A DNA stretch of 64,000 nucleotides. It comes from Candidatus Melainabacteria bacterium 17Bon1m. GTDB taxonomy: Bacteria > Cyanobacteriota > Vampirovibrionia > Obscuribacterales > Obscuribacteraceae. Shown here piece after piece: positions 1 to 64,000 of the stretch. The notes under the pieces are model-generated. The model was not told the DNA's origin and ran no database searches. It saw only the letters and a list, made by a program, of their open reading frames with translations. A program made the position numbers and the translations under genes. The number at the start of each line of letters is the position of its first letter. The first letter of the stretch is position 1. The stretch spans positions 544,001 through 608,000 of the forward strand of contig JAVLKG010000001.1 in assembly GCA_032128875.1 (NCBI GenBank), in the 5' to 3' direction.

Positions 1-1349
1 ACCATCACGAATGTGATTAGCACCCACCAGAAGCGCCACAACGAAAGAACCACGACGCCGTTCACCCAGTTGATGAAAATTGGCTTGAATAGCTTGCCCA
101 CGCTACCCGGCCAACTATAAAACGCGGCGGCGATTGGTCCTAACAAGAGCAAATAGCAACTGAGCGCTAATTGGAACGCTGCCAAAATCAACAGTCCATA
201 GCCCAAGGACATATTGATGATGCCGGCGGCCATCTGCCACAGCTGCTCTTTGAATGGTTGTGGGTCGAGCCTCTCTTGAGGCTTCCCGGCTGCTTCCCTC
301 GCTTTTTGCATTCCTTCCGCCCATGCCACGATTTCCATGGCGGAGAATTGCTGAGCGACTGTATAAGTCATCGAGTTGCCCACGTCGATGCTGTAGCTCA
401 TGATCAACTGTGTGGATGGAACCAGGAACAGTGCAATCATGGCGCGAAGAATGTGAGCCCATGGTCCGCCTTGAAAATCTTCGTCAGGGTTGGCGAACGA
501 TGTGCACATGTTTTTCAAGTGAAGAAGAACAGCGCCCGGCAATAGGAGAAGTAATGCCATAGGCAGATAGCAGTGGCGGAACATGTGTTGCACCATTCCT
601 ATCGCTTGTGACAATGGACGCCAGGGCTGTGCGCTGTTGCCGATGCCACCGCCTGCTGCTTCGTTGGCTACGTTGACGTTGCCGGCGACGATCATCGGAA
701 TGTATTCTTTCAGAGCGTTGATATTCGCGTTTTGTCCAGCATCTCCCGCTCCTTGCTGCTGCCCTTGCATGTTGGCGAGCGCGCCGGGAATCTTTTGTTG
801 TGGAGCTAGACCAATCTGTTCCCAAACATCTGCGGTCTCTTTGTTCATCCCGCCTTCGTGCCCGTCGCCTGCAGGGACGGCCGGGTATTTGGGTTTATTC
901 GGATCGTAGTTTTGTTGGTGACCTTTGTTGCCGGCTTCTTTGCCTTGCTCATTTTGTTTTCTCTGCTTTTGCGGCATGAATTGGAGCAAGTAATAGCGCT
1001 GCATCGTGCGGTCGGGTGCCGGTTGCGATTCGTGGATAACCATTTCTGCATCGGCATTCGCATCCGGACGTGGCTGCGAGTTGTGCTTCTTGGACAGAGG
1101 ATTTGTCTTATCCCATGTCTTTTGCATTTTTCCGAGGCTTGAATCTTCGTCGCCGTCTTCAGCTAGCGCCTCAGTGGAGCCTGCCAGCAAGAAGAGTATG
1201 GACAACGACGCCATCACCACTACAACACCAGCAAAAAGAGCTGCGAGCCGGGCTGTTGTACCCGATGCCTTTTTGAAATTGTTGGTAAAGGGAGATGGCG
1301 CGACGCGGCTAAATGCCGCAGCGCAAAGCGCGATGACGGTTTTTGTCAT
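1..1349 (-). CDS. Hypothetical multi-pass membrane protein, partial (runs off the left window edge; absent from the ORF track)
   Basis: Hand-translated: ATG at 1349 (MTKTVIALCAAAFSRV...), hydrophobic N-terminal segment, later TM segments such as ...CYLPMALLLLLPGAVLL... and ...GVVVLSLWRFWWVLITFVM at the edge; the frame is consistent at 1349, 848 and 59. Confidence 0.75.
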   Translation of the reverse strand, partial: MTKTVIALCAAAFSRVAPSPFTNNFKKASGTTARLAALFAGVVVVMASLSILFLLAGSTEALAEDGDEDSSLGKMQKTWDKTNPLSKKHNSQPRPDANADAEMVIHESQPAPDRTMQRYYLLQFMPQKQRKQNEQGKEAGNKGHQQNYDPNKPKYPAVPAGDGHEGGMNKETADVWEQIGLAPQQKIPGALANMQGQQQGAGDAGQNANINALKEYIPMIVAGNVNVANEAAGGGIGNSAQPWRPLSQAIGMVQHMFRHCYLPMALLLLLPGAVLLHLKNMCTSFANPDEDFQGGPWAHILRAMIALFLVPSTQLIMSYSIDVGNSMTYTVAQQFSAMEIVAWAEGMQKAREAAGKPQERLDPQPFKEQLWQMAAGIINMSLGYGLLILAAFQLALSCYLLLLGPIAAAFYSWPGSVGKLFKPIFINWVNGVVVLSLWRFWWVLITFVM

Positions 1350-1865
1350 AGTAACGTTTTGGTGAGAAGAGAGGTAGGAAGAGAGGACTGCGGACGAGGG
1401 AAAGGGGTTTTTGGCACACTGATGTTAATTGGGCTTGCGTGAATGCAGTGTGAACAAAACCGGTTCCCAGAAGCGGCGCCAAGCCGGGCTAGAGCTTGTT
1501 TTCGCTATCTTTTCTTACTGTGTATTTAGTAGCTTACTGGTAACAGGATATAGCTTAGTTCCTATTGGATTTCGGCTGCGTCCTGGTTCGAAGGGGAGGA
1601 TAATTCGAATGTTAGGACCGAAAAATATCAATCGCGTATCAGCGCCGTTATTTTTCTGTAACGGGGCACAGGCGCCCCTTTGTGCTAAGTTGTAGTCAAA
1701 AATCACCAAGTTTATTTGCCCTCGTCTGCACTGTTGCAGTCCTGAAAGTTGCAGGTGGGCAAAACTCTCGCAAATCGGGCAAGAAACAATCAGAATAAAT
1801 CTGATCTACTAAGTATTAGTTATAAGACCTGACGTAGGAAAGATGGAGCCGAAGAATAACAGCGC

Positions 1866-3713
1866 ATGAAGCTGCGATTTTCACTAACCCACAAGATTAT
1901 TTTGCTGATTACCGTACCGGTATTGATGCAGTTCGGCTTCTTCTTTTGGCTTACGAAAATCGTTTCAGACTTGGAGCAAGCTCGCGAAAAGGAATCTGAA
2001 GCCGTAGACGGGCTGGTTCTTGTTAATGAAGTATTGAACGATGTTATGTCGATCGGTGCCGGTATGTTCATGTTTCAAGCCGCCAAGGATCCGACCTTCC
2101 TTATGGAGATCGAGTCAAACTACGCTCGATTAGACACTCACACTGAAGAACTAAAACGTCTTGCTGCGCGAACAACTGACAAATCATCAGGCGTTAAAGG
2201 TTTTGCTGCAATCATTTCTGAAGTGAGCACAACTCTTGAACAAGCCGCTGATTTCAGACAGGAAGAAGTTTGGGATATTGACAGTGTCCATATATCAGGA
2301 ACAATCAAAAGCCTATGCCGCCGTATTCGCGTAATCGGTGAACGCACAATTGAGCAACAGGCTAGGGTTCGTGCCTTGACTCGTGCGAAAGAACAAAAAA
2401 GTCGTGCAGAATTGGAAACAATGCTTCGTGTTATGACTGTTTCTAACCTGGCATTGGCTGTGCTTCTCGGACTGATATTTACAATGAATGTCGGTATGAG
2501 ATTCAGGCAGTTGATGTATGACACAATGACAGTGTCCTTTGGAAAGCCCCTTGGTACGCCAATGGAAGGCGACGATGAAATTGCGAGACTCGACCAAGTG
2601 GTTCACGGTCTCGCCGCTGACCTTGCTGCCACACGCAAGCAAGAGCGCGCCATGATTGACAATACTGCCGAAATTATTTGTTCGTTGGATGATTCATTCC
2701 GTTTTGAAGAAGTAAATCCGGCGGTGACAACGCGCCTCGGCTACGATCAGGACTCTGTGCGCGGAAGTCTCTTTCAGTCTTATGTTCACGAGGAAGATAG
2801 AAAGTCTGCTTACGATGTACTTTCTCGCATTAAGAATGAAGCGAGGGAAATTCAGTTCGAGGCGCGCATTCAAGGAAAAGATGGGCGTTACCGAGACATG
2901 GAGCTGGTCGGTAATTGGTCGAAAGAGAATCAACATCTCTTCTTGATCATGCGAGATGTGACTGCCAGGAAAGAAGCGGAGAGATTGAAACAAGAAGTTA
3001 TTGCTATGGTCAGTCACGACCTGCGCGCGCCGCTTTCTTCTCTCGGAATTACGCTTGATTTGATTTTGGAAGGAGTCGCGGGCGATTTGAATGAACGCGG
3101 CAACAGGCTTGTCAGCGTAGGCCGGCGCTCTGTGGCGTCATTGATTGCGATCATCAATGACCTTTTGGATATAGAACGTTTTGAATCATCGGGTTTTAAG
3201 CTTGACTATGAAGACAGCGAGCCTGCACAGATGGTTAGTGATGCTGTAAGCACGGTTCTTCCTGAAGCAGAATCTCGCAAGATCCGAGTTGTTCAAGAGT
3301 GCGAAGATGTTGACCTGGTGGTTGATAAAGAGCGCTTGAAGAGGGTTTTGCAAAACCTGATCAATAATGCCATCAAGTTTTCACCCGATGAGCAAGAGAT
3401 CAAAGTTACTTGCAAGTCGGGAGGCAATGGCACCGGTTACGATACCACTTCTGATTACGCCGTATTTCGCGTAGCCGACCATGGACCAGGCATTCCGGAA
3501 GATGCGCGCGAGGCTGTTTTTGAAAAATTCAGACAAGTAGGCACAGGCTCGGAAGGTGAGCGGAAAGGCACCGGACTTGGTCTGGCTATTTGCAAAACGA
3601 TTGTAGAAGCCCATGGCGGGCGCATCGGCATTGATGAAAACGATGGCGGCGGCAGCGTCTTTTGGTTTGTGGTACCGAAAAAACCGCACACAGATTCAGA
3701 GCTCTTCCTGTAG
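1866..3713 (+). CDS. Membrane sensor histidine kinase (2 TM, HAMP-like, PAS, HisKA, HATPase_c)
   Basis: H-box MVSHDLRAPL, N-box QNLINNAIKFS, G1 DHGPGI, G2 GTGLGLAIC; PAS-like segment VHEEDR. Confidence 0.95.
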   Translation: MKLRFSLTHKIILLITVPVLMQFGFFFWLTKIVSDLEQAREKESEAVDGLVLVNEVLNDVMSIGAGMFMFQAAKDPTFLMEIESNYARLDTHTEELKRLAARTTDKSSGVKGFAAIISEVSTTLEQAADFRQEEVWDIDSVHISGTIKSLCRRIRVIGERTIEQQARVRALTRAKEQKSRAELETMLRVMTVSNLALAVLLGLIFTMNVGMRFRQLMYDTMTVSFGKPLGTPMEGDDEIARLDQVVHGLAADLAATRKQERAMIDNTAEIICSLDDSFRFEEVNPAVTTRLGYDQDSVRGSLFQSYVHEEDRKSAYDVLSRIKNEAREIQFEARIQGKDGRYRDMELVGNWSKENQHLFLIMRDVTARKEAERLKQEVIAMVSHDLRAPLSSLGITLDLILEGVAGDLNERGNRLVSVGRRSVASLIAIINDLLDIERFESSGFKLDYEDSEPAQMVSDAVSTVLPEAESRKIRVVQECEDVDLVVDKERLKRVLQNLINNAIKFSPDEQEIKVTCKSGGNGTGYDTTSDYAVFRVADHGPGIPEDAREAVFEKFRQVGTGSEGERKGTGLGLAICKTIVEAHGGRIGIDENDGGGSVFWFVVPKKPHTDSELFL

Positions 3714-3764
3714 TGGCGATTCCATGCATCGCCCGGTTTTGGTAGGGGCGACGCCAGGCGTCGC
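3710..3764 (+). repeat. Two tandem GTAG-initiated imperfect palindromes (REP-like)
   Basis: GTAGTGGCGAT-TCCATGC-ATCGCC and GTAGGGGCGACGCC-A-GGCGTCGC lie between convergent genes. Confidence 0.45.
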
Positions 3765-3766
3765 GA

Positions 3767-5191
3767 CTAGTCGCCTTCCGGCGTACCGAACTTTTCCAAA
3801 TTCTGCACCCGTTTCAAATCAGCAGCTGACTTTTCCGCGTTACCCATATTCTTGTAGATATCTGCGCGCGAAGTGTAATACTCTGCGACGTTGGGATTTT
3901 TCGAAATCAGCATATTGATGTCCGCGAGCGCCTCTATCCATCTGCCTTTCTTCTTGTAGAGATTTTGACGCGCGTAGATAGAATTGAGGTCGCCAGGAAA
4001 GACTTTTGTAAATTTGACGAGTTCTGCAAGCGCGTCATCGTACTTTCCTGTCTTTTGCAGCAGCAGAATGTATTTAAGCCATGTTGCCTTTGTGCTCGAA
4101 AGTTCTGTAGCGTCACCACCAGACATCATTTTGTTCCACGCAGAACGTCGAGTTGCGGCATGTGAGATGGCGTATTTTTTATCGTAATCTGGTCTTGTCA
4201 CACCGTAAGCATCAAGAGCTTTTTTGTAGTCTTGCGCTGCGGCTTCAAGGTTGCCTACCTTCTCGTAGCACTCCGCACGGCGCGCGAATGAGGTGTTGCC
4301 GCCACCTCCCATCTTTTCCAGAACATTCAAATCTTCGATCGCTTCTTTGTACCGACCTGTTTTCTTGTTTAGCTTCGCTCTTGTTGTGCGTACATAAATG
4401 TCGTCGGAATGGTGCTTTATGACTTCATCGAGATCTTTGAGAGCCCCTGAGTTGTTAAAAACCTCGCGACGAAAAAAACCGCGCTGATAGTATGGCAACG
4501 CCGTGTTTGGATACGCTTTCACAAACTGGCTGTATGCCTTTTCAGCTTGATCATATTCCAACTTCCGCAAATGAATTATGCCAGCGATGATAAGCACTGT
4601 GACGTCTTTGGGCGCCAGCTTCATTGCTTTATCTAGCTCTTCCTGCGTGCCGAGTGTCTCGTTGCGCAGCCCGCACAGGGCAAGTGCTGCATGTGCACGA
4701 CCATTCTTGTTGTTGATTGCAATCGCTTCCTGTGCAAGCTGCTCTGCTCTCACGACATAGCCTGCTAAAAATTCAACGATTGAACACGTGGAAATTACTT
4801 GCGCATCCTTCGGAGCCAGGCGCGTCGCAAGGCGAATCGAATCAATGCCTGACTTTCCTTTAGCCGCAACGATGTACATCTCGCCCATCTTGCGCAGAAA
4901 GACAACCCGATCTTTCGGATTTTCCTTAATCGCTTTTACGCACAAATCATGCGCGGCATTAAATTGAGTGTTCATAAACAGCTTGTCGATCTCAGCTTCA
5001 TACGCCGACGTTGTCATGGCGCAAGCTGGGGTGATCGATGCGATGCTAATATGTCCGGCGAATAGTGAGAACGCGAGGCTAAGCACCATCGTTCTTTCGC
5101 TGGTAATTTTGCGTATCTTGCGCACAATATTCACGGATGCCACCCGCCGCCTGATCGAATGATTAGATTCTACCCTGCGGCAGGCGTACAC
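3767..5191 (-). CDS. Tetratricopeptide-repeat protein, probably exported (true start may be downstream)
   Basis: Repeated TPR-like helices (YQRGFFR, RAECYEKVG, RADIYKNMG); signal-like segment VLSLAFSLFAG. Confidence 0.85.
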   Translation of the reverse strand: MYACRRVESNHSIRRRVASVNIVRKIRKITSERTMVLSLAFSLFAGHISIASITPACAMTTSAYEAEIDKLFMNTQFNAAHDLCVKAIKENPKDRVVFLRKMGEMYIVAAKGKSGIDSIRLATRLAPKDAQVISTCSIVEFLAGYVVRAEQLAQEAIAINNKNGRAHAALALCGLRNETLGTQEELDKAMKLAPKDVTVLIIAGIIHLRKLEYDQAEKAYSQFVKAYPNTALPYYQRGFFRREVFNNSGALKDLDEVIKHHSDDIYVRTTRAKLNKKTGRYKEAIEDLNVLEKMGGGGNTSFARRAECYEKVGNLEAAAQDYKKALDAYGVTRPDYDKKYAISHAATRRSAWNKMMSGGDATELSSTKATWLKYILLLQKTGKYDDALAELVKFTKVFPGDLNSIYARQNLYKKKGRWIEALADINMLISKNPNVAEYYTSRADIYKNMGNAEKSAADLKRVQNLEKFGTPEGD

Positions 5192-5209
5192 CCGCGTCCC
5201 TTTCGCGCA

Positions 5210-5902
5210 TTAACCTGTTCTTTCAAACCTCCGATCTACGTCCAAATCCTGCCACTTGGACTGCATATCTAGGTTGAGCAATATTTGTTGGTCTGGTGTG
5301 AGCATCTCTTTGCGAATCTGCTTGTTGTCGATGTCATTGTCGTCAAGGTCTTCGACCTGGGCTTTCTGTTTGTTGTCCGGCTTTTCGTCGAAGTCGAGTT
5401 TGTCGAGTTCTTTAACGAGTGCGCCGCTCAGAAGTCCGCCCACAATGCCCTCAAGCAGGCGTGGGAAAAAATCGTCTTTCTGTCTGTGGTGGTGACGGTG
5501 ATGTCCATGTCCGTCGTAATAGTAGTTGTCCTGCCAGCTGTCGCGGAAGAAGTTGTTCATTCCGTCGTATGGATTTCGGAAATGTTGTTGCTGGTACCTT
5601 CTGAAATCGCCCTGATCGCGGTAATCAAAGTGGTTGTGTAGTTGCTGTTTTTGATATGTTGGATGGAAACTCTGGGGATATCTGAACTGCGGCGGTGTTG
5701 GATACTGCGCGCGTGGAGTCTCGATGCGGCGCTCTTGGCGCTGGTCGCGTTCTTGGCGATGTTCGTAACGCTGCTCGTGCCGGTGTTCATGCCGGTTTTC
5801 ATGCCTATGCTCATGCCGATGTTCCTGGCGCTGCTCGTGGCGCTGTTCCTGCTTGTGATCGTGCTTTTGATTATTGCGATCTTGCTCTTTTCTTTCTGGC
5901 AT
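5210..5902 (-). CDS. Hypothetical low-complexity His/Arg/Gln-rich protein
   Basis: 230-aa ORF with HEQR/HRHE repeats and one hydrophobic segment LLEGIVGGLLSGALV. Confidence 0.6.
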   Translation of the reverse strand: MPERKEQDRNNQKHDHKQEQRHEQRQEHRHEHRHENRHEHRHEQRYEHRQERDQRQERRIETPRAQYPTPPQFRYPQSFHPTYQKQQLHNHFDYRDQGDFRRYQQQHFRNPYDGMNNFFRDSWQDNYYYDGHGHHRHHHRQKDDFFPRLLEGIVGGLLSGALVKELDKLDFDEKPDNKQKAQVEDLDDNDIDNKQIRKEMLTPDQQILLNLDMQSKWQDLDVDRRFERTG

Positions 5903-6834
5903 TTTTAACGCTCGATTAATTGATTCGTGAACATTTGGCGTAATTCTTGAGATGGTCTATGTCGCTCCGTTTGCGCCGGAAGATTGATTTGATTCGGCAT
6001 ACGCATTCGCAAGTAATTGCGGAAGGTATCTTGTAGGCGCATTGAAAGACCAAGCGACGAATTCTGATTTTGGTGTTGAGGACTTTCCTGTTTTTGGCTC
6101 TGACTCTGCTGTTTATTGTGTGAAGGGGCGGACTTTCTTGCGTATAAGCACTCAGTCATTGTTTTTTTGAACTGATACCGCATGTGATGCAGCGATCAAT
6201 GCATAACTTTCAATAGCCTTGAGCTTTTGCGCTTCTGTGAGTTGTGGTTGGGATTGGGGAGTGAGCGAGCCACAGGATGATGGTTCGTCTACAGCAAAGG
6301 AAAGCATGATCGGAGGACCATACGTCAACATAGGAAAACCTCATGTTTACTAGTTAGACGCAGACTCGAGGTCTTGCGGCTAAAGTGTGCAGGGGAAGGA
6401 AGGAGGGAAGATAGGAGGAAGGGGGCGGACTCGGAGAGAACTGTTGAATTTCAGGTGGCGGTGACAGGAAGCATTGGCTGAACTAATATCAACCGGAATC
6501 AAAAATTGTGAGTAGATCTTTGATTTGGTTGAGTCCTGTCGGCGAACTTTCCGCTCACCCGACTCAACAATCGCACTCCACTGGGGGGAACACTGTCACT
6601 TTAGGAAACGAAAGTAGCAATCGCGTAACAGCCGAAGAAATTATTCAAATCGAATTCTTGGCAGCACTCACCCTCGAAGCCTGACCCTTGAAGCCTGTCC
6701 CTGTTATTGATTTCCCGGTTTGAGGATTTGGGAGCCAGTTGCAGGAAAGATCAGGCGGCTACCGTGGAACAGTAGGGTAAGCTTATTAATATTCAAATAT
6801 GCGGGCATCGCCCGGTCAGGAGAATGGGGAGCGA

Positions 6835-7506
6835 ATGGCGAAGATCTTGGTTGTTGAGGACGATAAGGACCTGTGCAATCTCGTATCTGAATATTTTGCC
6901 GTCGCCGGTTATACGGTGGACAAAGCCTTTACCGGCTCGGACGGACGCAACTTCCTGAAGACCTATCAATACGACGTGGTTATTTTGGATTGGTCGCTAC
7001 CCGAGGTCAGCGGGATTGCTCTTTGCAGGGAGTACCGGGCTAACGGCGGCAACTGCCCAGTCATATTTTTGACCGGAAAGACAGAAATTGCTGATAAAGA
7101 AACCGGTCTGGACGCCGGCAGCGACGATTATGTGACCAAACCGTTTTCAATTCAGGAGCTGGCAGCGCGCGTGCGGGCATTGCTCAGGCGCTCACCGGTT
7201 TATCACCATAATGTCTTGAAAGTGAAAGACATTGAGCTTGATCCAAACGAGCACAAGGTCACGAAGAATGGTAAAGAGATCAAACTCTTTCCGCGCGAAT
7301 TCGCGCTGCTGGAGTTTTTCATGCGCCACCCCAACCAAGTTTTTAGTGCTGACACTTTAATCGATCGCGTATGGCAGTCCGATACGGAAGCGACTGCAAA
7401 AACGGTCAGAGTTTCACTTATGCGTCTTCGCCAGGGCTTGGAAGAGGACAAAGACAATTCGCTTATTAAGAACGTCTATGGCGTCGGATATAAACTGGAG
7501 ACATAA
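6835..7506 (+). CDS. OmpR/PhoB-family DNA-binding response regulator
   Basis: MAKILVVEDD, phosphoacceptor ILDWSLP, DDYVTKPF, winged-helix end NVYGVGYKL. Confidence 0.95.
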   Translation: MAKILVVEDDKDLCNLVSEYFAVAGYTVDKAFTGSDGRNFLKTYQYDVVILDWSLPEVSGIALCREYRANGGNCPVIFLTGKTEIADKETGLDAGSDDYVTKPFSIQELAARVRALLRRSPVYHHNVLKVKDIELDPNEHKVTKNGKEIKLFPREFALLEFFMRHPNQVFSADTLIDRVWQSDTEATAKTVRVSLMRLRQGLEEDKDNSLIKNVYGVGYKLET

Positions 7507-7636
7507 TGCCTCTCTAAAGCGTGGGATTGCCCCTGGCTTGTAGGGGGAGGCGGAATTTTTCGAATTGGTCTACGGTAAGTAGTGTTGCAGTTCTTCTCTA
7601 TCCGAAGTGCAATCATAGTAATAGCGTGCAGCTAAT

Positions 7637-8536
7637 ATGGAAACTAAAGCGATTTCCGATTTAGAAACAAGGCCTCAGAAAAAAGACACGCGCAAAGATT
7701 TCGGCTTAGGCGCAGGCTTTAGCGCAGGTACTCATACAGGCGGCGATAGCGCGCGTTTAATCGCTCTTGCACTGTGTGCCGCTGCAATATGCGCGATCTT
7801 CGCTTCTTTCGTCACCACAAGGGTTTCCGCTGCACCCGTCAAGCCTGTTTCTACCAACGCTACATCTAAGTCTCCAGTGTCTGCTAAGTCATACGCAGGC
7901 ATAAGCGCACGTCAGACAACAGGCTGGGGCATTTTTGAAATCAAAATCTGTCCCGCTGGAATTCGAATCGAGTCGCAGACTGGCGCAATACTCATTGCTC
8001 AACCGCCGGACTGGACCGTTTACATCTATCGAAAAAATCAGAAGAAAGCTGCAAAGATGAGCTATCAGCTCTATCGAACTAAAAATCGCTATGCGGTCAA
8101 ACTGTCTCAAATTCGTGAGAAGCCGCGCATGGTGAAGGTAGCAGGCGTCAACGCGCTGAGTTACAGCTTCGATGTTGGTCGGCCACTGGACGAAATGACC
8201 AGTCTTGGCAGTCTGTATCGTTCGAAACAGAATACGCAGATTGTGCAGCGCAAGGAGGTTACGTTCGCTCCCCATGCTGAATATCTTCCGAATCAAGCAA
8301 AGGAAATTTGGCGTTCGTACTTCGAGAGTCCTGTGATTGATGAGATTCCGCTGACAACGACCCTGTATTTTGCAAACGGCGAAAAGCGCGCCAGCATGGA
8401 CACAACGTCCTATTTGCGCGCCACGATGAAGCCCACCGATTTTGCAGTGCCGCCGGGATTGTCATTTACAGCGCAGTTCATTGAGATGATTTACGGGAAA
8501 GAAATGGAAGGTGTCGCTGACCTTTTATGGGAATAG
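7637..8536 (+). CDS. Hypothetical exported protein (paralog of next gene)
   Basis: Hydrophobic N-terminal segment; shares GIRIE..G.IL.A..P.W and MIYG..ME.VADLL with 8588-9373. Confidence 0.8.
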   Translation: METKAISDLETRPQKKDTRKDFGLGAGFSAGTHTGGDSARLIALALCAAAICAIFASFVTTRVSAAPVKPVSTNATSKSPVSAKSYAGISARQTTGWGIFEIKICPAGIRIESQTGAILIAQPPDWTVYIYRKNQKKAAKMSYQLYRTKNRYAVKLSQIREKPRMVKVAGVNALSYSFDVGRPLDEMTSLGSLYRSKQNTQIVQRKEVTFAPHAEYLPNQAKEIWRSYFESPVIDEIPLTTTLYFANGEKRASMDTTSYLRATMKPTDFAVPPGLSFTAQFIEMIYGKEMEGVADLLWE

Positions 8537-8587
8537 CAGCTTAGCACGTGTATTTGAAATCGGAATCCGCATAATCTCTTCACCTCA

Positions 8588-9373
8588 ATGCTCAATATTT
8601 TCAGAACAACGCTAATTGCTACCGTGGCTGCTGTTTTTGCCTGTAGCGAGCCCGCGCTCTCGGTCGGTCCGCCGGTGGCAACAAAAAACAGCGCTAAAAC
8701 TGATTCAAAGACTGACTCAAAATCATACAAAGTTTGGGAAGTTCATCAAAGCAGCAACTGGGGTAAGTCAACAATTAAGGCGTGTGCGGAAGGTATTCGC
8801 ATTGAAGCAAATCAGGGCTCGATCCTGGTTGCGAAAGCGCCCACGTGGGAAGTGGTGGTCTTTAGAAAGGGGCAGAAGAAAGCCAGTCGCAACTCATATG
8901 CGACGTTCATCACGAAGTATCCGACTCGCGCGCATGCAGAGAAGTTTCGAGGAAAGACGCGTGCAATCAAGCTTGCTGGCGCTCCAGCAGTGCAGTATGT
9001 ACTGCCGTTCAATCGAAGATTGGATGCGACAGACGGTTTTGGGCATACGTTTCAGGCTAAGTTGGAAACTCCATATGTCACCAATATGGTCATGACGATC
9101 GCCGCAGACTCTATCTCGCTGCCGCTGCAAGCCAAGGAGATTTGGAGAACTTATTTCGAATTTTCTTTCGTGGAAAAAGTTCCGCTCGAATACTATATGG
9201 AGCTTGGCGACGGCTCGAAGCGTTATCAATTTCAGACTCTGTCGCAGAAGTTCGTCACCGTTCCAGCCTCTGAATTCGAGCACCCAAAAGATTTAGCGTA
9301 CACTGGCGAATTCATGCAGATGATTTACGGACAGAAAATGGAAGATGTTGCCGACCTGCTGATGAGCCCTTGA
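8588..9373 (+). CDS. Hypothetical exported protein (paralog of previous gene)
   Basis: Signal-peptide-like N-terminus; motifs shared with 7637-8536. Confidence 0.8.
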   Translation: MLNIFRTTLIATVAAVFACSEPALSVGPPVATKNSAKTDSKTDSKSYKVWEVHQSSNWGKSTIKACAEGIRIEANQGSILVAKAPTWEVVVFRKGQKKASRNSYATFITKYPTRAHAEKFRGKTRAIKLAGAPAVQYVLPFNRRLDATDGFGHTFQAKLETPYVTNMVMTIAADSISLPLQAKEIWRTYFEFSFVEKVPLEYYMELGDGSKRYQFQTLSQKFVTVPASEFEHPKDLAYTGEFMQMIYGQKMEDVADLLMSP

Positions 9374-9454
9374 ATGATAGGAGAGGGCTTTTACACCCCC
9401 TCCCGAGCAGAAACTCACGCTGTTTCTAGTTTTCTGTCTTTAGTGTTTTAATCT

Positions 9455-10843
9455 TTAGTTTTTTCCAGCTTGTTGAACCTGCGAGTACATGCCTTCGAAT
9501 TTCGCGGCATTGACGATGTAAAACTCGTTATTCGGTCCCATAATCAGATAGTCGCCAGCGCGTCCAGAACTTGTGCCTTCGAGCGATTGAACGCTGTAAT
9601 CGACCTTGAGTTTCATAGCGCGGGCAAGTGCTGTTTTTTCGAACACTCCCGAACCCGGAGTCACTTCACCGTACGTTTTGGCGAAGATGTCTGGCTTAAC
9701 CGTCCATGTGCTGCCGTCGGGACCTGTCACTTTCCAGTCACCCGCGTTGCCTGTGAGCGTGTCTCCGTTGGTTGATTTCCAACTCATGTCCTGCGTCAAC
9801 TGCTCAGCTTTCACTTGCCCGGCCTTCTTATAATAGAAATAGTTGCCGTCTCCTGCACCATCATGCTGGTGTTGAATTTGATCGATTTTCTGCTGTGCGG
9901 CTTGGTGAGCTTGGTAGTCTGAGTACCAGGCGCCTGGCGCTGCTGCGAATCCGTAGACTACTGATGTCGCCAAACTCTTGCCTCCTACACGGCTCCAGTT
10001 GACTTGTTCGCCTGCAATCCGGGCCGCTGTTATTTCAGATATGGCACCGCGGGCGGCACCAGCAATTGCGCTGGTTTCGATTTTCTGTGCAAATGGTGTC
10101 ATCAGTTTTGGAGCCGCAGCACCAATTGCCCAGCCGCCTAGGTAGGCTGTTCCCATTACTGCTGCATCAACTGCAAGATGCTCCGGGTTTATCATCTCTG
10201 ATGCTGTATTTTTCGCGCCAGTCCAGAGACTGTAGCTTTGCTCTTTTTGATCGTAGTAGTTAGAGCGTGTAAGAGCGGTATCAATTGTGCGCCCGCCTAT
10301 GCTCATGGCGCCGCCTTTGAGCGCGATGTTCATGTCGCTGGACATGGTTTTGTCCATAAGGAATTTAAAGGTAAGACCTTTAGCTGCACCCAGCGTGAGG
10401 TCTACAGCTTGCCCGCCAATTTTGTCTGCAGGCTTTGCTTCGTCTGCTGCAAAGAAGCCGGCGCTGGCGATGTACCCAGCTTTTCCGCCAAAGAATAACG
10501 CGCCAATCTTAAGACCCGCGCCACCGAGCTGCGAAATATCGTTCTGCCATTTGAGTTTATTCTTGTCTTTATCTACAGCTTGATTGATCTCGTCGCGCAT
10601 CTTTTCGAGCGCATCAACGTCATTGTTTTTTACATGCGTGATGGCTCGCTGCTCAACTTCTTCGAGTTGCTTAAACGACTTCTCGTCAGCGCCATAAACC
10701 CAGTCGAAGGCTTTTCCCAGATAGCTTCGTTTGCTGTCAGCATAGCGATGCTGATCGATTTCGTTACGCATGCTCACGAGAGCGTCTGCGGTCTCCTTAC
10801 TAACTTGGGTTCCTGCCTGCGCAGTAGTAATAACGTCCGCCAT
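9455..10843 (-). CDS. Hypothetical protein with duplicated C-terminal PGDYG-like domain
   Basis: Two repeats: GDTLTGNAGDWKVTGPDGSTWTVKPDIFAKTY and EGTSSGRAGDYLIMGPNNEFYIVNAAKFEGMY; Gly/Ala-rich helical N-terminal part. Confidence 0.7.
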   Translation of the reverse strand: MADVITTAQAGTQVSKETADALVSMRNEIDQHRYADSKRSYLGKAFDWVYGADEKSFKQLEEVEQRAITHVKNNDVDALEKMRDEINQAVDKDKNKLKWQNDISQLGGAGLKIGALFFGGKAGYIASAGFFAADEAKPADKIGGQAVDLTLGAAKGLTFKFLMDKTMSSDMNIALKGGAMSIGGRTIDTALTRSNYYDQKEQSYSLWTGAKNTASEMINPEHLAVDAAVMGTAYLGGWAIGAAAPKLMTPFAQKIETSAIAGAARGAISEITAARIAGEQVNWSRVGGKSLATSVVYGFAAAPGAWYSDYQAHQAAQQKIDQIQHQHDGAGDGNYFYYKKAGQVKAEQLTQDMSWKSTNGDTLTGNAGDWKVTGPDGSTWTVKPDIFAKTYGEVTPGSGVFEKTALARAMKLKVDYSVQSLEGTSSGRAGDYLIMGPNNEFYIVNAAKFEGMYSQVQQAGKN

Positions 10844-11126
10844 GATATGCCCCCCAACCCAATAATTCGAGTGGATGCAAAAACCGCAGCATGTGCGCCG
10901 CGTTTTACGCTAATTTTTCCCGGAGTAAGACAGCCGCGACTTCGCCGCGGTGTTCAGTATGTTAGGAACAGATGAGGTTTCCAGCCGATGTAGGTTTGTA
11001 TACGGCAAATACGATAATTGGACACAGAATCGAACAGCGAAGTGAAAGGATTGTTTTCACAGAGACGCGAACTCAACGTAAAATGAGGAAAACGTCCACT
11101 GGTGGGATGTTAAGGGGCTTGGTGAA

Positions 11127-11906
11127 TTGGACGTGCGGATCTATATATTGATTTCGATCTTGGCACTGATTTTTTGCGCGCCCGCAAACGCTACGGACAA
11201 AGAGAGCGATATAGAAACAAATCGTCCCAGCTTCACTTTCTCTTCGATTGTTGTACCGAAAGGTAGTATCCAGATAGAGAATGGCGGGCAGTTCGTCTCT
11301 CTAGATTCGAGAAAGGGGATTATTGATCTTCCGGAGACACAAATTCGTTTGGGGTTGCTCGAAAAAACCGAGTTTCAAATGTTTGTGCCTAATTATCTCC
11401 TGTTTCACAGACCCGGGCAGACAAATGATGGCGTCACAGATCTAGAAGAGATCGGAATAAAGCAACAACTGCCGCTTATCAAAGGTATCCAATCTTCATT
11501 CATTGGTTCTGTGAACCTACCGACTGGGCGGAGGTTTATAAGCGGACCTGGTGTTCAACCAGTCTTTAGATTGCCGACATCCATGCCAATCGGAAAGACG
11601 CATCAATTGTGTGTAATGCCGTCCTTCGCACTATTTGATTCTGGTCGCAACGCGGCGTATCAACAAACTGTGATGTACAACCATACCATTGGAAAAAAAG
11701 GCATCGTCTTTATAGAGTATGCGGGGTTTTTCAAACGCCAATCGCCGGTATTGAACTTTGCGCATTTTGGAGGGGAGTACAAGGTCACCCCTCATCAGCA
11801 AATAGACGTACATTTTGGAGTGGGCTTAAACAGAGAAGCGCCAAATTTCTTTGTAGGTGCTGGTTATTCGGTGCGAATCGACAAGTTTTGCAAGGCGTCT
11901 AAATAG
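11127..11906 (+). CDS. Outer-membrane beta-barrel 'transporter' (Phenol_MetA_deg-like family)
   Basis: Signal peptide, ETNRPSFT...VVPKGSIQIENG motif, C-terminal FFVGAGYSVRI strand. Confidence 0.8.
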   Translation: MDVRIYILISILALIFCAPANATDKESDIETNRPSFTFSSIVVPKGSIQIENGGQFVSLDSRKGIIDLPETQIRLGLLEKTEFQMFVPNYLLFHRPGQTNDGVTDLEEIGIKQQLPLIKGIQSSFIGSVNLPTGRRFISGPGVQPVFRLPTSMPIGKTHQLCVMPSFALFDSGRNAAYQQTVMYNHTIGKKGIVFIEYAGFFKRQSPVLNFAHFGGEYKVTPHQQIDVHFGVGLNREAPNFFVGAGYSVRIDKFCKASK

Positions 11907-11920
11907 CGCGAGTGCTTTTT

Positions 11921-12607
11921 CTAAATGGATTTAGATCTGCCCGGCGGGGTGTAGACGGTGATGCGGTCGTAGCTTCCCTGGCGAAATCTTGCGGTTATCG
12001 ATTCGTAATTGATGTGGCCTTTGCTAGTGTGCAGCATGCGCCCGTTGAGCACCAATCCGACATGATTCGCCTCACCATCCTTACCACCGCCGACACCGAC
12101 TATGTAGGTACCGTCTGGGTAAGATTTGCCGGGTACGAATTTCTCTGGCTTGTAGCCTTTGCTCTGGATCATAGAACCGAATTCCGATGCTCTAATGGTC
12201 ACATCGCTGGGTTTAATAATGCCGGCCATTACAGCTATATTGCTCTGGAAGATCGCGCAGCGTAAATTCTCGGGCACATCGAAGCCTTTAAATCTGCCCG
12301 ACTTAACGTCGAAGATGCTCGGATCCTGACTGCCTTGATACTGCATACCAATTGATTCCAGTCGGCGAATCTTTGCGTCAATATTGCCGCTGCTCAGTGC
12401 AGTGAAAGCGCTGGCAAATTCCAACTGCGCAGGCTCTGCTTCTTGCAGCTTTTTGAAAGGCTCTGGTTTGGTCATTGCCGCTAGAGAGCGCGTTGTGTTG
12501 ACGTCATCCATGAGGATGCGATCAGTCGAGTCAGATACCGTTTCTGCGGTTTTGACTTTGGACCGATCGCCTTCAACCCACGCATGCGGGGAGGCGTTCG
12601 TAATCAT
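11921..12607 (-). CDS. Hypothetical protein with possible NlpC/P60/CHAP-like Cys-His core
   Basis: RCAIFQS ... NHVGLV ... MLH arrangement. Confidence 0.55.
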   Translation of the reverse strand: MITNASPHAWVEGDRSKVKTAETVSDSTDRILMDDVNTTRSLAAMTKPEPFKKLQEAEPAQLEFASAFTALSSGNIDAKIRRLESIGMQYQGSQDPSIFDVKSGRFKGFDVPENLRCAIFQSNIAVMAGIIKPSDVTIRASEFGSMIQSKGYKPEKFVPGKSYPDGTYIVGVGGGKDGEANHVGLVLNGRMLHTSKGHINYESITARFRQGSYDRITVYTPPGRSKSI

Positions 12608-12775
12608 GGTAAGTCCTGGCAGTTATTACTGCGCTTCGAAGGAAGATGGGGAGGAAGAATTGAATAGTAACAAAGCATTACGGGCATGTCAAGAAGTTTT
12701 GGCGTGTCGAATCGCACTGTTGGTCACCTTATATGGTGCCTGTTTGATTCTTCGCGGAAAAATTTTTTTTCGTAT

Positions 12776-12902
12776 ACGCGCATTCCATGCCGTTTTCACG
12801 CTGAACTAACGCTATGTTCACGCTAATTCAACGCATGTTCACGATCTTTTCACGCTCTTTTCACACTGCGTCAACGCTTGCAATCTATTTATACGTTATA
12901 CG
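12776..12902. repeat. Degenerate ~11-bp tandem repeat array (core TTCACGCT)
   Basis: ACG-core positions 12776, 12798, 12809, 12820, 12831, 12841, 12852, 12863 (ACA) and 12874. Confidence 0.75.
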
Positions 12903-13426
12903 CTTAACCGTGCAAGACAAGGGAGTAAGACCTTCTCTCAAAGTCATCGGGCTTTTGAAGCATCTATTGATAGTTCAATTTATTTTTTGTGAAAACATGA
13001 AAGGAGGCACCATATACGGTGCCCCATAGATGGCGATGATTGAGTGCCTTCCGTGTGTTTTTTGCCAACAATCTCTTCTCTCGATCAAATTGCCGCAACG
13101 CTCGATTTCGCCACAGAGCGTGCCAGCCACAAAATTGCAAGAACTGTAATATAGATTAAAGATTGACCACCTATAGATTCCGGGCTTTGCCCTGTGTTTC
13201 TGTGCTAACGACAAGTGATTTCCGCCAGCCAATCCTGATATTGCAAATATCCAACCACCCGCCGAATCTCACAGCCTCGTACTTCACTCGTTTCTAAGCA
13301 GTAAACCCACAAAAAAATCTCGACCACCACTCCATAACGCCCATGCGGCGCACTATTGTGCACGCTGGTCGGATTTCTACTTGCGCTTTCGCGCCGCTCG
13401 CGGCGCGCGTATGAGCGCGAGAAAGG

Positions 13427-15298
13427 ATGCTAATGCCACCTACCGCCACGCACTCCGCGCAATTTGTTGAAAGAGACGAAAAGCCACGGACTGATTCATC
13501 GCCTTTAGCCTCAGCTTCAAACAACGACGCATTCGATAGTGATAAAGGTAATGAAACCTCATCGAATGCAAATGACAAAATCGCGGAGGCTGGCTCACAG
13601 AGCAGCAAAGGCGGGTTGAACGCATTCGACCTGTTGAATGACTCGGCTAAGTTGTTCAAGCAGGGTGGTGAATTGCTGGGATTTGGCTTGGCGCCTTCAG
13701 CGGATGTGCTTCCTCAATCTGATGTTTCCAAAATGACTCCAGCGCAGAAGGGCGCGCGTGGGTATCAGAATGCTGAGAGTCACGAAAATCAGTATATGAA
13801 ACTGAAAGAGCCGTATCAGCAGAAAACCTTTGATGAAGCTGGTTTGCATGCACCCAAAGACGCTTCTGTATCATTGAATGATAAGGGGCAGATTACTGGT
13901 TTTACCACATCGCCTGCACCTGGAAAAGCTGAAGGCGCTTCGTACAAGAACATAAAGTACGATGAAGGGGGTGCGATAAAGAGCTTCGAAACGCCGTGGG
14001 GAACAACGATTTCGCGCGTCGGTGACGCTGACAAAAATGGGTACGGCAAGTGGCAACAGACAAATAGCAGAGGGCAGCTCGTTAACTACCAGGGTGCAGA
14101 CGCAGCGCAATGGTATGGAAAGTCAGTCGTTGACGAGAAAGGCATGCACAACATCGTTGCTAGTCCTGGAGCCAAACAATGGAATATGTACTCTCGTTCG
14201 TTTGATGGAACATATACTGAGACAAATCCAAATGTCGAGAAGGGCGTGCTCAAAGGGTTTGAAACTACTACCACTCTAGCCGACAACACCAAAATTTCCA
14301 GCAAGTCTCATTTCGAGAAGGGCGACATTGTGCGTAATTCTTCCGTTGATTTGTTCGGTGCAAAAGGCGAGAAAAACTCAGTTGAAATGGACGAGTCGAA
14401 GAAGAGTGGAAAGTTTGTTTCGAGTGATGAGCTGAAGAAGCGCGAAGCACTTGCGGCGATGATGGACTTTGACAAAAATCCGATGTTCGACAACGTCAAT
14501 TCAATGAAATTGAATCGCAGGGGCAATAATCTCGATTTCTCTGCCGACCTAGACAAAGCGGTCAACATGCCGCCTCCCAATGTTCGTATTTATGGTGTTG
14601 GCGGATTCAAGCGAGCATCTGCCGTGCCGGTAAGCTCGCAAGTTGACGATCCAAGTGGCACCATTGTCACTCATCCGGAAAATCCCGGGCGCGTGGACAT
14701 TGTTAATATGCATGGATTCACGGGAGCTGCTCAAGCATATGGACCACTCGGGCGACCACGCGGGGTGCATGCGTCTTCAACCGATTCAATGACGATGTAT
14801 AGCGATCAGCATGGAAATGGGCATGTGGTCGCGCGTTCAGAACAGGCGTCCGTCGATCTGACTGCACAACACATGCGCGGTGGCATGTTCGGAGATATGC
14901 TCGCAAATCCGGCAAAGAAACAGCAATTTACTGATGGACTTGCAAAACTGCGCGATAATCTCGACAGCCTCGAATTCAAAAAGGATGCCAAAGGCGATTT
15001 GCATGGATCGTTTGATCCACGTGCGAGCGAAATTCCGATCAACAAAAATATAGCTCCTGGTTTTGATGCCACAAAGCTCTATTTCAACGAAGGCAAGCTA
15101 AATTTCGATGTGCACAAAATCCCGAACGGTAAGGAATTATCCTTCAAGGAAGGCGACTTGAAAGTTGGAGTCAACGTCCCTGTTCTGGGCGAAACAAAGT
15201 TGTCCGTATCAAAAGTGGTGACGACAAAGGACGCACAAGGCAAGCCGCACATAGAAGTCGAATTCCACGGAAAACCAGGCAGAACGAAAGTCTTCTAG
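13427..15298 (+). CDS. Hypothetical protein (623 aa)
   Basis: Long uninterrupted ORF with protein-like composition; no recognisable motif. Confidence 0.8.
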   Translation: MLMPPTATHSAQFVERDEKPRTDSSPLASASNNDAFDSDKGNETSSNANDKIAEAGSQSSKGGLNAFDLLNDSAKLFKQGGELLGFGLAPSADVLPQSDVSKMTPAQKGARGYQNAESHENQYMKLKEPYQQKTFDEAGLHAPKDASVSLNDKGQITGFTTSPAPGKAEGASYKNIKYDEGGAIKSFETPWGTTISRVGDADKNGYGKWQQTNSRGQLVNYQGADAAQWYGKSVVDEKGMHNIVASPGAKQWNMYSRSFDGTYTETNPNVEKGVLKGFETTTTLADNTKISSKSHFEKGDIVRNSSVDLFGAKGEKNSVEMDESKKSGKFVSSDELKKREALAAMMDFDKNPMFDNVNSMKLNRRGNNLDFSADLDKAVNMPPPNVRIYGVGGFKRASAVPVSSQVDDPSGTIVTHPENPGRVDIVNMHGFTGAAQAYGPLGRPRGVHASSTDSMTMYSDQHGNGHVVARSEQASVDLTAQHMRGGMFGDMLANPAKKQQFTDGLAKLRDNLDSLEFKKDAKGDLHGSFDPRASEIPINKNIAPGFDATKLYFNEGKLNFDVHKIPNGKELSFKEGDLKVGVNVPVLGETKLSVSKVVTTKDAQGKPHIEVEFHGKPGRTKVF

Positions 15299-15332
15299 AC
15301 TTCACAATTCTGTAGGTAAGACTGTTGATGTT

Positions 15333-16745
15333 TCAGTTGAGATTGTCTTTGGGTCTTGCAAGACCTGATATCAAATTCGCGTCCGAAACTTCTTTCTCCG
15401 ACTCAGTTATGAATCCATGCATTGGCACTGTTGCCTCTGGGATAGCAGCGCTGCACGGAATAACGTCGGCTGGGACGGGCGTTTCTTGCGAGATCAGATT
15501 TCCTTGCACGCTCTGCTCTGAATCGGCGCTTGGACCGCCAACCGGATCGTCTTTTGGCGGTTCTTTCTTCTCATCGCCCGGAGTTGTTGGCGCGGATTTT
15601 GAAGGAGCGCTGGTGTTTCCTTTCGGATCTTTCTTTTTGCCTTTGTTCGGGTCTTGCTGTTTTGGCTTAGGCGGTGGATCTTGATAGCGCTTCTTCAGCT
15701 GACTGGTGTAGAGGAGAAGCGACGGTTTGGAGACAGCGCCTCTCAGTCCGTAGAAAAGACGGAAGTCCATCCCCGCGAGTCCAGGCAGGTTGTCGGTGCC
15801 GAAGTTGTACACTGGCTCAGCTCTGATAAAGCCCTGGAAGCCCGGAACTTTTTTGAAAAGTTGTTTGGCGACTTCGAAGTCGCAGATGATTGTTTGGCTG
15901 TTTACGTCGATTGATGCATCGCGGAATCCGCGGCGGAAGTTAACGAGATAGGTCATGTTTGCCGAAAAGGACCAAGGTCCGCGTTGATGCAATGCGCCAA
16001 TAGTAAAGAATGGGTCGATTTCACGATTTATGCCTCCAAAGAAATTCAAAGAGCGAAACTGCGCAAGAGCATTGAAATAAGCGATGGTGTTGTTTTTGAT
16101 CGGAATCGAGATGGTCGTGCTCGGGATGTAGTCGAAGATCGGGTCTGCGTTTGCTTGCCAGAGCTCCCGGGTCATCATTTGCAATTCAAGGTTGGCGCGT
16201 TTGGGCAGTGAAATGTTGTGTTCAATACCTGTGCCAATCTGGTTGATAAACGTATTCAGTGTGTTGAAGCGTGCCAGTTTATCGCGTAGATAGAAGTAGT
16301 TCACAAACGCGCGTGTGTTAGGCGTGAGGGACCATCCAGCGGTGATGTTCGGCGAAATACGATAGACACTGTCAGCTTGGCTGGCTCGATCTACTGCGGC
16401 ACCTAAAGCTATTTGATCGTCGGGTGATAAAGCACCGAACGGAACTCCCCGGTTGTAGGTCGCCGAGTTCAAAATATGGCGCTTCGTTGGAAATTGAAAA
16501 ACGTTCGTTTCAATACGACCCGAGGTTTCGCAGGTCGCGTTCATGTAAAAGCGAGAAGGCAGCCTTTGGAAAATCCGAAATTTCAGACTTTCTCCGACCG
16601 CTCGGCGTTCTTCCGGTAAGGGCAGAGGAACAACGTCTGTCGGCAATACGGTTGACCTACTAGCGCCGCCCACACCGCCAAGGTTATTCGTTGCTTGCGC
16701 CAAAGCTTCAGGTGCAAAAACAAAAGTGGCGAGAGAAAGCGCCAC
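15333..16745 (-). CDS. Probable outer-membrane beta-barrel protein with Pro/Lys-rich tail
   Basis: Signal-like N-terminus, alternating aromatic/hydrophobic strands, adjacent to Skp/OmpH. Confidence 0.7.
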   Translation of the reverse strand: MALSLATFVFAPEALAQATNNLGGVGGASRSTVLPTDVVPLPLPEERRAVGESLKFRIFQRLPSRFYMNATCETSGRIETNVFQFPTKRHILNSATYNRGVPFGALSPDDQIALGAAVDRASQADSVYRISPNITAGWSLTPNTRAFVNYFYLRDKLARFNTLNTFINQIGTGIEHNISLPKRANLELQMMTRELWQANADPIFDYIPSTTISIPIKNNTIAYFNALAQFRSLNFFGGINREIDPFFTIGALHQRGPWSFSANMTYLVNFRRGFRDASIDVNSQTIICDFEVAKQLFKKVPGFQGFIRAEPVYNFGTDNLPGLAGMDFRLFYGLRGAVSKPSLLLYTSQLKKRYQDPPPKPKQQDPNKGKKKDPKGNTSAPSKSAPTTPGDEKKEPPKDDPVGGPSADSEQSVQGNLISQETPVPADVIPCSAAIPEATVPMHGFITESEKEVSDANLISGLARPKDNLN

Positions 16746-16786
16746 GCTTACTGCTCGCCACTTGTTTAGAGTCTTGGGTGCCAGTT

Positions 16787-17404
16787 CTACTTGGTAGATG
16801 TCTTGCTCTCCCCGGATGCCGTCGTTGCAGCAGGAGCTGCAGCTTTCTTGGCGCCAGGGGTGAGAGTCTTCACGATGTCTTCGGTTACATCAACACCGCT
16901 GTCGAGAACCTTTTGACCACCGGCGAAAACGCCTGCGCCATCAACAATCAAATCAAGTCCTTTGTCTTTTGCAACTTGGTTAACAGCGCCGAAGATGCGT
17001 TGTTGTTCCAATTGGTTTTGCGATTGAACCAGTTGAGCCAATGCTTGTTGCTTAGCTGCGAGTTCGGTTTGAACTTGTTGAACAATTTTCTTGATGTCTT
17101 CATCGGACTTTTTGTCTTCGCGAGCTTTTTGGATCGCCTTTTGTCCTGCTTCAATGTCACGACGGAGTTGGCTTTCTGCTTGATTCTTCAGAGCTTCGGA
17201 ATCGCTGCCTGTGCCACTAGCCTTGACCATCGCGAGATTGAAATAACCGATTTTCAGGCTTGTCGCGCTGGCTGTTTTTTGCGCGAACGCAGGACTGAGA
17301 GTCCCTGCTACGAGCAATGAAGCCAAAAGGGAGCCGCCCAGGATTTGTTTTGTGCTGCGTGCGAGTTGCATGTATTCCTCCAACATCACCGAATCTGCAT
17401 CCAC
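16787..17404 (-). CDS. skp: OmpH/Skp-family periplasmic chaperone (start probably at MQLARS)
   Basis: Signal peptide, LKIGYFN strand, Q/K-rich coiled coil, VAKDKGLDLIVD and DVTEDIVK motifs. Confidence 0.8.
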   Translation of the reverse strand: MDADSVMLEEYMQLARSTKQILGGSLLASLLVAGTLSPAFAQKTASATSLKIGYFNLAMVKASGTGSDSEALKNQAESQLRRDIEAGQKAIQKAREDKKSDEDIKKIVQQVQTELAAKQQALAQLVQSQNQLEQQRIFGAVNQVAKDKGLDLIVDGAGVFAGGQKVLDSGVDVTEDIVKTLTPGAKKAAAPAATTASGESKTSTK

Positions 17405-17802
17405 TTAGGATTGAATAAGCGCAGATTATATATCAATAGTTGGTATTTAAATCTATTGTTGTCGCCGGTACGCACCAATACGCAACATTCACTCATCATA
17501 AGCAAACTTTATCAGTTCACGCACATAAGTGAAAGAAGATTTGCTTTCAAAAACCAGAATTTTAACAGCTATAAAGCCTGTCAACAAGCGCACTTTGGAA
17601 GCTTTCTGCAAGTAACGCGTTAGGAGCGGATATGGCACCGTCGGCGGTATCTGAAAATTTATCGGTATGCCGGGATGGACCTTGATTTCCTTTGTATATA
17701 TAAGAGATGTATTACTATTTGAACATTTTTAATGTTGACAGTCGATCCTGCTGGCAACCCTGGCATTTTTGGTTGTCATGGATGGGCGGACTGCTTCTAG
17801 TC

Positions 17803-17834
17803 CAGAAGTTAAACCGTTATCGGTTTAACTTCTG
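17803..17834. terminator. Perfect 14-bp hairpin (terminator-like)
   Basis: CAGAAGTTAAACCG-TTAT-CGGTTTAACTTCTG. Confidence 0.55.
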
Positions 17835-18051
17835 AGGGACCTACTCGCGGAAATAACAGCAAGAGCCTGAGCTGTAAGCCCAGGCTCTTGACTGATTTCG
17901 CGTTCATTTTAAATCGTTTTTGGGGTAGTCGGCGCCTGGTTCTTGTTGTGTCTGCCGACTCGAAGCCGCGCGATTCCGAGCACCTTGACCCCTTAAGCGG
18001 TTTGATCCAAAGCAGTTTGATCCTAGGCAACTCACTCTGGAGCATCTGGAC

Positions 18052-18303
18052 CTATGCAGCTTTGTATTCCTCTGCGTACAAAGGGGTTGGGGCCGAGGAG
18101 CGCATCCACTCAATGAGTTCCAGTGCCATCTTCCTGGTCCAGCACGAAGGACAGTGGTCGGGAGCCAAGCTGGCGGGATGCTCGTGAAGAGATTCTTCGA
18201 GTAATTGCGTGGAGAGGAACACCAACGAGCCAGTGGAGTGGGAGTTTGTATTCATTTTGACTACCGCAAAAAGTGGGTGGGGCGCGGACTGACGCACGAA
18301 CAA
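18052..18303 (-). CDS. Small hypothetical protein (start likely MNTNSH)
   Basis: Short ORF with a CPSC motif; no family recognised. Confidence 0.4.
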   Translation of the reverse strand: MFVRQSAPHPLFAVVKMNTNSHSTGSLVFLSTQLLEESLHEHPASLAPDHCPSCWTRKMALELIEWMRSSAPTPLYAEEYKAA

Positions 18304-18559
18304 GAAGGCGGGTGCGGCTAAACAGTTTTGATAAGAAAGCGGGGAGAGAAGGGGCTGGGTGACTTAACGTCTGGGGTTGCTATCATCATGCAACGGAACC
18401 GAGGCAAAGTAAATTCGCAAAAAAGCGGGTCAGAAATCGCGTACGCGAAAACGTGTATAAATCAGCGAAAACACGCTTGAAACTTGAATCCGTGAGCGTC
18501 AATGATTGACTTTTTACCGTTTGTGGCATGGATTACACAAGCAGCTGCCCGAGGATTTA

Positions 18560-18871
18560 ATGCAGGAACCTTCTTCCCAATCAGTTTCTATCCCAGAAGA
18601 AGTTACGTCCGAGCTGGTGAGACTCTTGACCAGTGGGCATTTTGAGCAATTTATGGGGTTGTACAGAGAAACCGCTCTCGGTATTCAGGGCGATGGCGCC
18701 GTTGTGTTGGCTGAAGTCATAAATGCCGGCATCAAAACAGCAATTCCTGACTGCGAACTTAAGTTGGTCGTTTCTCAAAAGACTGACAACAAACACATAA
18801 TCATGATCCAGGATGGGTCTAAGTTTTTTGGACCAAGTTGGACTGTTTCGCGACAGATGTTCGTCGTCTAG
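18560..18871 (+). CDS. Small hypothetical protein
   Basis: GAGGA RBS before MQEPSS; protein-like composition. Confidence 0.65.
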   Translation: MQEPSSQSVSIPEEVTSELVRLLTSGHFEQFMGLYRETALGIQGDGAVVLAEVINAGIKTAIPDCELKLVVSQKTDNKHIIMIQDGSKFFGPSWTVSRQMFVV

Positions 18872-18924
18872 CTGGCACCACCATTGGTGCTAGTTTTTGC
18901 TTTGCCATCCGTGAGTAAAGAAAA

Positions 18925-18948
18925 ACCGGCAGGGAATTCCCTGCCGGT
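18925..18948 (-). terminator. Rho-independent terminator-like palindrome
   Basis: Perfect 24-bp palindrome ACCGGCAGGGAATTCCCTGCCGGT followed by a T-tract on the minus strand. Confidence 0.65.
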
Positions 18949-19121
18949 GAAACTCATATAGGTATGTGACTTAGATGGTTCTACTACATCCGCTTCAGCG
19001 GCTATTTATCCAATTTGCACAATTCCCGAGTTTTATATCCTTTATGGATAACTAGACAACGACGAACCCTATAAGTTCCCACCTTCTAAAAAGAATCCTG
19101 GGAATTTTTTTCGGGAGTCTC

Positions 19122-19979
19122 TTATAACGATTGTCTGAGCCCGTGCAAATCGCTAAATGCCGGTTCTCTTTTTTCCTTTTGTGCCTTCATGCATTCCATC
19201 AAATCTGCAGTCGAAAAGATTGAGGCTTGCAAATTTGCGCAGTGCAGCAGCGCGTCCTGAATGCTGTGGTCTCGTGCATAGGTTATTGCTTCTTTTGATG
19301 CTGAGACTGCTAGTGGCGAACGGCTTGCGATGGCATCGGCGACTCCCATAACGCAGTCGAGCAAAGCCTTTTGGTCTGGCAAGACGTCGTTTACCAGACC
19401 CAGTGCCAGGGCACGTTCAGCCGTCAATGCTTTGCCCGTAAAGGCTAGCTCGCGGAGCACCGCATCGGGTAACAGGTATGGCAGTCTTTGCAATCCGCCC
19501 AGATCTGCCATCATTGCCAGGTTTATTTCCTGAATCTTGAAAGTTGCATCCGTTGTCGCGTAGCGCATGTCGCACGCTGCTACCATATCAAAAGCGCCAC
19601 CGATGCACGCCCCATGAATTGCTGCGATTATTGGAATGCGAGAACGCTCGAGTGCGTTGAATGTTGATTGCAACCCAAGCACCAATTGTTTGAGTTTTTC
19701 TCTATCTTGCGGCGTGTCAGTCTTTAGATCTCCGGATTGAAAAACACTTAGATCCATCCCGGCACTAAAATGTTTTCCTTCTGCGGAAATAACGATGACG
19801 CGTGTCTTTCCACTTGCTTCCAGTTCGCTTATCAATTGCGGCAATTCGCTCCAGAATTCCTTGATCATTGAGTTCAATTGATCTGGGCGGTTCATTAACA
19901 CATGAGAGACACCATTCGGTTTTGTCTCGACCAGAAAGCATTTGTACAATTGTCGGCCCCTCTTTCGATGAGCCGACAA
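19122..19979 (-). CDS. Enoyl-CoA hydratase/isomerase (crotonase; ECH1/dienoyl-CoA isomerase-like)
   Basis: HFSAGMDL, IAAIHGACIGG, CDMRY, ADLGGLQRLP motifs. Confidence 0.92.
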   Translation of the reverse strand: MSAHRKRGRQLYKCFLVETKPNGVSHVLMNRPDQLNSMIKEFWSELPQLISELEASGKTRVIVISAEGKHFSAGMDLSVFQSGDLKTDTPQDREKLKQLVLGLQSTFNALERSRIPIIAAIHGACIGGAFDMVAACDMRYATTDATFKIQEINLAMMADLGGLQRLPYLLPDAVLRELAFTGKALTAERALALGLVNDVLPDQKALLDCVMGVADAIASRSPLAVSASKEAITYARDHSIQDALLHCANLQASIFSTADLMECMKAQKEKREPAFSDLHGLRQSL

Positions 19980-20007
19980 TTATATCCGTATATGACGCTT
20001 TAGGACT

Positions 20008-20598
20008 CTAGGCTTGTTTTCGAAGCTTTTTGATTGGTGTTGTGAAATTGCCTTTGAGCAGATGCTTCATCTGCAGACGTTCTAGTGTCAGTTTTGCGCG
20101 CCCGGCTACATATGGGTTTGGGTCATCTTGCAATGATTCCAAAACCTCGAGCGGAGTGCTGTGGTTTTCTGCTAGTGCAAACCTGATATCTGCATTCTTA
20201 TCCTGTGCCAGCGCGGCTTTCACGTCACAGGGCGTGTGGACGTTGTCGGCAACGGCCATGCGCACTTCGCTTCTTGATTCGCAGGCCAGGTCTGCCAAGA
20301 TAGAGGGTGCATCAGCTGTTTCGGCTACCTTAACAAGGGCGTTTTGAATTCCGCGATTACGTCCCGCAAGCCTTGCTGTGTGAAGAATATCTTGCTTAAC
20401 AGAAGGTTTTGTCGCTTGGCGCGGCTCTGGTTGCAGCGCGGCAGCTAGACTAGGGGCGGTTCTTCTCTTTTCTTGCCCCTCCTTCGAACTTGCAATTTGT
20501 TTGAGCCGCTCGGCTTGATCGCTCACAGCATCAAGATCAACTGGATTGATGCGGTTGGGCGCCTTGGACTCAAATTTTGCAAATTTGTCTTTTAACAT
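20008..20598 (-). CDS. HEAT-like / leucine-rich-variant repeat protein
   Basis: EVRMAVADN.HTP, DIRFALAEN.STP, DPNPYVA repeats. Confidence 0.75.
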   Translation of the reverse strand: MLKDKFAKFESKAPNRINPVDLDAVSDQAERLKQIASSKEGQEKRRTAPSLAAALQPEPRQATKPSVKQDILHTARLAGRNRGIQNALVKVAETADAPSILADLACESRSEVRMAVADNVHTPCDVKAALAQDKNADIRFALAENHSTPLEVLESLQDDPNPYVAGRAKLTLERLQMKHLLKGNFTTPIKKLRKQA

Positions 20599-20717
20599 TG
20601 GTTACCTCCTCAACGCCACAATGCTGAAAAACCAACAAGGGCGTGTGTTTCCAGAGAGACTGGCAGCGCCTCTCTGGGTTCCCGTTGCGGGACTTCAAAG
20701 CAGATTAATTACAGGTC

Positions 20718-20987
20718 TTAAGCTGTTTTCTCGCCATCATCTAGCATGCATTCTTCGCACTTTGCCAGCATCTTCGACACTCGCGTTCGCAATCCTTTTG
20801 CAATACTCGCCACGGCGCCGATACTAGGATTTCGGCGACCTTGTTCGATGTTACTGATGAATGCTCTATTGACTCCTGATTCCGCTGCAAGGTCATCCTG
20901 CGTGAGTTTTAGGCGTTTGCGCCGCTGGTTGATGACTTCGCCTAAACACCGGTATAAATGATTGTGAGTTTCTCTTTTGTTAGCCAT
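20718..20987 (-). CDS. XRE-family HTH transcriptional regulator
   Basis: LTQDDLAAESGVNRAFISNIEQGRRNPS. Confidence 0.9.
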   Translation of the reverse strand: MANKRETHNHLYRCLGEVINQRRKRLKLTQDDLAAESGVNRAFISNIEQGRRNPSIGAVASIAKGLRTRVSKMLAKCEECMLDDGEKTA

Positions 20988-21215
20988 TTGGATTTACCTC
21001 CGCGGTTTAGACGCAGGTTAATGGCAAAGGTTTCTAACTTAGAGTATCCAGTTGCATACTTTTCTTTAAATCGCAAAGTTTTGAATAAAGGCGCTGCTGC
21101 TTATTTTTGAAAAGGTGTCCGCTAGATTAAAAATCACTTTCGCGGGAACTGAAGGGTTGCTCTTGAGTCTCTTCAAGCGAGGGAACCAAAAAAGTTTTGT
21201 TCGAGGACACACACG

Positions 21216-21398
21216 ATGACACCTGATAATGAACCTTCCAGACCATTTCAGGAGCTAGATGAGGCTCTGGAGCGTAGCGCCAAAGAGTTGGAAATTCTCT
21301 CAACTATATATAAACAGCGTGGTCATACCCAAGAAGCTTCTGATATAGACAACACTCTAGCGAGTCTTAACCGGACGCAAGAACCACAAGATTATTAG
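21216..21398 (+). CDS. Small hypothetical protein
   Basis: GAGGA RBS; 60-aa helical ORF. Confidence 0.5.
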   Translation: MTPDNEPSRPFQELDEALERSAKELEILSTIYKQRGHTQEASDIDNTLASLNRTQEPQDY

Positions 21399-21520
21399 TC
21401 TGCGCAGGAAAAAAGCATTTGTCAGGGAAGGTGTAAATGCCTTCCCTGTTGCGTTAATGGACTTTTTGCCATGAGCGGCATGGTGGTCTAGAATCATAGG
21501 TTCAAAATTATGAGGTTGCC

Positions 21521-21751
21521 ATGTCCGAGCAAGTTATAAAGGATGCCATCGCCAACTCTACGATGCGCTGCCCTAAGTGCAAAAATCCCATCCAAAAGTA
21601 CGAAAAATACTCGGAAACAATCGATGCTGTACGCGATGGATTCAATGTAGTGGAGGTTGACTCTCGTTCTTCCCGCGTGACGTTGACCTGTGGAAACGGT
21701 GATTGTGACTGGCGTGAGCGCACAGAGTACTGGTCTGAACTCATCGACTGA
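21521..21751 (+). CDS. Small Zn-ribbon-like protein
   Basis: CPKC ... CGNGDC motifs; GAGG RBS. Confidence 0.7.
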   Translation: MSEQVIKDAIANSTMRCPKCKNPIQKYEKYSETIDAVRDGFNVVEVDSRSSRVTLTCGNGDCDWRERTEYWSELID

Positions 21752-22086
21752 TAGTTGCCGTGTTCAGGTAATACTAGATATGGTGGCGCTCATTTGAGCT
21801 GCGGTATCGAAGATGATGGCATTTTGCAGTCTCGGCGAGCGGGTGCCACTCGACTATCGGGCTTAAATCCTTTCAATTACCTAACAGCCGTTTTATCCGG
21901 CTCTTGATAAGATTCTCCTGAGTTTTGCTTGAAAGGTTGCTGAAGGTTTCTGCCGAGCGGGAACTAGTGACCGCTGAGCCCGTCACCGCAGTATTTCGTG
22001 CGCATTGTCAAGTGAAATCAAGGTTGCAAGGAATGTGAGAGAATTACATACCCCCCAAGTGTCTGGGAACGAAGACTCATTCGAGT

Positions 22087-23229
22087 ATGCAAACCGTCAA
22101 GAACCGTGAGCCGGAAGTCGAAGTGCCGCCGGAATCACCGGAAGAAAAACCAGTAAACAAAAAACAGGCGGCGTCGCGCTACCAGCCGGGTAAAGCTGCG
22201 CTTCTTTCGCTCATTCCTGGTCTCGGACACTTTTACGTCGGGCAGCCTGTTGTGGGCTCGCTCGTTCTTGTCAGCAGCTTTCTCGGTCTGACATTCCTAA
22301 CGACCCTGATTGCTGGAAAAAATCTCTACCCGATCATCGCTCCGATTGCCTTATCTTTCGGAGTTCATCTCGATAAGGCGACGAGCACGCCGCAAGTCGT
22401 TGCCGGACCAGCCGCTGTCGCACTCTACATTTTGTGCTTCCTGTACATCAGCGCATATTTCATCGCTGATGCGTACCAGCAAGCGGTGAAGAAGTCGCAT
22501 TATCCCGAAGGCTTTAAGCCTGACATGGGAGTTACGTTCTCCGGCTCGACAAGCTTCTCCTATTTGATGCACTGCTTGTTGCTTGTTGTTTGCGCTACAG
22601 CGTGCCTTTTCATTCTCAAAGTTCCAGAGAAACACACGACGGTAATCGAGTTCGAGTTTCCCGAACCGCCACCACCGCCGCCACCACCTCCACCGCCGAA
22701 AGCGCAACCAAAACCACAAGAAGCACCCAAGGCGAAGCCTGAGCCTGTAAAACAAGTTGTTCAACCGCCTCCTAAGCCGCAGCCGATTGCCGTCAAAGCG
22801 GACGACAGCAAACCTGCCGATATTCCGCTTGTCGAAGAAGCAAAACAGCCTGAACCGGCTGCATCAACAGGTGGCTCAACCGGCAGCGGCACTGGTGATG
22901 CCGGTGGAAGTTCTGGTGCAGGCAAGAGCGATGAAGTAGATCTTTCCGACTACGTCGCGCAGATGGAAAAGAAAATCCGTAAGGCTTGGTTCCCTCCGAA
23001 AGGCGAAGAGACCAAGAAGATCATTTTGAAGTTCAAGATCAGCAGTCAGGGCGCTGTGTCGTCTGTTCGTTTGAAGTCTTCTTCCGGCATCATGGTTGCG
23101 GATGAAGCTGCGATGACTGCGGTAAAGACCGCGGCACCGTTTGCACCACTTCCAAAAGGCGCTCCGGACCCTGTCGAGATACTGTTTACTTTCGACTACA
23201 GCGTGTTCGGCGGAAAGCAGACGAACTGA
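22087..23229 (+). CDS. Membrane protein with Pro-rich linker and TonB/TolA C-terminal domain
   Basis: LSLIPGLGHFY TM motif, poly-Pro linker, KIRKAWFPP...SSG...DEAAMTAV...APFAPLP. Confidence 0.85.
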   Translation: MQTVKNREPEVEVPPESPEEKPVNKKQAASRYQPGKAALLSLIPGLGHFYVGQPVVGSLVLVSSFLGLTFLTTLIAGKNLYPIIAPIALSFGVHLDKATSTPQVVAGPAAVALYILCFLYISAYFIADAYQQAVKKSHYPEGFKPDMGVTFSGSTSFSYLMHCLLLVVCATACLFILKVPEKHTTVIEFEFPEPPPPPPPPPPPKAQPKPQEAPKAKPEPVKQVVQPPPKPQPIAVKADDSKPADIPLVEEAKQPEPAASTGGSTGSGTGDAGGSSGAGKSDEVDLSDYVAQMEKKIRKAWFPPKGEETKKIILKFKISSQGAVSSVRLKSSSGIMVADEAAMTAVKTAAPFAPLPKGAPDPVEILFTFDYSVFGGKQTN

Positions 23230-23253
23230 GAGTGCGAAAAAAACAAAGCTATG

Positions 23254-23283
23254 AAAAAGGGAGGCTCAAGGCCTCCCTTTTTT
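23254..23283. terminator. Bidirectional rho-independent terminator
   Basis: AAAAAGGGAGGC-TCAAG-GCCTCCCTTTTTT between convergent genes. Confidence 0.85.
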
Positions 23284-23339
23284 CCAGACTCGTCGTCTCT
23301 CATGTCTGGTTTAACTTGCTTCTGATCCACAGACCGCTC

Positions 23340-24116
23340 TTACACTGTGATGCCACCATCAGCAGCGATCGTGTGTCCAGTTACCCAGCGTCCATCGTCC
23401 GAGGCAAGAAAAGCAACTACGGCTGCGATGTCCTCTGGTTCGCCAACGCGTCCAAGTGCGGTCTTTTCGATGAACTGTGCTTTGAGTTCTTCCGGAACTG
23501 TGTTGAACATGTCGGAAGCAACAGGACCAGGTGCAACGCCGTTCACTGTAATTTTGCGTCTGCCCAGCTCTTGAGCCCAAGTGCGAGTCAACGTGTCGAG
23601 TGCCGCTTTTGTTGCGCTGTAAACGCTGAATCCTGGCATTGCAGCTTCTGCTGCTTTCGAAGAAATATTGATGATGCGACCGCCGTCAGCGAAGTTTTTC
23701 AAAGCTTCTTTGGTCGCAAGAATGACGCCTTTTACGTTGGTGCCGAGGACATGGTCAATGTGTTCTTCAGTAACGTCAGTGATGAAGAGGGTTTCGTACA
23801 CACCAGCGTTGTTGACGAGAATGTCGATTTTTCCAAATTCTTTGGTAACTTCAGCAAACAGTTTTTTGCTGTCTTCTTCTGACTTTACATTGCCTTGTAA
23901 TGCGATTGCTTTTGAGCCGAGCTCTTCGATTTGTTTCACGACTTTGTCGGCTGCGGACTTATTGCTGTTGTAGTTGACGGCGACAGTGGCTCCTTCTTCC
24001 GCCAAGCGTAACGCGATGGCTGCTCCGATGCCTCTAGAACCACCGGTCACAACGGCGACTTTGCCGGCGAGGCGCTTTGCGCTTGTGGTCTTTGGTTGCT
24101 GCTGAGTTAACGTCAT
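23340..24116 (-). CDS. Short-chain dehydrogenase/reductase (FabG-like SDR)
   Basis: TGGSRGIG, NNAG, YSATK catalytic motif; AGGAG RBS. Confidence 0.95.
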   Translation of the reverse strand: MTLTQQQPKTTSAKRLAGKVAVVTGGSRGIGAAIALRLAEEGATVAVNYNSNKSAADKVVKQIEELGSKAIALQGNVKSEEDSKKLFAEVTKEFGKIDILVNNAGVYETLFITDVTEEHIDHVLGTNVKGVILATKEALKNFADGGRIINISSKAAEAAMPGFSVYSATKAALDTLTRTWAQELGRRKITVNGVAPGPVASDMFNTVPEELKAQFIEKTALGRVGEPEDIAAVVAFLASDDGRWVTGHTIAADGGITV

Positions 24117-24426
24117 TTTTTTTCTACTCCTGTGGGTGAATTGATTTAACACTAAGTGATTTGGTTTTCCCTTAAGGCGCAGCCGTTTGCGAACTTATTT
24201 GATCGAGAACTTTTGTGATCAAGTTTGTTCATCAAGCGGGGCGATTTCCACATCGCCCCGTTGATGCGTGCGTCTTTTTAAAAGTTGGCGGCGCCCATTG
24301 GGGCAGTGCGCCGCCTTGCGTGGTCCTAGCGCTGTCGTTGCGTGTCAGTCGCAACATTTTTGGCTGACTGCGCTTTCCCTGTGCAAACTCGGATTGCTTG
24401 AAAAGCTTGATAGGTCCTGGTTTCAA

Positions 24427-24846
24427 CTATGCAGCTTGGAACTGAGCGCGGTTCACAGTTGAGAAAACAGGTTCGAGCTTTTCTAGCGTTTTTGCTGCGC
24501 GATGTGCAACGTACGGATTCTCATCAGTGCTCAATCTTTGCAGTGTCGCCCGCGGTACTGCAGAATTTTCTGCCAGTGCAAAACGCACATCAGCATCTTC
24601 GTCTTCTGCCAGTTCAGCCAACAGAATATCGGTGACGACCGGGTTGAACGCTAGATTTATGCGTACTTCTGGGCTTGCGTCGTGTACGAGTTTGATGAGC
24701 AAGCGAAGCGGGGTTCTTGGGTTTTCTGCGACACGTGCTCTGATATGAGCATCTTCGGATTCTGCATACTCTTCCAGGAGTTGCACTGGTGCTTCGGGAT
24801 TGCCTGCAAGAAGGTATCTGGCTTTTGCTGTGAGACTGAATAACAT
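24427..24846 (-). CDS. HEAT-like / leucine-rich-variant repeat protein
   Basis: IRARVAENPRTP, VRINLAFNP, VRFALAEN, DENPYVA repeats. Confidence 0.8.
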   Translation of the reverse strand: MLFSLTAKARYLLAGNPEAPVQLLEEYAESEDAHIRARVAENPRTPLRLLIKLVHDASPEVRINLAFNPVVTDILLAELAEDEDADVRFALAENSAVPRATLQRLSTDENPYVAHRAAKTLEKLEPVFSTVNRAQFQAA

Positions 24847-24935
24847 GGTTGGTTTCCCTCGATGTGTTCGATCTGCCCTGGCGGAATTCAGGGAGCAGAG
24901 GTGGTGTGGTTGGTGTGTTTATGCGGTTTTCGTAT

Positions 24936-25535
24936 TTAGTTTTTGAGAACAAGCTCGAACATTAGTTTGATAAAAACGTCGAGCGGCTCTAAGCTTTTTG
25001 CTGTTTTCGCTCGCATCATTGCTCCCTCCCAACAGGATGAGAACAAATCTGCTATCAATCTGGCGTCTACTGTCGATGTAATTTCGCCAATTCTCTGAGC
25101 CTCTTCAATGCAGACGGCAAATGCGTTTAGCCGCCTTTCCATCGCTTCCGACAATGCTTGTCTGAGGGTCTCGCTTTGGTCGGACATCTCCTGACTCAAG
25201 TTGCCAATCAAGCATCCTTTGCGGCAACTTGCCGCGCGCATACACTCGCGTTTTGTTTCACAAAATGACCGCAGTCTTTCTTTCGGTGTGAGCGCATTGT
25301 TGGTGAGGATGGGCATTAGGAATGCCATGAAGTCTCTGTCAAACTCTTCGATGATTGCCAGCGCGAAATCTTCTTTGCTATCGAAATAGTGATAGAAGGA
25401 GCCTTTCGGTACGCCAACTTTAGACAAGACTTCTTGGATGCCGGAATTGGTATAACCCTTTTCGATCATCACTTCTACTCCGGCTTCGAGCAAAAGCTGC
25501 TTTGTGTCTTGTCTTGTAGAAACCCTGGCGTTCAT
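24936..25535 (-). CDS. TetR-family regulator (NemR/AcuR-like)
   Basis: GVPKGSFYHYFDSKE HTH; GCLIGNLSQEM and WEGAMMRAK C-terminal motifs. Confidence 0.92.
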   Translation of the reverse strand: MNARVSTRQDTKQLLLEAGVEVMIEKGYTNSGIQEVLSKVGVPKGSFYHYFDSKEDFALAIIEEFDRDFMAFLMPILTNNALTPKERLRSFCETKRECMRAASCRKGCLIGNLSQEMSDQSETLRQALSEAMERRLNAFAVCIEEAQRIGEITSTVDARLIADLFSSCWEGAMMRAKTAKSLEPLDVFIKLMFELVLKN

Positions 25536-25571
25536 CGTCTTGACCTCTGACTCGTGATTCCGTTATTTTTG

Positions 25572-25600
25572 ATATTAGACCGGTCGTCTAGTTTTGTCAA
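25572..25600 (-). promoter_or_regulatory. Sigma70 promoter with TetR operator in the spacer (copy 1)
   Basis: Minus strand TTGACA-17 nt-TAATAT; contains the palindrome TAGAC-N5-GTCTA. Confidence 0.8.
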
Positions 25601-25869
25601 TTAGAAAAACGAACTTGATTGCCGGCTTTGAAATTTTTCTTTGGTGTAGTGGCTACAGTTTGCAAAGCTGGCTGGGCTTTGCGCGACTGGAAAACGATTG
25701 CATCAGCCAGCTTGTTTTTATAAACCGGGATGTAATCTTGGATAAGAGCATAAATGAGCATGCTGCTCGTCATTATTGTCATCGGATAAACGACCATAAA
25801 TGACATTGGGTCTTGCTCTGCGGCTCGGTAGAGCCCTTCTATCAGGTTGAATATGTCTCCGAAATTCAT
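25597..25869 (-). CDS. Small hypothetical membrane protein
   Basis: GAGG RBS before MNFGDIF; one hydrophobic segment; lies behind promoter copy 2. Confidence 0.6.
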   Translation of the reverse strand: MNFGDIFNLIEGLYRAAEQDPMSFMVVYPMTIMTSSMLIYALIQDYIPVYKNKLADAIVFQSRKAQPALQTVATTPKKNFKAGNQVRFSN

Positions 25870-25895
25870 TTGCGTGACCTCGTCGGTATGCATTT

Positions 25896-25924
25896 ATATT
25901 AGACCGGTCGTCTAGTTCTGTCAA
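25896..25924 (-). promoter_or_regulatory. Sigma70 promoter with TetR operator (copy 2)
   Basis: ATATTAGACCGGTCGTCTAGTT is identical to 25572-25593 and is again flanked by TTGACA/TAATAT on the minus strand. Confidence 0.8.
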
Positions 25925-26128
25925 CCCTATTTGCGTGATTCCTTGAAACTTGCTACTGGCGAGGGTTTTGCCGTTCTTCGAGAGGTGTTGAAGGTGCCTA
26001 ACTGGACACCGTCTGCCTGGGTCGATTTAACTAACTAACATGTTTGTTAGTATGCGCTTACCCCACGAATCTGTCAAGAGTGAGCCAGGATACTACCTAT
26101 ACATGGATATGCCTGTACCATTGCCCTT

Positions 26129-27160
26129 ATGAAAGGTTGCCCCAGACATTCGAAGCTTTGCACCACGCTGCGTGTTACTTCTCAGCTCGTTGTATGCGCT
26201 GCCGTTTCTCTCTGCGTTTTATTGCCTGCCCGTGCGGTTGCACCCACGTGGGCGGAACTGATGACTGCCGGCCGGCATGCGCACATGACCGGCAATTTCG
26301 ATCAAGCGAAGGAATACTTAAAGGGCGCGCTAAAAGAGGCGCAGAACGAAAACAATGACGCTATGCAAGCGCAGTCATATTTGTGGTTGGGGCGAGTGTA
26401 TGAGTCTACGAATCAGTGGGACTTCGCCGAACAGATGTTCTCAAAAGGAAACAGCATCGGTATTAAAGCGAAAGCGCTTGATCCTGAGATCATGATCGCG
26501 CTCCGGCACGAACTCGAAAACGCGCTCCACAAGCAAGGAAAGGTAGACGCGATTCATACACTGCGGCGTTCTGAGGGCAACCGAGAGAATCAATATATAC
26601 GCTCGTACAAGCCCAGCGCTTTTATGCGCGGGCGTGAGTTTTTTGCGGACAAGAATTTCTCGAAGGCTGAACCTACGTTGCAGAAGGCGCTACAAGCGTA
26701 TAGAGATGCAAATGAAACTGAAATTCCGCAAGCGATGATGTGTATCGATATGCTGTATCAGATTTATCGTGATCAAAAAGAATGGGGAAAAGCGCAGAAC
26801 ATCATTGACCAGGGTCTCGCTGATTTACGTCGAAGACGAGCCTCCGGCAGCGAATATAGTTTGAAGGCTGCTAACTTGATGTTTTACCGCAGCGCAATCA
26901 TGGATATGCAAGGTCATTCTAAAGAAGCTGCAACCGAGGCTGACAAAGGTTTTGCAATCTACAAAAACTTGAAGAAAGATCCTCAAGTAATTCAGAATCT
27001 ATTTTTGCAATGGGACTTGACTGGAAAGGTCAAAGAAGTTGCACGCCTGCGAGAGCATTATGCCAAGATTGCCGCGGAGCTACCGAAGGTCCAAAAGTCT
27101 GGGTGGGTTGAATATCCCGAAGAACGGCAGAAGAAGCCGGAAGAACTACTGAAAAAGTAA
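26129..27160 (+). CDS. Exported TPR-like protein
   Basis: Signal-like segment, WAELMTAG...A...L..AL helical repeats. Confidence 0.75.
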   Translation: MKGCPRHSKLCTTLRVTSQLVVCAAVSLCVLLPARAVAPTWAELMTAGRHAHMTGNFDQAKEYLKGALKEAQNENNDAMQAQSYLWLGRVYESTNQWDFAEQMFSKGNSIGIKAKALDPEIMIALRHELENALHKQGKVDAIHTLRRSEGNRENQYIRSYKPSAFMRGREFFADKNFSKAEPTLQKALQAYRDANETEIPQAMMCIDMLYQIYRDQKEWGKAQNIIDQGLADLRRRRASGSEYSLKAANLMFYRSAIMDMQGHSKEAATEADKGFAIYKNLKKDPQVIQNLFLQWDLTGKVKEVARLREHYAKIAAELPKVQKSGWVEYPEERQKKPEELLKK

Positions 27161-27162
27161 AG

Positions 27163-28089
27163 CTACTTCGCTTCTAGCAATTGCAGTTTGTCCAGCAAAT
27201 CTCTACCTTCTCTTCTTGCACTGACCTGTTTGTAGAGAAGGGCACCGCATATGGTGAGGACAGCCGACATAAAACCATCGAGCGGTCCGGCAATGATTGC
27301 TGAGATAATGCCACCCACAAAGTACCAGATTGCGTCTCTCGGTAGAAGGGCTTCAAATGCCATTATTCCGAGGATTGGAGCGCCGGCGCAAAAGTAAACT
27401 AAGCACATGAGTGATAGCGTGATAGTAACGTATAACCAGTCTTCAGCGGTGAGTGAGAAGAAACGACCGCATGCTCTTGCAATCGATGAATCCTCGAAGA
27501 TGATAAAAGCGATGTAGTAAGCGTTCAACACAATTACTAAGAGAAATGGCAAAAGAAGTAAGAACTCGGCTCCTATTAGCCACAGCTCAAAGAACGCAAA
27601 GACCTCGGAAACCTTTTCATGACCGGATATAGCACTCAACTTGGTCGAAATCACTGCGAGAAAATTCTCTATAGTCTCGAAGATAAACACCGGGATAGTC
27701 AGCACTAAGACGGTCCACATTTTTTTCTGTGCTTTCTTGAGCGCTTCGTCCAGAGTTGGTGCGGCTCCAGCCATGTAGTAGATGAGCGCGAACTTCTTTA
27801 CTGCCACCTCCCACATGGAGAGGAATATCATGATGAAGCCGAAAACCACAATCCAAAAACTTACAGTGGATGGAAAACTATTTGTATATGCAGTCGAATC
27901 CCAGAATGCACAGGGCACGGCAAGCCAATAAATCATTGTAGGCAAAAGAAAGAATTTGCCAAATACCAGCCAGTTTTGCCGTGCAATGCGCACTGCTCGT
28001 CCAACTACATCACCTGCGGTTAGCAGTTTGTCTGGAAGATCAATCTTGAGCTCTTTGTCAGACATTTGATACTTCGCCTTGAATCTCAC
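27163..28089 (-). CDS. Hypothetical multi-pass membrane protein
   Basis: About 6 hydrophobic segments; GDVVGRA N-terminal and RREGRDL C-terminal motifs. Confidence 0.8.
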   Translation of the reverse strand: MRFKAKYQMSDKELKIDLPDKLLTAGDVVGRAVRIARQNWLVFGKFFLLPTMIYWLAVPCAFWDSTAYTNSFPSTVSFWIVVFGFIMIFLSMWEVAVKKFALIYYMAGAAPTLDEALKKAQKKMWTVLVLTIPVFIFETIENFLAVISTKLSAISGHEKVSEVFAFFELWLIGAEFLLLLPFLLVIVLNAYYIAFIIFEDSSIARACGRFFSLTAEDWLYVTITLSLMCLVYFCAGAPILGIMAFEALLPRDAIWYFVGGIISAIIAGPLDGFMSAVLTICGALLYKQVSARREGRDLLDKLQLLEAK

Positions 28090-28480
28090 CAGCCTTATAG
28101 AACCATCGATTATTTTCCTTCACGAAAAAACTCTTTTCACAAAATGTAGCGTCAGAGCCACCCTGTCGTAGGTGCGCTGTGAAAGTGACTGTCGCTGTTT
28201 CGTCACCATCTACGAACTCTTCGATGGTGAGATGATCGAAGTTGGTTGCCCGTGAAAAACTTTCAATGCTCTCTTTCCACTTCGCACGTTCTTTGGAAAA
28301 CTCAGGATGCTCGCTGTGAGTGGTGTCAATAATGTAGTCGGCAAGACCCAGTGCATATGCGGCAAACCGAGAACGCATCAGACGCAGCGCATCTGCTGCT
28401 GGTGTGCCATCGTGATACGGCTTGCAGCATTTGTGATACAGCACTTTGCTTGCACAGGGGCAACGCTCGAACTTACTCAT
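28058..28480 (-). CDS. ychJ: YchJ-family (SEC-C motif) protein
   Basis: CPCAS..Y..CC.PYH, LMRSRFAAY, EKSFFVKENNRWFY. Confidence 0.9.
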   Translation of the reverse strand: MSKFERCPCASKVLYHKCCKPYHDGTPAADALRLMRSRFAAYALGLADYIIDTTHSEHPEFSKERAKWKESIESFSRATNFDHLTIEEFVDGDETATVTFTAHLRQGGSDATFCEKSFFVKENNRWFYKAGEIQGEVSNV

Positions 28481-28500
28481 TCCAGTCTGCCAAGTCTCCG

Positions 28501-29358
28501 CTACTTGCCGTATTGGCTTTCCATCGCTTTTTCTAGGTCAGTCGCTGTACTTGATTTTGCTGGAGCCGATTGTTTTTGCGCAAATGGTGAGCCTGCGCGT
28601 GGGGCGTTCATCTTCGGCATTCCGCCGAGCATTCCTGCGCCACCGGGCATTCTCATACCGCCGGGCTTGCCCATGCCGGACATGCCCATTGAGCCCATAC
28701 CCATTCCAGAGCCCATACCCATTCCCATGCCGCCCGGTCTATTCATTCCCATGCCTGGACGTCGCATGCCCATCATGCCCGGCATACCCATGCCATGATT
28801 CATTTGGTTGCGTTTCATGGTGTTGTTGAAAGCGGCATCCTGCTGCATCATCTTCGCGAATAATCCGCTCTGCATGCCCATTCCAGGTCCTGGTCCACCA
28901 CCCATTCCAGGCATCATATTTGGTGCCCCACGCTGGCGTTTTTGCATCATCTGCATCAACGAACCACCCCCGCCGCCGCTCTGCATGCGCGACATTTTTG
29001 CTTTCATCAATTGCAGCATTTGCGAACTGCTGCCCCCACCGCTGCGGCCGGCATAACCGCCTAAATTGCTAGGCCGTCTGCCGCCCATCATGTTGGCGTA
29101 GCCCGGCATGCCGCTGGCACTGCCACGCGCATAACCACCGCTGCTGTATGTTGGGCGTTTGCCTTGCTCAAACTGATTGAGCATCTGAGACATTCGCGCC
29201 TGGCTGGAAGCGTTATTCTGCGCTCGTGCCGCACCCGAACCATTGACGAAGACCGGCGCACAAAATGCCGCACAAAGTATTGCAGCAACGGCTAAAGAAA
29301 CGGTCAAATTATGTTCGGCTGAGATGGACTGCCAAAGCTTTTCAGGATTTGCTGACAT
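28501..29358 (-). CDS. Exported Gly/Met-rich low-complexity protein
   Basis: Signal-like segment followed by GMGM repeats. Confidence 0.65.
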   Translation of the reverse strand: MSANPEKLWQSISAEHNLTVSLAVAAILCAAFCAPVFVNGSGAARAQNNASSQARMSQMLNQFEQGKRPTYSSGGYARGSASGMPGYANMMGGRRPSNLGGYAGRSGGGSSSQMLQLMKAKMSRMQSGGGGGSLMQMMQKRQRGAPNMMPGMGGGPGPGMGMQSGLFAKMMQQDAAFNNTMKRNQMNHGMGMPGMMGMRRPGMGMNRPGGMGMGMGSGMGMGSMGMSGMGKPGGMRMPGGAGMLGGMPKMNAPRAGSPFAQKQSAPAKSSTATDLEKAMESQYGK

Positions 29359-29679
29359 TTTGCCTCTGGGATAGATCTAAGAATCTTTAGCTATTGTTCC
29401 CTGTGGCGCCACTTTTCCTTCCCCTTAGCCATTTGGGGGGGGGAGAAATGTGCTTCTTAAGAGAAATGGGGAAATCAAGCCCTGCCATGCGACTATATTA
29501 GCGCCTTTGAATCCCCTACCCCGAGCCAGAAAAGATAGTTGCCCGTCGCGGGAACGATTCTCTGCCTCGGTCGGTCATGCTTAACGCGTGAGTGTCGCCA
29601 AATGGGCGCAGCGTAAGTCCAGTGAAAGTGTTGTTTGAACAATTGGACTCATCTGAGGAATTGAACCAGAGGTACGGCT

Positions 29680-30165
29680 ATGTTTGAGCTGCAAACACCA
29701 TGGCACGAGTTAGTGCTCCGTTGCACCTTGCTCTACTGCTTCATTTTGACCATTCTTCGAATTGCTAACAGAGAAGGTGGCCAGTTGTCGCCGGTGGATC
29801 AAGTTGTGCTGTTTACCGTTGGTGATTTGATTGCTTCGGCAGCGATAAAGAATGATGATTCCCTGGTTGCTGCTTTCATTGCGATGTCTGTTTTTGTTGG
29901 CATGAGTTATATCGTCAATACGCTTTCGTACAGGTTCAAGCCGGTAGCGAAGGCTCTGCAAGGGGCGCCTTTGGTGCTGGTGCACAATGGCGAGATCAAA
30001 TGGGAAAACATGGAGAAAGAGAAGATTTCGAAAGGTGAGTTGATGGAGTCTATTCGTTCGGCGGGACATTTGTCGATTACGAATGTGCAAGTCGCTATGC
30101 TCGAAGCAAACGGCACCATTTCTGTCATTAGCAAACCAAATAGCGAATCTCAGCGGACCTTGTGA
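29680..30165 (+). CDS. DUF421/YetF-family membrane protein
   Basis: REGGQLSPVD, G.P..LV.NG, AMLEANGTISVI. Confidence 0.9.
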   Translation: MFELQTPWHELVLRCTLLYCFILTILRIANREGGQLSPVDQVVLFTVGDLIASAAIKNDDSLVAAFIAMSVFVGMSYIVNTLSYRFKPVAKALQGAPLVLVHNGEIKWENMEKEKISKGELMESIRSAGHLSITNVQVAMLEANGTISVISKPNSESQRTL

Positions 30166-31082
30166 GACGTTATACTGTCCCTGATTACTCGTGCAAAATT
30201 GACACCATATGCGGTGGATATGCGCGAGGCGAAGGGATGGTGTTTATGAACGCTTACGTTGTTGGATTTCTCGTGATGCTTGTCACATCTGCCGTTGCAG
30301 TTAGTGGCATGTTGATTGTGCGTCGTATTGTCGGCGTCGAAAAATTGAAGAGTTTCAATGAAGTTGCAGGCAATAGTTTTCAGGTTGTTGGAACATTCTA
30401 TGCTGTTCTTCTGGGACTTATCGTTGTCGATGCCATGACGGATATGTCTGACTTGCGCAACACGATAGAACAAGAGGCCAACGCCGTTGCTGACGTCTAC
30501 ATCTTGTCTCGTGGCTTGCCGGAGCCGCAGCAAACGAAGGTTCGGGAGCTGACGTCTGGTTATGTCGAGACAGTGATCGATGATGAATGGCCCGCGATGA
30601 AGCAAGGCAAGGTAAGCACGAAGGCGATTGTGCAGGTCAACGAATTGTGGAACACAATCATCGACTTCAAGCCAACCGCAGACGATCAAAAGGACATTCG
30701 CCAGATGTGCTTAGATCGGGTTTCGGAACTCGGCGATAGTCGCCGATCGCGATTAATAACCAGCTCGCACGGTGTTTCTACTGAGCTATGGACAGTGCTT
30801 ATAATTGGTGGCATTCTCACGCTAGGTTTCTCTTATTTCCTGGGTTTGTCGAGTCTGATTGGACAGGCTCTGATGACAGTAGTGATTGCCAGCACGCTAG
30901 CGCTGAATGTTTATCTCGTATTCCTCTTTGGGTATCCGCTTTCTGGTGCCTACTGTGTGGAGCCCGAAGGTTTTATAGTCGACAGGATTATCTTCAAGTT
31001 GCGTGGCAGTGGCGGTGGTGCCTTACCTCACTCGAAGACTATCGACCCCAAGTTGTTGTTGAAGACGCGCGGGAAACTTTAG
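30162..31082 (+). CDS. DUF4239 / bestrophin-like membrane protein (start likely ~30246)
   Basis: VVGTFYAVLLGL, EANA, VIDDEWPAM, RRSRL motifs. Confidence 0.8.
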   Translation: MRRYTVPDYSCKIDTICGGYARGEGMVFMNAYVVGFLVMLVTSAVAVSGMLIVRRIVGVEKLKSFNEVAGNSFQVVGTFYAVLLGLIVVDAMTDMSDLRNTIEQEANAVADVYILSRGLPEPQQTKVRELTSGYVETVIDDEWPAMKQGKVSTKAIVQVNELWNTIIDFKPTADDQKDIRQMCLDRVSELGDSRRSRLITSSHGVSTELWTVLIIGGILTLGFSYFLGLSSLIGQALMTVVIASTLALNVYLVFLFGYPLSGAYCVEPEGFIVDRIIFKLRGSGGGALPHSKTIDPKLLLKTRGKL

Positions 31083-31214
31083 TTTTCAATTTGCTTGCGA
31101 ATCTCGAGAAAAATAATTTCTCAGAGTGGGAACTGTGCTGTTTTTCCGGCGTCCCTCGTGACGTGTAGGAAATGGCTCTTCGGCTGAGCTGTTTTGCAAC
31201 CCTGGAGGAGCTCG

Positions 31215-31682
31215 ATGAACACTGTTTTTACTCGGCGTCTTTTGGCTGGACTGGCGCTGCTGACCATTGTTAGCCCAATGGCTGCTTATGCCGACCACGA
31301 TCATCATCGCCACAACAATAATTGGAAGCAAAAGAATAATTGGCAAAAGAAGTATTACAAGAACGTCCAGAAAGCCCAAAAGCGTCAGTACAACAACTAT
31401 CGCAAGGTTGCGAACAATGTTAATCGTGACTACTGGCACACTCATTGGGGCAATAATTGGAACGACCAGCGCGAATGGTACAGGCACAATCTCCGCAACA
31501 TGCAGCGCGCGCAACAGCAGCAGTACGAAGCTCAAATGAGAGCGCAATATCTCGCGTATCGCAATAACAATTACAACGGTCCTTATGGCTGGGATGCTTA
31601 TTCTGAGCCAGGCTTCTTGGACTATTTGCATACTCGCAGTCCAGGTCTTCTCAATTCGATTCGTTCAATAATCGGGTTTTAG
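31215..31682 (+). CDS. Exported Asn/Trp/Tyr-rich hypothetical protein
   Basis: GGAGG RBS, signal peptide ending AYA. Confidence 0.75.
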   Translation: MNTVFTRRLLAGLALLTIVSPMAAYADHDHHRHNNNWKQKNNWQKKYYKNVQKAQKRQYNNYRKVANNVNRDYWHTHWGNNWNDQREWYRHNLRNMQRAQQQQYEAQMRAQYLAYRNNNYNGPYGWDAYSEPGFLDYLHTRSPGLLNSIRSIIGF

Positions 31683-31862
31683 ACACAAAACCGACATTTT
31701 CGGCTGTGGCAAGTTGTCAGCTGAAAAACGGAGACACTGAGTCCGGTGGAATCGAAAGAATCCGCCGGATTTCTGCGTACGTTCATCATCTTTCCATCAA
31801 GCGTCGTGTCCGCTAATCGATTAAAATAGGATGATTACACCGTTGTCAATATGCGTGCTTAG

Positions 31863-32855
31863 ATGAATACAAAGAGATTTGCAATCGTTGGTTTGGCTTT
31901 TGGCGTGATTGCGTTCACCGCCGTGCCCGTTCAGGCTCAATTTTTGAAGAAACTTTTGCAGGGCTCGTCTCAGCAGAATGATTTCCAAAACAATACTTTT
32001 GGGAATCAATTCGGTCAGCAGTACGGAAACGGCTATAACAATTACGGACAGCAGTTCGGTGGCGGCTTTAACCAGTTTGGCGGATATCCGAATAACGGAA
32101 TGTCCAACTTCAATTCCGGCAATATGACGTCCAGTCTCAATACGCTCGACACCAACGCAGACCAGCTTTCAGGGCGAATTCAAAGATTTCTGCAATCCAC
32201 CGGCCGATGGGCGCCGCAGCCGAAGGGTAATGACATGCAGGTTTGCGTAGCAATGCAAGCGCTAAAGCAGCAAATTGGGCAAGTGAAACGCAGCGCAGGC
32301 GGAAATATGACTCCTCAGTTGCAAATGCAACTGACTCAGCTGCAACAGTCTGCCAACAATTTGGTCAACACGATGCAAATCGCTGGAATAGACCCGGGCA
32401 CGCGAGGTCAGGCTCAAATGTTGCGTGACAATATTAGTCAAATGTTGTCGATGTCCAGCATCACCAATGGTGGCAACGCGATTAATCCTTTTTGGAACAT
32501 GGGTCAACCTTATGGTGGTAGTCCGATGCTCCATGTAAATCAATCAGGGCGCGGGCAGCTCACTGTCATGGGGCAGCAATATATGCGTTTTCGTGATCTA
32601 TCTGTGGAGACTATCGACCCGGTCAGTCGTAGAGTTCGCGCATCGTTTTCTGGTGGTCGAGATGGAGTCATTTTGTCTGGTCCGATTACCAATCAGACCA
32701 TGAACGGAATTACCATCGCGGTTGATTCCTCCGACAAAGGTTCGGTCAATGGAGTGCTAAATATCAGCTTCGTATCCAACGGGTCTATCGGTAATGTCAG
32801 CTCAACCGGGCAAATGAACGGACAGGGCTACGCTATTCAGTTCAACGGGAATTAG
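31863..32855 (+). CDS. Exported Gln/Asn/Gly-rich hypothetical protein
   Basis: Signal peptide ending VQA; 330-aa ORF. Confidence 0.8.
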   Translation: MNTKRFAIVGLAFGVIAFTAVPVQAQFLKKLLQGSSQQNDFQNNTFGNQFGQQYGNGYNNYGQQFGGGFNQFGGYPNNGMSNFNSGNMTSSLNTLDTNADQLSGRIQRFLQSTGRWAPQPKGNDMQVCVAMQALKQQIGQVKRSAGGNMTPQLQMQLTQLQQSANNLVNTMQIAGIDPGTRGQAQMLRDNISQMLSMSSITNGGNAINPFWNMGQPYGGSPMLHVNQSGRGQLTVMGQQYMRFRDLSVETIDPVSRRVRASFSGGRDGVILSGPITNQTMNGITIAVDSSDKGSVNGVLNISFVSNGSIGNVSSTGQMNGQGYAIQFNGN

Positions 32856-32922
32856 TCTAAAGCTTCATGAAATCCCTTAGATGCGGGGTCCGACCACGCA
32901 TTCAATCAGTTAAAATTACTGA

Positions 32923-34839
32923 ATGGCACTCATAAAAAATCCCCGGGCAACTGCAATCGCGAACAACTTCGCGAATAGGCTCGTGAGCAAAACTCCCGTT
33001 TTAAATAAAGCGAGTAAGTTTTTGAGCCTGGCATCTTGCATTCTTCTTTCGAGCAACATTCCGGCAATCTCTTCCGCGTACTTCGATTTGGAAAAGGAAT
33101 GGATAAAGACCTTCAACGAGGGAGTGACTGCGCTCGATTCCAATCTTTATGGCAAGTCTGAACCGTTGCTGAAAGAGGCTGTAGATCTTTCTGCGCGCTT
33201 CGGTGCTGGTGATCCGCGTTATCCGAAGAGTCTAGGCGAGCTCGGACGGCTGTACACGATTCGGCGTAGATATGCCGAAGCAGAGCCACTTTTAGAGCAG
33301 CAATTGCATTTTACGGAAGTTCAGTTGGGCAAGAATAGTGGGAAAACCATTCCTGCTCTCGGGCAATTGATAAAGTTCTACATTATGTATGGAACCGCCA
33401 GCAAAGCCGATCCGCTTGCTGAGGAGTTGCTTGGATTTATCGACGGAAAGATGCGCGAAGATGCAGAGCTGAATGCCGAGCATACCACCGCTGCTAAAGG
33501 GAAGGTGCTCACGGCCTGGGCTGGAACCGCACCACCTGCAACACACATTCCTCGTATGGATTGGGCTGTTACGTGCGATCGCCTCGGCGATTTGTATCGA
33601 TATAGAAAGAACTTCGACATGGCAGAACGCTTTTATAAAGCGGGTCTCGACATCAAAGTCACTATCATGGGCAAAGAGCACATGTCGATGGCTGTGAGCT
33701 ACGACAATCTCGGGACGCTGGCGCTCGACAAAGAAGAATACAGGGATGCGGAAGATTATTTCCGAGAGTCGCTGGAAACAACGCAGAAGATAATGGGCAA
33801 TGGCGACCCTGATACCTACGCGCGTTTGGACCGCCTCGCGAAGGCGCTGATCAAAGAGAAGAAGTTTGACGAAGCAGAGAAAACTTATTACAGAGCGCTG
33901 GAAATTTGGAAGGACGAACCGAGCGCTGCTGGTGCAAAAGCTCGTTGTTTGTATCAACTTGGTTCGATGCAGTGCGACATTGGTCGCTTCGGATCGGCTG
34001 CCGGACTGCTGAGTCAAGCGTTAAATCTTTCCGTGAAAGCGAACGGGTCTTTGTCCTATTACAATGTGCCTTACATGCGAAAGTTGGCATACGCTTTGTA
34101 TTACTGCGGTCGCCGAGGTGAATCGGACGGATTGAAGTCGCGTGCAAACTGGCTTGCTGACGGCATGGAAGAGCCGAAGCCTGCGGAAAAAACTGCAGCT
34201 AAAACCGATGTGAAAACCGCAGCGAAGCCCGCTGAGAAAACTGCCGACAAGCCTGGCGTTAAGCCCGACGATAAAACATCAGCAAGCGGAAAGTCCGCCG
34301 AAAAGCCAGGCGCAAAGCCAGGCGCAAAGCCAGGTGACAAGACTGCTACGGTGGCAAAAGATGCAGTTTCTAAAACCGGAAAACTTGCCGGCGAGAAAAC
34401 GAAAGTCTCAGATGCTTATGACCCGGATAAGAAGTTCGTCAAGCCAGGCACTGCCACTGCCCTTGAGACTATCAAGTCTATGCGCGAGCAGGGTAAGTCT
34501 GGACCAATGAAGCCCGTCGCTGAAGACGAAGATGAAAAGCCGATGAACCTCATGAAGATGATGCGTGAGGCAGAAGCGGGCTCTCGAGCGCAGAGCCAAG
34601 CACCGGCTCAGCACTCAGCGCAACCAACAGTCGCAACTCCGCAGGCTGCACCCCAGGTTGAGGCGCAGCCGCCTCAAGTTGCTCAACCGATTGAACCACA
34701 ACAATCGCCTCAGCCTGCACCTCCCCCGCAGGAGTCCTCGGTTCAGACGCAACCTGCAGATGCACAAGCCCCGCCGCCCTCCTCGATTTCCGCTCCTAAG
34801 GAGGGCGCAACTCGCGCGCCCATTCCTGGCGCGAACTGA
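32923..34839 (+). CDS. TPR-repeat protein with low-complexity tail
   Basis: Kinesin-light-chain-like TPRs (SLGELGRLY, SYDNLGTL, LDRLAKAL), Lys/Pro/Gln-rich C-terminus. Confidence 0.85.
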   Translation: MALIKNPRATAIANNFANRLVSKTPVLNKASKFLSLASCILLSSNIPAISSAYFDLEKEWIKTFNEGVTALDSNLYGKSEPLLKEAVDLSARFGAGDPRYPKSLGELGRLYTIRRRYAEAEPLLEQQLHFTEVQLGKNSGKTIPALGQLIKFYIMYGTASKADPLAEELLGFIDGKMREDAELNAEHTTAAKGKVLTAWAGTAPPATHIPRMDWAVTCDRLGDLYRYRKNFDMAERFYKAGLDIKVTIMGKEHMSMAVSYDNLGTLALDKEEYRDAEDYFRESLETTQKIMGNGDPDTYARLDRLAKALIKEKKFDEAEKTYYRALEIWKDEPSAAGAKARCLYQLGSMQCDIGRFGSAAGLLSQALNLSVKANGSLSYYNVPYMRKLAYALYYCGRRGESDGLKSRANWLADGMEEPKPAEKTAAKTDVKTAAKPAEKTADKPGVKPDDKTSASGKSAEKPGAKPGAKPGDKTATVAKDAVSKTGKLAGEKTKVSDAYDPDKKFVKPGTATALETIKSMREQGKSGPMKPVAEDEDEKPMNLMKMMREAEAGSRAQSQAPAQHSAQPTVATPQAAPQVEAQPPQVAQPIEPQQSPQPAPPPQESSVQTQPADAQAPPPSSISAPKEGATRAPIPGAN

Positions 34840-35066
34840 ATCTTCTGCAATCTCTATATAGTCAATAGATTGGTTCTTACTAACCTGGAATCCGGTCAGT
34901 TTCTTTCTTGACAATCTTCACTGTTCCTACCTGCGCCAGCCTGACTCCTTAACTGGTGGGCTTTTTCCGTCTTTTATCGAGCTATTAACGATTGAAAAGC
35001 TGGAAGAGCCCCCCGGGCTTGGAGTCCGCCCATTGTGATAATATGAATAACCTATCAAAGACCTAT

Positions 35067-35140
35067 CTGCCCGTAGCCCAGCTGGATAGAGCGCATGGCT
35101 ACGAACCATGAGGTCGGGAGTTCGAATCTCTCCGGGCAGG
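35067..35140 (+). tRNA. tRNA-Arg (anticodon ACG), CCA not encoded
   Basis: Acceptor CTGCCCG/CGGGCAG, D-arm, anticodon stem CATGG/CCATG with loop CT-ACG-AA, T-arm GGGAG-TTCGAAT-CTCTC. Confidence 0.97.
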
Positions 35141-35204
35141 TATATAGAACGGCTTTCTCTGAGCGGCAACGTAAAGATTGAGCCGTTTTTTATTGGGGCG
35201 GGCG
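35099..35204 (+). repeat. attL direct repeat
   Basis: Matches 46245-46350 with 2 mismatches in 106 bp; begins in the anticodon loop. Confidence 0.95.
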
Positions 35205-35343
35205 ATAAGCAATTATGGCCCCTATATGGACCCTTTGGCATCCAAGTTGATCAATGGAAAAATAACTCGGGGCCATAGGTTTAGCGCGAATAACCATAAG
35301 GTCGCGGAACTTGTTTTTTTACTCCAAGGCTGTGTGATCACTG

Positions 35344-35985
35344 ATGAGCACTTACGACCTAAGAACATGTAGCTACGACGAGTTTCTCGATTTCGTCTTC
35401 GAGCATCCAGTCGAGAAGGAGCATTGGTATTGGGAGTCAGGGTTAAAGGTTTTGTACGATGTAAATCGAAACGCAGAACTTCTCACGAAACTTTTTAGCA
35501 ACGCTAGGCCACTCTTGGACAGTTACACGCGCGAGCAGCTAGAACAAGGCTTTTGGGCGCTCCAGAGCGGCTGCGTTGACGGGCTTGTGGAAGATGTGAT
35601 GTTTGAGCAGTCCGTTCCATTTGAAAGACGAGCTGAATTTATTCGCTCTATGTTCCTGCTTTATCGAGATCTCTTTTCGATTGATGCTCTTGAGACGTCA
35701 AGTAACATGTGGTGGGACTGTATTTCCAGCGACTATGCAATTCGCCGCCGCTCGCAAGATACCTCGGAAGACGATAGGAATATTCAAGACGTGATGTTCG
35801 AGACACTGACTAAGATTCTCTATCTAGATTCGGAGGAGTGTCAGGGAGCCGCTCTACATGGACTTGGTCATCTCCGTCACCCAAACACGGAAAAGGTGAT
35901 TCGCGATTGGATTGCCACACAGCCGGAGCTTCCTGAAGACGATCTTGAATTTGCAGAAGCTTGTATTACCGGCGATATTATGTAG
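35344..35985 (+). CDS. Hypothetical acidic helical protein
   Basis: 213-aa ORF; MWWD and AALHGLGHL motifs; first cargo gene of the island. Confidence 0.8.
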   Translation: MSTYDLRTCSYDEFLDFVFEHPVEKEHWYWESGLKVLYDVNRNAELLTKLFSNARPLLDSYTREQLEQGFWALQSGCVDGLVEDVMFEQSVPFERRAEFIRSMFLLYRDLFSIDALETSSNMWWDCISSDYAIRRRSQDTSEDDRNIQDVMFETLTKILYLDSEECQGAALHGLGHLRHPNTEKVIRDWIATQPELPEDDLEFAEACITGDIM

Positions 35986-36754
35986 GAGCAGGCATTTCCC
36001 GCTTTCCACTGGTTGACTTGAACAAGTCGATCTTAAGCGGGAGGTCCGCATTATCAGGGGAAAGACCTACAAACCAAATCTTTTGAATATGCTTTGATGT
36101 AAGAGCATCTCTAAACTGTTCAGTTACTTCAAACAAGCTAACATGAGCAGCTTCATCCCAGTGTGCGTAGTCATCAATCACAATGCACAACCAATTGTGT
36201 TTGTTTGTCCATTCTTTCTTGACTTTCTTGCCAATTCTATCTGTGACAGCGTCCACAAGTTTAGCTTGTAGGCTAGTCACTTTTTCAAGTTCGACCGCGC
36301 AACCAGAACCTGCTTTTCGCAACCGAGCAACATCATTCCCTGTATGACCAGAGAATGAGATAACACGCCCCTTCGCAAGTTCATCAGCTACGAAATCCGT
36401 CAATAAATGGTCTTTGGTAGAAGTAATTTCCACATAGAACGATTCACTTTCCAGTATCACCTCACCGTCAGCTAGCGGTTTGTCCAAGTATCTAACCTTT
36501 ACTTGTTCATTGTCTTGCCCGAATTCTGCAGCGCAAACCTTCGCAAGTATTTCCATTTCGTGTACAAATTGTTTTCGACGGAATTTCTTGTCTTCGAGGC
36601 AATGCTCTGAACTCAAAAGGAGCGATTCTCGAACACAGGCACAATATGCGATGTAGTCGCGCACCGTGTAGGTTGCGAACCTCTTAGATTTGGATACGAT
36701 TTGATTTCTAGGTTCAATAGACATGATTGGACCATCATAACTCAGCTCGGACAT
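35978..36754 (-). CDS. Hypothetical protein, possible PD-(D/E)XK nuclease fold
   Basis: E...PLADG...FYVEIT motif followed by KK..K.W and WLCIVID. Confidence 0.55.
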   Translation of the reverse strand: MSELSYDGPIMSIEPRNQIVSKSKRFATYTVRDYIAYCACVRESLLLSSEHCLEDKKFRRKQFVHEMEILAKVCAAEFGQDNEQVKVRYLDKPLADGEVILESESFYVEITSTKDHLLTDFVADELAKGRVISFSGHTGNDVARLRKAGSGCAVELEKVTSLQAKLVDAVTDRIGKKVKKEWTNKHNWLCIVIDDYAHWDEAAHVSLFEVTEQFRDALTSKHIQKIWFVGLSPDNADLPLKIDLFKSTSGKREMPAPT

Positions 36755-36823
36755 CCTTTGCCGTATTGACGGATGCCGATATGAGACAGCCTCATTACTA
36801 AAAGCATTGACGAGAGACAGCCC

Positions 36824-37272
36824 TTATTTTTTCGTTGCGTTGCTTTCTGCTTTCAAATTTTGACCGGTGTAGCGTAAGGGTTTGCCGTCAGTGGTTTTCA
36901 TATACACATCACAAATAATTGTTCCGCCCTCATTGGGGGAGTCGCCGCCTGAGTTTGGCGATACAACAAGCATTGTCTTTGTCGTACCGACTGAATAGTG
37001 TGCGATGAATCTGGGAATGTGTCCGCCTCGTCCGCATACACCTCTGCCGCAGATTCGCCCCAATCTATAGCATCAGGAAAGCCGGTTCCGAATGTACGTA
37101 TTTTGACTTTGTCGTCGTCTTTGCGGATTGTGATTCTGTGGAGATGTCCTTTATACGTGCTGACATAGGTTGTGCACCAGTTGTCTACAGCATCAGCATT
37201 GGCAGATGGGGGCAAAGCCAGCGAATTGCAGGCAAGTGCGATTGCAGGTAATATCCAACTCTTTCTTGCCAT
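36824..37272 (-). pseudogene. Exported protein split by a frameshift near 37010-37020
   Basis: Signal-peptide ORF 37272->...ADEADTFP continues in another frame as PRFIAHYSVG...NATKK*. Confidence 0.55.
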
Positions 37273-37946
37273 AGGTATTGCTCTCCGTGGGGCGGCGCGA
37301 ATAGCATATCAGTCTTTTACTTGCAAGGAAACGCCGGAAATCCGTAGGTGCGGAATGTTGATCTTGTTTGCTGGGTGGTACCATTTGCGGTGGCATGCCG
37401 CGTGAAAAATCCTTTGATTTCGGCAAAATTCTAGAGCGTGATGAAAACCGGCAATCGTTCATTGCAATCAAAGGCAATCAACATTTAGCAAAGGCGCTCT
37501 GTGAAATTCTTGCCGGACATAAGTTTCGGGAAATCGGGCGCCGCAAAAATGCGATAGTTGCAAATGTTGTTCGGGCTGGAGATGCGGATCTTCATACTGA
37601 TTTCTGTTGGGCACGCCGCAAAGGGCAACAGTAATCGCATGTACAGTCATTGGGCGCCTCGCGCGCTTATCCTGCCTGTCGGACCCATTGTTTTAGGCTA
37701 TTTCGACTAATTTTGGGTGCTTCTTCTAGTCTCGGGTCGATGAAAAAATGCGTCCTGCATACGAGGAATTCCCCCGCAGGCATCTGCCGTTCTGGCGGAA
37801 TACCGTCGAACTTGGGTCCTGGAGTGAAGCCTGCCAAAGGCATCCGAAGGACTTGGGCTTCGCTCCGGGAGTTAGGCGGTAGGCTGGTCGCCTGGCAGAT
37901 CGGCGGGGCTACCTCCAAAGTCACTTGGGTAATGGTCATGTAGCAA

Positions 37947-38597
37947 TCATGCGGTTGGGTCAAACGGTTCTGTGTCATCAATGTAGCTGATGTTATAAGT
38001 GGACAAGATTCCACGGAAGGTATCAATCAGTTTCGGCGACAAGAAACTATCTGACTCAAGATGCTTAAGTTTTTTGCTCGCTCTTTCGTAGAGTGCGATG
38101 CTATTGAGGTTTGGATCAATTCGAGATCGGTAGACTAACCCGTCTGCATCGCTATTTCTCCAGAAGAAAAGAGACCATCGCTGCGCAATCCGATAATTTC
38201 CAGTTGTTAGTCGCGCATCAGCACCAATCTGAGCCAATCCAGGTCCAGTTAAATCAATCAAACGTAAAGACGGGCTTATAATCTCAATCGTCGCAAGCCT
38301 GCGCCTCTCAAGTTCAGTTTTAGTAATTTCGCTGGCACTAGCAGTGTCATGCCTGTACGTCTCAAGAAAGCAGCACTGTACAGTTGGCGCAAAATAACAG
38401 GTTCCAAATTCTTTCGCAGGCGCATTGAACCTATAGTCATCACCAGTACTAAAGAATAGAGGACTGTGCTCTTTCCTGTGGCTTCTGAATAGTGCATCTT
38501 CGAAGTTTGCAAGCGTAAAAGTTAAGTCACCTAATCCTTTCGGTGGCTCAGGATGTTCGCCTGGTCCTAGCTCGTTAGATTGAACCTTGCTCGCCAT
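37947..38597 (-). CDS. RES-domain toxin (putative NAD+ phosphorylase)
   Basis: LFRSH, YRFNAP..EFGTCY, FLET, DGLVYRSR, IALYER motifs. Confidence 0.9.
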   Translation of the reverse strand: MASKVQSNELGPGEHPEPPKGLGDLTFTLANFEDALFRSHRKEHSPLFFSTGDDYRFNAPAKEFGTCYFAPTVQCCFLETYRHDTASASEITKTELERRRLATIEIISPSLRLIDLTGPGLAQIGADARLTTGNYRIAQRWSLFFWRNSDADGLVYRSRIDPNLNSIALYERASKKLKHLESDSFLSPKLIDTFRGILSTYNISYIDDTEPFDPTA

Positions 38598-39243
38598 AAA
38601 GCTTTGCGGCTCGGTTTACTGCGTTGATATCTCCGCTTCTTAAGGCCTGCAGCGGACTTCTCATTTCGAGGGCTGCATTGGGCCTCACCATGAATGAAAG
38701 TTTCATCCATGGGTCAAAATCATTCAGCGTTTGAAGAACTTTGTCCAATCCAGGTAATAACTTTCCTCTTTCAAGCTGCCACATTGGAAAAACTGGTGCA
38801 CCATTGACGGTGTCAATGCCAATTATTTTTCCGTCCTTTCTGATATCGGACAGGAGGCTTGTCGATATGTTTAACGATTTGGCAAATTCTTCTGCTGAAA
38901 GATAACCGCCTTCCAGTGACAGAAGATTTCTCTTCGCCAGATTTTCACTTCCTCTGTCAATAATGGCAGGGTGGGCGATTCCAAATGTTGCTCTAGGAAC
39001 ATCCATACAAGACAGAATTACAGAAACGCCAGTTGGCCAGTAGACTGTAGAGGGCTCTACGCTGACGGAAAAGGTTGCTATGCTCGACTCGTAATCGGGG
39101 CGTACAAAAAAATAGTTGGTGTGAACCACGGGTTTTCTATGTACAACTTGTCTGTCATTTTGCATGCATAGAGTTGCGTGCTTACCGGCGATAACTTGTA
39201 TAGGAAATCGGATCTTCTCTTTTTCAATTGTCAGTTTAGACAT
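38575..39243 (-). CDS. Xre/MbcA-like antitoxin with N-terminal extension
   Basis: EGGYLSAEEFAKSL HTH, FPMWQ, LPGL..VL, P.AAL...PLQALRSG, YGEQG; overlaps the RES gene. Confidence 0.8.
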   Translation of the reverse strand: MSKLTIEKEKIRFPIQVIAGKHATLCMQNDRQVVHRKPVVHTNYFFVRPDYESSIATFSVSVEPSTVYWPTGVSVILSCMDVPRATFGIAHPAIIDRGSENLAKRNLLSLEGGYLSAEEFAKSLNISTSLLSDIRKDGKIIGIDTVNGAPVFPMWQLERGKLLPGLDKVLQTLNDFDPWMKLSFMVRPNAALEMRSPLQALRSGDINAVNRAAKLYGEQGSI

Positions 39244-40078
39244 TTCTCTTTTTCCATATTTTTTGTTGCGCGTTGTCGCTCGTAATATCCTCAAATGCTT
39301 TTACTATCCAGGTTCTAGCCATATCAAACCAGTCTTTGGTAAACTCTAAAGATCTGTTTTTCGAGATGCCTCGCGCGGTTATTGTTAATTGCAAGACCGG
39401 AGCTCTATCTTCTATTCTTGCCGCGCTAAGAATTGAGATGTGAAGTCGCCCAGTTTCCTGCGGCATTACAAAAGTTGTGTTCCAGTTGAAAGTCTCTGGT
39501 GGAGGCAAGAACCGCTTTTCGGAATTGCGCCATGAAAAATCAGGTACTACAGATCCTACATCTGCATTATTGCTCCAACCTTGTTTGGCTGGAATGAGGT
39601 TAACATATGTCATCTCATACTGAGTTGGTTCTATTTCTCCCAGATTTGACGCTTTTACAAACCCGTATAGCCGGTTTAGTTGTAACTGAAACAGTTCGAA
39701 GACTTTCGCATAACGAGGATATGTTTGGTCTGAGTTGACTTTCTTCCAATTCACTAACAGTCGGTCAGGCTGAAACTGAACAATCTCAGATTCATCTTCG
39801 TTGAAAAACCATACGCGTGGAAGGGGAGGAATTTGCTTTAGCTGAATGGAGGGCTGCGGTTGAGGGGAGAATTGCTCCATTACCGGAGCCAGAGGTGGAA
39901 GCTCACGACAAAACATATATTCAGGATGAAATTGTTGCCAAAGTAAGCCGATATGCGGAGATGCCAAATTTGTGAGTTCTTTGAACTGGATGCCGCAGAC
40001 GACCTCAACTATAGGCGGAGCATCAAAGTCCGGTAAAGAACTTTTGGGGTCTATTTTTGGGGTACGCTTGGAAGGCAT
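39236..40078 (-). CDS. TIGR04255-family protein
   Basis: PPIVEVVCGIQF, PRVWF, QFQPDRLLVNW, YPRY, YVNLI signature motifs. Confidence 0.8.
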   Translation of the reverse strand: MPSKRTPKIDPKSSLPDFDAPPIVEVVCGIQFKELTNLASPHIGLLWQQFHPEYMFCRELPPLAPVMEQFSPQPQPSIQLKQIPPLPRVWFFNEDESEIVQFQPDRLLVNWKKVNSDQTYPRYAKVFELFQLQLNRLYGFVKASNLGEIEPTQYEMTYVNLIPAKQGWSNNADVGSVVPDFSWRNSEKRFLPPPETFNWNTTFVMPQETGRLHISILSAARIEDRAPVLQLTITARGISKNRSLEFTKDWFDMARTWIVKAFEDITSDNAQQKIWKKRNV

Positions 40079-40201
40079 AAAAGCTGTCTGAATTTAAGGT
40101 TCAACCTCTAGTATAACCCGGCCGCCGGAAAAGCAGTCCGTTCATGCAATCATTCTGATTTGCACCCTCAGGAGTTCAACTCCAAGGATCTTCAAAAGAG
40201 C

Positions 40202-41188
40202 TCACCCGTTGACTTCTTGAAACCGTAGATCGAAGCGCATACGTCCCGGCTGACAATCAGCGAGAAGAGTCTGATAGAACTTCAGAAGTTTTTGAGAATC
40301 AGTGTCCGAAAGTATTGGTTCTATATCAACATGGATGTGATCAATTGGCGTGTGTGACAAAGGAATCGTGAGGCTTTGAAATAAAACCTTCATAAACTGT
40401 AGCTCTTCCTCAGTGGGTTGAAAGAGAAAGCTGAGTTCCAGAATTTTTGTCCTGCTTCCGTGCGCATATAGACATCGATCTGACAAATCCACAATGCAAG
40501 TTGCAATTGCTTCCAAAAGAGTCCGCATGAAAGTATAAATTGTTCTGTTTAAGTACATGACAGGACTTCGTCCCTTTGCACCAAGATTAGTGCGGCCAAA
40601 ATAACCATACGTCCGCTCATTCCACACGATTATTGGCACGATGCTATGAACCAGCGCGTTTCCGTGCTTAAGGTTGTTGTACATCTGCCAATGCGTTTGT
40701 AATCCAAGCCATTTACTTGCCATCCTCGCAGTTCTCACAATAACGGCGATGTTTTTTTGTCTTATATTTTCTAACGGTTCATAGAGTTCCTTTGGTAAAC
40801 TCTGTTCAACTGGGGCATAGAACATCAAGCTTCGCACTATATCCGGTGTCAAAGCCTTTAGTACATTTTGTGGTTTGATTTTCTTCCCCACATTGATGGA
40901 AAACATTTCTATGGGCTGCTGCAGGGCTGAAAGCAACGTGGCAAAATCTTCAATCAGTAAGCACAGCCGTTCGAACAATTCGAGGTAGACTCTAGCTTCC
41001 ATATCATAATTCCTTGATGCTTCTGAGGGTGAAAGAGAATCAGGGAAGGTAAGGGCTTCGAGAAAGTTTCTATGTTCATCAAGCATGAACATCCTGACGC
41101 GTACAGCGTCGTCCCTAAAACTTGTAAGCATTGCGAGTGACCACTGAAACTCGCTCGGATTTTCAAATTTCGCAGATATTTCTGGCAT
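40202..41188 (-). CDS. Hypothetical protein, possible divergent HEPN-like domain
   Basis: Helical protein with E.F.TL and YNNLKHG motifs. Confidence 0.6.
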   Translation of the reverse strand: MPEISAKFENPSEFQWSLAMLTSFRDDAVRVRMFMLDEHRNFLEALTFPDSLSPSEASRNYDMEARVYLELFERLCLLIEDFATLLSALQQPIEMFSINVGKKIKPQNVLKALTPDIVRSLMFYAPVEQSLPKELYEPLENIRQKNIAVIVRTARMASKWLGLQTHWQMYNNLKHGNALVHSIVPIIVWNERTYGYFGRTNLGAKGRSPVMYLNRTIYTFMRTLLEAIATCIVDLSDRCLYAHGSRTKILELSFLFQPTEEELQFMKVLFQSLTIPLSHTPIDHIHVDIEPILSDTDSQKLLKFYQTLLADCQPGRMRFDLRFQEVNG

Positions 41189-41225
41189 TTAAAAGGTCCT
41201 CATTGTTTTTCTTTCGTACCGAGTT

Positions 41226-42044
41226 TCAGCATTTTTCATGCCTAACGAGGTTTGGCATGTTTTTGTCGAACTCATCGATTTCGGCTGATGTTTGCTCTCG
41301 TTCGTTTTCATCTCCGAAAATGTCAAATTGGAGGCAATACTTCATGAAGAGCGAATGTGTAAATTCAGCCGTTTTTGCCTTTTGAAGAAAAATTGTTTCA
41401 CTATAGCCTGCCATCTGCTCAGCAGACGGATCCTCTTTGAGTTCGAGGCTAAATGCGTCCTTCTGCCAGCTCTCACTGATAGTCTCGTCTATAAAGAGTG
41501 CGCGAAATTCAGACCAATCTTTATTGGCGTACAAAATGCCAAAGTCCTTTTTTTCTACTATTCGCGCAAGACCATTCGAGACAGCGCTGAGATCTATGTG
41601 AGAGGAAAGCTGATTGCGCACATACCCAAAACTCGCAGCGTTGATTGTAAACAACGTATTCAATTCTGCCAATCTTTCGGAGAGTTCCTCATCGGAAATA
41701 ATCATGTTCCACAGACTTGGAGGAGTTTTGCTCGTCCTCCTTTGCTTTCGGCATTCTTCAATTTTCTCGTTGATCGTGCTTATGCAGTCGTACAGTGCTG
41801 AATAGACGATAGCTGATTGTTGCCTAAGCAAGAATAAAGATGCGCCATCATGCCTTTTGCAGCGCAAATAATCTGTTTGTTCAACTCTTTTCAATGCATG
41901 AGACAGCACGACCAACGAATCTAAGTCATTCAATGCAGCCAATAGCCGCAGCAAATATTTACTCTGTGGTGCTGTCTTCAGCTTCTTAAGACGAACCAGT
42001 GCGAAAGATGGCCGATTTACCATTGCGCCTCTGCTCCAAGTCAC
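41226..42044 (-). CDS. Hypothetical protein with HEPN (AbiU2-like) motif
   Basis: All-helical, with an R-N-x4-H motif (VRNQLSSH). Confidence 0.65.
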   Translation of the reverse strand: MTWSRGAMVNRPSFALVRLKKLKTAPQSKYLLRLLAALNDLDSLVVLSHALKRVEQTDYLRCKRHDGASLFLLRQQSAIVYSALYDCISTINEKIEECRKQRRTSKTPPSLWNMIISDEELSERLAELNTLFTINAASFGYVRNQLSSHIDLSAVSNGLARIVEKKDFGILYANKDWSEFRALFIDETISESWQKDAFSLELKEDPSAEQMAGYSETIFLQKAKTAEFTHSLFMKYCLQFDIFGDENEREQTSAEIDEFDKNMPNLVRHEKC

Positions 42045-42062
42045 TCGCTGCTCTCTGCTGAC

Positions 42063-43382
42063 CTACCTAATTTCAAATACGGATTCTTCGTCAACAAAAA
42101 ATGGAATGTCCTTTTCGTTGAGCCCAAATCTCTCGTACATTCGTGAAAGAACTTGGTATGTCACAATGTCCGGTGTGAATTCAGTTAATCTCACAACCTC
42201 TGTGACGCTCAGATCCTCATGATTGTACATTTTAGCCTGATTTCCTATATCAAAGAATGGACTGAGCGGATGATGAGGTGCCAAGAAAACTCCCTTTAGA
42301 TGGTGATAGAAAAGCGCAATGCACCATTCCGTTTCAGAGATAGCAAAGGCTTCAATCAGTCGTCGATACATCCGGAAAAAGCTCGCTGGGAATTCAACTA
42401 CCGGGAACGGCCAAAGCAGCGGACGTGCCTTTAGCTCTTCCTCTGATTCAGAGCGGAAAAACGTTTTGCTCAACGGTGCTTCGAAGGTCATAAACCCATT
42501 TGCTAAAAGAGTTAGGGAAGCAAACTTTGGATTACCCATAGAGATTCGAGAGCCACTCTGCAGAAATGGTTCTCTATCGACTAGGCTCATATTCCAACCC
42601 GAACGTCTGTCTTCGGGCGAAGGTACTCGCAGGAAATTTGTTACAGCTGCACTCTGCAAATCCAACTGCTTAGCACTAACACGTCTAGGCCCCACACACA
42701 GGAAAAAAGAAGGCTCTGAATGCTTATTCATAAACTCCGACAAGAGCGCGTTAGCCACATCCTTTCCCTCAGTTAATTCATTTAGTGTTGTGTCGCTAAA
42801 GAAATCCACAATGTTCTGATGTAAGGGTTGCTCTCTTCGCAACAAATGTTCAATTGTGGATAGTCGCCTTTCTGTGAGGTCATTATTGAAACTATTGCGA
42901 ATCTCCAAGAATGTCATTTCTCGTTTGCCATCCTGGTATCGCTTGAGGAAGTGAGTTCCGTTTTTAAATTTCACCATGTGCGGAATTCTGGAACTTGTTG
43001 GCACTCTAACAACTACTATTTTTGCCCCATCAACCTCGCGTGCTTTGACCTCTAGCCCAGATATGCGTTCTTCAATGTGTTGAACGCAGAGATCTAAAAT
43101 CTTCTGGGTCATCTTTTCTTGGTCTTTACCGAGGGTCTGAAATCTCGCAGCTCTGCTTTGATCGTCTGCCTTGAGACCAATCACAATGTAGCCTCCGCCA
43201 GCGTTTGCCATTGAAGCAATGTCTTTGAGGACTTCAAGACTTTGCTTATCCACCTCTTTAATATCTGAAACAAACAACGGATAAGTGGTTTTGAACTCGA
43301 CATACTCATTCTCTCGTTGTCCCAGCAGGCTCCGAAGATCATCTTCTGTTAATTTATCTACGGTCTTATGTTCAAACAGCAT
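42063..43382 (-). CDS. Schlafen/AlbA_2 domain protein with unknown C-terminal domain
   Basis: RENEYVEFK, KDIASMANAGGGYIVIGL, PHMV, KRYQDGKREM motifs. Confidence 0.88.
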   Translation of the reverse strand: MLFEHKTVDKLTEDDLRSLLGQRENEYVEFKTTYPLFVSDIKEVDKQSLEVLKDIASMANAGGGYIVIGLKADDQSRAARFQTLGKDQEKMTQKILDLCVQHIEERISGLEVKAREVDGAKIVVVRVPTSSRIPHMVKFKNGTHFLKRYQDGKREMTFLEIRNSFNNDLTERRLSTIEHLLRREQPLHQNIVDFFSDTTLNELTEGKDVANALLSEFMNKHSEPSFFLCVGPRRVSAKQLDLQSAAVTNFLRVPSPEDRRSGWNMSLVDREPFLQSGSRISMGNPKFASLTLLANGFMTFEAPLSKTFFRSESEEELKARPLLWPFPVVEFPASFFRMYRRLIEAFAISETEWCIALFYHHLKGVFLAPHHPLSPFFDIGNQAKMYNHEDLSVTEVVRLTEFTPDIVTYQVLSRMYERFGLNEKDIPFFVDEESVFEIR

Positions 43383-43409
43383 AGGATTTTCCTGTAGGCG
43401 CGATACTGA

Positions 43410-43922
43410 TCAAAATATCCGAATGTACAACGATATGTCGGCTGTATTGTCCATGTTTCTCCACGTATGACCACGTTTGCAGAAGCCGTATCTTTCTAGG
43501 ACCTTTGCCATTCTCTTGTTGTAAGTTGTCGCAAAAAGCTCGTCTTGAAAACATTCGAGCAAGAATCTTACCATCGCCTTGGCAATACCCTCTCCCTCGT
43601 AGTGCTTGTGGACGGCGACATATCCTAATTCAGAAGTTTTATCTTCAAACTCGAATCCACTTTTCTTTGCAGTTTCGGCCGCATAATCTTTTCTAGTACG
43701 CTTGATAGCCCCTAGCCCAACTATTTCGTCGTTGTCATTTGTGACAAGTACCACTTATGGTGATACTGACAGTTCTACCGTTGCAGACTGGATGGATACG
43801 GCACCCCCGTCTTTCAAGATTTCTATGCTTGAATTTTTTTCTGCTGTGGTTATGAATTCACCTTGACCAATCAATTGAATCCATAGTCCTTCGTTGATTT
43901 GTTTTTTCGGTGTCCGTGCCAT
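43410..43922 (-). pseudogene. GNAT acetyltransferase interrupted by an in-frame TAA (43757-43755)
   Basis: ATG at 43922 reads 55 codons to TAA, then continues in frame into ...ELGYVAVHKHYEGEGIAK...N..M..VL...GF (GNAT motifs). Confidence 0.7.
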
Positions 43923-44118
43923 CTTGAATTCCAATCGATACAGTTTCCCGAATGCTTGCGCTTTCGATGTCTGAAGCTAATTCAGCTCGAAGAATAATCT
44001 CTTGCGCCAATTGTTACATCCCTGAAATTATAAATGGTTGATGGCTTAACTCATCAATCTGTTCAATGTAACCGATGCTTAGGAGCGAGCTATGAATAGC
44101 GATTTTGGATCACTTAGC

Positions 44119-44688
44119 TCAGTTCGCAAGGCGCCAGAACTCCAACAGCTTGTCGAAAAGACTATCAAACAGGTTCTCAGGAAGTAAATTTGCATCTTCC
44201 TTTGTCGACTTCCATATGACCGTTCTAAAGATCATTTGGGGATTTCTGCGCAGAATAACTTCATCAATGACCGAAACAGTGCAGGTTGTGCGTCCTTGAA
44301 ATGTATTGTAGTTCGCCAAAACCTCGGTCCCCTTTCTCTGATTCTGATTTACGGGCAGCAATTCAATCCCTGCTTCTTCAAATCTGTTTTGCGCGTTGTC
44401 AAAAATTTTTTTCTCCATTGCTTCATCATGGACAAGCTTTCCATTTACGGACGAGGTCACTGAGCATAGAAATCTAGCGATCTTAATGCCCTTAAGTGGT
44501 GCTGCGCGTAAGATTCGAACTGGGGGCGGCGCAGTTCCAACAATGGATGCCATTTTGTCCATATCATCAAAGAATGCCGGATCTAGCATGTCTGCGTTAG
44601 TTTGCGCAGCGGAAGCAGTTACAAATGTAATTGTCATTGCAGCTGATAGGGCACATGGTATTTGTATGGTGCCGAGTAAGTTTGTCAC
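44119..44688 (-). CDS. Hypothetical exported protein
   Basis: Signal-like N-terminus, 189-aa ORF, AAGGA RBS. Confidence 0.65.
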   Translation of the reverse strand: MTNLLGTIQIPCALSAAMTITFVTASAAQTNADMLDPAFFDDMDKMASIVGTAPPPVRILRAAPLKGIKIARFLCSVTSSVNGKLVHDEAMEKKIFDNAQNRFEEAGIELLPVNQNQRKGTEVLANYNTFQGRTTCTVSVIDEVILRRNPQMIFRTVIWKSTKEDANLLPENLFDSLFDKLLEFWRLAN

Positions 44689-44782
44689 GCTTTAGCAATC
44701 CTTTCGCCTGTTTGATCTATCTCGCCTTAAATAACTTCGATCGACGATTGTTAGATTCTGAGCTGTAATTGTAGCTGGTCGC

Positions 44783-46000
44783 TCATGTCGAACCAGATAT
44801 CGGCTTTTGAAACGGAACCACATTTAGACGTCGTTTGCTGCCCTTTAGAAGCGATTGTTGAGCCTTTGCCTTGGCATCACGCTCGGCGTTCTTTGCGGTG
44901 TGCGCATAGACCAGCATAGTGGTTTTAATGTCTTTGTGGTTAAGCGCTCCTTGAATGACCGATGCGTTTGCGCCACTGTTTGCCATCCATGAGGCCATAC
45001 TGCGCCGCAAGTCGTGAAGGCGTAGGTCTGTTATCTTGGCGCGCTTAAGAACTCGTGCCCACGCGCGTTTTGGATCTGCAAGATGGCCTTGATTGTGTGG
45101 ACCGGGGAATACATATTCACCCGGGGCAGCCACCATTCTTTTCTTCAAGATGGAAAGGTCAACATCTGTCAACGCGACTATATATTGATCGCCTGTCTTC
45201 GTTATTTCGCCCGGAATGGTCCAAGTACCGGTAGTGAAGTTGATGTCTTTCCAGCGCATTGCAAGCAGGTTTGACTTGCGCTCGCCGGTTAGTAAGGCGA
45301 GCATGAAAAAGTCTCGCATCACTGGATTCTCTTCCCAGTCCAGCGCGGCTTGAAGGCGTTCATACTCACCTTCATCCAGCACCCTAGAACGCGCGTTCTC
45401 CGGAAACATCGTGACGATGGTCGCAGGATTGCTGCCCTCAAAGAATCTCCATTTGATTGCTTTGTTGAACATCGCGCGCAGAATTTCAATGGCGCGATTT
45501 GCCGCGAGCGGTCCGCGAGTGTCGGCAATCTTTTGATGCAGTTCCATCACTTCGGTTGGATCAATTACAGACAGTCTTCGTGTTTTCCAGTGAGCAAAAG
45601 CTTTATCGAATGACGCGGTTATTTCGGCAACTCTTCTTCCTTTCTTCGAAAGGTGTTTCTCGACATAGTGTTCGAAGAGTTCTTCCAAAGTCATTTCTTT
45701 GTGTGATTGCCGCCGAACTTCAGCGAAGTTTTGTCCAACGGAAAGTTGCGATTGGAATTCTTGTGCTTTGGTTCTCGCCTGTTCAATTGATAAGTCTGGA
45801 AACCGGCCAATGCAAAGCCGCTCCGACTTACCTTGAAGTTTTCGCCGACAATAAAAGGTTTTTGTGCCCCCAGGCGAGACCAGGATGTAAAGTACGCGAA
45901 CCAGTTCATCAAAATAACGCACCTGTTGAGAACCAGGAGCTGGCAGTGGAAGCCGCTCGATCTCTCTTTTAGTAAAGTTGATGTAGTTGGATGCTGGCAT
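44783..46000 (-). CDS. int: Tyrosine recombinase/integrase with N-terminal arm-binding domain (P4-like)
   Basis: TGERKSN (Arg), HDLRR, LNH, terminal Tyr (VYAH); N-terminal VSPGGTKTF...IGRFPDLSIEQAR. Confidence 0.95.
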   Translation of the reverse strand: MPASNYINFTKREIERLPLPAPGSQQVRYFDELVRVLYILVSPGGTKTFYCRRKLQGKSERLCIGRFPDLSIEQARTKAQEFQSQLSVGQNFAEVRRQSHKEMTLEELFEHYVEKHLSKKGRRVAEITASFDKAFAHWKTRRLSVIDPTEVMELHQKIADTRGPLAANRAIEILRAMFNKAIKWRFFEGSNPATIVTMFPENARSRVLDEGEYERLQAALDWEENPVMRDFFMLALLTGERKSNLLAMRWKDINFTTGTWTIPGEITKTGDQYIVALTDVDLSILKKRMVAAPGEYVFPGPHNQGHLADPKRAWARVLKRAKITDLRLHDLRRSMASWMANSGANASVIQGALNHKDIKTTMLVYAHTAKNAERDAKAKAQQSLLKGSKRRLNVVPFQKPISGST

Positions 46001-46244
46001 TTTTGGTGTACTGATCTATGGCCCCTTTGGACGGGGCAAAATTCAGAAAAGCCCCGTTCTATGGTCCGAAACCATGAAGTCCTATGGCCCCTATATGGAC
46101 CCCTTGGAATCAAGTCTTACCCCTATTGCTCAAATTTGGCAAACAACAGTGATCGCTGGAAATGCTAGTAAACATAAGCCTTTTCAACGATAATCAACGC
46201 AGAAGAAAACAGATAAAATTTGCAAAAAATGAGGCGTTCTATTT

Positions 46245-46350
46245 CTACGAACCATGAGGTCGGGAGTTCGAATCTCTCCGGGCAGGTATATAGAACGGCT
46301 TTCTCTGAGCGGCAACGCAAAGATTGAGCCGTTTTTTATTGGGGTGGGCG
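46245..46350 (+). repeat. attR: duplicated 3' half of tRNA-Arg plus downstream sequence
   Basis: CTACGAACCATGAGGTCGGGAGTTCGAATCTCTCCGGGCAGG... identical to 35099 onwards; lacks the tRNA 5' half. Confidence 0.95.
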
Positions 46351-46468
46351 CTCCCCAATTATGGGCCCTTTTGGATCAAAGTTGATCAATTGAAAAAAAC
46401 TCGGGGCCATTAACTGAGCGCGAAAAACCATAGGGTCGGTTGGCGAAAATGAATTTTGGAGATCGTGA

Positions 46469-47311
46469 ATGAACCCGAGAACGCTGCTAATTTCAGTGTT
46501 GTTCATTGTAATGAGTGTTTCAAGAGCTCATGCAGATACTGGCTGGATTTCTGATGGCGGCTCTGTGCATTTGCTTGGCGAGAATGGATCCATAAGCATG
46601 GAAAGTGAAGTTGTGAATATTCGAGTGAGCAAAAATCTCGTTGAAGCAGATTGTCTATTCAAATTCGTCAATAATGGTCCCGCATGTACAGTGCGGATGG
46701 GCTTTCCCGATCAATGTAGCGATGAGAGGGATTCAGATGACGGATCGCCTAAGGGCGCATTTCTTTCATATAAGTCATTCATTGACGGCAAAGAAGTAAA
46801 GACTGAGACGCTAAAAGGCGGCTGGGATAATGGTGCCTATACAGTCTGGCACGCTAATGATGTCAGCTTTGATGCAAACGGCCGAAGAGAAATTCGAAAC
46901 ATCTACACAGTTTGTCCGGGCTTCGCTGCAGTCTCTGAAAAAGGATATGCTGCAAAATGCGTTGCCTACACGCTGCATACTGCTTCGTCGTGGCGTGGGA
47001 AAATTCATGATGGTGTTGTCTCGTTTAATTTTGATGGAGACGTAATTCCTCTTCCTGTTGAACTAGTGGAGGAAAAAAATTCAGCAGTTGATAAAAGCGC
47101 TAGGTATGACTGGCAGCGTGCAAAACCAGGAACGCTTGTTTTCACAAGCGCTCTCTCGCCGGTTGTTGAAGGGAACTCGATTCAGTTTAAGTTTAAGAAT
47201 TTCCGGCCTTCGACGAAAGATGACATCTTCATTTTTTATGGACGAATGGGTAAGGGAGAAGCAACCAGATTTGTCAGGATGGTTGAGAAAACTTATGCCA
47301 AAAGCAAATGA
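46469..47311 (+). CDS. Exported protein, DUF4424-like
   Basis: Signal peptide, ISMESEVV, F.F.N, MGFP, YTLHTASSWRG.I motifs. Confidence 0.7.
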   Translation: MNPRTLLISVLFIVMSVSRAHADTGWISDGGSVHLLGENGSISMESEVVNIRVSKNLVEADCLFKFVNNGPACTVRMGFPDQCSDERDSDDGSPKGAFLSYKSFIDGKEVKTETLKGGWDNGAYTVWHANDVSFDANGRREIRNIYTVCPGFAAVSEKGYAAKCVAYTLHTASSWRGKIHDGVVSFNFDGDVIPLPVELVEEKNSAVDKSARYDWQRAKPGTLVFTSALSPVVEGNSIQFKFKNFRPSTKDDIFIFYGRMGKGEATRFVRMVEKTYAKSK

Positions 47312-47533
47312 CTATCGTCACTTGCACCGCTTGCCTTGTCCAATGGAAATTTGATCGATGGTACAAATAGAAAATTGCAGCTTGGCTCCAGCTTTGCCCA
47401 GAGTAACATTTGTTTGGTCCTAGAAGAAAAGAATGCCGTGTATACTGATCACGTTCTGTTTATGATCTGCGGTACTCGGATCCTATTCGTTCTTGAATAC
47501 AGCGTTTTGACGCCTTAAGACGACTCGGGAGTG

Positions 47534-48352
47534 CTAGTTCTGCGGCGAAGGCTCTTTCAGAAACTTGGAGATTATCGAAAACAACTCAGCTTCCGAAACA
47601 TTTGCAAATGCATGATCCGCATTCTTGAAAATGTGTTCCTGGTATTGTCCTCCTGCCCTTTTGAGTACAGCGATCAATTGGCGCTCTCGGCTCAAAGGCA
47701 CAACTCGATCGGCGCTGCCGTGTAATATCAAAACTGGCGGCATGCGTGCAATTTTGTCTGTGGGCAGAACAAAACAACCAGCCATGTCGACCACGGAGAT
47801 TACTGCTGGATTGGATGCCACCGCATGTAATGCCAGTTGAGCGCCTAAGCTGTGTCCAAGAATACTTACGCGTTTTGAATCAATGCCCGGTTGCCGCTGG
47901 ACAAACTTGATACCATCACTAATAGTTTGCAGCCACTTTCCAAAGTTTGCACCCATCTGTGCATTGTTCGCATAGGCTATACCGCTGCGATCCATGTAAT
48001 GCACTATAACTGCATTGATTCCGCAGTTAGATAAACTGGACGCCATATCTCGGAAGAATCCACCTGTTTCTTCAATACCTCCGGACCCCGGCAGAATAAT
48101 TACAGTCGGGTTGCTTGTACTCTTTGCACTGTAAAACCACTCAGTTCTAATTGAATGCCCAGCCGACATGAATGTATTGTGGTTCACTGCCTGTGTGATT
48201 TTTGTTTTGCACATGGTTGCATCAGTTGCATGCTTGTCCGCGGACCAGCAATTGGGCCCCCAGGTAATTGCGACCCAAAGTGAACTGCAAAGAACTAAGC
48301 GTAAACGTGAGACTTGCTGTACTTGGCGCATGAATTTGGAGTGCGTATCCAT
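47534..48352 (-). CDS. Dienelactone-hydrolase-like alpha/beta hydrolase
   Basis: GHSLG nucleophile elbow, LILHGSADRVVP, ADHAF. Confidence 0.9.
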   Translation of the reverse strand: MDTHSKFMRQVQQVSRLRLVLCSSLWVAITWGPNCWSADKHATDATMCKTKITQAVNHNTFMSAGHSIRTEWFYSAKSTSNPTVIILPGSGGIEETGGFFRDMASSLSNCGINAVIVHYMDRSGIAYANNAQMGANFGKWLQTISDGIKFVQRQPGIDSKRVSILGHSLGAQLALHAVASNPAVISVVDMAGCFVLPTDKIARMPPVLILHGSADRVVPLSRERQLIAVLKRAGGQYQEHIFKNADHAFANVSEAELFSIISKFLKEPSPQN

Positions 48353-48431
48353 GTGTTAGTCCGGTTGTACGGCAAATTTTGCCGCTAAGCGTGAATTGTA
48401 TTGTGGTAACCATATCCTAGATGGAGGGAAA

Positions 48432-48791
48432 ATGGGCAAAACTATAGATTTGAAACAGCTGGCAGTTGCGAAGTTTCCTGAGAAGGTTGCTGCGCTGCGG
48501 ATGCTGTTTGGTTTTACCCAAGAAGAACTTGCGAGAAGTCTTGGCGTTAACGAAAAGACTATAAGGCGTTGGGAGCGCGAAGATGTTGAACCACGCGCGC
48601 AAAACAAACAAGCCGTGCAGGCACTCATAACCATTGCCGAAGCGCTCTGTGATCTGTTTGAACCAGATGTAATAAAGGTTTGGGTCGATCGTGAAAATCC
48701 GAAGTTGAATGGCGAGCGTCCCAGGGACTTTGTGAAGAGGCCTGGCGGTATCTTTATTGTGGCGAACTTACTTGGTACCGTGGGCCGCTGA
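48432..48791 (+). CDS. XRE HTH + MbcA/ParS-like C-terminal antitoxin
   Basis: FTQEELARSLGVNEKTIRRWE and WVDRENPKLNGERPRD. Confidence 0.8.
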   Translation: MGKTIDLKQLAVAKFPEKVAALRMLFGFTQEELARSLGVNEKTIRRWEREDVEPRAQNKQAVQALITIAEALCDLFEPDVIKVWVDRENPKLNGERPRDFVKRPGGIFIVANLLGTVGR

Positions 48792-49040
48792 TATGCACGT
48801 CAATCTCGCTGCGCTAAATAAGCTCCCGTCTCAAAGCATCGATGGCGAGCGACCCATGACGAAATCATGCCTAGGGATGAGGACGCAATGAAGGCGTTAG
48901 AGATATTGTGGATATAGACATCCGAATATCTGATTTGTGAAGGCGCAACTAAATCCATCATTCATGCGACCAGTTATGCGTTCCGGTCAGCAGCGCCGAA
49001 TAGTCACATAAGTCAGAAGAATTAGTGAGGAGAAGACATC

Positions 49041-49592
49041 ATGAAAAGTTTAGTGATAAAGAGGCATCCAAGTCTAGTGCCACTTTCAAGAGACAACGGT
49101 GTAGGCCTTTTATGTGCGCAACGATTGCGCAAGGCTGTACGGGCATCCGCAAATGATCGCTTGCAACTGGCAGAACAAATGCGTGTAGTATTCACCGACT
49201 TGATCGGATCATTTCTGGACGATGAGTACAGAGTCTTGTCGCCTGTCATTGCCAACAACGAGTTGCGCGTTCGATTGGAGCAACACCACGAAAGTGTGCG
49301 CAGCTTACTTGCTGAGTTAGAGCAGCTCGAATCCGCACAAGATCCGGGTTTAGGCTTATTGTCGAGAATTGCTGATGTGCTCGATAATTACGTTCGCTGG
49401 GAAGAAAATACGCTTTTCCCTTGTATCCAAGAACAGCTTGACGGTTCGCAATTGGAAAAACTTTCCGAGACAACCGCTGCAATTGAAGCAAGCCGGACGC
49501 GCCCTACGCAGCAACTTCATTCTTCAGTATCTCTCGATAAGCAGTCTGGAGTGGCTGAGACCTGTGTATGCTCAAAAGCGAAAAGCGCATAG
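49041..49592 (+). CDS. Hemerythrin-like domain protein (degenerate ligands)
   Basis: KRHPSLVPLSRD, RLEQHH, YVRWEENTLFP. Confidence 0.75.
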   Translation: MKSLVIKRHPSLVPLSRDNGVGLLCAQRLRKAVRASANDRLQLAEQMRVVFTDLIGSFLDDEYRVLSPVIANNELRVRLEQHHESVRSLLAELEQLESAQDPGLGLLSRIADVLDNYVRWEENTLFPCIQEQLDGSQLEKLSETTAAIEASRTRPTQQLHSSVSLDKQSGVAETCVCSKAKSA

Positions 49593-49632
49593 ATCAGTCA
49601 ATCAATAATTCCATACGATGGAGACCTAAGCC

Positions 49633-49860
49633 ATGAATATTACAATAAATACGACAGTTAAAGAAATAATCGAAGCTCGCCCTGATGCTTTGGATGTATT
49701 TTTGAAGCACGGCGTTGATGTGCCGTTGGAATGCGATGAAAGCATTCAAGATTGCGAACTGAGTCTTTGCGATAGCATGTGTCACATCGATGACGTCGCC
49801 GCTCTGATACGGGATTTGGAGAAGTTGTTCGATTCTGCCAGCATGCCTCAGGTGTCTTGA
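49633..49860 (+). CDS. Small Cys-containing DUF1858/ScdA-N-like protein
   Basis: TTVKEIIEARPDALDVFLKHG.D...C, L..CD..CHID...L..DL. Confidence 0.7.
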   Translation: MNITINTTVKEIIEARPDALDVFLKHGVDVPLECDESIQDCELSLCDSMCHIDDVAALIRDLEKLFDSASMPQVS

Positions 49861-49906
49861 TGGTATTCACAGTGGTGCCGCACGTGCTGCCGGGACCACT
49901 GTGGTC

Positions 49907-50245
49907 TTACCGCCCGGAAAACTCTTTCATGACTTGTCCGTAGCGTTTGCCGACAGAGCCGCAGACTATGTCGCACAGCTCATAAATGCTGCTGTCACAG
50001 ATGCTGTAGAAGACAAACAATCCTTGGCGTCGTTTTTGAACAATCCCCTGTTCTGCCAGCACAGACAAGTGCTTACTGACGTTTGCCTGGCTCATGCCGC
50101 TCAACTCACACAATTCCTGTACCGAACGCTCTTCCTTAAAGAGGTATTGCAATATTTGCAATCTGGAAGCGTCGGATAGCGCCCGGAAGCGGGACGCAAC
50201 GATTTCGAGCGCCGGTCGTGACAGTAATTTGTTTTTGTCTTTCAT
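49907..50245 (-). CDS. ArsR/SmtB-family repressor divergent from the persulfide operon
   Basis: FRALSDASRLQIL, SQANVSKHL, C-terminal LCDIVC. Confidence 0.92.
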   Translation of the reverse strand: MKDKNKLLSRPALEIVASRFRALSDASRLQILQYLFKEERSVQELCELSGMSQANVSKHLSVLAEQGIVQKRRQGLFVFYSICDSSIYELCDIVCGSVGKRYGQVMKEFSGR

Positions 50246-50318
50246 ATTGGAAAGCCCATGTTTCACTAAGTCCAGTCTACAACCCTTTGGTTGATTCTTC
50301 AATCAATCTTATGGTTGA

Positions 50319-50350
50319 TTCGCTATATAACCAATTAGCGATATAGTGAA
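50319..50350. promoter_or_regulatory. Probable ArsR operator (inverted repeat)
   Basis: TTCGCTATAT-N12-ATATAGTGAA (9/10 match) between the divergent genes. Confidence 0.6.
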
Positions 50351-50375
50351 TTTGATTCCATTTGAGGGCTTCACT

Positions 50376-50951
50376 ATGTCAGAAACGTCTAAATCCTCCG
50401 TTTGCCAGCAATTGGCGCCTGCCGATCTGGCAGCAGTTGCTGGAGATATGGTGCTGCTCGATGTTCGCAGCCCGATTGAATTTGAGACGGAACACATACC
50501 TAACTCTATAAATGTTCCGCTCAACGAGCTTGAATCTCGCTGCGAGGAAGTGTCTCGGCAGGGGCAGCTCGTGGTGATATGTAGGTCCGGCAAACGAGCG
50601 GAACGTGGTGCTTACACCCTCTTAGGCAAAGGTTTTCAGCCCAAGGTGCTGGATGGTGGGTTGGTTGCCTGGCGCAAAGCCGGGCTGCCAGTCAAGGAAG
50701 GTAGAAAGATGCTTCCTATAGAACGTCAGATTCAGCTCATTGTTGGCATCGGTGTCCTGGCGGGCGTTCTCCTCGGTGTTTTCGTAAGTCCATGGTTTTT
50801 CGTCATTCCTGGATTTTTCGGAGCAGGGCTGACCTTTGCAGGTTTGTCTGGAACTTGCGCTTTAGGAATTATGTTGGGGAAGGCTCCCTGGAATGCGCTA
50901 AAAGCGCCGACCACGCAAAAGCAGAGCAACAAATCTAGTTGTTGTCCGTGA
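50376..50951 (+). CDS. Rhodanese + DUF2892 membrane protein (YgaP-like sulfurtransferase)
   Basis: LDVRSPIEF, active-site CRSGKR, ERQIQ, GAGL.FAGLSGTC..., APWN. Confidence 0.92.
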   Translation: MSETSKSSVCQQLAPADLAAVAGDMVLLDVRSPIEFETEHIPNSINVPLNELESRCEEVSRQGQLVVICRSGKRAERGAYTLLGKGFQPKVLDGGLVAWRKAGLPVKEGRKMLPIERQIQLIVGIGVLAGVLLGVFVSPWFFVIPGFFGAGLTFAGLSGTCALGIMLGKAPWNALKAPTTQKQSNKSSCCP

Positions 50952-50968
50952 CAGGCGGAGGTGATTTG

Positions 50969-51712
50969 ATGCTGGGAAGTGCAATTGCTGGACTTGCAAC
51001 CGGCACCCTGCTGGGACTTCTAGGGGGTGGCGGAACCATCATAGCAGTGCCGATTCTTGTTTATGTCCTCGGATTGGAGGCTAAGGCAGCGATAGGCACG
51101 AGCTTGATCATAGTTGGTTTGGCAAGCTTGCTCGCTGCATGGAGTCATTACCGGCATCACTCAGTAATTGTTTCCACTGCTCTTATATTCGGAGCGACGG
51201 GCGCTCTGGGTAGCTTCGCAGGCGCCAAGATTGCACAAGTCATTCCAGACGCGGTGCAACTGAGTTTGTTCGCTATTGTTATGGCATTAGTGGCTTTACT
51301 GATGCTGAAGCATAAACGGCCAACCGAGTTGGCGAGCAACGACACAAAACTCGCACTGCCAGTGGTGGTAGCTTCGGGTGTCGGCGCTGGGGTGTTGACC
51401 GGTTTGATCGGCGTCGGTGGCGGGTTCATTATTGTCCCTGTGTTCACCATACTTTTGCGCATGCCGATAAAGCAAGCAATCGGTACTTCACTGCTTGTGA
51501 TTAGCATCAATAGCATGGTAGGCGCGATTTCATACGCTTCGCGCTTGAGTTTCAATTTCTCAATCTTACCTTTTGCCGTGGGTACCCTGGCTGCTGCTCC
51601 CCTTGCGGGTCGTGTTGCCCAGTACCTCCCACAGGAAAAACTCAGGATTACCTTTGCGGTATCACTATTAATTCTGTCAGCGTGGATGCTGACCAATCAA
51701 ATTTTCCAATAG
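50969..51712 (+). CDS. Sulfite exporter TauE/SafE family
   Basis: GLLGGGG.I.VP and GLIGVGGGFIIVP repeats, AIGTSL twice. Confidence 0.92.
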   Translation: MLGSAIAGLATGTLLGLLGGGGTIIAVPILVYVLGLEAKAAIGTSLIIVGLASLLAAWSHYRHHSVIVSTALIFGATGALGSFAGAKIAQVIPDAVQLSLFAIVMALVALLMLKHKRPTELASNDTKLALPVVVASGVGAGVLTGLIGVGGGFIIVPVFTILLRMPIKQAIGTSLLVISINSMVGAISYASRLSFNFSILPFAVGTLAAAPLAGRVAQYLPQEKLRITFAVSLLILSAWMLTNQIFQ

Positions 51713-51727
51713 CTACTGGAGTTACTT

Positions 51728-53125
51728 ATGTATTTCAAACAGTTTTATCTTGGATGCCTTGCTCATGGCTCTTATCTGCTCGGTTCAGAAGGAGAAGCTG
51801 TTGTCATCGATCCGCAGCGAGATGTGGACCAATACATTGAAGAAGCTAAGAAAGAACGGCTTTCCATCAAATACATAATAGAGACGCATCTGCATGCGGA
51901 TTTTGTAAGTGGGCATAGAGAGCTGGCAGAAAGAACTGGTGCTCAGATTGTTTTCGGCGAAAAGGCCGGCGCATCGTTTCCTCATATAGCAGTCAAAGAC
52001 GGAGATATCTTACAGGTTGGAACGTTGATTCTCTCCATACTTGAGACCCCAGGGCATACTCCTGAAAGCATTTGTGTTCTAGCGAAAGATGCTGCTGACG
52101 ACAAGCCAGCCATGTTGTTCTCTGGGGACACGCTTTTCATCGGGGACGTCGGTAGACCAGATCTCGTCGGCAGTAAAGGCTACAGCGACAAAGAGATGGC
52201 AGGGTTGATGTACGAAAGTCTCCATGAAAAAGTCCTCAAGCTCTCTGATGACGTTGAGGTATTCCCGGCGCACGGTGCTGGATCGCTTTGCGGCAAGCAC
52301 CTTTCGAATGAAAAATCATCCACAATTAGGGAGCAGAAGTTGTTTAACTACGCTCTCAAGCCGATGTCGAAAGAGGCATTTGTAGAGATGTTGACCGCGG
52401 ATCAGCCGGAGGTACCGGCCTACTTCCCGAAAGATGTCGAAATAAATCGCCTGGGTGCTTCGTCTTTGAATACCCTTGCTCGCCCACTACCTTTAGGTGC
52501 AGAAGCAGTGGCAAAAGAGTTGCAGCGAGGCGCAGTTGTTCTCGACATTCGTGGTGCCGCCGAATATGCAGGCGGACACATTAAAGGTTCGTTGAACATC
52601 GGTCTTGGCGGACAGTTTGCCTCATGGTCGGGCACCTTAATCGAAATCGGTACACCCGTTGTTATTGTTGCAAATGAACTTGCTCAGATCGACGAGGCGG
52701 TTATGAGGCTTGCAAGGGTGGGCATCGAAAGCGTAATCGGCTATTTGGAAAATGGAATTAGCACCTGGCATGATGCCGGTTTTGAGGTGACGCAATCAAC
52801 GACAATCTCAGTTGCTGAACTCAAACGAAAGCTTGATGCCGGCGAAGACTTGTTGGTTGTGGACGTCAGGAGATCTGGTGAATACAACTCAGGTCACGTT
52901 CCGAGCGCAATCAATATTCCCTTAGCAGAGCTGGTAGAAGGCATTTCAAATTTGCCGAGAGAGTTGCCGCTGGCAGTAATTTGTGCAAGTGGCTACCGCT
53001 CAACAATTGCGACCAGTGTTCTTGAAAAGGGCGGTCTTAAATTCCTTATGAATGTTCTTGGCGGAACAGCCGCCTGGAAGAATGCCGGTTATGCCACGCA
53101 GAATAAGGAGACAACGACAGTCTGA
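51728..53125 (+). CDS. Persulfide dioxygenase-like MBL fold fused to two rhodanese domains (CstB-like)
   Basis: ETHLHADFVSG, TPGHT, GDTLFIGDVGRPDL, PAHGAGSLCG, C-terminal CASGYRS. Confidence 0.92.
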   Translation: MYFKQFYLGCLAHGSYLLGSEGEAVVIDPQRDVDQYIEEAKKERLSIKYIIETHLHADFVSGHRELAERTGAQIVFGEKAGASFPHIAVKDGDILQVGTLILSILETPGHTPESICVLAKDAADDKPAMLFSGDTLFIGDVGRPDLVGSKGYSDKEMAGLMYESLHEKVLKLSDDVEVFPAHGAGSLCGKHLSNEKSSTIREQKLFNYALKPMSKEAFVEMLTADQPEVPAYFPKDVEINRLGASSLNTLARPLPLGAEAVAKELQRGAVVLDIRGAAEYAGGHIKGSLNIGLGGQFASWSGTLIEIGTPVVIVANELAQIDEAVMRLARVGIESVIGYLENGISTWHDAGFEVTQSTTISVAELKRKLDAGEDLLVVDVRRSGEYNSGHVPSAINIPLAELVEGISNLPRELPLAVICASGYRSTIATSVLEKGGLKFLMNVLGGTAAWKNAGYATQNKETTTV

Positions 53126-53227
53126 TTTTGCATTGGAGTGATTTCACTACATTGAAAAGCAGCTCTCAGAGCTTGAGAAAAACTATCAACAACAGCGGTG
53201 AGAAAAAGAATATATGAGGACAGCAAT

Positions 53228-54979
53228 ATGAGAGTTACCGGTTCCACGGCAAAAAAGATTGTCATCGTAGGTGGTGTCGCAGGTGGAATGAGCGCGGCTG
53301 CTAGAGCGCGACGCCTTTCTGAGGATTCGGAAATTATCGTTCTTGAAAGAAGCGGATACGTCTCTTACGCCAATTGCGGTTTGCCATATTTTCTAGGAGG
53401 AGAGATTGAAACGCAGGAGCAATTGATAGTGGTTACGCCTGAGGCTCTGAAGGACAAACTGAATCTCGATGTTCGTGTTCATCATGAGGTCATTGAAATC
53501 GACGCGAAAGCGAAGATGGTATCGGTAAGAGAGACAACCAGCGAGCGGATCTATCAGGAGAGTTATGACGATCTGATTCTTGCTGTTGGAGCAGCTCCTG
53601 TCAGACCTGGAGTGCCTGGCATCGATCTGCCAGGGTTGTTTACGCTGCGCAGTATTGAAGATGTTGAATCGATTCAATCGTGGTTCGAGATTCAGAAGCC
53701 GCGCACTGCGGTAGTGGCAGGTGGTGGCTTCATTGGTCTGGAGATGGCAGAACAGTTAGCTCGCAGAGGAGTTGATGTCACGCTCATTGACGGCAAAGAC
53801 CACGTACTTGCACCGCTTGATATTGAAATGGCAGAACTCGTGCATAAGGAATTGCGAAAGCATGATATTAAGCTTGTGCTTGGTCGTTCGATTGAAGGTT
53901 TCCGTGCACCAGGCGAAATTGCTGGAGCTTCCGAAGATGTGCCAAAATCTTGCTGGGTTCTTGCTGAAAGACATGAGCCCATGCCGGCGGATCTTGTAAT
54001 ACTGGGGCTGGGAATCAGGCCTGAAGTAACGTTAGCGCGCAAAGCCGGATTAATCGTCGGCGAGCGGGGCGGTATTCGGGTAGACGATTATCTACAAACC
54101 AGTTCGCCTAACATATGGGCAGTCGGCGACGCAATTGAGGTGCGTAATCCGGTAAACGGCGAGTGGACACTCATTGCATTGGGAGGTCCGGCTAATCGTC
54201 AAGGACGCATTGCAGCGAACAACATCTTCGGTGCAAAACAAAACTACGATGGCACGATCGGCACCGCCATCCTTCGGGTGTTCGACCTGACTGTTGCATC
54301 GGTAGGGCTCAACGAAGCACAATTGAAATCAAGCTCTATTCCTTATGAAACCATCTTTGTTCATCCTAGCCATCACGCCAGCTATTACCCTGGCGCAGAG
54401 CGTCTTGATATGAAGATGCTCTTCCACAAGGAAGCTGGCACGCTGCTGGGCGCGCAGGTAATCGGTAAAGAAGGCGTCGATAAGCGGATAGATGTGCTCG
54501 CGACAGCGGTCAAGGCACGCATGACCATCAGCGATTTGTCCGAGCTGGAATTGGCATATGCCCCGCCCTTTGGCTCAGCGAAAGATCCAATTAATTTGGC
54601 AGGAATGTCCGGAACTAATGTGCTAGAGGGATTGGTCGAGCAAGTGCAGTGGCATCAAGTCCCAGCTTTGGCCACAAGCGGAGCCGTAATAATTGATGTT
54701 CGCTCGCGCGGCGAGCGTGCCAGAGGGTACATTGATGGCAGTGTTCACATACCACTCCCAGAGCTGAGAAAACGACTGTCAGAGGTACCAGTTGGAAAAG
54801 CGATAGTCACATATTGTCAAAGTGGTCAACGCTCCTACAATGCATCCCGATTCCTCAAACAGAATGGATTCAGTGTCAAGAATTTGTCTGGTGGGTACCT
54901 GACATGGAACTCAATGCAGCAAGGCAAGGAGGAAGGAACGGATCCTCAGAATGCACTACCTGCGGTGCTATCTAAATAA
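53228..54979 (+). CDS. CoA-disulfide (CoA-persulfide) reductase with C-terminal rhodanese domain
   Basis: GGVAGG, SYANCGLPY, GGGFIGLE, LAYAPPF, rhodanese YCQSGQRS. Confidence 0.93.
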   Translation: MRVTGSTAKKIVIVGGVAGGMSAAARARRLSEDSEIIVLERSGYVSYANCGLPYFLGGEIETQEQLIVVTPEALKDKLNLDVRVHHEVIEIDAKAKMVSVRETTSERIYQESYDDLILAVGAAPVRPGVPGIDLPGLFTLRSIEDVESIQSWFEIQKPRTAVVAGGGFIGLEMAEQLARRGVDVTLIDGKDHVLAPLDIEMAELVHKELRKHDIKLVLGRSIEGFRAPGEIAGASEDVPKSCWVLAERHEPMPADLVILGLGIRPEVTLARKAGLIVGERGGIRVDDYLQTSSPNIWAVGDAIEVRNPVNGEWTLIALGGPANRQGRIAANNIFGAKQNYDGTIGTAILRVFDLTVASVGLNEAQLKSSSIPYETIFVHPSHHASYYPGAERLDMKMLFHKEAGTLLGAQVIGKEGVDKRIDVLATAVKARMTISDLSELELAYAPPFGSAKDPINLAGMSGTNVLEGLVEQVQWHQVPALATSGAVIIDVRSRGERARGYIDGSVHIPLPELRKRLSEVPVGKAIVTYCQSGQRSYNASRFLKQNGFSVKNLSGGYLTWNSMQQGKEEGTDPQNALPAVLSK

Positions 54980-55054
54980 CAGTTTGGCACAGAGGTGAAT
55001 GTTGATATGAACGAATCGATAAAGGTATCAAAAGAAAAAGGAGGGCAAGGTCCC

Positions 55055-55243
55055 ATGGACAGCGTAATCTGGTTCGTTGGAATTGTTGTGTTCTACTTTG
55101 CGATGCAACTCTGGATATTGCCGAAGCTCGGCATACCTACTTGAATGTCACGGAGTTGCTCGGTCGGGCAGCAGAAGAAAACACCTGTTCAGCAAGAGAA
55201 ACAAGAGTCCATTAAGCATGGCGAACAAGGCAAAAGCGATTAG
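55055..55243 (+). CDS. Candidate small membrane selenoprotein (62 aa, Sec at codon 30; alternative in-frame start 55007)
   Basis: AAGGAGG RBS; MDSVIWFVGIVVFYFAMQLWILPKLGIPT-TGA(55142-55144)-MSRSCSVGQQKK...KSD-TAG; SECIS-like hairpin immediately downstream. Confidence 0.65.
55155..55172 (+). promoter_or_regulatory. Bacterial SECIS-like hairpin
   Basis: Stem GTTGCTC/GGGCAGC, loop GGTC; the loop begins 17 nt after the UGA. Confidence 0.65.
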
Positions 55244-56300
55244 AGCAATCCATGTGACACTGGTGTGTTTACTGGCAGCATTGAGCTTCAGTGGCGCTGT
55301 GTGGTCTGAAGAGTGCCGGACAACTGGTGCTGCACTCTCATCCCCTCTTGGTGCGCGTTGCACTGAAGATCCCTCATGCGTTATTGTTGGAGAGACCCAC
55401 ATGCTGGAGTGGAAGAGTCCAGAACCGGCCAAAATAATTGTGGTGTGTATACACGGACTTGGGTTGTGCGCTCGAGCCTACAAACCATTAGCTAAGGAAC
55501 TTTCTGCTGCAGGGATCGACGGATTTGGTGTGAACGTGCGAGGCTTTGGTCCTGACAGGGACAGACCAGATCGCGCGAAATTGAACTGTATAGAGACCGT
55601 AGGCGACGTGAGCAAATTGCTTACTAGCATTCGTAAAGAACACCCTGGCTACAAGGTCTTTCTCATCGGTGAATCAATGGGTGGTGCACTTGCAATAAGA
55701 ATTGCTGCAGAGAATCCAAGTTTAGTGGATGGTGTCGTCTGCTCTGCTCCTGCCTGGAAATTACTCAAGATGAAGCAGACTGCTGTAAAAGGTGTCTTTG
55801 AGTTGTTTTTGTTTCCTGGAAGTCATCCAGGCCCTGCCGGTCGTGCCATGATGCATCAAGCGACGACCGACCCTGAGCTAACACAGCACTGGTTAACGGA
55901 TCCATCGCATAAGTTGAGACTATCTTTCCATGAAGCTACTTCTCTTTTGCGCTTCATCTCGAAGACAGATACCTACGCCAAACGCATAAATGGACCTGTC
56001 TTGGTTGTTCAGGGTCTTGGTGATCATCTTGTATCGCCTAAAGCAGTTGCCAAACTAGTCAGAGATATCCCTTCTGAGAACAAGACGTTTCTCATTGATG
56101 GAAAGGGAGAGCATCTTGTTCTTGAAGAGGGCAAATTTTCGCCACCGCTTGTTGAGAAGCTGATCGCTTGGATGAAAACTGAGTCCAGCGATCAATCAAG
56201 AATGGCATTCGTGACTGAAGTGGTAAATGATCAGGCGCTATCTTCGAAGGAGAAACGCAGGTTGAAGACATTGCGGCGACTGTCTAGAAATCCAAACTGA
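55218..56300 (+). CDS. Exported alpha/beta hydrolase (lysophospholipase-like)
   Basis: IHGLG, RGFG, GESMGG, QGLGDHLV, GEHL; signal peptide from MANKAKA. Confidence 0.88.
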   Translation: MANKAKAIRAIHVTLVCLLAALSFSGAVWSEECRTTGAALSSPLGARCTEDPSCVIVGETHMLEWKSPEPAKIIVVCIHGLGLCARAYKPLAKELSAAGIDGFGVNVRGFGPDRDRPDRAKLNCIETVGDVSKLLTSIRKEHPGYKVFLIGESMGGALAIRIAAENPSLVDGVVCSAPAWKLLKMKQTAVKGVFELFLFPGSHPGPAGRAMMHQATTDPELTQHWLTDPSHKLRLSFHEATSLLRFISKTDTYAKRINGPVLVVQGLGDHLVSPKAVAKLVRDIPSENKTFLIDGKGEHLVLEEGKFSPPLVEKLIAWMKTESSDQSRMAFVTEVVNDQALSSKEKRRLKTLRRLSRNPN

Positions 56301-56403
56301 CATGCAAGCTTTTTGTGTCCTTCGGGATGCACCCAGGCTAGCACATTCACTACAACGGCCCTGGACAAAGCGGAATGCCGACGCAAGTTAACTCTTAAGT
56401 TGA

Positions 56404-57483
56404 CTACTTCGGAATACCCTTTTCGTACCAACCCTTACTATGGTTTACGATTTTGACGACAGCAAGCATGACCGGAACTTCAATCAAGACACCAACCACG
56501 GTGGCAAGAGCTGCGCCGGAATTGAATCCAAACAAACTAATCGCGGTTGCAACTGCAAGTTCGAAAAAGTTACTGGCACCGATGAGTGCTGAGGGGCCGG
56601 CGACGCAGTGAGCAACACGCAACTTCTTGTTGAGCAAGTATGCAAGCGAAGAATTAAAAAACACCTGAATCAGAATTGGTACCGCCAATATTGCGATTAC
56701 GAGCGGCTGCTTGAGAATTGCTTCACCTTGAAACGCAAATAGCAGTACAAGTGTAATGAGCAAAGCCGAAAGTGAAACGGGATGGAGGAATGCTAGCGTT
56801 TTATCGAACGCGCTCTGACCCTGTTTCAACAACAGACTTCTCCACAACTGTGCAATCAATACTGGTATCACAATGTACAGACCAACCGATATTAGTAGCG
56901 TATCCCACGGGACAGTGATAGAGGATAAACCCAGCAAGAGCCCGACGATGGGCGCAAAAGCAAAGATCATGATTAAGTCATTAACTGCAACTTGCGATAA
57001 TGTGAAATAAGGATCGCCTTTGGTCAACTGGCTCCAAACGAAAACCATTGCTGTGCACGGAGCGGCTGCGAGCAGAATCAATCCTGCTACATAGCTGTCG
57101 AGCTGATCTTGCGGCAGGTACTGAGCAAAAACTACGCGAATGAATATGTAAGCTAGAAGAGCCATCGAGAACGGCTTGATCGCCCAGTTAATGAACAGTG
57201 TCACCGCGATGCCTTTCCAGTGTTGCTTTACTTGTCCTAGCGCCCCGAAGTCAATCTTCAAAAGCATGGGCACAATCATCAACCAAATCAAAATCCCTAC
57301 TGGAATATTTACTCTGGCAATTTCAAGCGAACCGATGAATTTGACCGGACCCGACAAGAGCTGACCCAGCGCAATTCCTACGCCAATACAGAGAAAAACC
57401 CAGACTGTCAGCCAACGTTCGAAGAACCCTATAGATGCCTGAGTTGCTCCGCTGTCTGACACTTCACTTTCTTGAATGCTCAT
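56404..57483 (-). CDS. acr3: ACR3-family arsenite efflux transporter
   Basis: FFERWLTVWV, NWAIKPFSM, AAPCTAMVFVW, ASNFFELAVA, GVLIEVPVML. Confidence 0.97.
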   Translation of the reverse strand: MSIQESEVSDSGATQASIGFFERWLTVWVFLCIGVGIALGQLLSGPVKFIGSLEIARVNIPVGILIWLMIVPMLLKIDFGALGQVKQHWKGIAVTLFINWAIKPFSMALLAYIFIRVVFAQYLPQDQLDSYVAGLILLAAAPCTAMVFVWSQLTKGDPYFTLSQVAVNDLIMIFAFAPIVGLLLGLSSITVPWDTLLISVGLYIVIPVLIAQLWRSLLLKQGQSAFDKTLAFLHPVSLSALLITLVLLFAFQGEAILKQPLVIAILAVPILIQVFFNSSLAYLLNKKLRVAHCVAGPSALIGASNFFELAVATAISLFGFNSGAALATVVGVLIEVPVMLAVVKIVNHSKGWYEKGIPK

Positions 57484-57881
57484 CTACAATCCATGGGTAC
57501 TTCAGTCTTTGCGAGTTCTTCTACTTTTGCTTTGATCTCATCGCGCACACGCCTGAACACATCGAGAGGTTGCCCTTTTGGATCGTCGATATTCCAGTTC
57601 GCCTGGGTGCCAATGAATGTAGATGGGCAGAAATCAGCGGTCTTGACCGAGCACATAGAAATCACCGCGTCATAGTCGGCAAGTCTCTCGTTGTCGATTG
57701 TTTTGGAGAATTGCTTGGATATGTCGATACCTACTTCTTCCATAACCTTCACCGCGTCTGGATTGACGCCGCTGCCGGACTTAACACCGGCGCTGTCGGA
57801 CTCAAGACCTAACTGGCGGCCAAAACCTTCGGCTATCTGGCTGCGACAAGTATTTTCTATACAGATAAACAAGACTCTCAA
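57480..57881 (-). CDS. arsC: Arsenate reductase, LMW-PTP (thioredoxin-type); TTG start
   Basis: CIENTCRSQ (CX5R) P-loop, MC......CP resolving cysteines, WNIDDP; coupled to acr3. Confidence 0.9.
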   Translation of the reverse strand: MRVLFICIENTCRSQIAEGFGRQLGLESDSAGVKSGSGVNPDAVKVMEEVGIDISKQFSKTIDNERLADYDAVISMCSVKTADFCPSTFIGTQANWNIDDPKGQPLDVFRRVRDEIKAKVEELAKTEVPMDCR

Positions 57882-58017
57882 TTGCAGCACTCCAACTCTT
57901 CGATTTGTAATGGTTCTCCCAATCGCATAAACCATTAAGGACCAACATTTTGAATACTTCCAAGCGTAATTTTTTCGCCAGAGCCGGAAATGCTCTGAAT
58001 GCGTTTTTGTTTTCCAT
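57878..58017 (-). pseudogene. Internally deleted ArsR-type regulator remnant
   Basis: MENKNAFRAFPALAKKLRLEVFKMLV (ArsR N-terminus) joined out of frame to ...LGEPLQIEELECCN*, whose stop overlaps the arsC start. Confidence 0.6.
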
Positions 58018-58039
58018 ATTTCCAATATTATCGAAATAT
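58016..58039. promoter_or_regulatory. ArsR-type operator inverted repeat
   Basis: ATATTTC-N10-GAAATAT directly at the start of the arsR remnant. Confidence 0.65.
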
Positions 58040-58282
58040 CGAAGGAATGTCAACGTTTGTTCCAAAGGTTATTGGATCCGTTGTTCGAGACCAGAGCTCG
58101 CTGCAGTTTCTCGGAGTAGTCTCAAAGCAACTCTTGCGCCGCTCGGCGAGATTGGCTTGTTCAACAGAGGATGTCCGAAGCACGCCGGCAGTATCTTTCA
58201 GCCACAGTCCGCTCTATAATACCGTCAGGTCAAGATTTGACATCGACTATTCTGGTCCGAATCAAAAGAGAACATACTATTA

Positions 58283-58747
58283 ATGAAACCAAAAAGTAAG
58301 GCAGGTAAACCGTTTCCGCAATTGCCGCCGGACACGCCGACCAGATATGGTCCACTCAGCATCCATCAAAACGGAATTGCTGTAAAAACGCTGATGGCAA
58401 CGCCAACACCGCTGATTGGAAAGCAAAGTCACCTTGCATATTCTTTGGAAAATGTACGTTTGTCGCTGCACGTGGAGCGTTTCGACGCAACAGAACGACT
58501 GTCCTCCGACATAACTTGCGTCACCCGTTTCCCTGAATACGGTGTCGAAAGCAAACACCTGACACCATGCGAGATGCGCGTTGGGCAGACTCATGGGACG
58601 GCCGTAGTTCAATCAACTTGCATGTGTATGGATTTCGAGAACATGCAAGATACAGTTTTGGAAGTGGAATATAAGCTCGGCGACGAATCGATTTCGCTTG
58701 TGTCTATTCCCGTTAAATTTCCGGTTGCATCTCCCGAAGAACAGTAA
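58283..58747 (+). CDS. Hypothetical protein
   Basis: 154-aa ORF with beta-rich composition; no family recognised. Confidence 0.55.
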   Translation: MKPKSKAGKPFPQLPPDTPTRYGPLSIHQNGIAVKTLMATPTPLIGKQSHLAYSLENVRLSLHVERFDATERLSSDITCVTRFPEYGVESKHLTPCEMRVGQTHGTAVVQSTCMCMDFENMQDTVLEVEYKLGDESISLVSIPVKFPVASPEEQ

Positions 58748-59228
58748 GCTCTCTGATTTCGACCGATTTGATGCGGACGCCCCAGCTGTTCGCGCGGCGG
58801 CTGAGTTCTCGTTTGAGCACGCTATTTACTTCCACCTCGCTAGTGAGAATTCTTTGTGCTGTGTACTCGCCGACAGCACTTCTGAGTACCGTGTGCATTA
58901 TTTCTACTGTGTGCGCAATCGGATCATCAACCTTCGCGATCGCCTTCGCTGCGTCTTTTATGTAAAACCGACAAAGTGCAGAGAGTTTTACTGGCACATT
59001 GTCTAAAGTGGTGGTCTCAATCAGAGACGTAACGGAAGCGGTGATTCGCGTGTCAACGATGAGCGAACGGTCGATCAGGGGGACAACCAATTGCATGCCC
59101 GGGCCTCTGTCCCCGATGATTTTTCCGAATCGAAAAATGACCAGGCGATCATGCTCTCTTACGATCTTTATTCCGGAAAGTAAAATCATGAATACAAGGA
59201 CTAGCATCCCGCCGAAGATTTCGTGCAT
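58713..59228 (-). CDS. SPFH/band-7 (stomatin-like) protein, short form
   Basis: TM + IVREHDRLVIFRFGK..GPG, T.DNVPV, LRSAVG, WGVRIKSVEIR. Confidence 0.85.
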   Translation of the reverse strand: MHEIFGGMLVLVFMILLSGIKIVREHDRLVIFRFGKIIGDRGPGMQLVVPLIDRSLIVDTRITASVTSLIETTTLDNVPVKLSALCRFYIKDAAKAIAKVDDPIAHTVEIMHTVLRSAVGEYTAQRILTSEVEVNSVLKRELSRRANSWGVRIKSVEIRELTVLREMQPEI

Positions 59229-59434
59229 TGTTTTAATCCAGAAGTTTTTCCAATTCTAGCCAGTGCCACTTTCGCCTGTGACTGGGAAAAACCCTAGTTG
59301 CGCTCTCAATCAGTGGATGACCCTGTTCGTATCTTTCCGAGCATGCTCAGTTTGCAAACTGTTTTATGTCACAACAGAAACGATTCGCCTGGCGATATGT
59401 TGTGTGTGTCTGCAACTATGAGGCTTTGACCTGT

Positions 59435-59734
59435 ATGGACCGACCAACAATCAATGAAAACACTGCTGCTTGGATGGCGTTTGTGTGGATTTCTTTTGGC
59501 ATATCTGTATTTCTGATGTCGTGCGGAATTTACCAATTGCCCGCAGAACTTTGGGTGAAGGGCTACATGACGATGGGGCTATTTTTCTGTGTAGGTTCGA
59601 GTTTCACGCTTGCGAAAACAGTGCGCGATAACCATGAATCACGCAAACTGATTAATCGCGTGACGGTAGTGAAGACCGAGCGAATGTTGCAAGATTATGA
59701 GTTGAAAGAGCCCATCTATGCGGCGCCGCGCTGA
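59435..59734 (+). CDS. YiaA/YiaB two-helix membrane protein
   Basis: TAAW..FVWISF, KGY..MG, SFTLAKTVRDNHE. Confidence 0.85.
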   Translation: MDRPTINENTAAWMAFVWISFGISVFLMSCGIYQLPAELWVKGYMTMGLFFCVGSSFTLAKTVRDNHESRKLINRVTVVKTERMLQDYELKEPIYAAPR

Positions 59735-60348
59735 TGCTCATCGTGCGCTTCGTTGTCTGCGAATTCGGAGACGGCATCAATAGCAGCGGCTGTTCTATCT
59801 ATGGGCTCGGCAATTCTTTGAACATCATCGAAGTCGCCACGAATGGCTTTTAGAGCGAAGATTTCCGCATCGATTTCGGAGCGCGTGCGAACTCCAAGTC
59901 GACGGAACATCGGAATTGGTGGGCACCAGCCCCTGATTGCATGATTCATGAGGAACAATGAGACCGCAAAAGGAATGGCAAGGAATTTCTTGCCGCCAAA
60001 AGCTGTAAGAATGCATCCTCCAGTTGAAATGATTGTTGCATTGAGTTGTAGTACGCGCTCAATGTCCCACTCTTCCGCCAGCTCGTTCAGTCGTTCTGAA
60101 ATTTCTTCCTCGCCGCTGCAAACAAAAGCAGCAATGTTTCGCTCAGTCTGGCGATCTATTTTTTCATTGATCTTGTCGCAAGTGTTTGCGCGCACTCTGT
60201 CTATTTTCTCGGGAACTATATCTTTCTGCATAACCGCTGCCCTCAGTTGTTTTAGCATGAAATACCTCAACTTCAATCGAAGACCGTGCCTTGTATTGAT
60301 GGTTCCAACTTTTGGCAATGAAATAAGAAATAAAAACGTATGCTGCAA
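59716..60348 (-). CDS. DUF2892-like membrane protein (start likely internal, MQKDIV)
   Basis: EWDIERVL, HAIRGWCPP, RRLGVRT..EID.E..ALKA.RGDF. Confidence 0.8.
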   Translation of the reverse strand: MQHTFLFLISLPKVGTINTRHGLRLKLRYFMLKQLRAAVMQKDIVPEKIDRVRANTCDKINEKIDRQTERNIAAFVCSGEEEISERLNELAEEWDIERVLQLNATIISTGGCILTAFGGKKFLAIPFAVSLFLMNHAIRGWCPPIPMFRRLGVRTRSEIDAEIFALKAIRGDFDDVQRIAEPIDRTAAAIDAVSEFADNEAHDEHQRGAA

Positions 60349-60426
60349 ATTTTGGGTTTCTAGGGTTTTTCCTATGCGCCTGGATTGCTTTGCGAGTTAT
60401 CCTGGGAAGACTGAGAGGAAAAACCT

Positions 60427-61008
60427 GTGTCTAGCGAAACCGCCAACTCCGTCGGTCAGATTACGACGGCGAGTAAAGTTAAGCTCGTCGTTAGTGGGTC
60501 AGAACTAGAGAAGATTCACAGCCTGCCTGTGGATGAATACTTCGACTTGCTCGAAGAGGCTACTCCTGAGCAGCTTCAATTAATAATTCATTCGTTTGAG
60601 AAAGTGTCGCGCACCAAAAGTGGTGCCAGCTTGTTACAGAAAATCATTGCAGTTCCACAAGGGCGGCGTTCTCTATTTTCAATCTTAATGTGGTGGGAGT
60701 CGCGACGCCCTGTATACAACATCATTGTTGGTTTAGTCGGCTTGCCTTCTATCTTGCTGCTGTCGCTATTTGGGATGGGGCACGCCGCTGTTGTCGCGGC
60801 ATTTGTCTACGCCATCTGTGCCAACATCTGCTATTGCTTGGGGGCTCCCGCCGAAGTCGTGGCGCGCGCTTGCTACAAACAAAATGCAGAAACCTACGCT
60901 CCTGTATTGTTCACTCTCGGAACCATCTTCTCTGTTGTTTTAACCGTATTACTTGAACTTCTGGTCTTTGCCGCTCTGGTATTTGGAGCAGTCTCCGGAC
61001 GTTTCTAG
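60427..61008 (+). CDS. Hypothetical membrane protein
   Basis: WWESRRPVYN motif, ANICYCLG, three TM segments. Confidence 0.8.
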   Translation: MSSETANSVGQITTASKVKLVVSGSELEKIHSLPVDEYFDLLEEATPEQLQLIIHSFEKVSRTKSGASLLQKIIAVPQGRRSLFSILMWWESRRPVYNIIVGLVGLPSILLLSLFGMGHAAVVAAFVYAICANICYCLGAPAEVVARACYKQNAETYAPVLFTLGTIFSVVLTVLLELLVFAALVFGAVSGRF

Positions 61009-61121
61009 CAACCTGCTGCCCCAGGAAAGCTCTGAAATTGGTCAAAAGCGCTGCCTGGCCGGCCTCAGTGTGGCATAAACTGAATGCTTGGATATAATGA
61101 AAGTTGTCTGGAGGCGGTCGA

Positions 61122-61737
61122 ATGAACGCAGCAGTCAATTTTTCGGTCAATCTTATCCTGGTACTTGTTCCCGGCTATTTACTGAGTTTTACGATGTTTA
61201 GAGACACTTCAATTGCTAAATTGCCCGAGCAGGGCAGCCTTCACAAGGTTGTACTTGCCGCTGGTTGATTCTGGGGGGTTGAGGCGGCGCTTCAACGAAT
61301 CGACGGAGTCAAGCACGCGACTTCCGGTTATACAGGCGGATCAACGAAAGATCCGACCTACAAAGATGTTTGCAGTGGACGGACCGGGCATGCTGAAGCA
61401 GTCCAGGTCTTGTTCGACGCGAAAGTCGTCTCTTTCAAGGACATTATCCGCTTTTACGTGAAGCAGTTCGGACCGAGCCGGCACCAGGGCGAGGAAACTT
61501 TACGTGAAGCAGTTCGGACCGAGCCGGCACCAGGGCGAGGAAACCAGCCAGTACCGAGCGGCGATATTTTACGAGAGTGAGGAGCAAAAGAAGGAAGCGG
61601 GCGAAGTGCTTGGGGAATTTGGCTTTGATAAGGCGGATACCGAGCGTTTGCTTGAGCCTGCAGCCACTTTCTTCGCTGCCGAGGTTTATCACCAGAAATA
61701 CTATGAGAAGTCCTCCATGGGGCTTTACAGACGCTAG
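61122..61737 (+). CDS. msrA: Peptide methionine sulfoxide reductase A, selenocysteine form (GUFWG); reading frame broken by a 46-bp duplication in this sequence
   Basis: GGAGG RBS, ATG 61122; AAG-TGA(61266-61268)-FWGVE, SGYTGG, PTYKDVCSG.TGHAEAV, QYRAAIF, AEVYHQKYY. Confidence 0.85.
61267..61301 (+). promoter_or_regulatory. Bacterial SECIS-like hairpin in msrA
   Basis: Upper stem GTTGAGGC/GCTTCAAC (61278-61296), loop GGC 17 nt after the UGA; lower stem GATTC/GAATC. Confidence 0.7.
61453..61544 (+). repeat. Perfect 46-bp tandem duplication
   Basis: TTTACGTGAAGCAGTTCGGACCGAGCCGGCACCAGGGCGAGGAAAC at 61453-61498 and 61499-61544. Confidence 0.97.
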
Positions 61738-61893
61738 AATTCGGAAATTTGGCAAAGGTTGAAACCTTCGTTAAGCGGGACGGATATGCTCGCCTGTTGA
61801 TGCATGATGGATAAATCTGCAAAAACTTGTCATTTGGATTAATTTGGTAACCGATTGAGTCTTGATACCTAACGAAGGCACTCAGGCTATCGT

Positions 61894-63267
61894 TTGAAAG
61901 TAGAACTCGAGAAAATAGAGAAGTATCCAGTTCTCACGCCAACGAGCATGGAGAGCACAGAGTCTGCAGGCTTGCTCTTTGTCGGTGGCCCTGTTTGTGT
62001 CTTACTTGCCTGGTTTCTTTTCTCTGCCATGGCTAAGTACTTGATCACGTGGCAGCTTCTCTCGATTTTCGTTGTTTTTGCGCACCACGCGGCCACAAGC
62101 TCGTCCGGTATTTCTTCGTCGCTTGATCTCAAAGCCAAGGGGCTCGACATTAGAGACCCGCGCATGAATGCGATTATGCCTTGGGACTGGCTAACCAAGG
62201 TTGAAATGAGACAGCGCAATTTCAGCATAATTCCCAACTACGTCTATTTCAAATTCAAAGACAACTCTGATGTGATTATCCTCTGGGATGACGTAAAAGA
62301 GACAATGGATTCGACCACTCTGATTTCTTGCGTTCGTACTTGGGCGCCTCATGCGGAGATTGTTGGTGATGCCAAATTGACAAAGTCAGAGTCCATCGCC
62401 ACTTATACAGAGCTCTGGCTTAAGGATATGAGCCTTACGAAGACGGAGCGGCGTCTGCGTCAAGATCAGACTCTGCCCCCTCAAACTGTTCTAAGTAACA
62501 GTTATAAGGTCGAGCGAATCTTGAGCGGTGGAGGTCAGGGCACCGCTTATCTTGCCTCTGTTATGCCCGGTGCTGAAGTTCCCAACATGCCATCGCAGGT
62601 GGTGATAAAGGAATTTATCCTGCCGTCTAACGATCGTGGACTTCAGAAGGCTACAGATGGACTGGTGAAAGAAGTGTCTATTCTGAGACGTATTTCTCAC
62701 CCCAAAATAGTTCGTCTCTATGACTTCTTTATTGAAGATATGCGCGGTTATCTTGTTATCGAATTCATAGATGGTGAAACATTGCGTCAGCTCGTCGCAA
62801 GAACCGGACCATTAGACGACGCGCGTGTTGCGCAAATTGGCGTCTCACTTTGTGAGTCGCTTACTTATCTGCATGAGCTCTCACCTTCAATTATTCACGG
62901 CGATGTCACTCCAGATAATATTATGTTGGAAAAGGGTGGCGCCATAAAACTAATGGATTTTGATGCCTCTCAAGAACTTACGCGCAACAAGACCAACACT
63001 GTAGTTGGTAAGCACGCATACATGTCACCAGAGCAATTCAAGGGAATTCTCGGAAGCGAGAGCGATATCTATGCGCTCGGTTGTACGTTGAACTTTTTGC
63101 TCACGGGCGTCGACCCAGAGCCAATAAGCGAGTCTCGCCCAGTTAGTCTCAGAGAGACGATTAGCGAATCAATGAACGAGGCAGTTGCCAAAGCTACCAA
63201 ATTAAACGTTGCAGAAAGATATTCCACTCTTTCCGAATTGAGAGGCGATCTTGAGCGAATCAGATAG
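61894..63267 (+). CDS. Membrane-anchored Ser/Thr protein kinase
   Basis: GGGQGTAY, VVIKE, HGDVTPDN, DFD, YMSPEQ, SDIYALG; N-terminal TM segments. Confidence 0.93.
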   Translation: MKVELEKIEKYPVLTPTSMESTESAGLLFVGGPVCVLLAWFLFSAMAKYLITWQLLSIFVVFAHHAATSSSGISSSLDLKAKGLDIRDPRMNAIMPWDWLTKVEMRQRNFSIIPNYVYFKFKDNSDVIILWDDVKETMDSTTLISCVRTWAPHAEIVGDAKLTKSESIATYTELWLKDMSLTKTERRLRQDQTLPPQTVLSNSYKVERILSGGGQGTAYLASVMPGAEVPNMPSQVVIKEFILPSNDRGLQKATDGLVKEVSILRRISHPKIVRLYDFFIEDMRGYLVIEFIDGETLRQLVARTGPLDDARVAQIGVSLCESLTYLHELSPSIIHGDVTPDNIMLEKGGAIKLMDFDASQELTRNKTNTVVGKHAYMSPEQFKGILGSESDIYALGCTLNFLLTGVDPEPISESRPVSLRETISESMNEAVAKATKLNVAERYSTLSELRGDLERIR

Positions 63268-63283
63268 TTTGAAGAAACATACC

Positions 63284-64000
63284 GTGGCACCTCATGTTTC
63301 TCCTGAGCAAGGTGGAGCTTTTGAGATCGCTTACACGCCGGATTTCGAAACGGGCAATCGAATAGTTTTGAAATTCACCTGGCCAATTGTCTTCTTTGCC
63401 TTGGCATATGTTTACACTGCACTTATAGGACCGTTTTCATTAGTGGGATGTATTGGCGGTGGGCTTGCCTGCGTACTTGTCGCGTCTTATCTGGTGCTGC
63501 TTACTCTTCTGTTTAAGAAGTATTTCGTGCTTCGCCAATGGGGTATCACACTGCCGGCAATGTATTTAGCTGCTGCATCAGGGCGACTTAGGTGGAGTTG
63601 GACAGATTTAAATCAGGTTGTTTTTTCGAGAAGCTCAGAAGGATTTCGCAGCGCTGATCAACTGGTGCTCCGTTTTCAGCATTCTGGTTCTTCTACGCCT
63701 GTCAACATTCATATTAGGCTACGAGACATTGATCAACTGGACTTGAAAAAGTTCGTTTATGCCATAGTCACCAATGCACCACATGCGGTGTTTGAGCCGC
63801 CGCTCGATCAAGTTGGCATAGAACTTCCAACAGTGTCTGGGATTAAGCATCTCAACTTTCACAGTTTTACAACAATGTGGGATGAAGAGTTCTCCACCCG
63901 GTACTCGCCTACGTTATTTGTTCCGATGTCTCCTGGTGATGAACTTCGAAATGGTGCGATCAAGATTTCAGAGCTGGTAGCGTGTGGCGGCTCAGCTGCT
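63284..64000 (+). CDS. Second membrane-anchored Ser/Thr kinase-like gene, partial (runs off the right edge)
   Basis: Open frame to the window end; TM segments, SFTTMWDEE (compare TYTELW in the upstream kinase), ending at a Gly-loop-like VACGGSAA. Confidence 0.7.
   Translation, partial: MAPHVSPEQGGAFEIAYTPDFETGNRIVLKFTWPIVFFALAYVYTALIGPFSLVGCIGGGLACVLVASYLVLLTLLFKKYFVLRQWGITLPAMYLAAASGRLRWSWTDLNQVVFSRSSEGFRSADQLVLRFQHSGSSTPVNIHIRLRDIDQLDLKKFVYAIVTNAPHAVFEPPLDQVGIELPTVSGIKHLNFHSFTTMWDEEFSTRYSPTLFVPMSPGDELRNGAIKISELVACGGSAA

Follow-up and report, generated by a model that had tools for sequence, protein, structure and literature searches.

A candidate selenocysteine-containing membrane protein of a widespread Sec/Cys family, encoded beside persulfide-handling genes in a Melainabacteria genome

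We analysed a 64,000-nucleotide stretch of the genome of Candidatus Melainabacteria bacterium 17Bon1m (the window) and found on its forward strand a 62-codon ORF (55055..55243), which reads MDSVIWFVGIVVFYFAMQLWILPKLGIPT up to an in-frame TGA (55142-55144), continues as MSRSCSVGQQKKTPVQQEKQESIKHGEQGKSD and ends with a TAG (55241-55243). Judged from this sequence and its relatives, the ORF very probably encodes a genuine selenoprotein, with selenocysteine (Sec) at codon 30, the TGA, which is invariant among relatives and has Cys counterparts in homologues. Comparison between genomes brings together a conserved TGA, Cys homologues, a covarying hairpin behind the codon, a tail that behaves like coding sequence, and the presence of the Sec machinery. 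The fuller explanation, in which the product is a 62-residue single-pass membrane selenoprotein belonging to a Sec/Cys family and carrying a redox pair that may be linked to persulfides, we regard as likely.

A Shine-Dalgarno-like sequence, AAAGGAGGG (55037..55045, + strand), has its 3' end 9 nt ahead of the ATG at 55055. It contains the AAGGAGG motif that an earlier sequence-only reading of this DNA had taken for the ribosome binding site, and a similar AAAGGAG is found upstream of the small ORF in several relatives. That reading had let the ORF begin at 55007. Readthrough to the TAG stands, but 55007 is an upstream in-frame ATG that would add 16 residues, and the 62 codons count from 55055. 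Translation of this possible N-terminal extension (MNESIKVSKEKGGQGP, 55007..55054, + strand) is putative; it is open, and has the ATG, also in close relatives of the window copy, and in distant family members the start lies only a few residues before the membrane helix. Annotated truncated versions of the ORF, 29 and 45 residues long, both come from gene callers. The ATG right after the TGA was considered as a restart codon and rejected, because the Met at this position is also conserved in Cys forms and is replaced by Ala or Leu in some Sec forms.

The TAG had also been thought to overlap the start of the next gene. The TAG itself does not; the downstream frame (55218..56300, + strand), which encodes an alpha/beta hydrolase (Hydrolase_4), has a likely, though putative, start at ATG 55218 followed by a signal-peptide-like N-terminus, and the two genes overlap by 26 nt if this ATG is used. 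An alternative start, GTG 55254, lies 10 nt past the TAG. Scanning for promoters and terminators gave fewer promoter-like sites than in shuffles, no terminator around the small ORF, and no terminator-like site between it and the upstream gene at 53198..54979. Three runs labelled RNA-Seq, which share their sample with the probable source DNA run, yielded contigs of 11-15 kb that match the DNA exactly over genes of both strands, with no sequence difference at the TGA (one sample). These runs look like library DNA and thus carry no weight as evidence of transcription.

The predicted protein starts with a single hydrophobic membrane helix (codons 4-22; 55064..55120, + strand), over which the 19-residue Kyte-Doolittle hydropathy reaches its maximum of 2.26. 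AlphaFold2 models a Cys homologue with 71% identity as one helix at residues 2-25 (pLDDT > 90), the remainder being of low confidence, so that hydropathy and model both back the one transmembrane helix proposed from the letters. The U-x4-C motif of the 62-residue readthrough product is likewise present in the sequence. Its second residue is Cys at codon 35 (TGC, 55157..55159, + strand), which lies within the 5' arm of the hairpin and is invariant in three alignments (A1, A5 and A6), hairpin-free Cys forms included. The predicted layout is thus an N-terminal membrane helix followed by T-U-x4-C and a disordered charged tail; the Cys-form homologues share the helix, an LP-x-x-G-x-x-T motif, a Cys at the U column and, four residues on, the second Cys. 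From the distribution of charges we infer that the disordered tail, rich in Lys, Glu and Gln, faces the cytoplasm. One database protein (P0177) has a thioredoxin fused to the family; it is the only such fusion among the representatives and, as a single cluster member, too little to lean on. A longer fused form of 244 residues (P0255) was set aside as an artefactual read-through.

The in-frame TGA is strongly conserved. Searches of 41 related genomes gave 24 matches (E < 1e-5), one of them a paralogue in the same genome, and all 24 contain exactly one in-frame TGA, with the alignment continuing beyond it; all 21 unique copies from relatives have TGA at this column. Across the window's order, Obscuribacterales, a match was found in 74 of 107 genomes, and 98 of 101 matches carry the TGA. 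The same codon is present in 28 of 30 matches from a sample of 301 Planctomycetota genomes, and in 136 of 139 matches from a sample of 301 Desulfobacterota genomes, 135 of which have a match. Matches lacking TGA in these three samples have no stop at the column or align only partially. The expectation that homologues would have TGA and never TAA or TAG was thus borne out, as neither appears at the U column among the 270 matches, 262 of them TGA-bearing. The family, with proteins of ~55 residues, occurs in about seven in ten sampled genomes of the order, more than four in ten Desulfobacterota and one in ten Planctomycetota; as predicted from these genomes, it is a large Sec/Cys family whose Sec form is dominant in Obscuribacterales and in the sampled Planctomycetota and Desulfobacterota.

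A census of the U column in 254 database proteins gave Cys in 129 (one being our own U-to-C reading), 83 proteins that end exactly there, and Trp in 22; the remainder have Arg (5), Ser (3), Gly (2) or Leu (1), or miss the motif (9). Trp at this position presumably reflects TGA called as Trp by gene callers using code 4 or 25. Arg, Ser, Gly or Leu, found in 11 of the 254, counts against the Sec reading; such entries may be errors, products of other genetic codes or true variants. The Cys homologues anticipated at the U position thus exist, in the form T-C-x4-C. They match with E-values down to 8e-23, have TGY in place of TGA, usually lack the hairpin, and often have the same sulfur-gene neighbours. 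The 27 Cys-form loci come from MAGs of at least 8 phyla, and the homologues, annotated as 'hypothetical protein', sit in Planctomycetota, Omnitrophota, Myxococcota, Bacteroidota, Acidobacteriota, Leptospira, Nitrospirota and Obscuribacterales MAGs.

Conservation past the TGA, another expectation of the sequence-only reading, was also found, the second Cys being invariant in Sec and Cys forms. The frame downstream of the TGA is open for 19-52 codons in all 21 TGA forms, and the spacing from U to C among relatives is x4, x5 or x6, meaning that the indels are whole codons. In the tail (codons 41-54), dN/dS was 0.12-0.24 in three pairs. By these measures, which are comparisons of sequence, the codons past the TGA evolve like coding sequence.

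Past the TGA comes a SECIS-like hairpin (55155..55172, + strand). Its stem is formed by GTTGCTC (55155-55161) and GGGCAGC (55166-55172), seven pairs of which two are G-U, and closes on the loop GGTC (GGUC in RNA; 55162-55165); the first base of the hairpin is 10 nt past the TGA, and the loop begins 17 nt after it. RNAfold returns exactly this structure at -9.6 kcal/mol. The hairpin was thus described correctly in structure, position and loop from the sequence alone, but its energy is no better than chance (z = 0.36; 117 of 200 dinucleotide shuffles fold at least equally well), and its significance comes only from comparison with relatives. Among them the conserved portion is a six-pair core (55156-55161/55166-55171), in which CG is changed to UA twice, CG to GC once and UA to UG five times. 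The covariation score, computed on relatives within the order that are not independent of each other, was 0.176 versus 0.118 in shuffles, and none of 500 shuffles reached it. The hairpin is, then, kept in relatives with compensatory changes, as the check set for it asked.

All 21 unique TGA forms from the order have the hairpin with a GGTC loop, versus 2 of 27 Cys forms. TGA forms from planctomycetes and Desulfobacterota have different stems in the same place, for example GCUCCGC-GGA-GCGGAGC. When SECIS-like hairpins were defined by a perfect stem of at least 5 pairs, a G early in the loop and a distance of 14-37 nt after the codon, 32 of 35 TGA forms had one, as did 11 of 27 among the Cys forms and 19% of the shuffles. 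Two recent Cys forms still have the hairpin, intact in one (L046) and with the loop now GGTT in the other (L045). The geometry of the window hairpin (17 nt, GGUC loop) falls within the bacterial SECIS consensus, which places a small apical loop 16-37 nt from the UGA, with a G at the first or second position of that loop (PMC13188914). At E up to 10, Rfam covariance models gave no match to 54950-55350. In the order, the nucleotides that form the hairpin also encode the peptide C-S-V-E-Q, so constraints on RNA and on protein are not fully separable there. Scanning the whole genome (G000) for TGA followed by a GGTY-loop hairpin gave as credible ORFs only the window copy and its paralogue, which indicates that the other selenoproteins of this genome do without this exact loop.

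The machinery presupposed by Sec decoding is present: the genome encodes selA, selB and selD (all over the cut-off) and tRNA-Sec. It also contains a SelW-like gene with one TGA, and no Sec-type formate dehydrogenase was found in it. Among related genomes with TGA forms, 14 of 16 have selA, and the remaining two have selB and selD; all eight Desulfobacterota TGA-form genomes that gave no selA match have selB. In contrast, only two of six Cys-form genomes have selB, and the other four are without it. TGA forms thus occur, among the genomes checked, only where there is Sec machinery, at least selB. In Desulfobacterota, selA is present in 278 of the 301 sampled genomes, and a test of co-occurrence with selA therefore has little or no power there.

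These results bear on two readings in which the codon would not specify Sec. If the TGA acted as an ordinary stop, the gene would encode a 29-residue membrane peptide, and the hairpin would be a regulatory or stabilising RNA that mimics coding conservation. TGA ends 901 of the 3546 long open frames in this genome (25%), and is thus an ordinary stop here; moreover, gene callers end the ORF at this codon in 83 database entries, the conserved peptide past it coincides with the hairpin within the order, and the hairpin energy is unremarkable. However, the Cys-codon homologues run straight through the column into a homologous x4-C and tail without having such a hairpin, and TGA, present in 262 of the 270 matches, is never replaced by TAA or TAG. 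Together with the open frame with whole-codon indels, the dN/dS of 0.12-0.24 in the tail, and the restriction of TGA forms to genomes with Sec machinery among those checked, this makes simple termination very improbable. A reassigned genetic code, with the TGA read as Trp or Gly, for which the 22 Trp and two Gly entries at the column could be quoted, seems to us extremely unlikely: a quarter of the long open frames end in TGA, it is Cys that naturally stands in at this column (129 of 254), the codon has a SECIS-like hairpin behind it, and selA, selB, selD and tRNA-Sec are all present.

The small ORF lies in a run of genes related to sulfur. Starting from a divergent ArsR-family regulator (49907..50302, - strand), Pfam identifies on the + strand a rhodanese fused to a YgaP-like membrane domain (50346..50951), a TauE/SafE sulfite-exporter family membrane protein (50939..51712), a metallo-beta-lactamase-fold protein of the persulfide-dioxygenase type with two rhodanese domains (51728..53125), and, immediately before the small ORF, a CoA-disulfide-reductase-type flavoprotein fused to rhodanese (53198..54979; Pyr_redox_2, Pyr_redox_dim, Rhodanese). 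ArsR-family regulators, ACR3 and an ArsC-type phosphatase are also among the neighbours in the window. The order of small ORF and hydrolase is repeated in five other loci (L016, L017, L018, L022 and L023).

Across 62 loci of the family, 24 have a rhodanese, TauE, YgaP, YeeE or adjacent CoADR-type (Pyr_redox_2) gene within ~2.5 kb. In 11 loci the small gene directly adjoins the rhodanese-fused CoA-disulfide reductase, which lies upstream of it in the window's order and, in other phyla, downstream with an overlap between the two genes; in five it directly adjoins the dioxygenase-rhodanese fusion, so that one or the other enzyme is next to it in 16 of 62. This sulfur neighbourhood is strong in the order to which the window belongs, in MAGs of the Omnitrophota type and in part of the Planctomycetota. 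None of five Desulfobacterota loci examined has a sulfur-trafficking gene nearby, and eight of nine Planctomycetota loci examined are without one; the link to persulfides does not, therefore, extend to the family as a whole. Thioredoxin-fold genes adjoin the small gene in four loci (L047, L052, L075 and L077), and in some loci the neighbours are connected with metals or metalloids, namely ArsP, ACR3, RND/CusB-type pumps, a CDF transporter and a P-type ATPase.

It is the gene neighbourhood from which we infer a role as redox subunit or persulfide carrier acting with the products of the rhodanese, dioxygenase and CoA-persulfide-reductase genes; the rhodanese-type neighbours suggest, and do not prove, a selenol/thiol redox function at the membrane face that is tied to persulfide handling. 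In the mechanism we propose, translation would start at ATG 55055, or possibly at ATG 55007, and SelB with Sec-tRNA(Sec) would decode the UGA at 55142-55144 as selenocysteine under the direction of the hairpin starting 10-11 nt farther on. The selenol and the second Cys, which is five residues away, would form a redox-active selenenyl-sulfide pair at the face of the membrane. This pair may accept or pass on sulfane sulfur, or may be reduced by the neighbouring enzymes, namely the CoA-disulfide/persulfide reductase with its fused rhodanese and the persulfide dioxygenase; its membrane partners would be TauE and the rhodanese-YgaP protein. That the job at this locus is the handling of sulfane sulfur or persulfide is a serious possibility, falling somewhat short of probable. 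A bolder version, in which the family is among the most widespread uncatalogued bacterial selenoproteins, an architectural counterpart of SELENOK and SELENOS whose selenol captures sulfane sulfur at the membrane face, as persulfide, polysulfide or membrane-dissolved sulfur, and passes it to the rhodanese domains of reductase and dioxygenase, is put forward as tentative and on the doubtful side.

Other functions can be imagined for a genuine selenoprotein at this place. It is possible that the protein is a general thioredoxin-linked redox or antioxidant factor of the membrane face, and that its persulfide neighbours reflect a lineage-specific arrangement and not membership of a pathway. The Desulfobacterota, in which 135 of 301 sampled genomes have the gene and the five examined loci have unrelated neighbours, would fit such a role, as would the thioredoxin, rubrerythrin or hybrid-cluster protein genes beside planctomycete copies, the DsbD-thioredoxin gene adjoining the small gene in L047, the thioredoxin fusion P0177, and the paralogue in the same genome (L038), which has no sulfur genes nearby. 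However, the immediate adjacency of the reductase or the dioxygenase-rhodanese in 16 of 62 loci, in several phyla and in two gene orders, would be hard to obtain without a functional link in those lineages, and we consider the purely general role rather unlikely. Still less probable, in our estimate, is that the protein serves efflux systems as an accessory which, at the membrane, binds a soft metal or metalloid (As, Hg, Cu, Se or Te) or passes it on. A Sec/Cys-x4-Cys pair beside the membrane could make a plausible soft-metal site, and besides the ArsR-family regulators, ACR3 and ArsC-type phosphatase near the window gene, there are ArsP permeases adjacent in L021 and L077, AcrB-type pumps directly upstream in eight loci (L041, L049, L055, L059, L060, L061, L063 and L065), and a CusB/HlyD-type protein, CDF transporter or P-type ATPase in L073, L054, L058 and L045. 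Yet the most consistent immediate neighbours are the sulfur enzymes and not metal transporters, and the ArsR-family regulators that are fused or adjacent to rhodanese (L019, L020 and L036) fit sulfur sensing, for which ArsR-family members are known from the BigR/SqrR literature, at least equally well.

The predicted selenoprotein seems to represent a widespread family without an entry in current catalogues. The window protein had no match among NCBIfam and Pfam profiles at E up to 10; 14 Cys forms gave one chance match to exosortase (E 0.025) and nothing near a curated cut-off, and 20 'W' forms only chance matches far below cut-off. Precomputed Pfam assignments are '-' for all 120 homologues listed. 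The ESM Atlas gave nothing more than a cluster without a name, made up of 123 'hypothetical proteins' that come most often from Planctomycetota. Nothing similar, and no T-U-x4-C after a single helix, is included in a table from 2026 that covers 119 families of prokaryotic selenoproteins (PMC13188914). The impression from the sequence alone that this is not a described family agrees with these searches. Annotation pipelines now cut the family down to a 29-45-residue 'hypothetical protein' or overlook the gene. If confirmed, it would add a very common family to the bacterial selenoproteome and change the selenoprotein counts of whole phyla, and may be one reason why Sec machinery is kept in genomes without Sec-type formate dehydrogenase. 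It would also provide a natural and minimal model for Sec/Cys redox pairs anchored in a membrane, and natural series in which Sec has been exchanged for Cys, with SECIS elements that are in some cases decaying. That the gene repeatedly lies next to those for the rhodanese-fused CoA-persulfide reductase and the persulfide dioxygenase would point to a step at the membrane, as yet unstudied, in the handling of reactive sulfur.

With selenoproteins that depend on SelB and a SECIS, such as E. coli formate dehydrogenase H (fdhF), the window gene shares an in-frame UGA, a short intragenic hairpin with a loop starting with G, and the existence of Cys homologues, which are known for almost all selenoproteins. 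The fdhF element has an 11-nt spacer and a GGUC loop; fdhF itself belongs to an unrelated protein family. Catalogued bacterial selenoenzymes are far larger than the ~50-65 residues found here, where Sec stands directly at the end of a membrane helix. SELENOK and SELENOS are small proteins that cross the membrane once, by an N-terminal helix, and have in the cytosol a disordered tail bearing Sec, which in SELENOS forms a selenenyl-sulfide with a nearby Cys, and their architecture is analogous to that predicted for the window protein. However, they are not homologous to it (no Pfam match at E up to 10), and they have Sec at the extreme C-terminus, decoded by a 3'-UTR SECIS, whereas here Sec is beside the helix and the SECIS would be inside the ORF. 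The Tso proteins are reportedly described in a paper by Haft and Tolstoy. Small or membrane selenoproteins already catalogued include a MerT-like putative mercuric transport protein, YeeE/YedE, the SO_0444 efflux transporter and SaoP, and also TsoA (LULAxC) and TsoB (rhodanese/DsbD, UxxxxU) (PMC13188914 Table 1). Although NCBIfam and Pfam models reveal no sequence relationship to these families (the Tso proteins being compared via Table 1 of PMC13188914), they resemble the window protein in having Sec in or beside membrane segments, some of them with links to sulfur or metals, and in TsoB the two redox residues are likewise set apart by x4.

The layout described in a sequence-only reading of this DNA could be located in the window element by element. 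On the forward strand, a Shine-Dalgarno-like AAAGGAGGG (55037-55045) precedes a start ATG at 55055, from which 29 codons of hydrophobic peptide lead to an in-frame TGA (55142-55144); a hairpin, GTTGCTC/GGTC/GGGCAGC (55155-55172, minimum-energy fold of -9.6 kcal/mol), follows, and the frame closes with a TAG stop (55241-55243), 32 in-frame codons past the TGA. The TGA-interrupted ORF with its hairpin is real. The energy of the window hairpin was no better than chance, as 117 of 200 dinucleotide shuffles folded at least as well. The earlier reading began the feature at 55007, an in-frame ATG upstream of ATG 55055 that would lengthen the protein by 16 residues; this extension is also open in close relatives, and both ATGs are candidate starts. 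Its claim that the TAG overlaps the start of the next gene did not hold, as the TAG itself lies outside any start codon. As judged from the sequence and a Pfam scan, that gene (alpha/beta hydrolase, + strand) most likely starts at ATG 55218, which would give a 26-nt overlap with the small ORF.

We searched for homologues in six frames with stops read through. Searching 41 related genomes gave 24 matches at E <1e-5, spread over 16 of them and including a paralogue in the window's own genome (contig C1:1048537-1048680), and all 24 contained exactly one in-frame TGA, with the alignment continuing beyond it. Across 107 genomes of the order, 74 had a match, and TGA was present in 98 of 101 matches. 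The family reaches beyond the window's lineage: 30 of 301 genomes sampled from Planctomycetota (the phylum of G120, a Planctomycetaceae genome) had a match, 28 of them with TGA, and 135 of 301 sampled from Desulfobacterota (the phylum of G122, Desulfobacteraceae) had one, with TGA in 136 of 139 matches by per-genome counts. The expectation that homologues would run past the TGA, and carry neither TAA nor TAG in its place, was borne out, since alignments extended past the codon and neither stop was seen at the Sec column among the read-through matches. The nearest named database proteins come from 'Candidatus Obscuribacterales bacterium' MAGs. The second family copy of the window's genome (C1:1048537-1048692; L038:2044-2217) is ~50% identical, has the TGA and a hairpin, CTGTTC-GGTC-GAACAG, that includes a compensatory pair, and has no sulfur-related Pfam domains among its neighbours. 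A weak match (L032, G018:C46:137916-137993; E 0.09) reads ...ALPT-U-LTRSCSLGQ..., with a segment before the motif unlike the family helix, and may represent a copy that is frameshifted or decaying.

A genome without Sec machinery had been named as grounds for rejecting a selenoprotein here; the window's genome has selA, selB and selD above curated cut-offs and a tRNA-Sec with anticodon tca. Sec is used elsewhere in this genome, as shown by a SelW/Rdx-type gene (C3:460722-460922) whose single in-frame TGA sits in a CGAUGY motif; no Sec-type formate dehydrogenase was found. Of the genome's 3546 open frames with 300 codons or more, 901 end in TGA, and its code is therefore standard. Among the 16 related genomes with TGA forms, 14 had selA above the cut-off, and the other two (84% and 82% complete) both had selB and selD. 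In the Desulfobacterota sample selA occurs in 278 of 301 genomes, leaving the co-occurrence test little power there; eight TGA-form genomes of this sample had no selA match, and all eight had selB (one deduced from a numbering gap). Six Cys-form genomes were checked for selB, which was present in G117 and G124 and not found in G120-G123. At one Desulfobacterota locus (L084:1-876), a gene ~600 nt ahead of the small Sec gene encodes an AIR-synthase-related C-terminal domain, which occurs in selD among other families.

The sequence beyond the TGA behaves as coding sequence. Each of the 21 unique TGA forms keeps an open frame for 19-52 codons, and the spacing from U to the second Cys (x4, x5 or x6) varies by whole codons only. 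For the three pairs formed by the window, L016 and L045 (a Cys form), dN/dS was 0.24, 0.12 and 0.21 in tail codons 41-54, which lie beyond the hairpin and ahead of the overlap with the next gene, and 0.14, 0.66 and 0.30 in the N-terminal 29 codons, all of these comparisons resting on few changes.

A profile built from 20 Sec forms retrieved 516 proteins from a set of 5.8 billion and 556 cluster representatives from 1.84 billion. We classified 254 proteins at the Sec column and found Cys in 129 (one being a U-to-C reading of the window protein), confirming the predicted Cys-containing homologues. A further 83 ended exactly at this column and 22 had Trp, taken as TGA called under code 4; the others had Arg (5), Ser (3), Gly (2) or Leu (1), or no motif (9). 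In the Cys forms the sequence is ...LPKLGIPT-C-MSGA-C...; the second Cys and the Met after the first are thus common to Sec and Cys forms. A scan of species genomes, whose pattern contained 'TC' and could find only Cys forms, gave 27 loci, in MAGs labelled Planctomycetota, Omnitrophota, Deltaproteobacteria/Myxococcales, Desulfobacteraceae, Bacteroidota, Acidobacteriia, Leptospira, Nitrospirota and Cyanobacteriota; one labelled 'Chloroflexota' is 76% identical to the window protein. Two Cys forms (both TGT) are recent: L046:50-97, very recent, keeps the ancestral SECIS hairpin intact, and in L045:4606-4653 the loop is now GGTT. A database entry near-identical to L046 carries TGA (called as W), and these three are natural Sec/Cys switch pairs.

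A GGTC loop at the same place was found in 21 of 21 unique TGA forms of the order versus 2 of 27 Cys forms, L046 being one of these two. Within the order, the codons TGC TCG GTC GAG CAG (for C-S-V-E-Q) make up the stem and loop, and RNA and protein constraints therefore overlap. Ser is nonetheless invariably TCG and Val invariably GTC, and two copies with TGT for Cys use GAA for Glu, a synonymous compensatory pair. Of the 7-bp stem proposed earlier, a 6-pair core is conserved, and the seventh pair is present in just 4 of 21 sequences. The core showed CG->UA twice without an unpaired cell, CG->GC once and UA->UG five times. The anticipated covariation was seen in it, the score being 0.176 versus 0.118 in shuffles (reached by 0 of 500; slid partners, at most 0.082), for 21 related sequences whose kinship inflates such scores. 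More independent evidence comes from other phyla: the Sec forms of planctomycetes and Desulfobacterota have other residues after the UGA and other stems at an equal distance, such as GCUCCGC-GGA-GCGGAGC, GCCCCGC-GGA-GCGGGGC, CUGCUC-GGUU-GAGCAG and UGCCUGUC-AGGU-GACGGGCA. Under a rule requiring a perfect stem and a 3-8 nt loop that begins 14-37 nt past the codon and has G in its first two positions, stems of at least 5 pairs occurred in 32 of 35 TGA forms, 11 of 27 Cys forms and 19% of TGA-form shuffles; with at least 6 pairs the figures were 29 of 35, 7 of 27 and 7%.

Hydropathy of the window protein peaks at residues 4-22 (2.26). AlphaFold2 on P0002, a 71% identical Cys homologue (34 aligned Cys forms), gave a single helix at residues 2-25 with pLDDT >90 and no confident structure in the remainder (mean pLDDT 68.5). 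Q18, W20, L22, P23, G26, T29, U30 and C35 are invariant or nearly so. An acidic N-terminus, together with the Lys and Arg residues that come after the helix, would by the positive-inside rule put motif and tail on the cytoplasmic face. In one database protein (P0177, 208 aa) the helix and T-C-x4-C module are fused to a WCGPC thioredoxin domain; this single cluster member may be a gene-calling or frameshift artefact.

According to a Pfam scan, the forward-strand genes upstream encode a fusion of rhodanese with a YgaP-like membrane domain (50346-50951), a member of the TauE/SafE family (50939-51712), a metallo-beta-lactamase-fold protein that carries two rhodanese domains (51728-53125) and a CoA-disulfide-reductase-type flavoprotein fused to a rhodanese (53198-54979), with a divergent ArsR-family regulator (49907-50302, - strand). 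This domain content agrees with the persulfide-handling operon proposed earlier; the enzyme names are ones we assume from CstB, CoA-persulfide-reductase and BigR-type systems. A terminator scan found no terminator-like site between the reductase gene and the small ORF. Directly downstream of the operon, and convergent with it, lie an ACR3-type (SBF family) arsenite carrier and a low-molecular-weight phosphatase-type ArsC (56404-58025, -). A hemerythrin-domain gene (49041-49592, +) adjoins the regulator, and a hemerythrin gene also comes after the small Sec gene in locus L041. Further upstream, an Xre-type HTH protein with an antitoxin Xre/MbcA/ParS C-terminal domain (48396-48791, +; Pfam scan) and a 405-residue ORF resembling a tyrosine recombinase or integrase by eye (44783-46000, -) may mark a mobile island. 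Three sequencing runs labelled transcriptomic RNA-Seq (X2-X4) gave 11-15 kb contigs over 49800-56600 (longest >137 kb) that match the genome exactly across genes on both strands; these libraries seem to contain genomic DNA.

We scanned the neighbours of 62 loci, which are not all independent (L019 and L040, for example, share a contig). Rhodanese, TauE, YgaP-like or YeeE/YedE domains, or an adjacent CoADR-type (Pyr_redox_2) protein, lay within ~2.5 kb in 24: the window, 10 of 20 relatives' Sec loci, 12 of 27 Cys loci, 1 of 9 Planctomycetota and 0 of 5 Desulfobacterota Sec loci, the last with unrelated neighbours in the Pfam scan. In 11 of 62 loci the gene directly beside the small one encodes the rhodanese-fused CoA-disulfide reductase; it is upstream in the window, L017, L022 and L023, and downstream, often overlapping, in L055 (truncated at the contig end), L059, L060, L063, L065, L067 and L068. 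In L016, L018, L045, L052 and L056 the gene immediately upstream is a dioxygenase-rhodanese fusion. Recurrent among the other neighbours were AcrB-type pumps (in 8 loci, directly upstream), genes of the thioredoxin fold (L047, L052, L075, L077) and ArsP permeases (L021, L077). The persulfide link is thus real for several lineages, including the window's, and not universal. Motif and neighbourhood together suggest that the protein may pair its Sec and Cys as a selenenyl-sulfide at the membrane face, and point to a possible role in persulfide handling.

Comparison with catalogued families agreed with the earlier view that the protein lies outside them. The window protein had no match in NCBIfam release 20.0 or Pfam at E up to 10, 14 Cys and 20 'W' forms gave just chance matches far below cut-off, Rfam gave none, and the nearest ESM Atlas cluster is an unnamed 'hypothetical protein' set. 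Literature searches, with supplementary tables and the Haft and Tolstoy Tso paper outside their scope, found no description of the family. In the portions available, deep-Sep (PMC12013277) and BSepDB (PMC13326102; 111 families compiled from earlier reports) contain nothing similar, nor the words 'membrane' or 'transmembrane', and a planctomycete genome paper (PMC4807772) treats other selenoproteins. The table of 119 prokaryotic selenoprotein families with model ids in PMC13188914 (AEM 2026) has, in the part available, no small single-helix protein and no T-U-x4-C motif; the hairpin geometry agrees with the bacterial SECIS consensus quoted in that paper. In our judgement, the window ORF is a genuine selenoprotein of a yet uncatalogued family, notable for its breadth and tiny size, and its decoding is canonical.

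Follow-up and report, generated by a model that had tools for sequence, protein, structure and literature searches.

The window, i.e., the whole stretch of 64,000 nucleotides that was analysed, carries two genes in which an in-frame UGA is followed by a hairpin. Gene 1 lies directly downstream of a block of sulfur-handling genes and close to arsenic genes, and gene 2 is an msrA (Table 1).

Table 1. Features discussed in the text, numbered from the first letter of the window.
Feature	Position	Strand	Basis or remark
Regulator of the ArsR/SmtB family, in divergent orientation to the sulfur operon	49907..50302	-	
Sulfur-handling block immediately upstream of gene 1: rhodanese-YgaP, TauE/SafE, MBL-fold + rhodanese, CoA-disulfide-reductase-like + rhodanese	50346..54979	+	
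Gene 1, predicted 62-aa single-helix membrane selenoprotein, MDSVIW...ILPKLGIPT-U-MSRSC...	55055..55243	+	translation, relatives, helix, hydropathy
Gene 1 in-frame UGA (putative Sec30)	55142..55144	+	aligned with Cys in homologs
Gene 1 putative bSECIS upper stem-loop	55155..55172	+	loop GGTC, 17 nt past UGA
arsC (LMWP type) and acr3, near gene 1 but not a conserved partner	56404..57890	-	
Gene 2, predicted Sec-MsrA (GUFWG), hydrophobic N-terminal segment, frameshifted in the strain	61122..61737	+	
msrA in-frame UGA (putative Sec49)	61266..61268	+	MsrA catalytic Cys position
msrA putative bSECIS upper stem-loop	61278..61296	+	loop GGC, 17 nt past UGA
Perfect 46-bp tandem duplication shifting the msrA frame	61453..61544	+	early stop at 61578

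Folding of the gene 1 hairpin yields a stem GTTGCTC (55155-55161), a loop GGTC starting at 55162 and a 3' arm GGGCAGC, and that of msrA a stem GTTGAGGC (61278-61285) with a loop GGC starting at 61286. As the original prediction had pointed out, the geometry of both units is identical, with each loop beginning 17 nt after its UGA (55142 and 61266, respectively) and each upper stem opening with GTTG. In a genome-wide scan, a strict geometry defined from these two cases themselves (GG loop, spacing of 17 nt, stem of 7 bp or more) was found at none of the 1201 TGA stops of called genes, so that the hairpin is not equally frequent after ordinary TGA stops; equal frequency, together with a lack of Sec machinery, had been named beforehand as decisive against selenocysteine (Sec) decoding. 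Elsewhere the same geometry was observed at 3/1991 TAG stops, 0/2225 TAA stops, 9/18,736 in-frame Cys codons and 98/274,933 TGA triplets, and the looser published SECIS model matches 37 of the 1201 TGA stops. Folding-energy z-scores are weak for single sequences (-0.83 for the gene 1 hairpin and -1.41 for that of msrA), and the case rests on comparison because folding energy alone is unremarkable. The UGAs of both genes are aligned with Cys, and sequence is conserved on both sides of them. In addition, both hairpins satisfy the published bacterial model, in which the loop opens with G[G/U] at a distance of 16-37 nt from the UGA (PMC13188914), together with a 3-9 nt loop, a G within the initial two positions and an MFE <= -7.5. 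We conclude with strong confidence that in both genes the UGA is decoded as selenocysteine through the usual bacterial pathway, and selenium would then be inserted at both sites.

The start of gene 1 is backed by aligned relatives and by a GGAGGG-like site. Its AlphaFold model, examined alongside a hydropathy profile, contains a helix at residues 2-20 and is poor beyond it (pLDDT 61). We interpret gene 1 as a real 62-aa protein with one membrane helix of predicted topology, a conserved LPKLGI(P/S)T neck, a U-x4-C motif and a variable tail. Searches of Pfam and NCBIfam at E 0.05 returned no match for gene 1 and 12 family members, except for two chance-level hits; the combination of a membrane helix and U-x4-C is absent from a 119-family selenoprotein table, and the ESM Atlas offers for gene 1 only an unnamed cluster (0.90). 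Judged from sequence, gene 1 appears to represent a family of very small membrane proteins, so far uncatalogued, which comprises 260 protein clusters at 50% identity. In the best 150 of these 260 clusters, Cys occupies the UGA site in 66, 50 end exactly there and 20 show Trp, the last being probably gene calls made with UGA as Trp. Of 74 sites parsed across GTDB, TGA stands at 71 and Cys at 3. The small family of membrane selenoproteins that gene 1 would define is cut short or overlooked in databases, and its minimal U-x4-C site would be easy to assay.

The distribution of this family follows that of the Sec machinery. It is present in 70/103 host-family genomes, with TGA in all but two among the matches listed; SelA is found in 65 of these 70 and the remaining five have SelB or tRNA-Sec, while a gene-1 profile search gave no hit in seven well-assembled host-family genomes lacking SelA. 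Among 29 gene-1 host genomes tested, 26 contain SelA and a further two tRNA-Sec, and the single genome lacking both has a TGC form; TGA forms occur only alongside Sec machinery in the genomes tested. Within the hairpin, 46/46 gene-1 sequences share the codons TCG and GTC, and upstream synonymous sites vary. A paired TGT/GAA change is seen in three sequences, and relatives from other phyla keep a G-loop hairpin of different sequence at 17-22 nt. None of the pairs in the 26-row alignment A1 has a change in both partners, and the alignment scores no higher than shuffles, so the compensation in the gene-1 hairpin is drawn from a few related sequences.

Gene 2 shows the PMSR domain with the GUFWG motif that marks Sec-MsrA, a selenoprotein given as experimentally verified (PMC13188914). 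Cys forms dominate among the matches listed in a Pfam MsrA family search; the hairpin accompanies 17/18 TGA forms versus 0/7 Cys forms. The frame is intact in 17 relatives and in runs X6 and X7, but not in this strain, and the contig spanning the duplication junction occurs in runs X1 and X5 with the same depth as its flanks and is absent from X6 and X7. This frameshift, due to a real duplication, had been overlooked in the original prediction. Gene 2 would encode a membrane-anchored or exported Sec-MsrA that was lately inactivated by the 46-bp duplication, two Cys-MsrAs remaining.

No sel gene was seen among the ORFs of the window, as had been stated, and all four components whose search had been proposed, selA, selB, selD and tRNA-Sec (anticodon TCA), were found above curated cut-offs on other contigs of the genome, unlinked to each other. 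According to the established roles of their products, SelD would make selenophosphate, SelA would convert Ser-tRNA(Sec), and SelB would bind the hairpin just past the UGA and deliver Sec-tRNA. The decoding mechanism itself is ordinary. No Sec formate dehydrogenase was found in the genome and its SelD is the Cys form, meaning that Sec is retained without the usual anchor enzymes. Classification confirmed the suspected placement of the host in Obscuribacterales, and hence among the relatives of cyanobacteria that do not photosynthesise. Sec was not detected in Cyanobacteria in a 2006 survey (PMC1794560), and our literature search turned up no work on Sec for this lineage.

The expectation of a larger selenoproteome was borne out by 15 candidates located on nine contigs, many of them with signal or membrane segments. 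Four of 13 candidates fail our own version of a generic SECIS test. A SECIS scan ranked by coding score recovered gene 1 and msrA only, and homology and gene-anchored scans were needed because it missed the other Sec genes. In keeping with a restriction of UGA forms to Sec-capable genomes, TPR-thioredoxin is a Cys form in three SelA-less genomes.

The shared geometry had been taken, for a host in Vampirovibrionia/Obscuribacterales, as a sign that the lineage uses a SECIS consensus of its own; in a rigid form this would be a GTTG stem and a GG loop exactly 17 nt from the UGA. This proposal draws on the recurrence of the same arrangement in two unrelated genes and on the presence of GGTC at 17 nt in 52/71 gene-1 TGA sites, but in the remaining Sec genes of this genome the loops lie at 20-26 nt (CGTG, CGGG or GGT), three gene-1 relatives with a codon insertion retain a loop that sits at 20 nt, C opens the stem in 24/25 distinct gene-1 relative sequences, and both hairpins already fall under the published model. 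No single spacing and stem sequence was found across the selenoproteome, and such a consensus is very unlikely; the GTTG of both stems, though real, is coincidental, GTTGA falling in MsrA within the Val-Glu codons of FWGVE. Recent import of the two genes or of the entire Sec system from a Sec-using donor, also raised in the original prediction, or contamination of the bin, is less credible still. The gene-1 family does occur in Planctomycetota, Myxococcota, Acidobacteriota and Desulfobacterales, MsrA-Sec is patchy (19/104 genomes among the matches listed) and the bin has 4.5% contamination; however, the sel genes are spread over four large contigs with selA next to tuf, SelA is found in 82/103 host-family and 3/3 sister-family genomes, the order's SelA sequences group in one clade (100/99) and so do its SelB sequences (92/82), and the nearest gene-1 and MsrA relatives among the matches listed are host-family members.

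Two further explanations concern the UGA itself. That the TGA of gene 1 is a true stop, with a restart at the next ATG giving two coupled mini-ORFs and a hairpin of other function, would agree with the ATG that follows the TGA in 46/46 close relatives and with one database protein (P0174) that begins at MSRSC. Against it, the 66 clusters with Cys read through the site and preserve the same Met/Leu and second Cys, Leu replaces Met in the TGA forms L219 and L226, and TGA forms track the Sec machinery, all of which makes a restart highly improbable. The least probable explanation is that the genome generally reads UGA as Trp or Cys: Trp does appear at the site in the 20 clusters mentioned above, but TGA ends 1333/5862 called genes, i.e., it is a normal stop, and a self-comparison set TGA against Cys at redox motifs in three convincing cases and against Trp once.

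Selenocysteine decoding thus stands as the preferred reading, and the Sec trait was inherited and not recently imported because SelA is widespread, monophyletic and syntenic, the surroundings of selA being kept in 16/20. SelA is also present in Sericytochromatia. The distribution is based on SelA because SelB counts at E 1e-70 are too low, genera g9, g14 and g12 carrying SelB all the same. The Sec system would go back at least to the order's ancestor, with later loss in some genera, and an ancient transfer may have brought it into that ancestor. SelA trees (FastTree, quick trees) conflict at deep nodes; the thinned SelA tree leaves out 26 rows, and Terrabacteria outgroups are few in the SelB tree, which skips two loci. 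A single ancestral origin in the phylum, with SelA and SelB of Vampirovibrionia and Sericytochromatia in one clade and loss in oxygenic cyanobacteria, is conceivable but rather doubtful. The lineage-wide Sec trait and the new gene-1 family are each well supported standing alone, and either is highly likely to hold. With the trait present in the majority of Obscuribacterales and in many Sericytochromatia, the question of its origin becomes testable by phylogenomics, and the use of selenium would be connected with the emergence of oxygenic photosynthesis.

At the functional level, the selenoproteome had been described as clustered here with sulfur and arsenic redox genes. The link between gene 1 and sulfur genes was recovered at 25/79 loci, but arsenic genes adjoin gene 1 in only 2/30, one being the window, and no support was obtained for a clustered selenoproteome, given its nine contigs and the lack of linkage between gene 1 and msrA in relatives. 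A Pfam scan of neighbours took in 91 of the 148 extracted ORFs. Tentatively, and with somewhat less than even confidence, gene 1 may act as a membrane-tethered selenyl-sulfide/persulfide relay for neighbouring enzymes of rhodanese, persulfide-dioxygenase-like and CoA-disulfide-reductase-like type; this proposal is weakened because sulfur neighbours occur at a minority of loci and many neighbours are unrelated. The main alternative role would be metal or metalloid binding.

Compared with known systems, the host shares with bacterial SelB/bSECIS decoding the selA, selB, selC and selD genes, an in-ORF G[G/U] hairpin at 16-37 nt and UGA facing redox Cys, and differs in its lineage, in its Cys-form SelD and unlinked sel genes, and in that no Sec-FDH was found. 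Like Tso (TsoA/TsoC/TsoX/TsoY), dual-CXXC NF041197, UXX-star, KCU-star, YHS and DG/DW/DF, gene 1 is short, truncated by gene callers and represented by Sec/Cys homolog pairs, and like the Tso selenoproteins it has sulfur-related gene neighbourhoods; unlike the catalogued small selenoproteins, it matches no model beyond chance level and combines a helix with U-x4-C. Gene 2 has in common with Sec-MsrA (PF01625, GUFWG/H) the domain, the motif and Cys paralogs in the same genome, and is set apart from it by the frameshift of this strain and by a hydrophobic N-terminal extension conserved in its subfamily.

The two in-frame UGA codons with downstream hairpins described in the original prediction are both present (see the table), and a comparison across genomes makes it very probable that they are genuine selenocysteine (Sec) codons decoded by the standard mechanism. 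All four components sought, SelA, SelB, SelD and tRNA-Sec, were recovered in the host genome (7.55 Mb, 93% complete, 4.5% contamination), in which UGA otherwise works as an ordinary stop ending 1333 of 5862 gene calls. The Cys-type selD is followed by a TusA plus DsrE-like gene that is probably YedF-like. Sec-FDH was not found, two molybdopterin oxidoreductases being without an internal stop. Two compact tRNA arrays of a sort typical of mobile elements were also observed. The proposed placement of the host in Vampirovibrionia/Obscuribacterales agrees with the labels of its relatives, a basis distinct from a marker-gene tree: the 90% clusters of SelA, SelB and SelD have members named Ca. Melainabacteria, the nearest gene-1 relatives come from records titled Obscuribacterales, Obscuribacteraceae or Ca. 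Obscuribacter, and the host genome yielded no photosystem II reaction-centre gene.

Features of the window and of the host genome discussed in the text
Feature	Location	Strand	Remarks
Gene 1, membrane protein	window 55055-55243	+	TGA 55142-55144; loop GGTC at 55162, 7-bp stem
Gene 2, msrA	window 61122-61737	+	TGA 61266-61268; loop GGC at 61286, 8-bp stem
Tandem duplication in msrA	window 61453-61544		perfect, 46 bp
Probable mobile island	window 37947-48791		integrase-like and other atypical-codon ORFs
SelA	C10		over curated cut-off
SelB	C3		over curated cut-off
SelD	C4		over curated cut-off; active-site residue Cys
tRNA-Sec	C9		over curated cut-off; anticodon TCA
selD and TusA plus DsrE-like gene	L018:680-2490
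TPR-thioredoxin candidate	L054:2497-3159	-	UxxC; adjoins Cys paralog
TlpA-like candidate	L053:1794-2810	+	UxxC
Three exported thioredoxin-like candidates
WUPG candidate
ArsC-family candidate			over NF041106 cut-off
SelW/Rdx candidate
Two TPR candidates			ending G-U-X-stop
Gene-1 paralog, candidate	C1
Two signal-peptide candidates			QG-UGA
TGA between two ORFs (L251)	C18:32288		hairpin after TGA
tRNA array	C1:269233-270215		10 genes
tRNA array	C3:1007950-1008664		6 genes

Whether such hairpins are equally frequent after ordinary TGA stops was the refuting condition set by the original prediction, and it did not refute the case: the strict geometry, a GG loop 17 nt from the UGA on a stem of 7 bp or more, occurs at none of the 1201 TGA codons that end called genes and at 98 of 274,933 TGA triplets. 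This geometry derives from the two window cases themselves, and a looser published SECIS model was therefore applied as well; it fits 37 of the 1201 stops and, in a sample of 1500 Cys codons, 76. Since ordinary sites also fit this model and the fold energies against shuffles are ordinary (z -0.83 for gene 1 and -1.41 for gene 2), a hairpin by itself is weak proof. The weight of the Sec case falls on comparative evidence rather than on hairpin presence.

On read-through, gene 1 encodes 62 aa comprising a predicted helix (residues 2-20), the segment LPKLGIPT-U-MSRSC and a variable hydrophilic tail. It matches no Pfam or NCBIfam family, its motif is absent from the 119-family table in the available text of a 2026 review (PMC13188914), and it constitutes an uncatalogued micro-selenoprotein family. 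Within the host's family it occurs in 70 of 103 genomes, with TGA in all but two of the matches listed; 65 of these 70 carry SelA and, among the other five, three have SelB and two tRNA-Sec. Its profile also matches in 3/3 sister-family genomes, and gives no match in seven SelA-less genomes of the host's family, six of the large Sec-less family f6 and 16 of the other Sec-positive class. A GTDB scan yielded 79 loci, the 73-74 parsed comprising 71 TGA, 2 TGT and 1 TGC forms, with Planctomycetota, Myxococcota, Acidobacteriota, Verrucomicrobiales and Deltaproteobacteria as other hosts. SelA is present in 26 of the 29 GTDB host genomes tested and tRNA-Sec in two of the remaining three; the one tested host devoid of both bears the TGC form. 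The TGT (Cys) forms (loci L167 and L204) lie in genomes with SelA and still keep the hairpin, being apparent Sec-to-Cys reversions. The protein library contains 260 matching clusters, and among the best 150 the site is Cys in 66, Trp in 20 and another residue in 5, while 50 end exactly there and 9 were unparsed; a second Cys follows four residues later in 61 of them.

The gene-1 hairpin itself is under selection at the RNA level. The loop-spanning Ser and Val codons are TCG and GTC in 46/46 distinct close relatives, and synonymous sites upstream vary freely. A paired TGT/GAA change is seen in three of the 46 and in the host's own paralog. Four have CAA at the end of the arm, where it pairs with a T in the rows inspected. 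Counting against such selection, the 26-row alignment of nearest relatives has no two-sided stem change. In other phyla the post-UGA sequence differs and a G-loop hairpin at 17-22 nt is kept in most rows.

Upstream of gene 1 lies a run of rhodanese, TauE, MBL-rhodanese and CoA-disulfide-reductase-rhodanese genes. Of the 79 loci, 25 have homologs of these within 4 kb of gene 1, among them two from Acidobacteriota and two from Planctomycetota; around the rest the neighbours are a scatter of redox, arsenic or unrelated genes (Pfam scan, 91 of 148 ORFs). Gene 1 could tentatively be regarded as a membrane-tethered Sec/Cys redox or persulfide relay, and a role as a putative metal binder ranks next. 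The clustering of the window's Sec genes with arsenic genes, as originally proposed, did not extend to relatives: acr3 adjoins gene 1 in one of them (30 loci), and in those compared gene 1 is distant from msrA or on another contig, so the wider cluster is local. A probable mobile island sits just upstream of the sulfur operon.

Gene 2 is a selenoenzyme of known type, an MsrA with GUFWG, that is locally broken. TGA occurs in 21 of the 32 matches listed, spread over 19 genomes, and the hairpin accompanies 17/18 TGA forms versus 0/7 Cys forms. The duplication shifts the frame, leaving 103 codons after the UGA versus 138-141 in the 17 relatives. Assemblies of sequencing runs X1 and X5, either of which may be the source of this DNA, contain its junction at the depth of the flanks, and those of X6 and X7 skip it. 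The lesion is therefore real and specific to the strain level, representing pseudogenisation or, alternatively, a reversible switch. Two Cys-MsrAs remain in the genome.

The genome-wide search for further selenoproteins returned 15 candidates spread over nine contigs, counting the two genes of the window, and cross-genome conservation was checked for four families. In the TPR-thioredoxin, CCCGTGTTT is kept in 23/23 TGA forms and 0/7 Cys forms, and the protein has Cys in three SelA-less genomes. The TlpA-like protein has TGA in 12/12 matches, with stems covarying around CGTGA. The L251 site lies between two ORFs, presumably a GNAT-like one and a 564-codon S41-peptidase-like one, and probably separates two genes rather than encoding Sec.

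Sec decoding is lineage-wide and old. Import from a Sec-using donor had been offered as an alternative, and a recent event of this kind is contradicted by the order's 21 SelA sequences forming one clade (support 100/99), by a downstream selA neighbour that is the same in 16/20 loci (with tuf nearby in the three longer ones) and by SelA in 82/103 genomes of the host's family. SelA also occurs in 3/3 genomes of the sister family and 2/2 of one further family, and in none of 292 genomes representing the class's nine other sampled families. The order's SelB clade has support 92/82, and its first branch is the sister family. The system dates back at least as far as the order itself. Across a phylum sample, SelA was recovered from 23/400 genomes, all within five families outside the host's class (23/33 of their genomes); these families have tRNA-Sec in 5/5 and SelB in 10/12 tested, and five of ten SelA-positive genomes looked up are named Ca. 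Sericytochromatia. In the Sericytochromatia-labelled loci (L255-L277) SelA usually adjoins selB. No SelA was found in the remaining sampled genomes, presumably mostly oxygenic. The backbone of the SelA tree is unsupported and groupings differ between runs; a tree joining Obscuribacterales with the main Sericytochromatia group is not rejected (p-AU 0.88) and has a likelihood similar to that of the careful free tree. SelA of families f19 and f3 groups with low-GC clostridia, possibly a composition effect; f3, another Vampirovibrionia family, has SelA in 2/2 genomes (L370, L371), outside the Obscuribacterales group. Three SelA proteins (P0227, P0281, P0336) labelled Planktothrix, Drouetiella or Stenomitos nest within Obscuribacterales or Sericytochromatia clades, and such labels can therefore falsely suggest Sec in oxygenic cyanobacteria.

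The available portions of earlier work describe Sec decoding as undetected in Cyanobacteria and perhaps lost at their base (PMC1794560), with only selD and ybbB found (PMC1273633). The literature search, with subscription papers mostly outside its scope, found no study of Sec in this lineage, and the accessible text of PMC5029168, PMC12013277, PMC5330540 and PMC6349859 holds nothing on it. BSepDB, according to the part available, included 18 genomes of Vampirovibrionia and 8 of Sericytochromatia in a screen for known families only (PMC13326102). The trait is not wholly unrecorded, since an excerpt of PMC9529120 briefly mentions that a Ca. Melainabacteria proteome has one Sec-containing protein, and NCBI annotation already names sel genes in Ca. 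Melainabacteria/Sericytochromatia MAGs.

The identical geometry of the two hairpins had suggested a SECIS consensus peculiar to this lineage. Both upper stems do begin with GTTG, a coincidental resemblance. The TlpA-like and TPR-thioredoxin genes share a second hairpin type, with loop CGTG ~23-26 nt from the UGA. In other Sec genes the loop starts ~20-26 nt from the UGA and its first bases are G[G/U] or close to it, in keeping with the bacterial SECIS consensus as given in the text available of PMC13188914; no new SECIS class is involved, and 17 nt is one of the spacings that the consensus permits.

Follow-up and report, generated by a model that had tools for sequence, protein, structure and literature searches.

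The locus at 61122–61737 on the forward strand of the window (the whole 64,000-nucleotide stretch of DNA analysed) is probably a selenocysteine (Sec)-type, membrane-anchored 1-Sec msrA of a conserved Candidatus Obscuribacterales clade, present in the window strain as a very recent loss-of-function allele by way of a 46-nt duplication. The original prediction had taken it for a recoded selenoenzyme rather than a nonsense mutant. This holds for the gene family, as judged by TGA in 16 of 16 orthologue-bearing genomes, the Sec machinery and a hairpin, but the window's own copy is frameshifted: 61122–61737 is not one open frame under any reading of the TGA, since a 46-nt duplication shifts the frame.

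In the mechanism we propose, the catalytic cysteine would be replaced by selenocysteine across the clade, the UGA at 61266–61268 being decoded by SelB and tRNA-Sec with the aid of the hairpin 17 nt downstream. In the intact protein of 189 aa, an uncleaved membrane-anchor helix at the N-terminus would be joined by a 15-residue linker to an MsrA domain that ends short of the usual recycling cysteines. The selenenic-acid intermediate of such a '1-Sec' enzyme would, as the analogy with Clostridium oremlandii MsrA suggests, be reduced by an outside thiol donor. In the window strain the perfect 46-nt duplication shifts the frame after codon 126 and would leave at best a 152-residue product that lacks profile positions 83–153, including the QYRAAIF and AEVYHQ motifs, which would make this a loss-of-function allele.

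Results

Layout of the locus

The features of the locus, all on the forward strand, are as follows.

61070..61098, +, promoter-like site GTGGCA-17-TATAAT (consensus scan, 10/12 matches; a pattern match only)
61110..61114, +, Shine-Dalgarno GGAGG, 7 nt 5′ of the ATG (sequence; same CTGGAGGCGGTC context before the start in two orthologues)
61122..61199, +, start codon and N-terminal uncharged hydrophobic segment, residues 1–26, predicted membrane-anchor helix (Kyte-Doolittle, orthologues, AlphaFold2)
61245..61490, +, MsrA (PMSR) domain, N-terminal half, frame 0 (PF01625 positions 1–82, 97.3 bits, one TGA inside; hmmscan 104.8 bits)
61266..61268, +, TGA, predicted selenocysteine codon at the catalytic position, GUFWG (kept in 16/16 orthologue-bearing genomes)
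61278..61296, +, SECIS-type hairpin, 8-bp stem, GGC loop, UGA-to-loop 17 nt (−8.3 kcal/mol; conservation)
61453..61498, +, 46-nt tandem duplication, copy 1 (Tandem Repeats Finder; absent in 6/6 aligned orthologues)
61499..61544, +, 46-nt tandem duplication, copy 2, source of the +1 frameshift after codon 126 (junction unitig depth; X6 and X7 contigs skip 46 nt)
61578..61580, +, premature frame-0 stop TGA, after 26 out-of-frame residues (translation)
61528..61737, +, MsrA domain, C-terminal half, +1 frame, original stop TAG 61735–61737 (PF01625 positions 83–151, 42.8 bits; hmmscan 46 bits; ORF 61504..61737)

Frame 0 starts at ATG 61122, with the Shine-Dalgarno sequence upstream, and runs through the 26-residue hydrophobic segment and a short linker into VVLAAG-TGA-FWGVEAALQ. 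The PF01625 cut-off of 23.7 bits is exceeded by both window pieces (61245–61490, 97.3 bits; 61528–61728, 42.8 bits), and an intact orthologue scores 154.8 bits over profile positions 1–148. The G(C/U)FWG, GYTGG, GHAE, QYR and YHQ motifs are all encoded at the locus. The motifs beyond the catalytic one had been described as intact; QYR and YHQ, however, lie 3′ of the frameshift in another frame. A single continuous reading frame is not present: owing to the 46-nt duplication frame 0 ends at 61578–61580, and the last 64 codons with the original TAG (61735–61737) are found in the +1 frame (ORF 61504..61737).

The window genome is a 35-contig draft of 7.55 Mb, 93% complete, and contains two further msrA genes, both intact and of the Cys type. 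Neighbouring genes encode a YiaAB protein, two proteins without a family and a Ser/Thr kinase; the msrA itself stands alone between a membrane protein of no known family and the kinase. Synteny is shared only with the related genome G011, and with G002 for the downstream kinase and the gene after it. A search of the gene neighbourhood for a redox partner found no thioredoxin, DsbD or CcdA gene.

A predicted selenocysteine codon kept across orthologues

We defined orthologues as matches with at least 52% protein identity that cover the N-terminus, and searched 107 genomes of the same order. They were found in 16 genomes, each with TGA at this codon, and only in the window genome (G000) is the gene split into two frames. 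Among the 107 genomes, the best stop-free match has 51% identity and starts at residue 39. When 41 related genomes were searched with the PMSR profile, 12 MsrA matches were full-length, in a single frame and with exactly one TGA inside. Six of these 12 share the window's N-terminus, and in a DNA alignment all six have the TGA and a single frame, while none carries the 46 nt. The window's TGA aligns with the catalytic Cys of E. coli MsrA, in agreement with the claim that an in-frame TGA (61266–61268) occupies the catalytic position of the motif, giving GUFWG.

Profile searches of the window genome returned selD (370 bits), selB (286 bits), selA (497 bits) and tRNA-Sec (67.5 bits), all above their curated cut-offs and without internal stops, and ARAGORN reported a tRNA-SeC with anticodon tca. 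TGA terminates 10 of the 29 long ORFs in the window, which indicates a standard code without genome-wide reassignment. Within the order, 86 of 107 genomes have selA, among them 15 of the 16 orthologue holders; a selA match was not found in the remaining holder, G002, which is 93% complete. The original prediction had proposed comparing this codon with TGC or TGT in orthologues and searching for selA/B/C/D, and had named relatives with TGC or TGT in a host lacking Sec genes as the outcome that would speak against it. The outcome was the opposite one, with TGA throughout the 16 orthologue-bearing genomes of the 107 and with selA, selB, selD and tRNA-Sec all found in the window genome.

A second TGA gene in this genome encodes a thioredoxin-fold lipoprotein with the motif WSMTUHSC, and TGA is conserved in 12 of 12 matching rows from 11 of the 107 genomes. 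This second gene suggests that the Sec trait is in use and does not depend on msrA alone. Tight linkage of the UxxC lipoprotein to Sec-MsrA was considered and rejected, since only four of its 11 genomes (G000, G006, G071 and G078) also belong to the 16 with the MsrA orthologue.

The prediction that TGA 61266–61268 is a Sec codon and not a lesion is well supported by these comparisons. Were it instead a nonsense mutation, the locus would be an ordinary Cys-MsrA pseudogene with two lesions. That account can draw on the second, real lesion in the gene and on the two other intact Cys-type msrA genes of the genome, but it is refuted by the orthologue comparison, in which every one of the 16 orthologue-bearing genomes, down to 52% protein identity, has TGA at this codon. 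It also conflicts with the complete Sec machinery and with the freezing of synonymous sites 3′ of the TGA described below, and we give it next to no chance of being right.

A conserved SECIS-type hairpin

The 8-bp hairpin with a GGC loop that had been pointed out 3′ of the TGA was recovered at 61278–61296. Its stem strands are GUUGAGGC (61278–61285) and GCUUCAAC (61289–61296), the loop occupies 61286–61288, and the folding energy of the hairpin alone is −8.3 kcal/mol. Excerpts of a 2026 review (PMC13188914) give a bSECIS model with a loop of 3–9 nt, a G in the first two loop positions, an upper stem of 4–16 bp, a UGA-to-loop distance of 16–37 nt and an MFE of ≤−7.5 kcal/mol. Scoring against bacterial SECIS constraints had been suggested as a check, and the hairpin agrees with every constraint quoted in those excerpts (PMC13188914), having a 3-nt loop that starts GG, 8 bp, a distance of 17 nt and −8.3 kcal/mol. 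An Rfam scan of 60900–61900 at E ≤ 10 returned no family and hence no SECIS model match.

Across 19 distinct sequences, 151 of 152 hairpin cells are paired. Five of the eight pairs are invariant; in two more, one strand varies without loss of pairing, and the single unpaired cell falls in the loop-closing pair. None of the pairs shows double-sided covariation in these 19 sequences, so the structure rests on conservation. At the codon level, synonymous codon identity reaches 0.90–0.98 over UFWGVEAALQR, compared with 0.31–0.57 in the remaining gene outside the TGA region (14 sequences, 7-codon windows), and about 30 nt 3′ of the TGA are nearly frozen at synonymous sites. By folding energy a 71-nt stretch stands out only modestly (z = −2.18; equally good folds in 9 of 200 shuffles). 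On our reading of the alignments, the weight of the hairpin evidence lies in conservation and not in folding energy, and codon-level conservation is stronger evidence than the pairing in 19 sequences.

The conserved peptide VEAALQ accounts for part of the conservation in the hairpin region.

The proposed extension of the element by a GAUUC/GAAUC lower stem fared less well. Although these strands can pair in the window, the MFE fold there contains a different lower stem, and the pairing is weakened by orthologues that read GACUU, GAGUU or GAAUU; we therefore left this lower stem out of the element. In other Sec-MsrA clades a similar position is taken by different hairpins, for example GCCAUCUAC/GUAGAUGGC versus GCCGUCUAC/GUAGACGGC in one planctomycete group.

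A predicted membrane anchor and a single cysteine in the intact protein

As had been noted, the N-terminus encoded in the window is hydrophobic: the first 26 residues are uncharged, the first charges are R27-D28, and the Kyte-Doolittle 19-residue maximum is 1.87. We aligned 12 orthologues (74% mean column identity), 11 of which carry the segment; it is absent from L137. The uncharged stretch measures 22–26 residues from residue 1 in ten of them and 20 residues after K2 in one, and the Kyte-Doolittle 19-residue maxima of the window and these 11 sequences range from 1.85 to 2.89. The segment is followed directly by (R/K)D and then by a 15-residue linker. In an AlphaFold2 model of the closest orthologue (mean pLDDT 78.8), a helix at 3–25 and coil at 26–40 precede the MsrA fold.

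Cleavable signal peptides of the Sec type have a positive n-region, an h-region of about 7–15 residues and a small-x-small cleavage site. The clade's segment departs from this pattern, with no K/R before the stretch, an uncharged length of 22–26 residues (20 in the sequence with K2) and (R/K)D directly after it. We read it as a predicted uncleaved membrane anchor and not as a classical signal peptide.

Flanking charges favour neither orientation under the positive-inside rule: on the N-side they are 0/0, with no K/R before the helix in the window and 10 of the 11 anchor-bearing orthologues, and over the next 15 residues they are +2/−2 in the window and 10 of the 11 (+3/−2 in L123). Most neighbouring Sec-MsrA groups of the order start with ordinary signal peptides or lipoboxes, which weakly favours an outward-facing domain and with it the extracytoplasmic location raised as a possibility in the original prediction.

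The only Cys of the intact protein is the invariant Cys84 (DVC). It aligns with EVC of E. coli MsrA, whose Cys at this position is not known to take part in the catalytic cycle. A resolving Cys is found after the YHQ motif in none of the 12 orthologues, and the chain stops short of the position that Cys198 has in E. coli MsrA, so that the reported lack of a C-terminal resolving Cys stands. The lack of recycling or resolving cysteines points to a '1-Sec' type enzyme, as in C. oremlandii MsrA.

A 46-nt tandem duplication interrupts the gene in the window strain

Tandem Repeats Finder reported 61453–61544 as 2.0 copies of a 46-nt unit with 100% match (score 184). If the TGA is decoded as Sec, frame 0 gives the native sequence up to and including residue 126 and then 26 out-of-frame residues before the stop TGA at 61578–61580. 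The original prediction had alluded to 'two lesions'; a second lesion does exist, but its nature, the 46-nt duplication, was left undescribed.

We compared Logan contigs of four runs from four studies (X2, X5, X6 and X7) over 60900–62000. The repeat breaks the assembly graph of X2 and X5, whose pieces are all identical to the window. A 60-nt junction unitig (61469–61528) consists entirely of the 30 words of 31 nt that cross the border between copy 1 and copy 2. Its depth is 23.7 in X2, against flanks of 25.4 and 21.5 and a 46-nt unit at 49.9; the corresponding values in X5 are 10.6, 8.5 and 8.86, and 19.7. These word depths are also compatible with a minority of unduplicated molecules, since no word is unique to the unduplicated form. 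X6 and X7 each yield one long contig with 1 and 3 other letters, respectively, in which 61452 is joined to 61499 without the 46 nt.

Junction words at flank depth in the runs' own contigs indicate that the duplication is not an artefact of the window assembly, although X2 and X5 are both flagged as possible assembly sources and are thus not fully independent of it. The contrary explanation, an intact gene active in the cell with a duplication created by assembly or sequencing, can point to the 35-contig draft state of the genome, to the X6 and X7 contigs from two other studies and to the absence of the duplication from every orthologue. An assembler artefact would, however, leave no junction words in the runs' own contigs, whereas two runs from two studies contain all 30 as a unitig at flank depth with the unit at about twice that depth, and we regard an artefact as highly unlikely. 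The duplication is real and strain-specific.

An intact gene of 570 nt is present in strains whose contigs differ by 1–3 letters over the compared stretch, and the 16 orthologue-bearing genomes include a single duplication event. C61170 makes codon 17 Pro in the window; the residue is Ala in X6, X7 and five of the six aligned orthologues and Gly in G014. Apart from this strain-specific Ala17-to-Pro change the gene is otherwise undamaged. X2 is filed as RNA-Seq, and its contigs of 15–33 kb are identical to DNA, which demonstrates presence and not transcription.

Probable fate of the window's copy

Given a real, frameshifting 46-nt duplication, the window copy is most likely an inactive enzyme in this strain. 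The most likely account is that the strain tolerates a very recent loss of function because it keeps two Cys-type msrA genes.

Residual function was weighed against this reading. The truncated 152-residue product, alone or as a split enzyme with the downstream 77-codon ORF (GTG 61504), might retain some activity, as the anchor, the Sec, the tyrosine of GYTGG and the glutamate of GHAE all lie within residues 1–126 and an ORF with a GTG start covers the remainder. Yet the first product lacks profile positions 83–153, nearly half of the fold; GTG 61504 has no Shine-Dalgarno sequence, and a split gene occurs in no relative. We find this barely credible.

The duplication could also be a reversible off-state. 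Perfect tandem duplications can collapse by slippage or recombination, and by slipped misalignment or recombination a population might switch the selenoenzyme off and on; the idea is speculation from general knowledge. The 46-nt repeat is perfect, both alleles occur in nature in contigs 1–3 letters apart over the compared stretch, and the remaining gene is undamaged save for Ala17-to-Pro. Against this, both alleles were seen in no single run, the depths fit about 100% duplicated molecules in X2 and X5, the 16 genomes include a single event, and the site has no predisposing repeat tract. An off-state is possible but unsupported, and we consider it unlikely. An inactive, recently lost copy remains our preferred reading.

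Distribution and significance

GTDB representatives, one genome per species, were scanned for the exact pattern (A/G)-G-TGA-F-W-G-V-(E/Q). Of the 105 stretches found, 80 were translated, comprising 65 MsrA genes and 15 chance hits. Judged from these 80 of 105, most matches belong to Planctomycetota or to MAGs that carry the label Candidatus Obscuribacterales or Melainabacteria. The anchored clade accounts for 11 of the 80 listed matches, nine with Obscuribacterales/Melainabacteria labels and two labelled only 'bacterium'. In a quick tree of 96 rows, from which the 15 chance hits and two sequences cut by contig ends (L073 and L112) were left out, it forms one branch of 12 rows (SH-aLRT 96). As Sec rows were selected by TGA, the tree was used only for monophyly of the anchored clade and not for Sec/Cys counts.

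The gene is invisible to ordinary gene callers, as had been anticipated. In a search of 5.8 billion proteins, four of the five hits examined among the best 120 are fragments of 105–131 aa that start 3′ of the TGA. The fifth (P0002), a protein record only, is a full-length protein of 193 aa recorded with Cys (GCFWR) and a Cys-rich C-terminal tail; its nearest relatives within the order all have TGA.

According to excerpts of two reviews, the Sec trait is not detected in, or is apparently lacking from, Cyanobacteria (PMC1794560, PMC9312934). The msrA described here and selA in 86 of 107 genomes suggest that non-photosynthetic relatives of cyanobacteria do use selenocysteine. In a sample of the phylum selA was found in 24 of 401 genomes, with 0 of 169 in one small-genome family of the same class. 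Literature searches found nothing linking Obscuribacter to selenoproteins and, judged by title or abstract, nothing on Melainabacteria and selenocysteine and no description of an exported bacterial Sec-MsrA.

Sec-MsrA is already known, and the anchored, Sec-only clade free of recycling cysteines is a modest variant. Since selenoprotein MsrA is established, the main value of this work lies in annotation and comparison. The clade's combination of Sec, a membrane anchor and no recycling cysteines raises the testable question of which reductant serves the enzyme and on which side of the membrane. The intact and duplicated alleles, in strains 1–3 letters apart over the compared stretch, provide a natural knock-out for probing the enzyme's role.

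More tentatively, and as a conjecture that has some chance of being right but that we would not favour, Obscuribacterales may hold an unrecognised, widely kept Sec-decoding trait together with a radiation of exported or anchored Sec-MsrAs. The window clade would then be a membrane-tethered 1-Sec enzyme that repairs envelope methionine sulfoxide via an extracytoplasmic thiol or selenol donor, and the duplication a natural, possibly reversible knock-out.

Comparison with known systems

The review cited for the bSECIS model treats Sec-MsrA, with its GUFWG/H motif, as an accepted family of bacterial selenoproteins (PMC13188914). A close parallel to the window clade is CoMsrA of Clostridium (Alkaliphilus) oremlandii OhILAs, likewise a bacterial MsrA whose catalytic residue is Sec and which lacks a resolving Cys ('1-Cys type'). 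Excerpts of PMC4479559 describe CoMsrA, which lacks the resolving Cys, as 20-fold more active than its Cys form and as reduced by glutaredoxin but not thioredoxin. There it is a soluble protein of 209 residues without Cys and with an extra C-terminal helical domain at 145–209 (PMC4479559). In contrast, the window clade has a predicted N-terminal membrane helix and the invariant Cys84, and lacks the extra helical domain. Solved CoMsrA chains match the clade only at E ∼4e-20 and Clostridium Sec-MsrA is placed elsewhere in the quick tree; the window clade is not a CoMsrA orthologue.

The best solved relative is the 3-Cys type MsrA of E. coli (PDB 1FF3; E = 2.5e-28, residues 40–185). Its GCFWG, GYTGG, GHAEAV, QYR and YHQ motifs align with those of the window clade. 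The E. coli enzyme has Cys at the catalytic site and recycling cysteines, Cys198 and Cys206, in a C-terminal tail, whereas the window clade ends about 4 residues past the aligned region. It is also cytoplasmic and without an anchor, unlike the window clade with its predicted anchor.

Within the order, the related genome G011 has an operon of a signal-peptide Sec-MsrA, a Trx-MsrB fusion, a lipoprotein Cys-MsrA and an ECF sigma factor. Among envelope Msr systems, Neisseria PilB is a Trx-MsrA-MsrB protein and MsrAB2 of Streptococcus pneumoniae is membrane-anchored. MsrPQ is described as a further envelope Msr system in excerpts of PMC6316033, where PilB is also referenced. Like PilB, MsrAB2 and MsrPQ, the window clade would place Msr activity at or outside the membrane, if its predicted topology is correct. 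Those systems rely on Cys (MsrP on molybdenum), and a reductase module of their own is part of them or lies next to them, whereas the window gene stands alone.

Substitutions in msrA and the genes downstream

Codon 17 of the window's msrA (position 61170), which lies within the membrane helix, encodes Pro (CCC). The corresponding residue is Ala in the strains without the duplication and in five of six aligned orthologues, and Gly in the related genome G014. At codon 100 (61419-61421) the window encodes Ala, whereas all 12 aligned orthologues carry the Pro that belongs to the 'DP' of MsrA. Because comparison of the duplication-free runs with the window revealed no difference at codon 100, this Pro-to-Ala change is probably also present in the intact allele.

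Downstream of msrA lie two ORFs, and the pair (61894-64000) is syntenic in two related genomes:

61894-63267, membrane-associated Ser/Thr protein kinase (457 aa)
63251-64000, ORF paralogous to the Ser/Thr kinase

A second candidate selenoprotein and the distribution of selA

As judged from its sequence, a second gene of the genome containing the window (G000) is a candidate for encoding a selenoprotein besides MsrA:

G000:C5:51293-52306 (294-1307 of locus L182), plus strand, candidate selenoprotein with thioredoxin fold (AhpC-TSA match) and the motif WSMTUHSC

The 338-aa product has a lipoprotein-like N-terminus, and its motif is of the UxxC type with U at the TGA. This TGA, which has a small hairpin 3' of it, was conserved in 12 of 12 matching rows; these represent 11 genomes among 107 from the order. 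In the phylum-level sample selA was clustered in a few families (7/8, 4/6, 7/8, 4/10 and 1/1 genomes); in one family of the same class, with genomes of about 2 Mb, it was detected in none of 169 genomes.

Sec-MsrA in other genomes

The related genome G011 contains an operon-like row of genes:

About 4686-7520 of locus L183 (G011:C6:3000-16000), minus strand, signal-peptide Sec-MsrA, thioredoxin-MsrB fusion (297 aa), lipoprotein Cys-MsrA (217 aa) and ECF sigma factor

This row resembles a module for the repair of methionine sulfoxide in the envelope. A search of the window's genome returned only three msrA loci and no such cluster.

Among the matches listed from public contigs (L072-L151), Sec-MsrA was common in Planctomycetota and occurred in two forms, namely stand-alone, lipoprotein-like enzymes, whose hairpin displays a compensatory change from A-U to G-C, and MsrB-MsrA fusions. 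The MAG behind one match (L109) bears the label of a filamentous cyanobacterium (Drouetiella sp.).

Among five sequences examined of the best 120 database matches, the only full-length protein of the anchored clade, the membrane-anchored Sec-MsrA orthologues of Candidatus Obscuribacterales, was P0002 (193 aa). Its catalytic motif is recorded with Cys (GCFWR), and its C-terminal tail contains three Cys (SC...SC...SC). Should the Cys form of P0002 be genuine, members of the anchored clade would have either Sec or recycling cysteines.
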